Of a stretch of DNA of 32,000 nucleotides, positions 1 to 32,000 are shown piece after piece (positions within the stretch are counted from its first letter, which is position 1; every line of letters begins with the position of its first letter). Both the position numbers and the translations under genes were made by a program. This DNA is from Acaryochloris marina S15 (GTDB lineage: Bacteria; Cyanobacteriota; Cyanobacteriia; Thermosynechococcales; Thermosynechococcaceae): contig NZ_CP064923.1 of the NCBI RefSeq assembly GCF_018336915.1, positions 2,820,001 through 2,852,000 of the forward strand, written 5' to 3'. A model generated the notes under the pieces. It worked only from the letters and a program-made list of their open reading frames with translations, searched no databases and was not told the DNA's origin.

Positions 1-219
1 TATCTCCATCGAATGGGGATATACCCCAAGTTCAGGAAAAGGCCTGGATGTAGATTGGTAGCGTAATCACCCTAGCCGTTGCCCCTCCTAGAGAGTCTTT
101 TACTTTTTTGCAGGAGATAACAAAATCTTGCGGTTCCCAGAATATTATCTGGTTGATACAGAAATATAAAAATTTACTGTGTCTGATGCTACGGTTTTGA
201 TGCCATTTTTTCGGTTTGA

Positions 220-669
220 CTAGCTCAGAAAGGCATCAAAAAGGTTGAGAGTTCGCAGGCGAAGGGTAGCGGCTAGGGCATCATACTGAATTTTGATTCG
301 TAGCATGGAACGAACCCGTGCTCGCAGCTCTAGGCTATTGATGGGTTTAGAGATAAAATCGTCTGCTCCAGCTTCTAATGAACGGGCCAAATCTGCCTTG
401 GAGGTGAGGGCCGTAACAATGATGATGGGAATATGCTTCCAGTTGGGGTTGGCTTTGATCTGGCGACAGGCGTCGATGCCATCCATTTGAGGCATCATGA
501 CGTCGAGTAGAATAACGTCGGGCTGCAGGGAATCAATCTGCTGAATGGCCGCTGGGCCGCTGGGAGCATAGGTCAGTCGGTATCCTTCCCGGATGAGTAA
601 CCCCTCGATCACGTCAAAGATCCGTTCTTCATCATCAATCACGAGGATGGAATGTTGTTTGCTATCCAT
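220..669 (-). CDS. single-domain response regulator (CheY-like receiver)
   Basis: 149-aa ORF with receiver motifs in the translation: acidic pocket ILVIDDEE, phospho-acceptor Asp in VILLDVMMPQMDG, conserved T in IIVTAL and K in FISKP. No output domain. Starts 19 nt after the stop of the upstream hybrid kinase on the same strand. Confidence 0.9.
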   Translation of the reverse strand: MDSKQHSILVIDDEERIFDVIEGLLIREGYRLTYAPSGPAAIQQIDSLQPDVILLDVMMPQMDGIDACRQIKANPNWKHIPIIIVTALTSKADLARSLEAGADDFISKPINSLELRARVRSMLRIKIQYDALAATLRLRTLNLFDAFLS

Positions 670-688
670 GGGGATTTGTTTAGCGATG

Positions 689-2356
689 CTAGATTTGCAG
701 ATGTTTGGTGATCATTTTGGTTAATTGTTCCATCTTCAGGGGTTTAGAGAGAGAGTCACTAAAACCGGCGGCGAGGAACCGTTCCTTATCCTCGGGCATG
801 AGTAATGAAGTCAGGGCAATGATTGGGGTGTAGGGTAGATGACTGCGAATCTGACGGGTTGCTTCTAAGCCATCGACTTGGGGTAAACGAATATCCATAA
901 AGATCAGATCTGGGGTTTGGCGGGTGGCGAGGTCGATGGCCGATTGACCATTGGTTGCGATCGCAACTCGGTATCCCTGTTCTTCAAGGTAATCCGTCAG
1001 CAGTAGGACAATGGATTCTCGATCTTCCGCTAGCAAAATCAACGGGGCAGCGATAGTCCTGGGGCGAGAAGGGGGAACAGATGTTGGTTCTTCTCCATCA
1101 ACAGGAGAGCAAGAGAAGGGTAAGGTGATAGTAAAGGTACTGCCTGCACCAACTTCGCTATAGACCTGAACCATACCGCCGTGGAGTTTGACTAATCTCT
1201 GCACTAGGGTTAAGCCTAAACCTGTCCCTCCATAGAGTCGTGTCCTAGAACTATCGAGCTGTACGAAGGGTTCAAATACTTGAGAGAGTTCTGCGGTAGC
1301 AATACCAATTCCCGTATCTGTCACACTCACTTGAATCGTTTCCGCATCCTGCATCTGCGCCCTTACGGATACTTCCCCCCCCTGGGGTGTGAATTTAATG
1401 GCATTGCGGATCAAGTTCAGGAAGACTTGCTGCAACCGCAGTTCATCTCCTTTCACTTCCGCTAAATCTGCTGGGATAGAGTGGCTCAGATTGATCTGTT
1501 GATCTTGGGCTTGATGTTGGACCATCGCTAGACAGCTTTCGATCAGGACGCCAATGGGAACCCGACTGCACTGTAGCTCCAGATTGCCCGATTCAATTTT
1601 GGAGAGGTCAATTAAGTCGTTGAGCTGGGCTAACAGATTTTCACCACTCTCTTCAATGGTACGGACAGACTTCATCTGTTTGGGGTTGAGAGCACCATAG
1701 ACCTCCTCCCGCAGTACCTCTGCTAGTCCGATAATTGCTGTCAATGGGGTGCGCAGTTCATGGCTCATGGTGGCCAGAAACTCATCCTTCATCTGGGCGG
1801 CCCGTTCTAGATCTTCGTTAGCGAGCCCTAACTTTTCACTTAACTGCTGATACTGGACATTGACTAACTGCTGGCGTTGATAGAGCTGGTAATTGTCGAT
1901 TGCGATCGCAGCTCGTTCTGCTAATACTTCAGCGAGCTGCACATCTTCATCTGTACAGCGATGGGGCTGTCGATAAAAAGAACAGACTGTGCCTAAGACT
2001 GTGCCCATTGGGGTTTTGAGGGGAATACCTAAATAGGCTGCATATCCCTCAGGCATGTGACCCATCGGCTCTAGGGCTACGTCTTCTACCATCAGCGTGG
2101 TTCCCCGTTCCAAGATGCAATTGGTGATGGATCCATGTAAGTTCCAAACGGTTTCAGCGTCATCCATCTCTACGCTACTGGCGAGGATGCGATACTGTTT
2201 GTCTTGGCAGAGGGTGACGATGGACCAGTCCGTGTCAATGAGTTGGCTGATGCCCGAGACAACGGTGGTGAGATAGTCATTTAGATCGCTCTGGCGATAA
2301 CTCAGAGAAGTGAGAACTTCCAGAAGATGGAGCATGCGGCTGGATTCTTGCGTCAT
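689..2356 (-). CDS. soluble hybrid sensor histidine kinase (GAF - HisKA - HATPase_c - receiver)
   Basis: 555-aa ORF. N-terminal GAF-like region, then the H-box MSHELRTPLTAIIG. N box NLIRNAIKFT, G1 DTGIGI and G2 GGTGLGLTL follow. C-terminal receiver runs LILLAEDRE ... LIFMDIRLPQVDG ... LSKP. I saw no hydrophobic membrane segment. Its ATG (2356-2354) overlaps the TGA (2355-2353) of the upstream STAND gene as ATGA. Confidence 0.9.
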   Translation of the reverse strand: MTQESSRMLHLLEVLTSLSYRQSDLNDYLTTVVSGISQLIDTDWSIVTLCQDKQYRILASSVEMDDAETVWNLHGSITNCILERGTTLMVEDVALEPMGHMPEGYAAYLGIPLKTPMGTVLGTVCSFYRQPHRCTDEDVQLAEVLAERAAIAIDNYQLYQRQQLVNVQYQQLSEKLGLANEDLERAAQMKDEFLATMSHELRTPLTAIIGLAEVLREEVYGALNPKQMKSVRTIEESGENLLAQLNDLIDLSKIESGNLELQCSRVPIGVLIESCLAMVQHQAQDQQINLSHSIPADLAEVKGDELRLQQVFLNLIRNAIKFTPQGGEVSVRAQMQDAETIQVSVTDTGIGIATAELSQVFEPFVQLDSSRTRLYGGTGLGLTLVQRLVKLHGGMVQVYSEVGAGSTFTITLPFSCSPVDGEEPTSVPPSRPRTIAAPLILLAEDRESIVLLLTDYLEEQGYRVAIATNGQSAIDLATRQTPDLIFMDIRLPQVDGLEATRQIRSHLPYTPIIALTSLLMPEDKERFLAAGFSDSLSKPLKMEQLTKMITKHLQI

Positions 2357-5300
2357 GACTCAATAGCTCCCAAGGTTTGCAGCATCTGGCGGCGCGATGG
2401 TGTGAGTCCGCAAGCCCCTGTAATATCCATACCTTCGTAGGGACGCTCTAACGGCATTTGGCCGAGCTGCTGACCGGATTCCACAGCCCACAGGCACAAG
2501 GCACCATCCTGTCCTCCGCTGATTAAGCGCTGACCATTAGGGCTGAAGGCCACGGACCAGACAGAGTGAGTATGCCCCGTTAGAACCTTAAGACATTTCC
2601 CAGTCTGGATATCCCATAATCGAACGGTGTTATCAGCACTACCACTGGCGATATATTGTCCATCTGGACTGATCTGCACGGTTAATACGAGGCTGTCATG
2701 GCCTTTGAGAGTTTGGCACTCTTCTCCCGTAGAGAGATCCCAGAGTCGAATGGTTTGATCTTCACTGGCAGAGGCGAGAGTATCTGCATGGGCGCTGACG
2801 GACCACACTGCGCCCATATGTCCAGTCAAAGTGTGGTGACAGTCGCCTGTGCGAACGTCCCATAGTTTGATGGTTTGATCGGCACTGCCGCTGATTAAGG
2901 TATGGCCAGAGAAGGCCACAGATAACACCCAACTGTCGTGACCGGTGAAGGTTCTGAGGCTATGGTGATTGACTCCATCCCAGAAGCGAATTTGGTGGTC
3001 GGCACCACCGCTAGCGAGAATTTGGCCATCGGGGCTAAAGGCAACTGTCCATACTTTGCCCTCGTGACGAGTGGTCATCGTAAACTGCCGCCCGGTTGTA
3101 GGTTCCCACAGCTGGACTGAGCCATCTTCACTGCCGCTAGCGAGAATTTGGCCATCGGGGCTAAAGGTGATGCGGCGGGCAGAGGGTTGCAGATGGCGCT
3201 GCCTACAGTGCTGGTGGTCCACATCCCACAGCCTGATCACGTGATCGGTGCTGCCGCTGGCAAGGGTTTGACCATCAGGACTAAAGGCTACAGACCAGAC
3301 CGCATTCGTATACCCCTCCAGAGTGCAAATGCGATGTACAAGGCTCTTGTCGTTGGGTTGAGCTGCAAACTCCCAGACCCCCAACTTTTGCTTATCACAG
3401 GCTAAAAACTGCTGACCATTGGAGCTAAAGGCTACAGACCAGATTTGACTGTCGTATCCGGTCTGAGACTGAATCAGTGCTCCGGTAGAGACCTGCCAAA
3501 ACTTGAGATGTTGGCGATCGCCTGCCCCCAAAATTTGCCCATCGATACTAAAGGCTACCGACCAAATCGACGTTAAATTCTCAATGACGTGAAGGCAGTC
3601 TCGGGTATCTACCTGCCAGAGACGAATGGTTTGGGCATCACTGCTAGCTAAAAATTGACCATCCTGACTAAAGGCAATGCAGGTAATCGGAAGGGTATGT
3701 CCCAGCAGGGTTGTCAGTAATCCCATTGAAGGATGCCAGAGTCGAAGGGTCTGATCGGCACTGCCACTGGCAATCAGGTTGCCGTCAGGATGATAGGCAA
3801 GGGTGGTAACGCCATCGGTATGTCCGGTAAGAGTATGAATACAGTCGCCAGTTGTTACATCCCAGAGGCGCAGGGTGCAGTCGTTGCTGCCACTCGCGAG
3901 AATTTGGCCATCGGGGCTAAAGGCGATAGACCAAATCCGATCCTGATGTCCGGAGAGGATATGTTGCCCTTCCCCCTGTTCTAGATTCCACAGCAGAATA
4001 GTCTGATCAAAACTGCCGCTAGCGAGGGTCTGACCATCGGGGCTAAAGGCAACGGTCCAGACGGCTTGGGAATGAGCCTGGTAGGCAAATAATAGCTTGC
4101 CGTCCTTGACTTGCCAGACTCGGGGAATACCATCGGCATGGGCTGTTGCCACCCATTGACCGTTGGGGCTAAGGGTGGCGTCGTAGATATCACCAAAGGT
4201 CTGGGTGAACACACTTTTTGTAACGTCTGCTGCCCTAAGGTTCACCTGATGGAGATTGCTGCCCTGAAGATAGGCTTGCCAAACGGTCAAGCCAGAAAAG
4301 TCATAGCCTGTCACATCGATATTTAAGTACACCAGCAAATTAAGAAGATTGCCAGCACCATAACTAGGCTGGGACGAGAGGTGCGACAGCATCTGTTTGA
4401 GATGGACTTCGAGCCGACCAGGGCTGCCCAGACTCGCTAATAATCGGTCGGCGATGGGGGCCAGAATTAAGCGAATTTGACCATCCCGGAGATAGTCTGG
4501 GCTGTCTGCTTTGATCAGGGCATGGGAATAAAATAGAGAAGTCTCTGGTAGGGGCAGGTTGAGAAGCTCTGCACTGACGGTATCAATAAAGCGATCGCAA
4601 ACATACTCCATAATCACGGGCTGTAGGGTCAGCTGAAATACAGTGCTGTCCCGTTCCAGCAGAGAGCGTCTGTCAATGGACTCGATGGCTTCCAGAAGAT
4701 GGGTTGAGGGGGTGAGGATGTCGGACTGCAAGGTTTTTAGAGAGATGGGGGCGCGTGCGATCGCAAGCCAATACAGCACCTGCTGTTCTAGGGATGACAG
4801 CCGCGCAAACTGTTGATCTAGCAGTAAGCGGATTTCACTAAAAGCAATTCGCTCTTGGTCTAGAAACCCTTGGATATCCCCCGCAAAGAGATCCTGGATG
4901 GCAGTCGCGACAATTTTTAAGGCCAGGGGATTACCCTGATAGGTTTCAATCAGCTGACTAGTGGCTGAGGTGAGATGGGTAAAGCCTTTTTGCTGGAGAA
5001 TTTCCTGACCTGATGATGCATCTAAGCCCTGTAAATGGTAAGAACGAACGGGCAAGGCTTCTCCTTCGAAGGCTGCAATTCCTTGGGGTTTTTCACGACT
5101 GGTCAGGATCAAGCAGCTCTGATGGTCGGTGCTAGCAATTTGGTGTAGTAGCTCCCTATACCCCTTCCGGCTAGATTGATATCGTCCAGCAGGACGACCT
5201 CGCTCTAGGATGGACTCCACATTATCGAGAACTAAAAGACATCGAGATTGGCGCAGGTAGTCTGTCAGTTGAGAAATTTGGCCATTGAGGTGCTGTGGCA

Positions 5301-5883
5301 GTTCGGCCTCCCTTTGTCCTGAAAAGACTTGCAGGTAGTCCAGTAACAACACCTCAATGGGGGGAGCGTTCCGCAGAGACCGCCAGATCAGGGTGGTAAA
5401 TTGATTTTGAACTTGCTGGGCGAGTCTGATGGAGAGGGCCGTCTTTCCCATGCCGCCCATTCCCAGCAGGGTCACTAATCGGCAGCGATCTGCAACTATC
5501 CAGTGGCTGACGGTCTTTAACGCCTGATGACGACCATAAAATGGGGTGGCGTCTGGTGCCCCACCCCAATCTTGTTGTGTGGGTGCGGCCTGTAGGGGCG
5601 AGGGTTGCTCACAATCGACCTGAGCCAGGTCTAGGTTCAAGGCATGAAAAAGAACTTGAAGGGTTGTCAAGTCTACGGTTTCCTGGCGCAGAATTTTGCG
5701 GACGGTGGTGGGGTGGAGTCCCTTAGGATCAATAATTTGGATCTGCTGGGTAATGCGGGCGGCATTATGTTTCACACCCGTTTGGGCTTCTAGAGCGAGT
5801 AACCGTTGCTGTAGTTTCTTCATCCCGAGGGGCGTCAGCGAGAATCCGCGCTGACGCTGGGGTGCAGAAGATTGATGATCCAT
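2353..5883 (-). CDS. STAND NTPase: XRE-like HTH + NB-ARC (AP-ATPase) + 14 WD40 repeats
   Basis: 1,176-aa ORF. An HTH-like segment sits at aa ~12-90 (LHPTTVRKILRQETVDLTTLQVLFHALNLDL). Walker A is GMGGMGKTAL (nt 5440-5463) and Walker B is CLLVLDNVES. GNPLAL matches the GLPL motif of NB-ARC/Apaf-1-type ATPases. A helical linker with a pentapeptide-like stretch (GYDFSGLTVWQAYLQGSNLHQVNLRAADV) follows. I then counted 14 repeats of the form AFSPDGQxLASGSxDxTxRLWD (nt ~2434-4191), enough for two 7-bladed propellers. Confidence 0.9.
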   Translation of the reverse strand: MDHQSSAPQRQRGFSLTPLGMKKLQQRLLALEAQTGVKHNAARITQQIQIIDPKGLHPTTVRKILRQETVDLTTLQVLFHALNLDLAQVDCEQPSPLQAAPTQQDWGGAPDATPFYGRHQALKTVSHWIVADRCRLVTLLGMGGMGKTALSIRLAQQVQNQFTTLIWRSLRNAPPIEVLLLDYLQVFSGQREAELPQHLNGQISQLTDYLRQSRCLLVLDNVESILERGRPAGRYQSSRKGYRELLHQIASTDHQSCLILTSREKPQGIAAFEGEALPVRSYHLQGLDASSGQEILQQKGFTHLTSATSQLIETYQGNPLALKIVATAIQDLFAGDIQGFLDQERIAFSEIRLLLDQQFARLSSLEQQVLYWLAIARAPISLKTLQSDILTPSTHLLEAIESIDRRSLLERDSTVFQLTLQPVIMEYVCDRFIDTVSAELLNLPLPETSLFYSHALIKADSPDYLRDGQIRLILAPIADRLLASLGSPGRLEVHLKQMLSHLSSQPSYGAGNLLNLLVYLNIDVTGYDFSGLTVWQAYLQGSNLHQVNLRAADVTKSVFTQTFGDIYDATLSPNGQWVATAHADGIPRVWQVKDGKLLFAYQAHSQAVWTVAFSPDGQTLASGSFDQTILLWNLEQGEGQHILSGHQDRIWSIAFSPDGQILASGSNDCTLRLWDVTTGDCIHTLTGHTDGVTTLAYHPDGNLIASGSADQTLRLWHPSMGLLTTLLGHTLPITCIAFSQDGQFLASSDAQTIRLWQVDTRDCLHVIENLTSIWSVAFSIDGQILGAGDRQHLKFWQVSTGALIQSQTGYDSQIWSVAFSSNGQQFLACDKQKLGVWEFAAQPNDKSLVHRICTLEGYTNAVWSVAFSPDGQTLASGSTDHVIRLWDVDHQHCRQRHLQPSARRITFSPDGQILASGSEDGSVQLWEPTTGRQFTMTTRHEGKVWTVAFSPDGQILASGGADHQIRFWDGVNHHSLRTFTGHDSWVLSVAFSGHTLISGSADQTIKLWDVRTGDCHHTLTGHMGAVWSVSAHADTLASASEDQTIRLWDLSTGEECQTLKGHDSLVLTVQISPDGQYIASGSADNTVRLWDIQTGKCLKVLTGHTHSVWSVAFSPNGQRLISGGQDGALCLWAVESGQQLGQMPLERPYEGMDITGACGLTPSRRQMLQTLGAIES

Positions 5884-6248
5884 ACTGACTAGGGTACTGC
5901 TCTGGGGGCGTTACAGATACTGCTGGTGGAAAACAGTTTCTAGATTATCCATTGCTATGGGTGGGGACACAGAGTAGTTAGTTAAGTCCTTGTAAAAAAT
6001 GTTTTAGGGCTTTATGGCTGTTTGATTCATCACAAAAGGCAATACAAGGTTGTAGATTTTCTAGAATTCACGGCAGTGATGGGCAAATGAATATGGATGA
6101 TGCTCGAAATAAACTCATGTCTACCCTGAAAATAAGCTACGCCAATGCAATAGAGCAATCGAGGGTTATTCTATCCGTATTCGATCGCGTGTTAAAGTGC
6201 GAACCGGGGATGGGTGCTCCCTTAGGTGTTATCTAAAAGAACGCTGCT

Positions 6249-7490
6249 ATGTTGGATTTTGATGCGCTGGTCATTGGGGCAGGCCCCGCTGGGATGATTA
6301 TTGCGGCGGCTTTGGCCGAGCAAGGCATCAAGGTTGGCGGCCTAACTGCTAGTCCGCTGCGGCAAGTCTGGCCGAATACCTACGGTATCTGGCGCGATGA
6401 ACTCGAAGCTCTGGGATTGACGGAATTATTAGGGCATTGTTGGGAAAACTGTGTCTCCTATTTTGGTAAAGGGGAAGTCAACCACGGTCGCGCCTACGGT
6501 TTATTCGATAAAGTCAAGCTGCAAAACCATCTGCTGGCCCAATGCGAAACCGGGGGCGTGGAATGGCAGCAAGGTAAGGCCATAAATATCGAGCACGATC
6601 ACAAACGCTCGATCGTCACGACTGCGGCAGGTGAAACCATACATGCCAGGGTGGTGATTGATGCCAGCGGCCACAATCCGATGTTTATCAAGCGGCAACA
6701 GCAGGAGGCAGTAGCATTTCAAACGGCCTATGGTATCGTCGGTCATTTTTCCGCACCCCCCGTCAATCCACAACAATTCGTGCTTCAGGATTTTCGCAGC
6801 GAGCATTTATCGGCCACTGAACGCGCCACCGAGCCGCCGACCTTTCTCTATGGGATGGATTTTGGTAATGATGTCTATTTTGTGGAAGAGACATCCCTGG
6901 CGATGGCACCTGCCGTCAGCTTTGAACTACTAGAGCGACGCTTGCACCAACGATTAGCCGCCCGCGGAGTTCAGGTGACTGCGATCCATGAGGTGGAACG
7001 CTGCATCTTTCCGATGACACTTCCCCTGCCGGATCTCCATCAACCCGTGGTGGCCTTTGGTGGTGCTGCGAGCATGGTACATCCCGCTTCGGGGTATATG
7101 GTCGGGGCGCTGCTGCGCCGTGGGCCTAGTTTGGCTGCAGCTATTGCCACTAAACTCCAGGATACTCAAGCTGGACCAACCGTGATCGCTCAGGCGGCAT
7201 GGCAGGAGCTATGGAATCGAGATCGCCTGCGCAAGTACTATCTCTATCGGTTTGGCTTAGAAAAGTTAATGCGGTTTGATGAGGTGCTGTTAAAACAGCA
7301 TTTCGATACTTTCTTTAGTCTGCCCCGAGGTCAATGGTCGGGATTTCTGGCCGATACGCTATCGACACCAGCATTGGTAGCAGTGATGGTGCGCTTATTT
7401 GCCATTGCACCCAATTCCCTGCGCTGGGGTTTGCTTCAATTTCCCGGTAGGGAAAGCAATCTCCTCTGGCAATCTATCACCTCCAAATAG
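6249..7490 (+). CDS. crtL: lycopene cyclase, CrtL type (beta versus epsilon specificity not decidable here)
   Basis: 413-aa ORF. N-terminal FAD/NAD dinucleotide fold DALVIGAGPAGMIIAAALAEQG. Contains PTFLYGMDFGNDVYFVEETSLA, which resembles the conserved FLYxMPF...FxEETSL block of CrtL/CrtY-family cyclases. Length is typical of the family. Confidence 0.8.
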   Translation: MLDFDALVIGAGPAGMIIAAALAEQGIKVGGLTASPLRQVWPNTYGIWRDELEALGLTELLGHCWENCVSYFGKGEVNHGRAYGLFDKVKLQNHLLAQCETGGVEWQQGKAINIEHDHKRSIVTTAAGETIHARVVIDASGHNPMFIKRQQQEAVAFQTAYGIVGHFSAPPVNPQQFVLQDFRSEHLSATERATEPPTFLYGMDFGNDVYFVEETSLAMAPAVSFELLERRLHQRLAARGVQVTAIHEVERCIFPMTLPLPDLHQPVVAFGGAASMVHPASGYMVGALLRRGPSLAAAIATKLQDTQAGPTVIAQAAWQELWNRDRLRKYYLYRFGLEKLMRFDEVLLKQHFDTFFSLPRGQWSGFLADTLSTPALVAVMVRLFAIAPNSLRWGLLQFPGRESNLLWQSITSK

Positions 7491-7870
7491 CAAAATTGCC
7501 ACTAGCGGTTACTTCCACATTAGTAAGATAAGTTGCTAGTGCTTCACCCCAATGATCCTAGACGTCTGATGAAGATAAAATCTTTGATCCTTAGGTACTT
7601 CTCTGTCAGTTAACTCTTCGTAATCACTGTGGTGAAGTACTAGACTTAAAAGGATTATTTTTTGATGAATTATATTTCAGAAAGAATTGGCATCACTTTT
7701 GAGAAAATTTTTATGCCAATTTCTTGCAACATATTTAACTAATTAAAAGCTGTTTTATGGTGTTTTAGTTCTTCCTGGAACATTGCTTTTAGTTCTCATT
7801 TTTAAACATGGTTAACTAATTTATTCCTCAGCTGCTACTTATCTTTTGAAAATAGTCTGGGTCTTGAACC

Positions 7871-7886
7871 TGACTCAATTGAGTCA
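7871..7886. promoter_or_regulatory. perfect 16-bp palindrome TGACTCAATTGAGTCA, candidate operator or 5'-UTR hairpin
   Basis: The sequence is self-complementary over all 16 nt. It lies 4 nt upstream of a GGAG (7891-7894) and 16 nt upstream of the ATG at 7903 of the RTX-like gene, at the end of a ~400-bp AT-rich intergenic region. Confidence 0.3.
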
Positions 7887-7902
7887 CTATGGAGATCTAA
7901 AA

Positions 7903-9144
7903 ATGTCCTTATTATTACCTGGTAGTACCGACCCTTTATTTATTAGTGAATTTGAAGGGGCTGAGTTTTTTGGTAGTCCACAAGATGGCGGTGGAGCTTT
8001 TGCTGTTGGGCAGGAAGATACTACCAATCTTTTTGTGTTTGATGACACTAATGATGTTGCTGTAGGTGGTGATGAAGTTGATATTTTTATGGCCAATGGC
8101 GGCGACGACAACATCATGGGAGCTGAAGGGACTGATTTCTTGTTTGGAGGATTTGGCGATGATATTGTCCGGGGCGGAGAAGGAGATGATGTGGTTGTTG
8201 GTAATGAAGGCTCAGATATCTTAATCAGCGGCAGTGGAAGCGATATCTATGAGTATTTTGCAGATCAGATCCTGCCTGGTGATCTAGATATCATCTTGGA
8301 TTTTGAGTCGGGCGAAGACGCTGTGGTGATTGTTGGTAGTACAGATATTAACTACGATAACTCGACTGGTTTTCTAACAGTGGATGGAACGACAGCAGCT
8401 GTTCTAGATGCAGGGTTAGAACTAGAGGTGTTGACGCGGGCTAATTCTTCCGTCGTCTTTGATGCGGGTGCAGATGTTTCTGGCTTTGGTGCCGCTACAG
8501 TTCCCGAAGAGACAGACGAGCAGCTAAGGGCAGACGCATTGGATAGTGAAGGGGAATATGAGGTGCTATCCATTGTGGATGCATCGCCTAGTCTGGCACC
8601 TGGGAGCACCGTTCCCCTATTTATCAGTAATTTTGAAGGGGCACAATTCTTTGATGCCCCTCAAGATGGGGGTGGCGTTTTTGCGGTGGGTCAAGAGGAC
8701 ACTACTAATATTTTCGTGTTTGGAGATAGTAACGATGTTGCTGCGGGTGGCGATGAAGTCGATATCTTTATGGCCAATGGTGGCGATGACAACATCATGG
8801 GAGCTGAAGGAACTGATTTCTTGTTTGGGGGCATCGGTGACGATATTGTCCGGGGCGGTGAGGGTGATGATGTGGTTGTTGGTAACGAAGGGTCTGATGT
8901 GTTGATTGGAGGGGCAGGGGCTGATATTTTTGAGTTTTTTGCTGACCAATTTGGCATCGGTGATCTCGATGTGGTGCTTGATTTTGAATCGGGTAGCGAT
9001 GCCCTGGTCATTGTCGGTAGTATAGATGCCAGCTACGATAGCGCAACCGGTTTTGTGGCTGTGGATGGCACTGAAGTCGCCACATTGGATGCTGGTCTAA
9101 ACCTGGATGTGCTGGTTCGAGGTAACTCTGCTGTCATTTCTTAA
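7903..9144 (+). CDS. acidic calcium-binding RTX (hemolysin-type nonapeptide) repeat protein, internally duplicated
   Basis: The track ORF starts at a TTG (7846). The in-frame ATG at 7903 is preceded by GGAG and is the more likely start. Each half carries six consecutive GxxGxDxUx nonapeptides: ANGGDDNIM GAEGTDFLF GGFGDDIVR GGEGDDVVV GNEGSDILI SGSGSDIYE. The protein is very D/E/G-rich, has no Cys and no N-terminal signal peptide. That profile fits a type I secretion substrate. Confidence 0.8.
   Translation: MSLLLPGSTDPLFISEFEGAEFFGSPQDGGGAFAVGQEDTTNLFVFDDTNDVAVGGDEVDIFMANGGDDNIMGAEGTDFLFGGFGDDIVRGGEGDDVVVGNEGSDILISGSGSDIYEYFADQILPGDLDIILDFESGEDAVVIVGSTDINYDNSTGFLTVDGTTAAVLDAGLELEVLTRANSSVVFDAGADVSGFGAATVPEETDEQLRADALDSEGEYEVLSIVDASPSLAPGSTVPLFISNFEGAQFFDAPQDGGGVFAVGQEDTTNIFVFGDSNDVAAGGDEVDIFMANGGDDNIMGAEGTDFLFGGIGDDIVRGGEGDDVVVGNEGSDVLIGGAGADIFEFFADQFGIGDLDVVLDFESGSDALVIVGSIDASYDSATGFVAVDGTEVATLDAGLNLDVLVRGNSAVIS
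7915..9141 (+). repeat. tandem intragenic duplication, period 681 bp (227 codons)
   Basis: Copy 1 core is 7915-8460 and copy 2 is 8596-9141, an exact in-frame offset of 681 nt. A ~135-nt acidic linker (8461-8595) is present only between the copies. My hand alignment of 8071-8220 against 8752-8901 gave about 19 mismatches in 150 nt. Confidence 0.9.
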
Positions 9145-9182
9145 GGTATCTATCTGGCCATCTTAGATTCCTGAGAAAACCT

Positions 9183-9230
9183 GAGCCCATGCCTACTATT
9201 GATATGAGGTATTGGGCTTGGGGCTTTTTC
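9183..9230 (+). terminator. possible intrinsic terminator after the RTX-like gene
   Basis: GAGCCCA (9183-9189) pairs with TGGGCTT (9213-9219), including one G-U pair. The loop is long and partly self-paired. GGGGCTTTTTC follows, with a T-run at 9225-9229. The structure starts 39 nt after the stop codon. The stem is weak. Confidence 0.35.
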
Positions 9231-9342
9231 TAGAAGGGATGTAGGATTTACCCAGAAAACGTATCACAGCAATAGCATTGCTATTCTGATCCATCCCCCA
9301 GCTTTGTTGTCAGTGATGCTGATTGGCTTGAGGCTTCAGTGA

Positions 9343-9543
9343 TTAGGGTGCAATAGAAATCGGAGCATTGCTGGTATTGTCCTGAACTGCAAATGTTTTA
9401 GTCGCAGAATGGGCAACAGAAACTGATCCTTGATATTGGGAGGGGGGCTCTAGAAAATCAGCATTAAGAATAAAGGAACTGAGGGAGAAACCCAGAGCGG
9501 CAAGGCAGGAAAGAGGAATAAGAGTCTGTTTAATGTCTGGCAT
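9343..9543 (-). CDS. small hypothetical protein with one hydrophobic N-terminal segment
   Basis: The track ORF is 9343-9624. An internal ATG at 9543 gives a 66-aa product, MPDIKQTLIPLSCLAALGFSLSSFILNADF..., with a signal-anchor-like hydrophobic stretch. I recognised no family and the coding status is uncertain. Confidence 0.3.
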   Translation of the reverse strand: MPDIKQTLIPLSCLAALGFSLSSFILNADFLEPPSQYQGSVSVAHSATKTFAVQDNTSNAPISIAP

Positions 9544-9734
9544 GGTTCCTTTGGAGCAGGCAACATCTCTAAAATAAGGCTCCTTTCTGAGACAACCCTG
9601 ATGCATGATTGAGGTCTTCAGCAATAATTCTGAACGCTTTCCAGATTTTTGATGAGAAAGCTGAAAATTATCGTTGGGACAACTGATTACTCATTGGCTG
9701 GAGATTCTTTACTTTATCTGTGGGCTAGGAGCAA

Positions 9735-12700
9735 TTGGGGGAGTCTACAGTAGCATTTGAGAATGCCAGTCAGAAGAGGTCAGTTGATATGACTACTGAA
9801 GTTCGTTCAGACGGGCATCAGAGTTTGCTCAGATCTGATTTACCGAAGCAGGAGCGGCTGCTAGCAGGGGTCGCTGAGGCCACAAGGCAACTATTAGCGA
9901 TCGCAGATTTTGATACGGCAGTTAATGGAGCCCTGGAAGCGATCGCAATCGCGACTGAAATAGATCGCATCTTTATCTATCGGAACCACTCAGAGCTGGG
10001 GACCCACAGAGAATTTGCGTCTTGTCCTTATGAATGGACAGTAACAGGGGTGGTTAAAGCGAGTGAGCTCCTGAATCAATTTCCGCTGTTTTACGACGAA
10101 ATTGATGGGTACAGCGATTGGCTGTCTGAATTGAAGGCAGGCCAACCTGTACAAAAGCTCGCACGGGAAATGTCAGAGGTAGGACAGGACAAACAGATAC
10201 AGGAACAAGCACTGTCAGTACTCACTGTTCCAATTTTTGTAGAGGGTGACTATTGGGGAAACTTTGGCTTTGATGACTGCACCACCGAACGGATGTGGAG
10301 CAAGGTAGAAATTGCAGTACTGGAGACGGCAGCAGCGAGCTTTGCAGGGGCACTAGAGCGGCAGAATAACCTAGCAGAACTAGAGCGGCAAGATGCTTTG
10401 CTCAAAAGCGTAAACGCGGCAACACAGCGCTTAGTTACAACGAGCGAGCTAAAGCAGGCGATTCCAGAGGCGTTACGAATTTTGGGTGAGGGGGCGCATC
10501 AGGATCGAGTATATGTATTTGAGAATGTATTTCCCCAAGGGCCAGATCAGGTGTTTTGGGATATTCCCTACGAATGGGTAAATACAGGAATTCCAACTTG
10601 TGCAGTAACGGCCACTGAATGGCCCATTGCGATGGCTTCTTTCCCGCCAAGTATAAACAATTCTTTACGCTCTGGACAAGTAACTCAGCTTTTAACCAGC
10701 GATTTGCAAGGTAAAGCTCAGCACATCAATGAAGAAGGCCAAACGTTGTCCTTGCTTGCCGTGCCGATCACAGTTGCTAGCCAATGGTGGGGGGTATTGG
10801 GATTTGACGACTGCACAACAGAGCGTGAGTGGAGTGATGCAGAAATAGCCGTTTTAGAAACTGCAGCTGCTTGTATAGGCAGTGCCATTGAGCGTGACAA
10901 CGCCCGCAAGGAGAAAGAGACTGCTGCCCAAGCTCGTGTTGCTGAGTTGGCAGAACGAGATCGCATCTTGGAAGCAACGGCTGCCGCTGCCAATGTCATG
11001 CTTACCGAGGACGATTTCGACCAAGCCGTTAAAGCCGCGCTTCAAATCGTAGGGGAAGGTTTAGAGGTCGATCGCATTAACTTAGGACAATATTTCGAAG
11101 CAACTTCACCACAAGATGTTAGCTACCACGACATGAGCGACTATGAATGGACCTCGGCCCAAACTATACTCCAATCGGAGCATCCTGAGTTCTCTAGAAT
11201 TAGCGATGCAGGCATAGAGTTTATGCTGGAGACGTTGCATAGGGGTGAAGTCTTTGGTGGCATTGTAGAAGAACTCCCTGAGCCCTTTCGTAGCAGTCAA
11301 CTTGCTCTAGGCGTACAGTCTACCTACGCAGTCCCCATTCGAGTTGATGGTAGGTATTGGGGCCTGATTGGTTTTGACGATTGCCATCATCTAACACGGC
11401 GGAGTGAGGCAGAACTTGAGGCTCTAATAACGCTGGCGAATTGTATTGGTAATGCCATTGAGCGTGAGCGAGAACGCCAGGAAAAAGAAGCGACTGCTGC
11501 AGCCCGACTGACGGAGTTAGCTGAACGTGATCGCATCTTGGAAACCACGGCTACTGCCGCCAATGTCATGCTGACGGACGAAGATTTTAATACTGCTGTC
11601 CATACTGCTTTGGCAATCGTAGGCAACGGTTTAGAACTGGATCGAGTTTTGCTCGGAAAGCATGTGGATACCGTATTGGCTCAAGAACCAAACTACATCC
11701 AGTTCTTATATGAATGGGTGGCTGAAGGAACAAACCTGCAGACAGAACATCCTGAATTGGTAAAAATTAGCAATGAAGGACTGGAGTTGATCTATGAAGC
11801 ATTAAGCCGAGGCAAAATTTTTGGAGGAATTGTTGATGAGCTGCCAGATCCGTTTCGCACGGGTCAGAAAGAGTTAGGAGTCCAATCGACTTACTCTATA
11901 CCGATTATGGTGGAGGGTGATTATTGGGGCATTATTGCGTTAGACGATTGCCGTCATCTGACACGACGCAGCGAAGCTGAACTTGAAGCATTGAAAACAT
12001 TAGCGAATTGTATTGGCAATGCGATTGAGCGTGATCATACTCGCAAGGAAAGAGAGGCTGCTTCTCAGGCTCGTGGGGCTGAGTTGGAGACGCATAATCT
12101 GGAACTGGCAAGCCGCGATCGCATATTGGAAGCAACAGCAGCAGCCGCGAATGTTTTACTAACCGATGACGACTTTGAAGGGGCTTTTAATCGAGCCTTG
12201 CAAATTATTGGGGAAGCAGTGGGCACCGATCGGGTGGGACTTGCTCAACATCTTGCGTATATCACCGAGGCTGAACCAGGACATTGGCGACTAATTCATG
12301 AATGGCATGCCCCTGGGATTACCCCTGTCGCCCAAATCTTTTATCCAGAGCCCATGCAGGGAAGCTATGCCGGGGCTGAGCTGCTTTATGAAATGCATCA
12401 GCGGGGCGAAGGCTTTAGCTTAACCACAGCTCAGATGCTTGAACCCTTTCGCAGCAATATGGCAACGGTAGGTGTCCAAACTTTGCATGCAGTTCCCATC
12501 CTCTTGCATGATCAGTATTGGGGCACAGTGGTATTTGGCGACTGTCGCCAGCAACGGCAGAGAAGCTTAGCAGAGTTAGCAGCTTTGCAAACGGTTGCAG
12601 ACTGCATTGGCAATGCCATTGATCGCGATCGCAACCGCAAAGAAAGAGAAGCGGCAACCCAAGCCCGTGCAGCAGAGTTGAAAAAGAATAACGAAATTCT

Positions 12701-15700
12701 TTCCCTGCGAGATCGCTGGCTCAGTACAACGGCTGCAGCGACAGAAAAACTACTCTCAGAGAATGATCTAAAAAGTGCGGTCAAACCAGCTTTACAAGAA
12801 ATTGGTGAAAGTATAGGTGTTGACCGTATTGGCATTATGTATGTTTGTGAGCAGGACAGTCAGAAAGTTTTAGGGTTTTTTGAAGAGTGGATTCATCCTA
12901 GTCAGCCCGTTCAAAGTGAGAATGCAGAACTGTCAGCCATTCCTTGCCATCTAATTGGTGACCAGCACTTTAAAACTCTACTGGATGGACAATGGTACGG
13001 TGGCGATATTGAAGATTTTCCTGAGCCTTTCCGCAGCAGTCAAAAGGAGATTGGTGTCCAGTCTACCTATTCAGTCCCCATCTTTATTGATAGTCAGTTT
13101 TGGGGACTAGTTGGTATTGACCACTGCCGAAAGAAGAAGCTGTTAACTAAAACAGAGATTGCTGTTTTTCAAACTATTGCAAGTTGTTTTGCCAGTGCTA
13201 TTCAACGGGACCAGATTCGCAAAGCTCGTGAAGCTGCCGAACGCACTGCCTTGATTGAGGGTGAACGTGCAGCCCGTGCGGCTGAGCTAGAAGCTGCAAA
13301 CCAAGTGCTAACAACTCGCGATCGCTGGTTACAGACCACAGCCGCCGCCACCAATCAGCTTTTGTCTACTGCCGATATTTCGAGGGGGGTCAACACGGCC
13401 CTCCAAACCCTGGGTACTAATTTAGAGAGCGATCGCTTAGGCGTTATGCGCCATGTTCCTGATGCCACCGAACTTGGTTCTTTCCAAATCCTTTATGAAT
13501 GGGATGCAGCGGGAACTACTGCCCAAATCGATCATCTCGAACTTTATCAAATGCCTGCCAGTGACTTTGCCGACTGGACGCGCCATTTGATGATGGGTCA
13601 ACCCGTCGGTGGTCCTATTGAAGAGCAATCCGACCCTTTTCGCACCAAAATGCGGAGCCTAGGCACTCTATCCGCCTATGCTGTCCCTATTTTTATTGAG
13701 ACGGAGTTCTGGGGCGTGATGTTTATGGACTATTGTCGTAGTTCACGGCAGCTTGCTCCTGCTGAGTTAGCTGTATTTAATACTGCCGCTACCTGTATTG
13801 GTGGTGCCATTCATCGAGAACAGATGAGATGTGATCGCGAACAGGCCGAACGCGATGCTCTCTTACAGCAAGAACGGCAACAGGCAGCTCAGAGAAGGGC
13901 CACAACCCTAGAAACCCATAACCAACAGCTTCAACAGCGAGATCGGCTTCTCAATAGTGTCAATGCTGCTGCCCAGTCCTTGGTTGCTAATGAAGACCTG
14001 GATACAGCGCTGCCCACGATGCTGCAAATCTTGGGCGAGGGGACCGGCCAGTGTCGGGCCTATATTCTGCGGAATTCCCAGGACGAGCAAACTGGCAAAT
14101 TGCTATTCAACCTGATGCTGGAGTGGGATGCACCCCATATCCCTACCAAAATGGAGGTTGGGGCTCGATTCCCGGTTCCCATTCATCACTTCCCTGAGCA
14201 TCTAACCGCTCCCCTCAAAGCAGGACGGGCAACTCAATTCCTCGCTAGTGAGTTGGACAGTATCAGCCCAGCAGAACGACAGCCCGGACAGGCCCTTTCC
14301 CTTGTAGGGGTTCCCATTTGGGTTGATGGTGAATGGTGGGGATTATTAGGACTCGATGATTGTGTTGAAGAGCGGATCTGGAGCGATGCAGAAATTGCAG
14401 TCTTAGAAACCGCAGCAACTGCAGTGGGGGGTGCTTTGGAGCGTGATCGCAGCCGTCAAGATCGTGAAGCCGCAGAGCGGACTGCGTTGATTGAGCGAGA
14501 ACGGGCGGCCCGTGCAGATGAATTGGAAGCTACGAACCAAGTTCTCCAGACCCGTGAACGCTGGTTAGAAACGACAACTACTGCTGCCAATGTGCTTCTG
14601 TCTGGTACTGATGTATCTGTGAGTGTCAACGCAGCTTTACAGACCATCGGTGAGAATCTGGAATGCGATCGCGTTTTTGTTATGCAGGGGATGGCAAAAC
14701 CAAACGGCTCTGCTGACGAACTTGGCTTTGCTTGCTTAACCCATGAGTGGTGCTCAGAGGGGCTGGAACACCACATTAATATCCCTCAAATTGCAAAAGT
14801 TCCGGTTGAGAGATTTAAGGAGACCCTGGAGCAGATAGGCGATAGGCAATGGATTGGTGGCATCGTTGATGAATTAACAGAGCCGATGCGTAGTTACCAA
14901 CAGTCTCTGGGTGTTAAATCTATGTACTCTGTTCCAGTGTTTGTGAACGGCAAGGCATGGGGGTTGGTCGGTATAAATCACTGCCGGGAGGCTAAACGGA
15001 TCAGCCAATCAGAACTTGCAGTGTTTCAAACAGCTGCAAACTGTATTGGCAGAGCCATTTATCAAGAGATGGCCCGACGTGATCAGGCAGCTCAGGAACG
15101 GGCAAAGCTATTGGGGGCAGTTGCTGAAGCAGCGAATCTATTGCTGCGTTCAGCAGACTATACAAAAGTGTTGCCGGAGGTGGTGCGGCTGTTGGGTGAG
15201 GCGGTGGAGTGCGATCGCTGTGGTATCGGCCAGGATGTAATGGACCCAAACTCTCATCAATCAGTTGCCAGCATCAAATTAGCATGGGAATGGAGACATC
15301 CTGCTAGAGCATACCATTGGGACCACCATTGCACTTACACAGACAAAATTTTTTACTGGGAACATACCCCTTTTATTTACGAAGCTTTAAGAATGGGGCA
15401 AGTTGTTAATACCTGCATCGCTGATTTACCTGAACCTGATCGAAGTTCCTTATCAACCCTTGGCCTTTTAGCACAGTGCTTTGTCCCCATTGCTGTAGAA
15501 CAAAAACTTTGGGGCTTTTTTAACTTTGATAACTATGGTGAATCTCGGCTTTATGATGAGGCAGATATTGCGATTTTGCGGGTGGCGGCAGAAAGTATTG
15601 CAGCGGCAATTGCACGGCAGTCTCAAGATGAAGCATTGCGCAGATCAGAACAAGCTATTCTTGCGGAAAAAGAAAAAGCAGCAAGAGAGCGGGCAGCAGA

Positions 15701-17468
15701 GCTGGCAAAGACAAATGAGGCGATTGGTCGAGCCCTTGTCGCTCTCACCGAAACACCTGAGCTAGGTGAATTTTTAGGGCAAATCTTAACTCAAATGATC
15801 AATCAAGTTGAGGCCTGCAAAGCTCATCTATTTTTGTATGACGAAGAGTCAGATACATTGAATCAATATATGGCTGTTCAGGATGGGCAGGTTTATCAAG
15901 GCGCGGCTCCAACCGATCCAGACATGTTTCGCCGTCCTGTTCCGTCCAAGATTTCCAACGCTTGGGAGATGATAGTCAACTCTCCTAAACCCTTTACGCT
16001 AGATGAGCGCCACCCTGAAGCTGCAGAAGCCTATTGGCCGGAATCTATTCCCTGGCATCAGGCGGAAGGACATATTTCCTCTACCTGCGCCTGCATGAAG
16101 GTGGGAGGAAAACCCATTGGTTTTATCGGTTTTGCCTTCCGCCACGTTGCCGTCCTCAGCAACGAACAACTAGAGTTTATTCAATCCCTGACCAACCAAG
16201 CGACCCTCTCCATTCACCTGACTCGTCTGGCGGAAAAAGCCAAACAAGCTGCTATTGCACAGGAACAAGAACATGCTGCTCGAGAACGAGCGGTTGAGTT
16301 AGCTAAGACCAATGAGGCTATTTCAAAAACGCTAGATGTACTGACAACAACTCCAGAACTCAACGAATTTCTAGGTCAAATTTTGACCCAAATTATTGAG
16401 CAAATTGGGGCAGATGATACCCACCTATTTTTGTATGATGCCGAGACTCATACGTTGCGATCGCAACTTGCAGTCCAAAGCGATACCGTTTACTTAGGAA
16501 ATGCCCCTGGTGACCCTGAACTCTTCTACACAGATATTCCTGCTGATATCACAGCGGCTTGGCAAATTCTTATCAAATCCGGCAAGCCCTTTACTTTAGA
16601 CGATCAAAATCCTGAAGCAGCAGAATTTCTCTGGCCGACAACCCAAAAGTGGCACGATGCCCGAGGGCATCAATCCGCCACCTGTGCCTGCATGAAAATT
16701 GGCAACCAACCCATAGGATTTATTGGATTTGCCTTTTGCGATCGCACCATCCTCAGCACTGAACAGCTTGAATTTGTCCAAGCCCTCACCAACCAAGCCA
16801 CCCTCGCCATTCACCTCACCCGCCTTGCTGAACAGGCTCGGACCAATGCCCTCACCGATGAGCGTAATCGCCTCGCCCGCGAAATTCACGATACCCTAGC
16901 CCAGGCCTTCACGGGCATCTCTCTCCAGCTCGAAGCTGCCAAAAATATCTTGGTCCAACAGCCCGAAACCGCAAAGAGCTACCTAGACCAGGCCCGTGAC
17001 TTAACCCGTCAGGGCCTATCTGAAGCTCGTCGTTCCGTTCATGCCCTGCGCTCCCAAGCCTTGGAGACCGAATCCCTAGTCAGGGCTCTCCAGAAAAGTC
17101 TCACCCAGATGACCCTCAATACATCCCTACAGACTGAATTCCAACTTCAAGGGACTCCTACTCTTCTTGAGGAGGGGCTACAGCTCAATCTCCTTCGTAT
17201 TGGGCAAGAGGCCATTACCAACGCCCTCCGCCATGCCCAGGCCCAAACCCTCACTGTTACTCTGACCTTTACAGACCAACAGGTTAGTCTTGGTATCGTG
17301 GATGATGGTGTGGGCTTTGAACCCCAAGATGCGGCTGATATAACGGGATTTGGACTAGTGGGCATTCATGAACGAACGGCCCGTTACAAAGGCCAAGTCC
17401 AGATTATGAGCCAGCCGGGTAAAGGAACCTCTATTGAAGTGACTCTGCCCACCCAGCTTAAGGGGTAA
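9735..17468 (+). CDS. giant soluble multi-GAF sensor histidine kinase (12 GAF domains + HisKA_3 + HATPase_c)
   Basis: 2,577-aa ORF. The track start is a TTG at 9735, with AGGAG 3 nt upstream. An alternative ATG lies at 9789. Ten GAF modules end in [YFWL]WG-x-h-x-h-D-[DHN]-[CY]; the WG positions are near nt 10251, 10783, 11353, 11919, 12513, 13095, 13704, 14331, 14955 and 15507. Two further GAF modules belong to a different subfamily, with KPIGFIGFAF near 16113 and 16710. Modules are joined by Ala/Glu/Arg-rich helical linkers. The C-terminus has the HisKA_3 H-box NRLAREIHDTLAQ (His codon 16887-16889) and HATPase_c motifs (ITNALRHA, DDGVGF, GFGLVGIHER). I saw no transmembrane segment and no PAS domain. 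Confidence 0.9.
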   Translation: MGESTVAFENASQKRSVDMTTEVRSDGHQSLLRSDLPKQERLLAGVAEATRQLLAIADFDTAVNGALEAIAIATEIDRIFIYRNHSELGTHREFASCPYEWTVTGVVKASELLNQFPLFYDEIDGYSDWLSELKAGQPVQKLAREMSEVGQDKQIQEQALSVLTVPIFVEGDYWGNFGFDDCTTERMWSKVEIAVLETAAASFAGALERQNNLAELERQDALLKSVNAATQRLVTTSELKQAIPEALRILGEGAHQDRVYVFENVFPQGPDQVFWDIPYEWVNTGIPTCAVTATEWPIAMASFPPSINNSLRSGQVTQLLTSDLQGKAQHINEEGQTLSLLAVPITVASQWWGVLGFDDCTTEREWSDAEIAVLETAAACIGSAIERDNARKEKETAAQARVAELAERDRILEATAAAANVMLTEDDFDQAVKAALQIVGEGLEVDRINLGQYFEATSPQDVSYHDMSDYEWTSAQTILQSEHPEFSRISDAGIEFMLETLHRGEVFGGIVEELPEPFRSSQLALGVQSTYAVPIRVDGRYWGLIGFDDCHHLTRRSEAELEALITLANCIGNAIERERERQEKEATAAARLTELAERDRILETTATAANVMLTDEDFNTAVHTALAIVGNGLELDRVLLGKHVDTVLAQEPNYIQFLYEWVAEGTNLQTEHPELVKISNEGLELIYEALSRGKIFGGIVDELPDPFRTGQKELGVQSTYSIPIMVEGDYWGIIALDDCRHLTRRSEAELEALKTLANCIGNAIERDHTRKEREAASQARGAELETHNLELASRDRILEATAAAANVLLTDDDFEGAFNRALQIIGEAVGTDRVGLAQHLAYITEAEPGHWRLIHEWHAPGITPVAQIFYPEPMQGSYAGAELLYEMHQRGEGFSLTTAQMLEPFRSNMATVGVQTLHAVPILLHDQYWGTVVFGDCRQQRQRSLAELAALQTVADCIGNAIDRDRNRKEREAATQARAAELKKNNEILSLRDRWLSTTAAATEKLLSENDLKSAVKPALQEIGESIGVDRIGIMYVCEQDSQKVLGFFEEWIHPSQPVQSENAELSAIPCHLIGDQHFKTLLDGQWYGGDIEDFPEPFRSSQKEIGVQSTYSVPIFIDSQFWGLVGIDHCRKKKLLTKTEIAVFQTIASCFASAIQRDQIRKAREAAERTALIEGERAARAAELEAANQVLTTRDRWLQTTAAATNQLLSTADISRGVNTALQTLGTNLESDRLGVMRHVPDATELGSFQILYEWDAAGTTAQIDHLELYQMPASDFADWTRHLMMGQPVGGPIEEQSDPFRTKMRSLGTLSAYAVPIFIETEFWGVMFMDYCRSSRQLAPAELAVFNTAATCIGGAIHREQMRCDREQAERDALLQQERQQAAQRRATTLETHNQQLQQRDRLLNSVNAAAQSLVANEDLDTALPTMLQILGEGTGQCRAYILRNSQDEQTGKLLFNLMLEWDAPHIPTKMEVGARFPVPIHHFPEHLTAPLKAGRATQFLASELDSISPAERQPGQALSLVGVPIWVDGEWWGLLGLDDCVEERIWSDAEIAVLETAATAVGGALERDRSRQDREAAERTALIERERAARADELEATNQVLQTRERWLETTTTAANVLLSGTDVSVSVNAALQTIGENLECDRVFVMQGMAKPNGSADELGFACLTHEWCSEGLEHHINIPQIAKVPVERFKETLEQIGDRQWIGGIVDELTEPMRSYQQSLGVKSMYSVPVFVNGKAWGLVGINHCREAKRISQSELAVFQTAANCIGRAIYQEMARRDQAAQERAKLLGAVAEAANLLLRSADYTKVLPEVVRLLGEAVECDRCGIGQDVMDPNSHQSVASIKLAWEWRHPARAYHWDHHCTYTDKIFYWEHTPFIYEALRMGQVVNTCIADLPEPDRSSLSTLGLLAQCFVPIAVEQKLWGFFNFDNYGESRLYDEADIAILRVAAESIAAAIARQSQDEALRRSEQAILAEKEKAARERAAELAKTNEAIGRALVALTETPELGEFLGQILTQMINQVEACKAHLFLYDEESDTLNQYMAVQDGQVYQGAAPTDPDMFRRPVPSKISNAWEMIVNSPKPFTLDERHPEAAEAYWPESIPWHQAEGHISSTCACMKVGGKPIGFIGFAFRHVAVLSNEQLEFIQSLTNQATLSIHLTRLAEKAKQAAIAQEQEHAARERAVELAKTNEAISKTLDVLTTTPELNEFLGQILTQIIEQIGADDTHLFLYDAETHTLRSQLAVQSDTVYLGNAPGDPELFYTDIPADITAAWQILIKSGKPFTLDDQNPEAAEFLWPTTQKWHDARGHQSATCACMKIGNQPIGFIGFAFCDRTILSTEQLEFVQALTNQATLAIHLTRLAEQARTNALTDERNRLAREIHDTLAQAFTGISLQLEAAKNILVQQPETAKSYLDQARDLTRQGLSEARRSVHALRSQALETESLVRALQKSLTQMTLNTSLQTEFQLQGTPTLLEEGLQLNLLRIGQEAITNALRHAQAQTLTVTLTFTDQQVSLGIVDDGVGFEPQDAADITGFGLVGIHERTARYKGQVQIMSQPGKGTSIEVTLPTQLKG

Positions 17469-17934
17469 AGTTTGGATTGAAATGTCGAATTAACCGCACA
17501 GTTCGTTGATATTCTTGCTGATTGCCCTGTTTGGCAAACAGCCCTGCGGCCCGTCTCAGATCGACCAACCCATTCGTTTGATCTCCCAAAGAGAGCCTGA
17601 CACTTCCCCGATACAGATAGGCTTCTGCGAATCGGGAGTCTCGCTGCACCGCATCATCAAAATCTTCTAGCGCCCCGAAGTCATCCTCCAGCTCAAACCG
17701 CACTTTTCCCCGATGGAAGTAGGGAGCGGCACTATCTGGATCGAGAAGAATTGCTTGGGTGAAGGTTGCGATCGCAGCTTGATAATTTCGCTGTTGTAGA
17801 TGAGCCTGCCCTTGACGAATTAAACCGGCAAGATTGTCCTCCAATGCGATAGCCGTCTTGGGGCCTAAAGTCAGCAGCAGCACCATCCCTAAACCGAATA
17901 GTTTGTTTGATTTCAACATTTTCCGATTCGCCAA
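17458..17934 (-). CDS. secreted TPR-repeat protein
   Basis: 158-aa ORF. N-terminal signal-peptide-like segment KLFGLGMVLLLTLGPKTAIALE, followed by TPR-like helices (YQAAIATFTQAILLDPDSAAPYFHRGKV, FAEAYLYRGSVRLSLGD). Its 3' end overlaps the 3' end of the giant kinase by 11 bp in convergent orientation. Confidence 0.75.
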   Translation of the reverse strand: MANRKMLKSNKLFGLGMVLLLTLGPKTAIALEDNLAGLIRQGQAHLQQRNYQAAIATFTQAILLDPDSAAPYFHRGKVRFELEDDFGALEDFDDAVQRDSRFAEAYLYRGSVRLSLGDQTNGLVDLRRAAGLFAKQGNQQEYQRTVRLIRHFNPNFTP

Positions 17935-18031
17935 TATCTCTCAAAATCAACTCGGCATTGTAGCGGAGTTGTATGGTTAATCATGGAGCAGCAACCTGAA
18001 AATAGCCTGAGCCAACCCCAAATAAGCAAAT

Positions 18032-18658
18032 ATGTCTCCACTCATCCGTCTCCTTGTCGTTGAAGATCACCCTGTTGTCCGCCATGGCATTATTGCTATC
18101 CTCAGTCAGGCCGAGGATATGGATGTGATTGCCGAAGCCGAAAACGGTTTAGAAGCCATTGACCAATACCAGAAGCATCAGCCTGATATCACCCTTATGG
18201 ATCTGCGGATGCCCCATCTCGAAGGGGTCGAAGCGATTGCCCGCATTCGAGCCAAAACCTCCAAAGCCCAGATCATCATTCTCACAACCTACGATACGGA
18301 CGAAGACATCTATCGGGGACTTCAGGCCGGAGCACGGGGTTATATTCTCAAAGACACCACAGCCACAGAACTGATCCATGCTATCCGCACTGTTCATGGT
18401 GGCAAACGCTACATTCCTTCAGAAGTCGCACTCAAACTAGCTGACCGGATTGACGATAGCGATCTCACGGATCGGGAACTCGAAGTTTTGCAACTCCTGA
18501 GCAAGGGGAACAGCAACCAAGAAATTGCCGCTGCCCTAACGATTTCCGAAGGGACCGTCAAGTTTCATATCAACAACATTCTTTCCAAATTGGGGGTCAA
18601 AGATCGCACTCAAGCGGTGATTGTAGCCTTAAAAAAAGGATTAGCCCGACTCGACTAG
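18032..18658 (+). CDS. NarL/FixJ-family response regulator (receiver + LuxR-type HTH)
   Basis: 208-aa ORF. Receiver motifs are LLVVEDHP, ITLMDLRMPHLEG, IIILTTY and YILKD. The C-terminal LuxR HTH reads LTDRELEVLQLLSKGNSNQEIAAALTISEGTVKFHINNILSKLGV. This family normally partners HisKA_3 kinases such as the one ending at 17468. Confidence 0.92.
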   Translation: MSPLIRLLVVEDHPVVRHGIIAILSQAEDMDVIAEAENGLEAIDQYQKHQPDITLMDLRMPHLEGVEAIARIRAKTSKAQIIILTTYDTDEDIYRGLQAGARGYILKDTTATELIHAIRTVHGGKRYIPSEVALKLADRIDDSDLTDRELEVLQLLSKGNSNQEIAAALTISEGTVKFHINNILSKLGVKDRTQAVIVALKKGLARLD

Positions 18659-18889
18659 GGTTGTCCTTCTGTAAACCTAGCCAAAAGTTATGGATGCTCC
18701 CCCTCTGAAGGTTGGGAATTTCTCATGACTCCCCTATAGCTCTATTCCTGAACACTGGGCTAGCGCTTTTACTGGTCTGATTTGGTATAAAAAGTCAGGT
18801 CTGACGACAAGCGACGAATGACCTTGCCTCTTCGTAAAATCTATTTCGTGAAGGCAATTCACTCTTGTAAACGGACGGAATAACTGTCT

Positions 18890-19426
18890 ATGCCGCCGCC
18901 CTTACGCCCTTGCGATCATTATCAAGGTTCTCTCGATGAGGTTGTGACTCTCATCATCTATGGAGATTATCAATGTTCCCAGTCATCCCAAGCCTACAGA
19001 ACAGTCAACAATATTTTGAATACATCCACCCATCCCTTCTGTTTAGTCTATCGACACTTTCCCCAAACCCCACCCCATACTCCCGCGTGGAAGGCTGCCG
19101 AGGCGGCCGAGGCCGCCTCAGCTCAGGGGAAGTTTTGGGAGATGCATGACCTCTTATATCAGCATTCAGCAAGCTTAGAAGATGACAAACTGGTCGAGTA
19201 TGCGGTCGAGATTGGCCTTCATATTCCCCACTTTCTTAAAGGTCTCACTAGCCATACCCATACTGCGCAAGTACAGGCTGATGTGGACAGTGGGATTGCT
19301 AATGCAGTCAAAACCCCGCCTACTGTCTTGATTAGTATTCGCTGTCAAAAAAGTCAATCCTTAGAACCCCTCCTTTCTAAGGTGAAAGAGATTGCTGCAC
19401 TGACTCAATCTAAAGATAGTTCTTAA
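18890..19426 (+). CDS. DsbA/thioredoxin-fold family protein with degenerate CxxS active site
   Basis: 178-aa ORF. IYGDYQCSQSSQAY sits where this family normally has YGDYxCPxCxxxx. AAEAAEAASAQGKFWEMHDLLY is the family's conserved helical block. No signal peptide is visible. Confidence 0.7.
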   Translation: MPPPLRPCDHYQGSLDEVVTLIIYGDYQCSQSSQAYRTVNNILNTSTHPFCLVYRHFPQTPPHTPAWKAAEAAEAASAQGKFWEMHDLLYQHSASLEDDKLVEYAVEIGLHIPHFLKGLTSHTHTAQVQADVDSGIANAVKTPPTVLISIRCQKSQSLEPLLSKVKEIAALTQSKDSS

Positions 19427-19650
19427 ACGGTGACTCAGAATTATTTTAAAGAATGAATTTCTATAATTTTTCAATTAATTTGAAGATTAGACTTCATAAC
19501 TTCTTTCACTAATGCTAGAAACTTTTGCCTGGGAGACCAACTCAGTACACGTCTTAAACAGTCATATTAAGTCTAACTCCCCATTTTCCTGCCTCAGGTT
19601 TGTACAAGAGTATTGCCTTCTCAGTCGTTCAAACTCAGCAGAGACTTTAC

Positions 19651-20487
19651 ATGAGCATTCAAGAGCAATTAGAGCAGCCGTTTTATAAACTGGAAGGCTT
19701 CTCCTTTTATGCCGCTAACGAACCCCCGACTTGTTATGAGGAACATCGTCACGATGAACTCGAAATATGTTTAATGCTCAATGACGCAGCCGCACAGGTC
19801 GAGTGGCTGCCAACAGATGGTGGATCAAAATATCGCCAAATCTCTGCCGATAAGCTCTGTATTATTCCATCTCACCATTCCCACACCCTTGCCTGGGACA
19901 TGCCTGCAGACTACATTTTAATCTTTTTGCATCCGAGCTTTGTTCTCCAAACCACCTATGAATGGACCCTGAGTCGCTCCGTTCAGTTTGAAGGCCAATA
20001 TGCCATTTCCGATTCACTGATTCATTCCCTCGCCCTAACCATGCGCTCCGCCTTTGACAACCAGGAATTTATTGATCATCTCTACATTGATTCCTTGGTC
20101 AACGTATTAGCAATGTATCTCCTCAAAGCCCACTCGGATTGTCAGTCTGTTATCAGTAACTCTCCTCGACCTCAGAGGTGGTTGCGACAGACCCTTGACT
20201 ATATTCATGATTCCCTCGGGCAAGATCTGCGACTATCAACCCTGGCAAATATTGCCCAAATGAGTGAGAGCAGTTTTTGTCATCTTTTTAAGGAGCAGAT
20301 GAGTATCTCCCCCCACCAATATGTTATTCGCCAACGCATTGAGAAGGCCAGATTGCTGCTCATTGATAAGAAGTTACCGATTGTAGAGATTGCCTATGAC
20401 TGTGGCTTCAATAGTCAAAGTCATTTAACACTCTATTTCCGACAGCATGTTGGCATAACCCCCAAGGCTTATCAAGATGCTCATTAA
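19651..20487 (+). CDS. AraC-family transcriptional regulator (cupin-like N-domain + AraC HTH)
   Basis: The track ORF starts at a TTG (19600); I used the first in-frame ATG at 19651. The C-terminal double HTH reads LSTLANIAQMSESSFCHLFKEQMSISPHQYVIRQRIEKARLLL ... IAYDCGFNSQSHLTLYFRQHVGITPKAYQ. The N-terminal part is His-rich and cupin-like. Confidence 0.85.
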   Translation: MSIQEQLEQPFYKLEGFSFYAANEPPTCYEEHRHDELEICLMLNDAAAQVEWLPTDGGSKYRQISADKLCIIPSHHSHTLAWDMPADYILIFLHPSFVLQTTYEWTLSRSVQFEGQYAISDSLIHSLALTMRSAFDNQEFIDHLYIDSLVNVLAMYLLKAHSDCQSVISNSPRPQRWLRQTLDYIHDSLGQDLRLSTLANIAQMSESSFCHLFKEQMSISPHQYVIRQRIEKARLLLIDKKLPIVEIAYDCGFNSQSHLTLYFRQHVGITPKAYQDAH

Positions 20488-20548
20488 TGCCAGACTAGGG
20501 CAGGAAATCAGGTGAAATTTTCCGACCTTTTTTCTGGGAAATTGGAAA

Positions 20549-20585
20549 GAGGTTAAGGTCATTCCTTAAGTTCTCCCTTAACCTC
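20549..20585 (+). terminator. 10-bp perfect stem-loop between the two AraC genes (possible terminator or attenuator)
   Basis: GAGGTTAAGG (20549-20558) and CCTTAACCTC (20576-20585) are exact reverse complements separated by a 17-nt loop. The structure starts 61 nt after the stop of the first AraC gene. The following sequence (ATTATCTTG) is only weakly U-rich. Confidence 0.3.
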
Positions 20586-20628
20586 ATTATCTTGACGCAC
20601 AAACTGTAAGGACTATTGCTCAATAGGA

Positions 20629-20650
20629 AGATTGTTTGTAGAAACAATCT
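20629..20650 (+). promoter_or_regulatory. 9-4-9 perfect palindrome AGATTGTTT-GTAG-AAACAATCT abutting the start codon of the second AraC gene
   Basis: The arms at 20629-20637 and 20642-20650 are exact reverse complements. The element ends 3 nt before the ATG at 20654 and overlaps the purine-rich AGGAAG (20625-20630), the only Shine-Dalgarno-like sequence there. It could be a dimeric-repressor operator or a hairpin that occludes the translation initiation region. Confidence 0.35.
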
Positions 20651-20653
20651 CCC

Positions 20654-21589
20654 ATGAACCCCAATGAGGATTTTTGCTCTCCTGATGAAGATTCACCGAT
20701 CTGCTCCGTCAACTGCGGCGATCCAGACTCTATTCTCCAAATTTGTCCTGAACGCCCTCAACTCTCTAGTCAGGCAGCTGGGTGGGATGGACTCATTCTT
20801 AAAGAACACCATCAACCGGCTCATACCACACCAGCCCATGAGTTCACTCAGCATGTATTAATCCTTTCGCCCTTGGATGAAGAATTTGAGGTGGAGTATC
20901 AGTTAGGAGAGCTATCCTTTCAGGGACCCTATGGCAATGGGGAGATTATGATTATTCCAGCCCATACCCGCCAGCAGTGTCAGTGGCATCAGGGGGTAAA
21001 GTTTCTCAGCCTTAGCCTCGAACCTCAATTTTTCGAGACGGCTGCTTATGATTTAACAACTGTAAATCGCTTTGAATTACTGCCGAATATTGCTGTTCAA
21101 GATCGTTTGATCTATGACATTGGCACGGCCTTACGGCAAGAACTCAATACTCTCGACCTCGCGGATCACCTGTATGTTGACTCCCTAGTCACCGCCTTAT
21201 CCATCCATTTGATGAAACGGTATTGTGCTCAAGTTCCCCGCATCAGTGATCCCTCTGACAAAGGCTTGTCCCCAGTGCTGTTGAGTCGGGCATTGGCATA
21301 TATCAACGATCAATTGGATCAAAATCTGAAATTAGTGGATCTTGCCAAAGAAGTAGGCATGAGTCGTTATTACTTTTCACGACTGTTTAAGAAATCTATG
21401 GGGATTGCCCCTCACCAGTACGCCATTAAGCAGCGCATCGAAAAAGCTAAGCGGTTGCTGAAGCAATCGAATATCCCCATCGCCATGATTGCTCAACAGT
21501 GTGGTTTTACCAATCCGAGCCACTTGAGCAAATATTTTCGTCAACTCACCGGAGTTACCCCAAAAGCCTTTCGAGACCAATATCGTTGA
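20654..21589 (+). CDS. AraC-family transcriptional regulator, paralogue of the upstream gene
   Basis: 311-aa ORF. The C-terminal AraC double HTH reads LVDLAKEVGMSRYYFSRLFKKSMGIAPHQYAIKQRIEKAKRLL ... IAQQCGFTNPSHLSKYFRQLTGVTPKAFR. It aligns colinearly with the preceding gene, for example HLYIDSLVNVLAMYLLK against HLYVDSLVTALSIHLMK. Confidence 0.88.
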   Translation: MNPNEDFCSPDEDSPICSVNCGDPDSILQICPERPQLSSQAAGWDGLILKEHHQPAHTTPAHEFTQHVLILSPLDEEFEVEYQLGELSFQGPYGNGEIMIIPAHTRQQCQWHQGVKFLSLSLEPQFFETAAYDLTTVNRFELLPNIAVQDRLIYDIGTALRQELNTLDLADHLYVDSLVTALSIHLMKRYCAQVPRISDPSDKGLSPVLLSRALAYINDQLDQNLKLVDLAKEVGMSRYYFSRLFKKSMGIAPHQYAIKQRIEKAKRLLKQSNIPIAMIAQQCGFTNPSHLSKYFRQLTGVTPKAFRDQYR

Positions 21590-21694
21590 GTTGAGAATGA
21601 GTGCAAGATCGTAATAGTACCTGCAGGAATATAAAAGATCTTTATCCGGTTAACTTTGTATTCTAAAGTCATTGGCATCACACCCAGAGGTCAA

Positions 21695-21734
21695 CTTCAC
21701 TAGCTGATGAACGACGATTCATTGGCTAGTGAAG
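21695..21734 (+). other. 17-bp stem / 6-nt loop RNA hairpin, better formed on the + strand
   Basis: CTTCACTAGC (21695-21704) pairs perfectly with GCTAGTGAAG (21725-21734). The inner TGATGAA (21705-21711) pairs with TTCATTG (21718-21724) through two G-U pairs and five Watson-Crick pairs. The loop is CGACGA. On the minus strand the two G-U pairs become A-C mismatches. The hairpin starts 105 nt after the AraC stop and has no U-tail. Confidence 0.3.
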
Positions 21735-21910
21735 CCCAATATACAAAGTGCTTCGGGTGTCATCTCATCAATGGGTGATAGCTCCGGATACTTGCCCCTA
21801 ATGTTTCTGTTAATTTCTAAAACATAAAAGCTATCGAGAATTTTATGGAGGTGATCAACAGCAATACAATTAGTAAAAAAACAGCACTTTATTTATTGTT
21901 TATGGCTAAG

Positions 21911-21957
21911 TATAGAGTGACGTTTTCGCTAGTGTTAGAAATTATAGGGTGACGTTT
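21911..21957 (+). promoter_or_regulatory. 15-bp direct repeat TATAG(A/G)GTGACGTTT x2, 32-bp centre-to-centre
   Basis: Copy 1 is 21911-21925 and copy 2 is 21943-21957, matching at 14 of 15 positions. Both are preceded by AA. They lie in the AT-rich ORF-poor spacer downstream of the AraC pair. Direct repeats are the usual site geometry for AraC-family proteins, but function here is unproven. Confidence 0.25.
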
Positions 21958-22665
21958 ATTTATTTCTTGATATTTAATTTACTTATGTCTGATGTAGAGG
22001 TTAGAGGTTTTCAGGCTTGCCATTGACTTTGTGCATCAACAGTTTGAACTAGTCTCAGAACAGAATTATTCCCCCTTTGCTGATTAACTGCAGCAATCCA
22101 TTCATCTCTCAGATGACAGGGCGGCCTTCTTTTATTCATCCGTTAGGAGACAATCATGAGTGCTGTTTCAGCTCTTAAATAACTCAATGTCCTGCAATCC
22201 CTAAAGTGCTGTCGTCAGTCCATGGGGTTTGACTATATTCGTCGCTGTTCTTAGGAAAGCGAAGACCTGAACGGGCTAGCAGGTGATGAAGAAATGCAGG
22301 AGGATATCTCTAATTCAGCGATTTTTCAGGAGGCCATACTGCAGCTGTTCAATGATCCAGGTAATGGGGATGTGCTCACTGAATCGCTCACGTCCGAGGG
22401 AACTTTCAAGTCTGAGCAGAGCGCCAATGTCACCTCCTTTAAGTTCTTTTTGACAGCGACATTGAGTTAAGGCTGAACATCCTGATCATTGCCCTTCAAG
22501 GAGCCTTGCCTTAGTTTGCTCACCATTCCCCTGATGGGAGTTGCTTCCTGCTGGGCTCAATACCAGTACCTACGAATGTCCTAAGAGGGATTCAGGAGCT
22601 TCTCAAGACTGTGCTTCCACAGCTCATTTAATGCTTAATTCTAATCCGCAGCTAAGGGGAAAACG

Positions 22666-23637
22666 ATGGAAATCGGAATGATCGGTCTCGGTCGAATGGG
22701 GGCCAATATTGTTCGGCGTCTGATGCGTTATGGACATAGTTGTGTGGTCTATAACCGTACGCCAGATAAAGTCACCCAACTCGAAGCTGAAGGGGCTATC
22801 GGAGCTGTCTCGTTAGAGGATTTAGTCCAAAAGCTCACCCCTCCCCGCACCATCTGGGTGATGGTGCCTGCGGGAGAAGTGACTGAGCAGATGATCATGA
22901 TGCTGGCAGACAAACTGGACCGCGACGACATTATTATTGATGGCGGCAACTCTTACTACAAAGACGATGTGAGACGAGCCCAAACCCTTCAAAACCAAGG
23001 TATTCACTATGTCGATGTTGGGACTAGTGGAGGGGTTTGGGGATTAGACAGAGGCTACTGCTTGATGATTGGGGGACCCCAGGAGGCCGTCGACCATCTG
23101 GACCCTATTTTGAAAACCATTGCGCCAGGCAAAGGAGATATCGAAACTACCCCCGGCCGAGACTCGCTCAATGCTACCGCCGAAGAAGGTTATCTGCATT
23201 GTGGTCCCGTGGGGGCTGGACATTTCGTCAAGATGGTACATAACGGCGTTGAATATGCGCTGATGCAGGCCTATGCCGAGGGCTTTGATATTTTTCGCAG
23301 TGCGAACTCCGATGAACTGCCTGCTGCCCATCGATACAACTTGAACACGGCTGACATTGCCGAGGTCTGGCGACGGGGGAGTGTGGTGGGTTCATGGTTG
23401 CTCGATCTAACCGCCATGGCTTTAGCTGAGGATCCAGCTTTGTCTGGCTATTCTGGCCATGTCCAAGACTCCGGTGAAGGACGGTGGACCTTAATGGCTG
23501 CCATCGAATCTGCCGTTCCGGCGGATGTCCTATCCGCTGCTCTATATACGCGGTTTCGCTCTCGCCAAGAGCATACCTTCGCCGAAAAAGTATTGTCGGC
23601 CATGCGCTACAAGTTTGGCGGTCATGTAGAAAAGTAA
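22666..23637 (+). CDS. gnd: 6-phosphogluconate dehydrogenase, decarboxylating, short (~320-aa) form
   Basis: 323-aa ORF. N-terminal Rossmann motif [15 protein letters not shown]. The remainder has the 6PGDH C-terminal-domain character ([33 protein letters not shown]). A 10-nt gap separates it from zwf. Confidence 0.88.
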
Positions 23638-23647
23638 GGAAGCCCTA

Positions 23648-25198
23648 ATGATCACTGCCACAGCACCCAGCTTAAACGCGACTGATCCCATTCAAGCAGT
23701 CGGTCCTTGCATCATTGTTATTTTTGGAGCGGCTGGAGACTTAACCAAACGGAAGTTAATTCCGGCCCTCCATAACCTAGCCCAGAACAAACTCCTACCG
23801 GATTCCTTCGCCATCCTAGGGATTGGCCGCACCCCAATTCAAACCGAAGCATTTCGCACCCAAATTCACCAGAATTTACAGAAATTTGCTTCAGATTTAC
23901 TGGAAGCAGATTTATGGCAGTGGCTGGAGCCCCGGCTTCATTACCTAGCGGGTAACTTTCAGGCCCCAGAGACCTATGGTCATCTAGTTCAACAACTACA
24001 GCAGCTCGATCAAGACTTTGGCACCCAGGGCAACTATCTTTTTTATTTCGCCACGGCCCCGACCTTTTTTACGGAGATTACCCAGCAGCTCGGTGCAGCT
24101 GGACTTGTTCAGGAAACCCCTGATCAGTGGCGACGGATTATTTTTGAAAAGCCCTTTGGCCAGGATCTAGCCTCTGCCCAGACATTAAATCAAGTCATTG
24201 GTCAGGTCCTCACCGAACCGCAGATCTACCGGATTGATCATTATTTAGGTAAGGAAACGGTTCAGAATATTTTGGTGTTTCGGTTTGGTAACGGCCTATT
24301 TGAGCCTGTTTGGAACCACCGCTACATTGATCATGTACAGATTACCGTTGCTGAACAGGTGGGGGTTGAGAGTCGCGGGGGCTACTACGAAGGTTCAGGT
24401 GCCCTGCGAGATATGATGCAAAATCATCTGTTTCAGCTCTTAGCGCTCACGGCCATGGAGCCACCGGTCTCTTTTGAGGCAGATGCGGTTCGGGATGAGA
24501 AATCTAAAGTTCTCAAGGCCATCGAGCCCCTCACGGCAGAAGAGGTTCTCACCTGTGCGGTCCGCGGACAATATGGCGAGGGTCTGATGAAGGAACAGCC
24601 GGTTTCTGCCTATCGACTAGAATCTCGGGTATCTCCAGACTCGAATACGGAAACCTTTGCGGCTCTTAAGCTCACTATTGATAACTGGCGATGGGCGGGA
24701 GTGCCCTTTTACCTGCGCACGGGCAAACGGCTGCCTGAGCGAGTCAGTGAAATTGCGATTCAGTTCAAGCGAGTCCCTTCCCTGCTATTTCGGGAGACTT
24801 CCATTGATCAGCTGACCGATAACTTTTTAGTCCTCCGATTGCAGCCCAATGAAGGCATCAGTCTTCAATTTGGGGCCAAAGTGCCTGGCCCTAAGGTCCG
24901 CATGGGCAGTGTCAATATGGACTTTTGCTATGCCAACTACTTTGATTCCACCCCAACCACTGGGTATGAAACCTTGTTGTATGACTGCATGATTGGCGAT
25001 GCCACTCTATTCCAACGATCCGACAATGTGGAGTTGGGCTGGCAGGTCGTTACGCCGATTTTAGATGTGTGGAATGCCCTCCCCAGCAGAGATTTTCCGA
25101 ACTATGGGGCTGGGAGTTGGGGACCTCAAGCAGCCACAGAATTGATGGCACGAGATGGACGTCAATGGCGCAGCACCAGTCCTCAGTTTTGCAGTTAA
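23648..25198 (+). CDS. zwf: glucose-6-phosphate 1-dehydrogenase
   Basis: 516-aa ORF. NADP-binding motif [13 protein letters not shown] and the G6PD active-site signature [14 protein letters not shown] and the [15 protein letters not shown] block are also present. Confidence 0.95.
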
Positions 25199-25210
25199 TT
25201 GGAAAAAGAA

Positions 25211-26206
25211 ATGAGTCTTCCTACTACCTTCAACGGGCATCTCTGGCAACAGCATCGACGCTCTGAGCAGCCGATTGAAATCTCCATCTTGTTGACTCAG
25301 ATGGGCTTTGCGGCCAAGGTGCTGGCCCAGGAAATCAGTCGAGCCGCCCTAGTGGGCAATTTAGGTCTCGTCGGTGAGAAAAATGCCACAGGAGATGCTC
25401 AAAAAAAGCTCGATGTGTTTAGCAATCAGATCATGATTGATGCTTTTTCAAACATCGGTTTGGTGGCTGCGATCGCATCCGAAGAACTCGACCAGGTGAA
25501 GTTGATTGAATGCGGCCAGCAGGCCCAATATATTCTCTGCACCGATCCTCTAGATGGTTCCTCTAACACCGATACAGGCAGTGCTGTCGGCACAATCTTT
25601 GGTATCTATCGCCGTCAAACGACTGGATATTGCAGTACCGAAGCGGATGCCCTGCAGCCCGGTACAGAACTGGTGGCTGCGGGCTATGTCCTCTATGACA
25701 CCAGTACGATGTTGGTCTATTCCACTGGCAGCCGGGTTGATGGGTTTACCCTTGATCCGAGTTTGGGGGAATTCCTCCTCTCCCATGAGAATATTCGCTG
25801 TCCTGAAACAGGCAAGACCTATAGTGCCAACTTGAGCTATTACCAGGAATGGCATCCCCATATCCAAAACTTTGCGGATTACTTGGGCGATCGCAAGTCT
25901 CATACAGCCCATACCCTCCGCTATAGCGGTGCCCTCGTTGCTGATGTCCATCGCTGTCTACTAGAGGGAGGACTCTATTTTTATCCCCCCACAGAGGATC
26001 AGCCTGACGGCAAGCTGCGGTTGCTGTATGAATGTGCGCCATTGGCCTTTTTGGTGGAACAAGCAGGGGGGAGGGCGACCTCCGGCCAAGCTCGAATTAT
26101 GGAGCTAGAAGTGACCTCTATTCACCAGCGGTCGCCCCTGGTGATTGGCAGCCAATCTGCTGTTGATCTATACCAAACCTTTCTGGAGCAAGGGAAAGCA
26201 CCCTAG
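25211..26206 (+). CDS. fbp: fructose-1,6-bisphosphatase, class I
   Basis: The track start is a TTG at 25199; the ATG at 25211 (MSLPTT...) is more plausible. Class I FBPase blocks are present: DPLDGSSNTD, AAGYVLYDTSTMLVY, LDPSLGEF, RYSGALVADVHR, GKLRLLYECAPLAFLVEQAGG. The ATG is 12 nt after the zwf stop. Confidence 0.93.
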   Translation: MSLPTTFNGHLWQQHRRSEQPIEISILLTQMGFAAKVLAQEISRAALVGNLGLVGEKNATGDAQKKLDVFSNQIMIDAFSNIGLVAAIASEELDQVKLIECGQQAQYILCTDPLDGSSNTDTGSAVGTIFGIYRRQTTGYCSTEADALQPGTELVAAGYVLYDTSTMLVYSTGSRVDGFTLDPSLGEFLLSHENIRCPETGKTYSANLSYYQEWHPHIQNFADYLGDRKSHTAHTLRYSGALVADVHRCLLEGGLYFYPPTEDQPDGKLRLLYECAPLAFLVEQAGGRATSGQARIMELEVTSIHQRSPLVIGSQSAVDLYQTFLEQGKAP

Positions 26207-26338
26207 ACACCTCTAATGAATTGGGTTTCTCAGAGGTAATGAGGTGATTGCTTAACTAGCATTCAGAATGCCATCAGTAAAACTTAAGCCCCTAGCCATA
26301 AGCTCACAGTCACGATACACAAGAAAGAGACTTGAACC

Positions 26339-26737
26339 ATGATTACGAAATCTTTAATTACAGTCGCTGCCATTCTTACGTTCACACCCACATTAGTGTG
26401 GGCCGCTGATGTCTTAGAGGGGGCAACGGTGGTTGAATCTGCCACCTTTACAGGGGAAAGCGATCATGCCGTCAGTGGCAAAGTTGAGATTGTTAAAAAG
26501 GGCAAAGTCTATTACCTCGTTCTGGGTGAAGACTTCTCCTTTGATGGTGCTCCTGATCCCCGTTTGGGCTTTTCGAGTCAGGATTCTTTTGTTGAAACCA
26601 GTACGTTTTCAGGTCTCAACCTTGATAATGGCAAGCAAATCTATCGGCTACCTGCCACCCTTGATATCAGTAACTTTGATGAAGTAACCATTTGGTGCGA
26701 AAAGTTTGGCGTGCCTTTGGCAGAAGCAAAATTCTAA
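26339..26737 (+). CDS. secreted DM13-domain protein
   Basis: 132-aa ORF. Signal peptide MITKSLITVAAILTFTPTLVWAADV. The remainder has the DM13 pattern as I recall it: F.G...H...G.V.IV....YL.L..DF....GPD...GF ... G.Q.Y.LP ... V.IWC..F.V..A.A.F. Confidence 0.65.
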   Translation: MITKSLITVAAILTFTPTLVWAADVLEGATVVESATFTGESDHAVSGKVEIVKKGKVYYLVLGEDFSFDGAPDPRLGFSSQDSFVETSTFSGLNLDNGKQIYRLPATLDISNFDEVTIWCEKFGVPLAEAKF

Positions 26738-26863
26738 CGAGACAGTATTGCCTTACTTGCAGCTTGTTCCAACGGATTTTGGGGTCTATTAGTCGGCCCG
26801 ATTTCTGATAAATCCTAGAATTTCTTGGAACGAGTAACCTTTATTGCTCTCGATCCAGCTACT

Positions 26864-27952
26864 ATGCTTTTTAAAAAATCAGTTTTTTATACATCCTTAT
26901 TATTAAGTGGTGTGCTGGTCAGTCAGGCTGCCAGATTCCACCCTCCAGTACTCGGTCAAGCCGTTCTAGAAAGGACTGCAGCAGACCCTCAATTGCTTCA
27001 GTCTGCGGCTCAGAAAAATCTAGTGGCCGTGAAAGGGGTTAGTCTCACGGTCTCGGATATGGACCAAGCTTTGGCATTCTATACAAAAATATTGCCCTTC
27101 AAAAAAGTCTCAGATACCGAGGTGACGGGGACGGAATATGAACGGTTGCAAGGCGTCTTTGGTTTGCGAATGCGGGTTGTGCAATTGCAGTTGGGGCGGG
27201 AAAGCATTGAGCTAATTGACTACCTAACGCCTGGGGGGCGCCCCATTCCTGTTGATTCTCGCAGTAACGATCTCTGGTTTCAACACATGGCGATTGTGGT
27301 GCGGGACATGGATGCGGCCTATCAGCTCCTGCGGCAACATAAGGTTCAGCACGCTTCCACAGGTCCCCAAAAACTCCCAGACTCTATTCCAGCAGCGGCA
27401 GGGATTGAAGCATTTTATTTTCGGGACCCCGATGGCCACAACTTAGAAATTATCTTCTTCCCACCCGACAAAGGGGATCCACGCTGGCAAGAGCCGACGG
27501 AGGAATTGTTTTTGGGGATTGATCATACTGCGATCGCAACCTCCGATACCCAAGCCAGTCGTAATTTTTATGAAAATCTTCTGGGTCTCAAACTCGCAGG
27601 CCAAAGCGAAAACTTCGGGACAGAACAGGAACACCTCAACAATGTTTTTGGGGCCAGACTCCTGATTAGTGGCCTCAAAGCCCCCACAGGCCCTGGCGTC
27701 GAATTTTTAGATTATTTAGCCCCCGCCAATGGTCGACCCATTCCCATCGATAGCAAAGCAGATGACCTCTGGCATTGGACCACCATTATTCAGGTTAAAA
27801 ATATCGAGCAGGCTGCAGACCAACTTCGTCAGGGAGGAGCAACCTTCATCTCCCCTGGAGTGATCACCCTGCCCCCAAACAAACTGGGCTTCCGTAAAGG
27901 ATTTCTAGTCAAAGATCCCGATGGACATGTCCTTCGTATTGTCCAGTTCTAG
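26864..27952 (+). CDS. secreted two-module VOC (glyoxalase/bleomycin-resistance/dioxygenase) family protein
   Basis: The track start is a TTG at 26825. The ATG at 26864 gives MLFKKSVFYTSLLLSGVLVSQAARF, which looks like a signal peptide. Two homologous halves each start with a VOC beta-alpha-beta unit (VSLTVSDMDQALAFYTKIL and IDHTAIATSDTQASRNFYENLLGL). They share IELIDYLTPGGRPIPVDSRSNDLW against VEFLDYLAPANGRPIPIDSKADDLW, and DPDGHNLEI against DPDGHVLRI. Confidence 0.8.
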   Translation: MLFKKSVFYTSLLLSGVLVSQAARFHPPVLGQAVLERTAADPQLLQSAAQKNLVAVKGVSLTVSDMDQALAFYTKILPFKKVSDTEVTGTEYERLQGVFGLRMRVVQLQLGRESIELIDYLTPGGRPIPVDSRSNDLWFQHMAIVVRDMDAAYQLLRQHKVQHASTGPQKLPDSIPAAAGIEAFYFRDPDGHNLEIIFFPPDKGDPRWQEPTEELFLGIDHTAIATSDTQASRNFYENLLGLKLAGQSENFGTEQEHLNNVFGARLLISGLKAPTGPGVEFLDYLAPANGRPIPIDSKADDLWHWTTIIQVKNIEQAADQLRQGGATFISPGVITLPPNKLGFRKGFLVKDPDGHVLRIVQF

Positions 27953-28002
27953 TCCCTTTATGCCCCGCAAACATCTAATACCTAATCCTTTGGAGACGCA
28001 CT

Positions 28003-29550
28003 ATGGATAACACCTACGACATCATCATCATTGGTACGGGTGCGGGGGGCGGCACCATGGCTAGAGCATTAGCTCCCACAGGGAAACGTATTTTGATTTT
28101 AGAGAAAGGGGGATTTGTTCCCCGAGAGATGGACAATTTTGACCCCCATGTGAACTGGGTGGAGAAACGATACACTCCCAATGATACCTGGTATCACCAG
28201 GACCAGCCTTTTAGACCCAGTCATCCCCACTACTATGTGGGCGGTAATACCAAGTTCTATGGATCTGCCCTCTTTCGTCTGCGAGAAAAAGATTTTGAAG
28301 AAGTTGAACATTATGATGGCCTTTCCCCAGCTTGGCCTATTTCCTACGCCGATCTAGAGCCTTACTATGCCATCGGTGAAAAATGGTATTACGTTCACGG
28401 TGCAGACGGCGCAGACCCGACAGAACCTCGGCGTAGTTCCCCCTATCCCTATGAACCCCTCCAACATGAACCACGAATCCAACGACTCAACGACGATCTA
28501 GCCAATCAGGGACTGCATCCGTTCCCCATTCCCATGGGCATGCGTATGGGTCATGATGGAGAAGATGGAGCTACCAGTAGCTTGGATTTATGGCCGCAAT
28601 TCGATGGCTATCCCGATCCCTATGAAATTAAGGCAGATTCCCATATTGTGGGCATTCGTCCAGCTCTGACCTATGACAATGTGACCCTCAAAACCAATAG
28701 CCCTGTAGACCAACTCGTCGCCGATGCTTCTGGCCGCAAAATAGAAACAGTCGTTGTGAAGACGGACGCTGGAGAAGCCATCGAGTATGCTGCTGACCTG
28801 GTGATTGTGGCAGCGGGGGCTTTGGGATCAGCGTTGCTGTTTTTGCGATCGCAACAGACCCATCACCCCAACGGCCTTGCCAACTCGACAAGTCTAGTCG
28901 GTCGCAACTTTATGGGGCATAACAACGCCACCTTAATTGCCATCAGCAAAACGCCGAACGATGCCACCTTTGAAAAGACCCTAGCCCTGGCTGATTACTA
29001 TTGGGGAGATCAGGACTTTAAATATCCGATGGGTTTGATTCAAATGCTGGGTAACTTTAATGAAGCCCTGATGAAATTAGAGTCCCCAGAACCGCTACTA
29101 GGCATGACCCATGCGGAAATGGCTTCACATTCCTTAGACTTCTGGCTGCAAAGTGAAGACTTACCCAGAGTCGAAAACGGCATTTCTTACAACAGTTCAG
29201 GCCAAGTTGTCTTTGACTACCAGGCCAATAATGTCGAGCCTGCGAATCAGCTCAAGAAACGGCTCACTGATTTCCTCGACTGTGCGGGTTGTCATCCCGG
29301 TACTCACGCTGTTGACTTGTATCTAGGCAGCATGGTGGGCATCCCCCTTGGACACACCATGGGCACGATGAAGATGGGGACAGATGCCAGTCAGTCCGTC
29401 CTCGATCCCTATTGCCAGCCCCATGAATTGGACAATGTATTTGTGACTGATGGCAGTTTCTTTGTCTCAGCAGGAGCGGTTAACCCCACTCTGACTATCA
29501 TTGCCCAGACCCTCAGGGTTGCCGATTATATCAAAAGCCAAAGGTTATAG
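28003..29550 (+). CDS. GMC-family FAD oxidoreductase
   Basis: 515-aa ORF. The N-terminal FAD fold YDIIIIGTGAGGGTMARALA starts at residue 5, so no signal peptide. The C-terminal GMC block contains the catalytic-His region LGHTMGTMKMG and the terminal NPTLTIIAQTLRVAD. GGAGA lies 7 nt before the ATG. Confidence 0.85.
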   Translation: MDNTYDIIIIGTGAGGGTMARALAPTGKRILILEKGGFVPREMDNFDPHVNWVEKRYTPNDTWYHQDQPFRPSHPHYYVGGNTKFYGSALFRLREKDFEEVEHYDGLSPAWPISYADLEPYYAIGEKWYYVHGADGADPTEPRRSSPYPYEPLQHEPRIQRLNDDLANQGLHPFPIPMGMRMGHDGEDGATSSLDLWPQFDGYPDPYEIKADSHIVGIRPALTYDNVTLKTNSPVDQLVADASGRKIETVVVKTDAGEAIEYAADLVIVAAGALGSALLFLRSQQTHHPNGLANSTSLVGRNFMGHNNATLIAISKTPNDATFEKTLALADYYWGDQDFKYPMGLIQMLGNFNEALMKLESPEPLLGMTHAEMASHSLDFWLQSEDLPRVENGISYNSSGQVVFDYQANNVEPANQLKKRLTDFLDCAGCHPGTHAVDLYLGSMVGIPLGHTMGTMKMGTDASQSVLDPYCQPHELDNVFVTDGSFFVSAGAVNPTLTIIAQTLRVADYIKSQRL

Positions 29551-30050
29551 AAATTTGTTGATGATTGGACAGTGTCAGTACTGAGTATCTAAGATCGTTA
29601 TTCTCAGTATCATTGACTATTAAATGAGGTTTTCTTGACCTTTCAATGAAAAATCAACTATTTCAAGAACTGAGTTTTTCTGAAATTCTCAATAGAAACC
29701 TTGGATACTCAGTGTTGATACTTACTCCTCAGAAGTTAATAGAATCAGTGCATCAGCTCGGATCGGTTCAAGTAAAAGTTCTGAGGGACTGATGAGTTCA
29801 GCCAGAGGAATAGGTTCACCGAGAAGCCAAGAGACATAATCGCTAGAAAAGCTCTCTGCAAGGAACTTACCGGTAGAATTAAACATGTAGCGATTATGTC
29901 AGCATGGGAAAAAGCATAAATTTGATTACAAGTCGGTTTGAAGCCAAGTCTAAGAGTCACCCCTCAGATTTAGGTAAATCATCCTCCGATAAGCTTTGAT
30001 AGAGAAATTGAACCAACAACTTACATTGTTCTGTAATCACTAGGATTTCT

Positions 30051-31541
30051 ATGTGCGGCATCTTAAGCGTTTTTGGCCCTGATTCATCGGCCCAATTCGA
30101 TCTTTCATCTATGCTATCGACCATTGTGCATCGAGGGCCAGACGATAAAGGAATCCTCCAAGGCGACAACTGGATGTTGGGACACCAGCGTCTTGCCATC
30201 ATGGATGTGGATGGCGGGCACCAACCCATGCAAACGGCAGAGGAAAAACTCTACAGCATTTGTAACGGCGAGATTTACAATTTCCGAGATCTTCAAGATA
30301 GCCATTGTCCTTCCTACCCTTTTCAGACTCAGGCGGACAGCGAAGTTCTTCTCCCCTTATTTCAGACCTTTGGCAATGATCTCATCCAACAATTAGATGG
30401 GATGTTTAGTTTCGTGGTCAGCGATGGTCAGCAATGGTTAGCAGGCCGGGATCGTATGGGTATTAAACCCCTTTATTACGCTACAGCGGGTGAACATAAA
30501 TTCTTTGCCTCGGAAGTAAAAGCATTAGTTCATTGCGCCGAACACATTCAGGAGGTTCCCAGTAGCCACTTCTACCATTCCCAAGCAGGCCTGGTTCCTT
30601 ACTACAACCTTCCAAATGTGACGGTGTTTCAGAAAGATCAAGAGGCTATCCAGATCGCCCTTCGTCAAACCCTGTCTAGAAGCGTCCAGAAGCGACTCAT
30701 GTCTGATGTTCCTGTTGGTGTTTTCTTGAGTGGGGGACTGGATTCCAGCATTATTGCAGCGTTAATGAAGCAGCATGTGTCTGAATTACACTCATTTTCA
30801 GTTGGCTTGCCTAATTCGCCTGATTTGAAGGCTGCTCGTTTAGTCGCTGATCATGTGGGAACCATTCACCATGAATATGTGTATTCCGAAGCAGAAATGC
30901 AGGCAGTGCTTGCCGATGTTATCTACTATCTAGAATCTTATGATCCAGCCTTAGTTCGGAGTGCCATCCCCTGCTACATCGTTTCTAAATTGGCTAGCCA
31001 ATATGTCAAAGTTGTCCTTTCTGGAGAGGGGGCTGACGAACTCTTTGCTGGCTATAGCTATCTTGCCGACTACGATGACCCTAGGGCACTGCATCAAGAA
31101 TCGATCTCTATTCTAGAAGGATTACATAACCTGAATTTGCAACGAGTGGACCGCATGACGATGGCCCATAGTTTAGAAGGTCGAGTTCCTTTTCTGGATA
31201 TCGATTTTATTGAGCTATGTCTACAAATTGATCCTCATCTTAAACTTTTCTCGACCTTTGGGATTGAAAAATGGTTGCTACGTAAGACTTTTGAAGATTT
31301 GCTACCCCATGAAATTGTCTGGCGAGAAAAAATGGAATTTGCTCAAGGCTGTGCTTCTTCTGAGGTCTTGGAAAAACACGCTAAAGCAGTGATCACCGAG
31401 CAAGCACTCGCAGAGGCAAAGATACAAGGATTTCCGGTCAATACCCAAGAAGAGCTATTCTATTACGGTATCTTCCACCAGCATTTCCCTCATCCAGACG
31501 CTGCTAAAGTTATGGGACGATGGGAAGGAACTTTGCATTGA
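30051..31541 (+). CDS. asnB: glutamine-hydrolysing asparagine synthetase homologue (Ntn amidotransferase + PP-loop synthetase)
   Basis: 496-aa ORF starting MCGIL, where Cys2 is the Ntn nucleophile. Glutaminase-domain motifs are HRGPDD, HQRLAIMD, NGEIYN and ADSEVLL. The PP-loop is VFLSGGLDSSIIAAL. SGEGADELFAGY is also present. It is shorter than the ~550-aa E. coli-type AsnB, so the true substrate is uncertain. Confidence 0.85.
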   Translation: MCGILSVFGPDSSAQFDLSSMLSTIVHRGPDDKGILQGDNWMLGHQRLAIMDVDGGHQPMQTAEEKLYSICNGEIYNFRDLQDSHCPSYPFQTQADSEVLLPLFQTFGNDLIQQLDGMFSFVVSDGQQWLAGRDRMGIKPLYYATAGEHKFFASEVKALVHCAEHIQEVPSSHFYHSQAGLVPYYNLPNVTVFQKDQEAIQIALRQTLSRSVQKRLMSDVPVGVFLSGGLDSSIIAALMKQHVSELHSFSVGLPNSPDLKAARLVADHVGTIHHEYVYSEAEMQAVLADVIYYLESYDPALVRSAIPCYIVSKLASQYVKVVLSGEGADELFAGYSYLADYDDPRALHQESISILEGLHNLNLQRVDRMTMAHSLEGRVPFLDIDFIELCLQIDPHLKLFSTFGIEKWLLRKTFEDLLPHEIVWREKMEFAQGCASSEVLEKHAKAVITEQALAEAKIQGFPVNTQEELFYYGIFHQHFPHPDAAKVMGRWEGTLH

Positions 31542-31623
31542 CCTCAGCAGAAGATATCAAAAAAAGTTGCGAGGTCAAAAGAAGACATAAAGTCAGCTGT
31601 TATCCACTACAAGAGAATACTAG

Positions 31624-32000
31624 ATGCAATCGGTCGGAGAACAAACCTATACCCAAGCAGTTAGAGAAGGTAAGTACGACCTTTACGTCGGTAACTTATT
31701 TGGCAAATACGATAATGTCCGCACCTACTGGGAAGATCAGCTGACCCGTATAGCTCTTCGCCCATGTCTCACCCACCTAGTCGATCGCAAACGCGAAGCT
31801 GGGCAAAAGGTTCGCATTTGCGATCTGGGTTGTGGTGCTGGGCAAGGTTACCAAATCTTGACCAAAATAGATCGCCGTGATCTAGATTTGGGCCTTCAGC
31901 ATCAGCGAGTACTGAATGAAGATGAAATTTCCACCTATTTAGGACTGGATATCAGTCAGGCAATGGTGGAGAAAGGCTCAGTTCTGTTTGCCGACAAGCC
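31624..32000 (+). CDS. class I SAM-dependent methyltransferase, 5' partial (runs off the window)
   Basis: Not in the ORF track. My own translation from the ATG at 31624 stays open to the window end (125 codons). It reads MQSVGEQTYTQAVREGKYDLYVGNLFGKYDNVRTYWEDQLTRIALRPCLTHLVDRKREAGQKVRICDLGCGAGQGYQILTK... and contains the SAM-binding motif I (hhDLGCGxG). It starts 82 nt after the asnB-like stop on the same strand. Confidence 0.65.
   Translation, partial: MQSVGEQTYTQAVREGKYDLYVGNLFGKYDNVRTYWEDQLTRIALRPCLTHLVDRKREAGQKVRICDLGCGAGQGYQILTKIDRRDLDLGLQHQRVLNEDEISTYLGLDISQAMVEKGSVLFADK

Follow-up and report, generated by a model that had tools for sequence, protein, structure and literature searches.

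Three adjoining minus-strand genes in the 32,000-nucleotide stretch of Acaryochloris marina S15 DNA analysed here (the window) encode a STAND NTPase with an XRE-type helix-turn-helix (HTH), a hybrid histidine kinase that is soluble and has a GAF domain, and a single-domain receiver. This linkage is conserved among orthologues, in most of which, as here, the STAND stop codon overlaps the kinase start. We put at about one half the probability that the trio is a single operon whose products form a cytoplasmic signalling module peculiar to Acaryochloris-type cyanobacteria, in which the STAND product would act as an ATP-dependent transcription regulator. The parts are ordinary; the initial annotation knew of no system with such wiring, and we found no publication describing a STAND gene with an overlapping kinase and a receiver. 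That they are paired so consistently hints that a phosphorelay may be connected to a transcription switch of NLR-like type. Coordinates are collected in Table 1.

Table 1. Features of the STAND–kinase–receiver locus, in window positions
Feature	Positions	Strand	Residues, content and basis
STAND NTPase gene	2353..5883	−	1176 aa ORF; HTH, NB-ARC, pentapeptide-like linker, 14 WD40 blades; Pfam, full-length model
XRE/Cro-type HTH domain of STAND protein	5641..5847	−	aa 13–81; AlphaFold, Foldseek, family profile
STAND nucleotide-binding oligomerisation module (NOD)	4327..5529	−	aa 119–519; NBD, HD1, winged helix, HD2
STAND linker, short pentapeptide-repeat-like beta-solenoid	4201..4323	−	aa 521–561; Pfam, profile, model
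STAND WD40 region, 14 blades	2458..4188	−	aa 566–1142; Pfam, blade count, structural match
Conserved block, ~105 nt, upstream of STAND gene	5884..5990	−	candidate promoter/5′UTR; GGATAATCTAGA with −10-like GATAAT
Imperfect palindrome	5915..5941	−	AGAAACTG-N11-CAGTATCT; weak candidate operator or 5′UTR stem
ATGA overlap, STAND stop/kinase start	2353..2356	−	...GAG TCA TGA over ATG ACG; read directly
Soluble hybrid histidine kinase gene	689..2356	−	555 aa ORF; Pfam GAF, HisKA, HATPase_c, REC
Kinase GAF	1898..2287	−	aa 24–153; Pfam
Kinase HisKA	1586..1792	−	aa 189–257; Pfam
Kinase HATPase_c	1115..1450	−	aa 303–414; Pfam
Kinase REC	710..1039	−	aa 440–549; Pfam
Kinase–receiver spacer	670..688	−	19 nt, kinase TAG to receiver ATG; read directly
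Single-domain response regulator gene	220..669	−	149 aa ORF; Pfam REC only
Receiver REC	310..648	−	Pfam
Receiver invariant C-terminal tail	223..300	−	aa 124–149

The STAND protein has the XRE-HTH/NB-ARC/14-blade-WD40 architecture that the initial annotation read from the sequence. Pfam recognised NB-ARC at residues 121–329 (45.2 bits; cutoff 23.5), with Walker A (GMGGMGKT) at residue 141, Walker B (LLVLDNVE) at 216 and GNPLAL at 317. The NBD, HD1, winged helix and HD2 of the NOD were taken from the secondary structure of the AlphaFold model; the NOD profile matched the plant CNLs ZAR1, Sr35 and MLA13, and the NCBIfam AfsR model matched the NOD weakly (E 0.008). For the linker, Pfam Pentapeptide gave E 0.0056, the profile matched designed pentapeptide-repeat proteins (E about 2e-4) and the model showed isolated short strands. 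WD40 was assigned with a Pfam E of 1.5e-136 over 11 stretches, and motif spacing raised the count to 14 blades (13 xLW anchors, 40–49 aa apart, plus a first blade ending IPRVW). Propeller strands ran unbroken through the region in the full-length AlphaFold model, whose top structural match there was the cyanobacterial double propeller 2ymu (38% identity), and the blade number is consistent with two propellers.

The HTH, which had been claimed to stand in place of an enzymatic effector, is the sole soft point of this architecture. Pfam gave the N-terminus of the window protein itself only HTH_26/HTH_3 at E 0.05–0.09; the assignment is borne out by the family and by structure, as HTH_26 matched 13 of 30 homologous N-termini, the family N-terminal profile matched HipB (E 0.008) and residues 11–95 were modelled as a four-helix bundle (pLDDT about 90). 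The top 50 Foldseek matches, the best being VanU, ClgR, HipB, C-proteins and 434 Cro, were almost all Cro/C1/XRE-type HTHs, at single E-values of only 0.2–1.5. The closest structural match to the model over its full length was Apaf-1, across about 1150–1190 columns (E about 1e-36), at an identity of only 18–20%. Apaf-1 likewise has NBD-HD1-WHD-HD2 followed by two WD40 propellers, but it carries a CARD rather than an XRE HTH at its N-terminus and 15 blades rather than 14, and the histidine of its MHD/LHD motif is replaced by glutamine (LQP) in the window protein.

The kinase and the receiver also proved to have the domains first assigned to them. Catalytic motifs of the kinase are complete (H-box His199, the N, G1 and G2 boxes, REC Asp488 and Lys538), no transmembrane segment was found in it, and it scored under threshold for all NCBIfam equivalogs (for example HrmK, 318 versus 725 bits). 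The receiver has Asp12/13, Asp56, Thr86 and Lys108 in place, and Pfam detected no output domain in it; the HTH is the only DNA-binding or output domain within the trio. A HisKA kinase with REC plus a stand-alone REC is also the composition of branched pathways of the DivJ/PleC–DivK and CheA–CheY type, and, as there, the stand-alone receiver must work by protein–protein contacts; the window pair differs from hybrid kinase and receiver pairs in its missing HPt domain, in the family-specific invariant 25-aa tail of the receiver and in having no NCBIfam equivalog for the kinase. Because Pfam found no HPt domain in the hybrid kinase or elsewhere in the trio, the phosphorelay of the initial annotation is not established in its canonical multi-step form. 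Both junctions, read directly, are packed as had been described, with an SD-like GGGAG 10–11 nt upstream of the ATGA overlap and no terminator-like site at either, and the three genes are probably co-transcribed as one operon.

Six STAND orthologues were found: those of Acaryochloris marina MBIC11017 and Acaryochloris sp. CCMEE 5410, and four from relatives that are uncultured. Kinase and receiver adjoin the STAND orthologue collinearly in all six, none being an orthologue without the pair, which the initial annotation had named as grounds to reject the linkage; the core STAND clade had a bootstrap of 200/200. The 4-nt overlap, as ATGA or GTGA, is kept in five of them (L006, L010, L011, L012 and L013), down to 62–65% identity and at saturated dS (above 2), whereas in L096 a BFA1-like gene interrupts this junction; translational coupling is thus not obligatory. 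Kinase and receiver are 19 nt apart in L006, L010 and L013, −8 in L011 and 42 in L012. Identities drop in parallel (STAND 88/79/73/65%, kinase 86/80/74/62%, receiver 97/94/91/89%), and the series of kinase orthologues spans 99% to 49%. Purifying selection acts with similar strength on each gene of the trio (dN/dS 0.04–0.14), the WD40 region being as constrained as the NOD.

The linkage is real but narrow. The STAND architecture itself is common, with at least 3040 cyanobacterial relatives (E ≤ 1e-10) and at least 93 clusters (50% identity) that carry an HTH-type N-terminus; such proteins share the linker motif QDWGEAxDVSxFYGR with the window protein, and to our knowledge none has been functionally characterised. 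Databases name them 'NB-ARC domain-containing protein', 'WD40 repeat protein' or, for some already, 'transcriptional regulator with XRE-family HTH domain'. The 80 STAND genome loci are 42–85% identical over HTH and NOD. Unlike the window gene, none of the 78 closest non-orthologous paralogues has a hybrid kinase or receiver orthologue next to it, and both are also missing beside the three closest relatives of under 1000 aa; most family members thus work without them, and the linkage first suggested holds for the orthologues but not as a property of the STAND family.

The receiver with its invariant tail, by comparison, belongs to a widespread cyanobacterial family and always follows a hybrid kinase. 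Receivers of Microcoleus and Oxynema have retained the tail too, and the Oxynema kinase–receiver pair has no STAND gene within 10 kb. In two further lineages a STAND gene does lie beside the pair, with unrelated flanks and other gene orders: kinase-receiver-STAND in L093, whose STAND is of doubtful orthology to the core clade (bootstrap 25/200), and STAND-PAS-kinase-receiver in L177 (Microcoleus), where the STAND was seen without its N-terminus. The kinase–receiver pair may well be the older unit, to which the STAND gene was attached in the Acaryochloris-type lineage.

These distributions bear on a tentative alternative, to which we give distinctly lower odds than to a signalling module: in an ancestor of the Acaryochloris clade, one of many STAND paralogues landed neutrally upstream of an existing two-component operon, and was then co-inherited, maybe co-transcribed, while serving an unrelated pathway. 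Core-clade loci share wider synteny (a giant GAF kinase, AraC, DM13 and pentose-phosphate genes), so trio conservation may be partly plain vertical inheritance; the unlinked paralogues, the Oxynema pair and the insertion tolerated in L096 point the same way. Overlap and gene order, however, have outlasted both saturated synonymous divergence and local rearrangement on the upstream side, receiver orthologues have a STAND neighbour again in those two other lineages, and the purifying selection is alike across the trio.

If the trio is a signalling module, a cue bound by the C-terminal repeats would lead the NB-ARC to exchange nucleotide and oligomerise, and the clustered XRE-type HTHs would then bind DNA. 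MalT, AfsR and GutR, whose logic would be similar, are likewise single chains that combine a DNA-binding domain and a STAND NTPase with C-terminal repeats; their repeats are TPR/SUPR rather than WD40, and they bind DNA through other folds (LuxR-type in MalT, SARP in AfsR). A kinase acting on a STAND transcription factor has a precedent in the control of AfsR by AfsK, although AfsK is a Ser/Thr kinase and the operon here encodes a His–Asp system. We know of no case in which a gene for any of the three overlaps those of a two-component pair. Because the two halves are complementary, the pair offering a GAF sensor without an output and the STAND protein an HTH output without a known input, we propose that STAND oligomerisation may be gated by a partner bound to the propellers or the NOD, either the kinase or the phosphorylated receiver with its conserved tail as the contact, which would make the HTH the transcriptional output of the phosphorelay.

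The initial annotation had drawn the flow from propellers that sense a macromolecular cue to a His–Asp output. Spelled out, the STAND oligomer would control the kinase by scaffolding or operon autoregulation, and the signal would leave through a downstream small kinase and an OmpR-type regulator. That direction is no better supported than its reverse, and we regard this scheme as unlikely. The STAND gene is first and translationally coupled to the kinase, favouring equimolar synthesis, and the conserved block extends downstream with genes for a secreted protein of ~120 aa and a small HisKA kinase, to which some loci add an OmpR-type regulator that might serve as DNA-binding output; yet the STAND protein already has such an output of its own, the small kinase and OmpR genes are missing in L093 and L177, and a multi-step relay would have no HPt domain to pass through.

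An NLR-like antiphage or conflict system with the two-component genes as effector or regulator, the framing first suggested, is very improbable: the tripartite Apaf-1-like architecture, the STAND core with C-terminal sensor found also in Avs and bNACHT, and the expansion of the family in filamentous cyanobacteria, of a kind often linked to conflict (PMC7159879, PMC8195603), are set against the absence of any PADLOC STAND (NOD) match, the sole match being WD40-driven, of a nuclease, protease, TIR or other enzymatic effector, of raised dN/dS in the repeats, of patchy rather than vertical, collinear inheritance, and of defence-island genes or mobile elements in the trio's housekeeping neighbourhood. 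On the grounds of purifying selection, a WD40 region that is not diversifying, no defence model match and this housekeeping context, we read the module as one of cytoplasmic signalling and transcription.

A target for the HTH in such a module may be the operon's own upstream block, which travels along with the STAND gene. The block hardly differs between the window, L010, L013 and L006, even though the sequence beyond it is unrelated in L013, and is partly retained in L011. The palindrome within it, a candidate operator, is only partly conserved: absent from L012, L014 and L093 and degenerate in L013 and L006, it is present in the window and L010, and L011 has AGACACTG-N13-CAGTCTCT at the same site.

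Direct reading of the junctions confirmed the minus-strand trio described in the initial annotation, in which a STAND gene, a hybrid kinase gene and a receiver gene follow one another: the STAND stop and the kinase start share an ATGA (...GAG TCA TGA / ATG ACG CAA), and the kinase TAG is followed, after a 19-nt spacer, by the receiver ATG. Both junctions were free of terminator-like sites; the two matches on the minus strand are weak 5-bp stems within coding sequence. We infer that the trio is an operon read as one transcript and that its products share one pathway. Pfam matches, catalytic motifs and the lack of a hydrophobic segment long enough to span the membrane likewise bore out a soluble GAF-HisKA-HATPase-REC kinase and a single-domain receiver. 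The H, N, G1 and G2 boxes of the kinase are intact (SHELRTP with His199, NLIRNAIKF, DTGIGI and GTGLGL), and its REC domain has the phospho-acceptor Asp488 and Lys538. The kinase fell below every curated cutoff of the named NCBIfam kinase equivalogs (HrmK, TorS, BarA and others), HrmK coming closest with 317.6 of the 725 bits required. The receiver is a single-domain (CheY-like) response regulator that has Asp12/13, Asp56, Thr86 and Lys108, no output domain and a family-specific 25-aa C-terminal tail, RIK[IL]QYDAL.AT.RLRTLNLF[DN]AF. No HPt domain, as used by a multi-step His-Asp-His-Asp phosphorelay, was found in the kinase, the receiver or the conserved downstream 120-aa protein; one may be encoded elsewhere in the genome.

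Features of the trio and its surroundings (residues refer to the protein named; coordinates to the window unless a locus is given)
Feature	Residues	Coordinates	Strand	Basis or size
STAND gene		5883..2353	-	ORF, 1176 aa
STAND HTH	13-81			AlphaFold model
STAND NBD	119-283			AlphaFold model
STAND NB-ARC	121-329			Pfam
STAND HD1	289-342			AlphaFold model
STAND winged helix	351-419			AlphaFold model
STAND MHD-equivalent triplet	421-423	4615-4623	-	LQP
STAND HD2	422-519			AlphaFold model
STAND pentapeptide-repeat-like linker	521-561	4201-4323	-	
STAND short beta-solenoid	~527-560			AlphaFold model
STAND propeller strands	566-1142			AlphaFold model
STAND stop/kinase start overlap		2353-2356		ATGA
Hybrid kinase gene		2356..689	-	ORF, 555 aa
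Kinase GAF	24-153			Pfam
Kinase HisKA	189-257			Pfam
Kinase HATPase_c	303-414			Pfam
Kinase REC	440-549			Pfam
Receiver gene		669..220	-	ORF, 149 aa
Receiver REC	8-120			
Receiver tail	124-149	223-300	-	
Block upstream of STAND		5884-5990	-	105 nt
Imperfect palindrome		5915-5941		
RTX protein gene		7846-9144	+	432 aa
Multi-GAF kinase gene		9735-17468	+	2577 aa
REC-GerE regulator gene		18032-18658	+	
Gap without long ORF		21590-22665		~1.1 kb
DUF3598/BFA1-like gene		L096 1544-2389		
Block beyond window		L006 11379-12954		
Block beyond window		L010 11398-12942		
Block beyond window		L011 11423-13233		
Block beyond window		L013 15899-17475		
Block beyond window		L096 4986-7837		

Four Acaryochloris loci share almost the same 105 nt ahead of the STAND ATG, and the orthologous trio locus L011 keeps part of them; in A. 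marina MBIC11017, the sequence upstream of this block is unrelated. With its -10-like GATAAT, the block would fit an operon promoter immediately ahead of the STAND gene; autoregulation does not follow from it. It also holds an imperfect palindrome, AGAAACTG-N11-CAGTATCT, which reads AGACACTG-N13-CAGTCTCT in L011 and is degenerate in the other orthologues, and this partly conserved element may be a weak candidate site.

The NB-ARC core motifs and the 14 WD40 blades ascribed to the STAND protein held up in Pfam, in motif positions and in structural comparison. NB-ARC scored 45.2 bits against a cutoff of 23.5, and NACHT scored exactly its cutoff of 26.7. Walker A (GMGGMGKT, aa 141), Walker B (LLVLDNVE, aa 216) and the GxP motif (GNPLAL, aa 317) are invariant across the orthologues. 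WD40/beta-propeller matches are strong from about aa 560 to 1143, where 13 xLW anchors at 40-49-residue spacing, together with a first blade ending in IPRVW, make up the 14 blades. The best Foldseek match of the full-length AlphaFold model (mean pLDDT 75) was the cyanobacterial double propeller 2ymu (38% identity), followed by full-length Apaf-1 and apoptosome chains over about 1150-1190 columns (E ~1e-36), and a profile of the orthologues' nucleotide-binding and oligomerization region (NOD) matched the plant CC-NLRs ZAR1, Sr35 and MLA13. On the basis of the secondary structure of the model, the Apaf-1 alignment and these three profile matches, the protein is predicted to follow the order NBD-HD1-WHD(-HD2) and then repeats, as in STANDs of the AP-ATPase/NB-ARC clade. 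In plant and animal NLRs, the MHD/LHD histidine holds ADP in the off state. This position is Gln in the present protein, the triplet being LQP throughout the core clade of Acaryochloris-type orthologues, QQP or LQP in 70 of 78 paralogues and LHP only in L093, a locus with a 49% identical kinase; the Gln is a family-wide variant and does not disqualify the protein from the Pfam family. Between the NOD and the first blade lies a pentapeptide-repeat-like beta-solenoid (Pfam Pentapeptide, E 0.0056), and a profile of its residues 521-555 matched designed pentapeptide-repeat proteins.

The N-terminal XRE-like HTH was supported at the level of fold and family, the window's own N-terminus scoring below the Pfam cutoffs (HTH_26/HTH_3, E 0.046-0.094). 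Among 30 homologous N-termini, 13 matched HTH_26 (best E 4.5e-4), and the top match of the family profile among solved structures was HipB (E 0.008). The AlphaFold model gives a four-helix bundle with pLDDT of about 90 for aa 11-95, and more than 40 of its 50 top Foldseek matches are Cro/C1/XRE-type HTH proteins, including VanU, ClgR, HipB, C-controller proteins, 434 Cro, TP901-1 CI and DdrO; target TM-scores were 0.45-0.70, and individual E-values were only 0.2-1.5 because the domain is so small. Given the HTH_26 matches in relatives, the HipB profile match and the modelled fold, we accept a predicted XRE/Cro-type HTH, whose DNA binding is likewise a prediction.

The architecture of the STAND protein is very common and already of a known kind, though functionally uncharacterised. 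Relatives of the HTH+NOD region number at least 3040 (E<=1e-10), the named ones nearly all cyanobacterial and several labelled "XRE-family HTH" by JGI; the N-terminal module alone falls into 93 or more clusters at 50% identity, often within proteins of about 1180-1240 aa. To our knowledge, no cyanobacterial HTH/NB-ARC/WD40 protein has been functionally characterised, and discussion of these proteins is usually confined to their kinship with apoptosis and immunity switches. Region 4 of sigma-70 is itself an HTH. One survey counts NB-ARC and WD40 as accessory domains in sigma-70 proteins of cyanobacteria (PMC11119718). More broadly, STAND proteins have been treated as transcription regulators and conflict-system components, and receiver domains are used as effectors without kinases (PMC7159879, PMC8195603, PMC11564622, PMC11119718, bioRxiv 10.1101/2020.01.06.895854). 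Full-text searches and the relevant comparative-genomics papers yielded no description of a STAND/hybrid-kinase/receiver operon.

All 120 listed HTH+NOD homologues were shorter than 1000 aa and the 1169-1194-aa orthologues were absent from among them, so that neighbourhood conclusions drawn from that listing alone would mislead; a representative search with the N-terminal module returned proteins of 1176-1466 aa. The top HTH+NOD matches, P0001, P0005 and P0009, which lack kinase neighbours, were rejected as orthologues and are paralogues. Orthologues were found instead through kinase-side look-ups and a genome scan. Kinase orthologues formed a series of 99, 86, 84, 80, 74, 65, 62 and 49% identity, from which the 86, 80 (Acaryochloris sp. 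CCMEE 5410), 74 and 62% members were looked up for context. At all four loci, the STAND gene (1169-1194 aa) overlaps the kinase start by 4 nt (ATGA in three, GTGA in one) and a 149-aa receiver follows, with identities to the window falling in parallel (STAND 88/79/73/65%, kinase 86/80/74/62%, receiver 97/94/91/89%). The overlap is ATGA in the window and in the orthologous loci L006, L010, L012 and L013 (A. marina MBIC11017), and GTGA in L011.

When 185,579 species-representative genomes were scanned with the orthologues' HTH+NOD alignment, 80 STAND loci were recovered. Just two of them are orthologues, one in A. marina MBIC11017 (85%) and the other in an uncultured cyanobacterial MAG (65%); the next-best locus is 52% identical. 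With all 80 scored, the overlapping hybrid kinase and receiver were present only at the two orthologous loci, and a receiver with the diagnostic tail was absent from the other 78. The core STAND clade was recovered in 200 of 200 bootstrap replicates (neighbour-joining, 86 HTH+NOD sequences). Conservation of the neighbourhood thus divides: the linkage was kept in every orthologue examined, none being found without kinase and receiver, and it does not extend to the 78 paralogue loci, being restricted to one narrow clade and not a property of the STAND family.

The kinase and receiver range more widely than this clade. The receiver tail does not vary within the core clade and hardly differs in the orthologues from Microcoleus and Oxynema, whose overall identity is 74%. 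It is also carried at L093, L096 (a locus with a 65% identical kinase), L177 (a Microcoleus receiver locus) and L178; full-length relatives with the same tail and 70-77% identity occur in Symploca, Microcoleus, Oxynema, Microseira, Kamptonema and others. The tail defines a widespread cyanobacterial single-domain receiver family, always after a hybrid kinase. A receiver-alignment scan of metagenome contigs returned only generic REC domains at <=46% identity and no orthologues, the patterns being too generic, and tblastn against plasmids gave only two kinase-fused REC domains, neither with the tail. At L096, the STAND orthologue is present (C-terminal 429 aa 61% identical to the window's), and a DUF3598/BFA1-like gene (DUF3598_N/BFA1_C; BFA1 in Pfam is a biogenesis factor required for ATP synthase 1) inserted before the kinase abolishes the overlap. 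At L093/L094, the trio sits among unrelated genes in the order kinase-receiver-STAND, with 185 nt between receiver and STAND. This STAND protein has an HTH-type N-terminus that is 53% identical, shows 44% identity over aa 1-560 and grouped with the core clade in only 25 of 200 replicates. Microcoleus sp. FACHB-831 encodes on one strand a STAND protein (1221 aa), a PAS protein, a dCache-HAMP-PAS-GAF hybrid kinase and the receiver; Oxynema aestuarii has the hybrid kinase and receiver and no STAND gene within 10 kb. The kinase-receiver pair therefore appears, from these comparisons, to be the older, general unit to which the STAND gene was attached.

The best-surviving rival to a functional link is neutral juxtaposition of the STAND gene and the two-component pair. 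The parts of the trio are ordinary, and the argument from independent flanks must be down-weighted since the upstream flanks of L011 and L012, proposed as unrelated to the window, share with it the giant GAF kinase, AraC, DM13 and pentose-phosphate genes and are rearranged rather than independent. On the other side, dS exceeds 2 for the trio against L011 and L012, so gene order and overlap have outlasted complete synonymous turnover, and a STAND gene stands beside the pair in the core clade and in two of three other lineages sampled, in three different arrangements. In this small sample, such recurrence is suggestive of a functional link. The overlapping coupling itself is lineage-restricted, apparently undescribed and possibly recurrent.

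The conserved block runs past window position 1 with an approximately 120-aa protein that has a signal-peptide-like N-terminus and a weak DUF4142 match, a 240-297-aa HisKA/HATPase kinase without a sensor domain and, at L011, L014 and L096, an OmpR-type regulator.

In the model we favour, the two halves are complementary: the pair has a GAF sensor and no output domain, and the STAND protein has an HTH output and an input yet to be named. Oligomerisation of the STAND protein, driven by NB-ARC, would be under the control of the phosphorylated receiver or of the kinase, and its HTH would deliver a transcriptional response. AfsK-AfsR, in which a kinase controls a STAND transcription factor, is a precedent for such wiring. 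In its specific form, to which we give odds of roughly one in five, the phosphorylated receiver would act through its invariant tail as the ligand of the WD40 propellers or the NOD and trigger oligomerisation, with the clustered HTHs as transcriptional output. The initial annotation proposed the opposite flow, which would run via the small kinase and the OmpR-type regulator past the window edge. Its observation of the trio stands, and its interpretation is supported in part only. Signalling from receiver to STAND, if true, would be without an earlier example of a phosphorelay feeding an NLR and would give one branch of a very large family a function. Cyanobacteria hold thousands of HTH/NB-ARC/WD40 proteins, and the trio offers a rare conserved, tightly coupled genetic partner, a soluble kinase with an output-less receiver, present as the same operon in the culturable A. 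marina MBIC11017 with its complete genome, where the corresponding locus falls within NC_009925.1:6150142-6171821. The locus thus poses the questions of whether a phosphorelay gates an NLR-like oligomeric transcription switch and what the propeller ligand is. A functional link would mean a new input/output logic for STAND and two-component signalling; otherwise, the trio is an ordinary operon of common parts.

All three genes are under purifying selection, with pairwise dN/dS of 0.07-0.14 (STAND), 0.06-0.11 (kinase) and 0.04-0.05 (receiver); within the STAND gene we read the WD40 region (0.08-0.14) as no less constrained than the NOD (0.08-0.12). The weakest rival, a defence system (Avs/bNACHT) as in the earlier conflict/antiphage framing, was rejected: PADLOC returned only HEAT-ARM_XIII through the WD40 region (aa 856-1055) and left the NOD unmatched, an HTH occupies the N-terminus in place of an enzymatic or cell-killing effector, and the low dN/dS and the gene context, with no defence or mobile-element genes in the window, argue against an immune receptor.

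Elsewhere in the window are genes for a lycopene cyclase, an RTX protein, pentose-phosphate enzymes, AraC regulators and, among others of the kind, a 2577-aa multi-GAF HisKA_3 kinase with a NarL-type regulator; neither the Rfam nor the tRNA scan of the window gave a match. A gap without an ORF of >=120 aa, and likewise without an Rfam or tRNA match, separates an AraC-type regulator from a 6-phosphogluconate-dehydrogenase-like gene. The RTX calcium-binding protein consists of two near-identical halves, an internal tandem duplication, each beginning ...PLFIS.FEGA.FF..PQDGGG.FAVGQEDTTN.... The 2577-aa kinase is soluble and combines seven or more GAF domains with a HisKA_3/HATPase core; the REC-GerE (NarL-type) regulator comes after it. 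L006, L011 and L012 also have a giant GAF kinase of this sort close to the STAND operon, which marks the region as a signalling-gene cluster.

Follow-up and report, generated by a model that had tools for sequence, protein, structure and literature searches.

The kinase locus and its neighbours

The window analysed here, a stretch of 32,000 nucleotides from Acaryochloris marina S15 (contig NZ_CP064923.1), carries on its forward strand a single intact open reading frame for a sensor histidine kinase, in which a long array of GAF modules precedes a HisKA_3/HATPase_c core, followed by a small convergent TPR gene and a response regulator gene. The features are as follows (window coordinates; residues of the kinase are numbered from the TTG codon):

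9735..17468, + strand: poly-GAF HisKA_3 sensor histidine kinase, whole ORF; TTG start, 2577 codons plus stop
9789..9791, + strand: probable true start ATG, Met19 in TTG numbering; GAGG 9 nt upstream
9858..10370, + strand: GAF module 1, type A (aa 42-212); N-terminal cap type, Cys182 without second Cys
10398..10901, + strand: GAF module 2, type A (aa 222-389); Cys360 and Cys380
10965..11471, + strand: GAF module 3, type A (aa 411-579); Cys550 and Cys570; modelled with flanking helices
11535..12038, + strand: GAF module 4, type A (aa 601-768); 61% identity to module 3
12123..12635, + strand: GAF module 5, type A (aa 797-967)
12717..13214, + strand: GAF module 6, type A (aa 995-1160)
13326..13823, + strand: GAF module 7, type A (aa 1198-1363)
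13947..14450, + strand: GAF module 8, type A (aa 1405-1572); module 1/2 subtype, retains the "ER.WS..EIAVLETAA" motif
14562..15071, + strand: GAF module 9, type A (aa 1610-1779)
15108..15623, + strand: GAF module 10, terminal type A (aa 1792-1963); conserved Cys replaced by Tyr1934
15702..16235, + strand: GAF module 11, type B (aa 1990-2167); "PIGFIGFAF" motif
16299..16832, + strand: GAF module 12, type B (aa 2189-2366); C-terminal helix continuous with the DHp helix
16860..17060, + strand: HisKA_3 dimerisation/phosphotransfer domain (aa 2376-2442); phospho-acceptor His2385, codon 16887-16889
17181..17456, + strand: HATPase_c ATP-binding catalytic domain (aa 2483-2574)
17458..17934, - strand: small TPR protein; convergent, overlapping the 3' end of the kinase gene by 11 nt
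18032..18658, + strand: NarL/LuxR-type response regulator, receiver plus GerE HTH; "MDLRMP" acceptor Asp; probable partner

An earlier interpretation of this DNA from its letters alone (the sequence-only reading) had taken the protein to be 2,577 residues long from position 9735. The uninterrupted frame that it described is present, but the start and the length should probably be revised to an ATG at 9789 and 2,559 residues, because the start codons of all four syntenic orthologues examined (L003-L006) lie at the base equivalent to this ATG and a GAGG precedes it by 9 nt. The identity of the flanks among the syntenic loci extends to 9788. An Rfam search of the window returned no match, and the counts in promoter and terminator scans of 9100-9900 and 17300-18900 were not above those of shuffled controls.

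The response regulator gene lies 563 bp downstream of the kinase gene, an arrangement conserved in five syntenic loci; the TPR gene stays beside the regulator gene in all five of them, and in L006 two more genes (TetR and P450) have been inserted at the kinase-regulator locus. Judged from this genomic setting, the NarL-type regulator is the probable phosphorylation partner of the kinase, and it is not co-transcribed with it because the convergent TPR gene lies between the two. Elsewhere in the window, a second two-component pair occupies 220-2356 (receiver proteins at 220..669 and 689..2356) and a thioredoxin/DsbA-like gene 18890..19426, and crtL, RTX, AraC and zwf-fbp genes are further neighbours of the kinase.

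Domain architecture and kinase core

In the Pfam search, the GAF family PF01590 matched the kinase in 12 separate stretches (E 1e-101, 337 bits against a cut-off of 22.4) and PF13185 in nine, and both kinase domains were found behind them, which is the order of twelve GAF modules and a HisKA_3/HATPase_c core that the sequence-only reading had recognised. Its period of 530-630 nt also agrees with the measured spacing between module starts (180-207 aa, i.e., 540-621 nt). Neither PAS and receiver domains nor other sensor families were detected in the kinase by Pfam, and the maximum 19-residue Kyte-Doolittle mean of the protein is 1.36, so a membrane helix is not expected; both analyses thus bear out the reported absence of PAS, receiver and transmembrane segments. 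The assignment of the modules to the GAF fold, made by Pfam, was supported by AlphaFold models of two of the 12 modules: module 3 (pLDDT 96) had a Foldseek probability of 1.00 to many GAF structures, and module 12 (overall pLDDT 81) showed the same order of GAF elements as module 3. No curated NCBIfam family claims the kinase, only partial sub-threshold matches being obtained, such as NifA, which scored 121 bits where 529 are required, and MadS, NarQ and LiaS, which matched in the core region.

Both domains of the core exceeded the Pfam threshold (HisKA_3 PF07730, 65.9 bits; HATPase_c PF02518, 50.3 bits), and the core aligned with DesK over approximately 200 residues (E 1.9e-17; Foldseek 2.6e-12), which confirms the C-terminal ending given to the protein before. 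In this alignment the phospho-acceptor His2385 corresponds to DesK His188 ("AREIHDTLAQ" vs. "ARDLHDTLGQ"). The N, G1 and G2 boxes are present ("EAITNALRHA", "DDGVGF" and "GFGLVG") and the ATP-lid motifs could be aligned to DesK; by these motifs the core is catalytically complete. Its ATP-binding domain also matches those of DevS (3zxo, 5e-9) and DosT (3zxq, 1e-8).

Two classes of GAF module with kinship to bilin-binding GAFs

The modules fall into two classes, type A (modules 1-10) and type B (modules 11-12), between which BLASTP finds no similarity and whose relationship shows at the profile level only (hhalign probability 94%). By profile comparison the nearest relatives of both are cyanobacteriochrome and phytochrome GAFs, and for type A the AlphaFold model compared by Foldseek points the same way. 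The best matches of the type A profile were the cyanobacteriochrome GAFs 6mgh (1.6e-10) and 6oap (6.8e-10), followed by NpR6012g4, Slr1393g3 and TePixJ and then by Cph2 and SyB-Cph1, whereas NifA and cGMP-PDE GAFs reached E values of only 0.02-0.25; the top Foldseek matches of module 3 were 6ob8/6oap, AnPixJg2 (3w2z), miRFP670nano3 and TePixJ. The type B profile matched the SyB-Cph1 GAF (2.5e-8) and GAF-A of DevS/DosS (1.5e-4). Kinship with cNMP-binding GAFs (PDE2/5/10, CyaB1/2) was not found, as type A gave an E value of 0.25 to the cGMP-PDE GAF; the match of type B to CyaB2 (1ykd) was confined to the N-terminal helix (residues 3-64). On these profiles, both module types descend from the phytochrome/cyanobacteriochrome GAF lineage and have no bilin-attachment Cys.

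With the cyanobacteriochromes and knotless phytochromes that gave the best profile and structure matches (6OAP, AnPixJg2 3W2Z, TePixJ, NpR6012g4, SyB-Cph1 and Cph2), the modules have several motifs in common, namely DR in strand 1, E-W in strand 2, VPI in strand 4, and LWGL...C and R.W..EI from strand 5 into helix 5, and cyanobacteriochrome GAFs are likewise found as tandem arrays in cyanobacterial kinases. Unlike in cyanobacteriochromes, however, Pro-Phe (type A) or Thr/Glu (type B) stands where the bilin Cys-His would be, the pocket Asp is not kept, and the output of type A proteins is HisKA_3 wherever an output domain was detected. In HMMER alignments the bilin-binding Cys of 6oap ("TECH") falls on the Pro of type A "EPFR"; this column contains Pro, Ala or Ile, and Cys in none of 322 family modules, while the His beside it has become Phe, Ala or Glu. 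In type B, "PCH" of SyB-Cph1 is aligned with "P-T/E-T/S". The positions aligned to the Asp of 6oap "VEDQYF" (DXCF/DIP) are unconserved (His, Tyr, Asn, Ile or gapped) and belong to a loop whose alignment is modestly reliable. Because the attachment Cys is absent, the modules are expected not to act as conventional photosensors.

Another Cys is strongly conserved. The motif WG-x-h-G-h-D-x-C is present in modules 1-10, with Cys in the first nine and Tyr in the tenth, exactly as had been read from the letters. This Cys is kept in 96% of family modules and aligns (HMMER) with a non-chromophore Cys of 6oap ("LWGLLVVNQC") at the "HQC" strand end; by this alignment it is an inheritance from the cyanobacteriochrome lineage and no newly invented site. 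A second Cys, in the C-terminal helix, follows 20 residues after the first (Cys-x19-Cys) in seven of the ten type A modules of the kinase and in 186 of 322 family modules (58%), Ser or Ala occupying its place in 42%, and it is rare where the first Cys is missing (2/13 vs. 186/309, a statistic that ignores shared ancestry). The residues near-invariant in the internal modules (91-100%) are Arg37, Glu60, Trp61, Pro123, Trp131, Gly132, Asp137, Cys139 and Glu149. On this conservation pattern, the first Cys may serve in redox chemistry or for a ligand, as suggested before.

Linkers and the proposed helical spine

The linkers consist of 23% Ala, 18% Arg and 17% Glu, and in module 3 as modelled by AlphaFold (pLDDT 96) they form helices, those on either side of the module comprising model residues 2-36 and 170-213; the description of Ala/Glu/Arg-rich helical linkers was therefore accurate. 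Further downstream, one predicted helix of 64 residues (model residues 175-238) links GAF12 to the His-bearing DHp helix. Linker lengths occur in discrete classes (10/12/21/28/37/41), and in the family the linkers between two type B modules have 21 residues in 66 of 69 cases; such discrete lengths may result from the shared ancestry of duplicated modules rather than from selection. The heptad signal is weak (hydrophobic fraction at a/d positions 0.52-0.71 vs. 0.37-0.52 in the background) and the length classes do not share a single heptad or hendecad phase, on account of which a proven coiled coil is not claimed for the linkers. The long helices joining the modules in the models fit a relay along a helical spine. 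Of the long dimeric rod relaying binding events that the sequence-only reading had envisaged, the long joining helices are thus seen in the monomer models, whereas the dimer is something that we infer, and the heptad signal lends it little strength.

Family distribution and plasticity of the array

Syntenic Acaryochloris orthologues carry 13, 14 and 15 modules between flanks that are 99% identical, with whole modules swapped, and all the ORFs are intact (2.5-3.1 thousand residues). A dozen GAF domains in one chain, previously thought to be at the extreme, is therefore exceeded at the very same locus. In the family as a whole, module counts range from 4 to 15, the highest number being that of a syntenic orthologue, and there are also unrelated chains with 10-12 matches. 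The array is evolutionarily plastic, its internal modules being acquired, deleted and traded among alleles and paralogues, and types of module depend on position: in the family, the first module is always without the second Cys, the last type A module is distinct, and the internal "CC" modules vary in number. Short-read Logan contigs supply three of the comparison loci, and another comes from the independent NCBI assembly GCA_052827785.1, which shows the same kind of module mosaic.

The family comprises about 1,700 clusters at 50% identity (E <= 1e-30). Among 53 other type A proteins, HisKA_3 with HATPase_c was the only output detected (26/53), and GGDEF, EAL, MCP and HisKA outputs were found in none of the 53. 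A scan of the genome collection with window-specific peptides returned only A. marina MBIC11017 (L001) and L002. The former encodes a relative of 1,990 aa with nine modules, which is treated as a paralogue or relocated copy and not as the orthologous locus, because none of the window neighbours (crtL, RTX, TPR, regulator, thioredoxin and AraC) was found within 6 kb of it; the latter, a 1.5-kb Reyranella contig (E 6e-4), was considered spurious and ignored. A plasmid origin of the variability was also rejected, as a comparison of 25 kb of the window with PLSDB brought up no Acaryochloris plasmid; the sole PLSDB match was a 72-nt stretch of gnd from Bradyrhizobium. No paper on poly-GAF HisKA_3 kinases or on the type A family was found in the literature searched, an absence that is not proof.

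Proposed mode of action and closest kinase systems

The best explanation, to which we give a probability of roughly 0.62, is that the protein is a cytoplasmic, soluble HisKA_3 kinase of the NarL-partner (DesK/DosS-like) kind, whose ten type A and two type B bilin-less GAFs sit on a helical spine and relay signals to the adjacent NarL-type regulator, the array itself being plastic. The C-terminal helix of each GAF would run on into the N-terminal helix of the next, and that of the last GAF directly into the DHp helix bearing the phospho-acceptor His; because of this direct continuation, the whole protein would most likely be a parallel homodimer on one long helical spine. A small ligand or thiol/redox chemistry may change one or more GAFs, and the change, relayed along the spine, would set the balance between kinase and phosphatase activities, which in turn would control the phosphorylation of the adjacent regulator, a transcription factor.

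DosS/DevS and DosT of Mycobacterium tuberculosis are soluble kinases of the order GAF-GAF-HisKA_3-HATPase_c, whose signal goes to the NarL-type DosR. The kinase described here is kin to such DosS-like soluble GAF-HisKA_3 kinases, and is unusual in size but not unique. Like them it is soluble and has tandem GAFs directly upstream of a HisKA_3 core, a NarL-class regulator is its probable partner, and the likeness extends to the matches of its ATP-binding domain to DevS and DosT and of type B to GAF-A of DevS. It differs in having twelve GAFs instead of two, and its type A GAFs resemble those of cyanobacteriochromes more than those of DosS; no evidence for a DosS-type haem-binding His was found in the GAFs of the kinase. 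The same core is found in DesK of Bacillus subtilis, the HisKA_3 prototype, where the signal passes via a continuous helix into DHp helix 1; DesK senses by membrane helices, whereas here there are none and the GAF array would feed the helix instead. Poly-HAMP arrays (Aer2, fungal group III kinases), which are treated in the review PMC13446029, resemble the kinase in design, with a repeated modulatory domain on a helical backbone upstream of the output, but the four-helix HAMP has no sequence relationship to the α/β GAF, and the comparison is an analogy only.

Alternative explanations

An assembly artefact, in which repeats were collapsed, expanded or chimerised and the module count is unreliable, is suggested by the repetitive nature of the gene, by the different module numbers of related assemblies and by the short-read origin of three comparison loci. 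It is nevertheless extremely improbable and was rejected: the modules are only 24-61% identical in protein sequence, repeats within its DNA reach at best 72% over 187 nt, and collapse is excluded because no stretch longer than 15 nt recurs exactly within the window gene (<=23 nt in orthologues), which is below usual assembly k-mers; moreover, every version has a single intact reading frame and the mosaic recurs in the independent assembly. The variation in number might also point to a degenerate array, most modules being ligand-free structural or dimerisation spacers and one or a few (e.g., the first, the last or the type B pair) doing the sensing. With 12 to 15 modules among strains that have 99% identical flanks, the exact count indeed seems not to be critical, it is the internal "CC" modules of a position-dependent array that vary, and the most constant part is the junction of type B with HisKA_3, with its 21-residue linker in 66/69 cases. 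The internal modules, however, are full-length, undecayed and retain the near-invariant residues at 91-100%, and all ORFs are intact at 2.5-3.1 thousand residues; we regard such an array of spacers as unlikely.

The kinship of the modules raises the question of a multi-chromophore photoreceptor, in which type A GAFs bind bilin or another tetrapyrrole, either non-covalently or via the strand-end Cys, to give up to nine or ten light-sensing units. Every top relative in sequence and structure is a bilin-binding GAF, some atypical cyanobacteriochromes anchor bilin via a non-canonical Cys, and the Cys kept in 96% of modules adjoins a strand position (phytochrome His290) that we take to face the chromophore in phytochromes; in addition, Acaryochloris encodes many cyanobacteriochromes (PMC4302295 and PMC4876366). 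Set against this, the canonical Cys is absent from 322 of 322 modules and its neighbouring His has been replaced by Phe, Ala or Glu, the position of the essential "EDQYF"/DXCF Asp is unconserved (His, Tyr, Asn or Ile), and 6oap, a genuine cyanobacteriochrome, has the equivalent Cys and attaches its bilin elsewhere, all of which makes light sensing by the array quite unlikely. The same Cys could instead belong to a thiol/redox or metal/Fe-S sensor array, each internal module using both Cys together with Asp-Asp/Glu either as a disulfide switch or to hold a metal or cluster, and the modules being summed along the rod. This possibility, which we consider doubtful, draws on the Cys-x19-Cys pair in 7/10 type A modules here and 186/322 in the family, on the rarity of the second Cys without the first, on a near-invariant set (Asp, Arg, Glu, Asp-Asp-Cys and Glu) where strands 1, 2 and 5 end, positions that would be neighbours in the sheet, and on the nearby thioredoxin/DsbA-like gene. 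But the first Cys comes from the cyanobacteriochrome lineage, in which we know of no redox role for a strand-end Cys, the second gives way to Ser or Ala in 42% of modules, and the co-occurrence counts ignore shared ancestry. A precedent exists in Hik2/CSK, a soluble cyanobacterial and chloroplast kinase whose redox sensing rests on a conserved GAF Cys ligating a redox-active [3Fe-4S] cluster (PMC6949291). By its description, Hik2/CSK is set apart by a single GAF, a HisKA-type core and a ligand Cys (Cys19 in Hik2) near the GAF N-terminus, whereas the conserved Cys of the present modules lies at the end of strand 5. A related proposal, also improbable in our estimation, is that the internal type A modules form a new class, Cys-dependent sensor GAFs of cyanobacteriochrome origin, in which Cys-x19-Cys and an Asp/Glu site bind a redox cofactor or form a disulfide, so that the kinase would be an analogue "summing rod" with its gain tuned by module recombination; the occurrence of 12, 13, 14 or 15 modules despite 99% identical flanks would then be explained.

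Implications

The basic understanding of two-component signalling is left unchanged by the preferred reading, a soluble HisKA_3 kinase with a plastic array of bilin-less GAFs on a helical spine, and its practical value is that of a lead. Signal travel along helices has usually been studied with one or two domains, as in phytochromes, LOV kinases and DosS; if the reading is true, this locus and its relatives would offer a natural experiment on such travel, with twelve to fifteen sensor domains placed in series ahead of a single kinase. It would also mean that the phytochrome/cyanobacteriochrome GAFs include a large uncharacterised branch without the bilin site and with a strict residue signature, whose members would be false positives in the annotation of cyanobacteriochromes and useful to those seeking new GAF ligands. 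Finally, the mosaicism of modules in near-identical Acaryochloris genomes would suggest that an intracellular sensor can undergo a rapid, cassette-like evolution of a kind better known in surface or defence proteins.

Domain architecture of the kinase

The kinase gene (9735..17468, plus strand; 2577 codons from TTG, the numbering used here for residues) is a single ORF without interruption, in which Pfam delimited 12 separate GAF stretches (PF01590, E 1e-101), followed by HisKA_3 (aa 2376-2442) and HATPase_c (aa 2483-2574), and detected no PAS, receiver or other sensor family. Hydropathy averaged over 19 residues peaked at 1.36, and a membrane helix is therefore not expected. These results confirm the sequence-only reading, which had described an open frame of twelve GAF domains with no PAS, receiver or transmembrane segment. 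When module limits were set from conserved motifs and HMMs made from the modules themselves, module starts were spaced by 180-207 residues (540-621 nt; 530-630 nt had been proposed), and the stretches between modules contained 23% Ala, 18% Arg and 17% Glu, as expected from the Ala/Glu/Arg-rich linkers reported earlier. The WG-x-h-G-h-D-x-C motif was found in modules 1-10, and the pattern already seen by eye was reproduced, with Cys in modules 1-9 and Tyr in module 10.

Two refinements concern the modules and the start. The count of 12 tandem GAFs stands, but they are not of one kind: the ten type A modules (1-10) share 24-61% mutual identity and the two type B modules (11-12, next to the kinase core) 61%, whereas A and B show no similarity by BLASTP and are related at the profile level only. 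Because all four syntenic orthologues start at the equivalent of window 9789 (ATG with GAGG upstream) and flank identity to them extends exactly to 9788, the kinase probably has a length of 2,559 aa, beginning at ATG 9789.

Mis-assembly of the repeats had been raised as a concern. The best internal DNA repeat of the gene has 72% identity over 187 nt, and the longest exact one is 15 nt (at most 23 nt in the four orthologous genes), which is too short for collapse or chimera; an assembly artefact was thus rejected.

Origin of the GAF modules and the bilin site

A type A profile made from the ten modules was run against all PDB sequences, and the top matches were cyanobacteriochrome GAFs: miRFP670nano (6mgh, 1.6e-10, nearly full length) and 6oap (6.8e-10), then NpR6012g4, Slr1393g3, TePixJ and RcaE, with knotless phytochromes after these; NifA and cGMP-PDE GAFs reached E values of 0.02-0.25 only. 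Module 3 with its flanking linkers, modelled from an alignment of 60 family modules, gave a very confident structure (pLDDT 96, pTM 0.87) in which helices of 35 (N-terminal) and 44 residues (C-terminal) flank a GAF core; its best Foldseek matches in PDB were 6ob8/6oap, AnPixJg2, miRFP670nano3, TePixJ and JSC1_58120g3, phytochromes coming next. The type B profile matched SyB-Cph1 GAF (2.5e-8), Cph2 and then DevS/DosS GAF-A (1.5e-4). Based on these profile and fold matches, both module types are placed in the GAF branch of phytochromes and cyanobacteriochromes. HMMER or structure prediction and comparison with characterised subfamilies had been suggested as checks on the domain assignment: Pfam and the module 3 model agree on the fold, and cyanobacteriochromes and phytochromes are nearest, with cGMP-PDE and NifA types weak.

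HMMER places the module motif "SEPF(R)" opposite the bilin-binding "TECH" of 6oap ("TECY" in miRFP670nano), and type A modules thus have Pro where the canonical Cys would be. Among 322 type A modules taken from 49 family proteins, this column holds Pro in 183 and Ala, Ile, Ser or Val in the rest, and Cys in none. In type B, "PCH" of SyB-Cph1 is aligned with "P-T/E-T/S". The residue opposite the pocket Asp of "VEDQYF" is also not conserved, the alignment of that loop being less reliable. Judged from these alignments, the modules are probably not photosensors in the usual way, and since the defining Cys is missing, the GAFs of the kinase should not be filed as photoreceptors.

The Cys at the strand end, present in 309 of the 322 modules, aligns with the terminal Cys of "LWGLLVVNQC" in 6oap, a genuine cyanobacteriochrome, and is for this reason read as a feature inherited within the lineage rather than as the chromophore anchor. 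A second Cys lies exactly 20 residues further on, in the C-terminal helix ("TAAxCIGxAI"), and is carried by seven of the ten type A modules of the kinase and by 58% of family modules. Few modules without the first Cys have it (2/13). Module type is tied to position: the second Cys is always missing from the first module, both are present in internal modules, and the last type A module is a variant of its own. The near-invariant residues are DR in strand 1, EW where strand 2 ends and D-D-C where strand 5 ends, which, from the GAF strand order, would be expected at one sheet edge near the helix attachment. The conserved Cys may have a redox or metal role, a precedent being Hik2/CSK, a soluble cyanobacterial kinase whose Cys-bearing GAF is an Fe-S redox sensor (PMC6949291).

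Predicted helical connection to the kinase core

Module 12 and the kinase core, modelled from 25 sequences (pLDDT 81), are joined by an unbroken helix (residues 175-238 of the model) running from the last GAF helix into DHp helix 1, which bears the phospho-acceptor His2385. The core matches DesK both in sequence (1.9e-17, with the His aligned) and in fold. The linkers of the kinase are, in order, 10, 21, 21, 28, 28, 37, 41, 37, 12, 26 and 21 residues long, and only a few distinct length classes occur family-wide (the B-B linker has 21 residues in 66/69 cases), which fits a rigid helical connection. The same pattern could also result from shared ancestry of duplicated modules. Since the linker classes do not all share one phase of the heptad, the hydrophobic signal at a/d positions is weak and shared ancestry offers an alternative, a dimeric rod is a reasonable inference rather than a finding.

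Family distribution and module variability

Homologues of [A]n[B]m-HisKA_3-HATPase_c architecture were found in Acaryochloris, Synechococcus sp. PCC 7335, Leptolyngbya, Phormidesmis and many marine cyanobacterial MAGs, named by NCBI only as "GAF domain-containing protein" (one A. thomasi member was automatically named DegS). When all 1.84 billion representatives were scanned with the type A profile, 1,682 proteins matched at E <= 1e-30; other chains with 10-12 matches also exist, and HisKA_3/HATPase_c was the only output domain seen in 53 sampled members. Family homologues contain 4 to 15 modules; a dozen, previously thought near the extreme, is therefore not exceptional in its own family. One 1,917-aa protein with eight type A GAF matches (P0117) is labelled as deriving from a Verrucomicrobiota MAG, which may mean that type A modules are not strictly cyanobacterial or that the bin is contaminated.

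Kinase gene and module number at the orthologous locus
Window, 9735..17468, 12 modules
Contig L003, 6652..15567, 14 modules
Contig L004, 5001..13241, 13 modules
Contig L005 (A. marina NIES-2412), 5001..13274, 13 modules
Contig L006, 997..10440, 15 modules

All orthologue flanks are 95-99% identical to the window (98.6-99.5% for the 3-kb flanks of L003 and L004). Inside the gene, about 1.56 kb of <80% identity in L003 replaces a 328-nt window stretch, and the last 1.95 kb in L004 is only 83% identical. Compared one by one, modules form blocks of 98-100% identity that alternate with others at 28-60%; for these "foreign" modules, sequences matching at 84-92% exist in other alleles and among shorter family members that appear to be paralogues. 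The simplest reading of these sequences is that whole modules were moved by recombination or gene conversion, in a pattern that looks like cassette-style recombination in a cytoplasmic sensor gene; an independent NCBI assembly has the same mosaic pattern. MBIC11017, the A. marina type strain, has a 1,990-aa relative with nine modules (AABAAAAAB; NC_009925 6346599-6364529, ORF 6010..11982 of that segment), whose locus shares no neighbour with the window. The peptide patterns used did not detect a syntenic 12-15-module gene in this strain, and the orthologous locus may be absent there or very divergent.

Genomic neighbourhood

Genes around the kinase
220..669 and 689..2356, minus, stand-alone receiver protein and single-GAF HisKA/HATPase_c/receiver hybrid kinase, a second two-component pair
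2353..5883, minus, WD40 protein of 1,176 aa with about 11 repeats
upstream of the kinase, lycopene cyclase
7846..9144, plus, RTX calcium-binding repeat protein, upstream of the kinase
9343..9624, minus, small conserved ORF (93 aa from TTG) in the 644-nt gap upstream of the kinase
17458..17934, minus, small TPR gene, convergent with the kinase (11-nt overlap including the kinase stop)
18032..18658, plus, NarL/LuxR-type regulator with the full set of receiver residues
18890..19426, thioredoxin/DsbA-like gene, downstream of the regulator
19600..21589, two tandem AraC-family regulators
22666..26206, plus, 6PGD-like, G6PD and class I FBPase genes, a run of carbohydrate-oxidation genes downstream of the AraC pair

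The gene order is identical in the four orthologous contigs; in L006, the kinase and the TPR gene are separated by inserted TetR and P450 genes, and the TPR-regulator pair is still adjacent. The TPR gene and the regulator are divergent, with a 97-nt intergenic region. The regulator is of the partner class expected for a HisKA_3 kinase and is not co-transcribed with the kinase gene, and the second two-component pair could engage in cross-talk with nearby components or be their true partner. A regulatory link between the carbohydrate-oxidation genes and the kinase is possible.

Several other features of the region were recorded. The WD40 protein has a STAND-type NTPase/WD40 architecture, which is typical of large cyanobacterial genomes, and its L005 orthologue also has an NB-ARC match. 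The RTX protein seems internally duplicated, with two long near-identical halves (e.g., "FEGAEFFGSPQDGGGAFAVGQEDTTN..." twice), and its gene has a strong GC skew (+0.35). The small ORF at 9343..9624 has no recorded Pfam match; in L003 and L005 an 87-aa gene is called at its place. In the stretch of about 1 kb at 21590..22665, G+C falls to the minimum for the window (0.41), and there is neither an ORF of at least 100 aa nor an Rfam match; in L003, the corresponding gap holds two small gene calls, of 35 and 58 aa.

Relation to known systems

No study of this poly-GAF HisKA_3 family was found in the literature searched. Functionally, DosS/DosT are the nearest known system (soluble, with GAFs in tandem ahead of a HisKA_3 core and a partner of the NarL type), whereas in descent the GAFs stand nearest to cyanobacteriochromes, although they lack the Cys that defines these; poly-HAMP arrays, with many modulators along one helical backbone, offer an analogy only (PMC13446029). 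The feature is real and was correctly described from the sequence: the kinase is of the soluble GAF–HisKA_3 type, with an unusually long and evolutionarily fluid array of bilin-less, cyanobacteriochrome-derived GAFs. What makes the family worth following is that the lineage lacks the defining Cys, is strictly coupled to a single kinase class and shows module swaps between near-identical strains.
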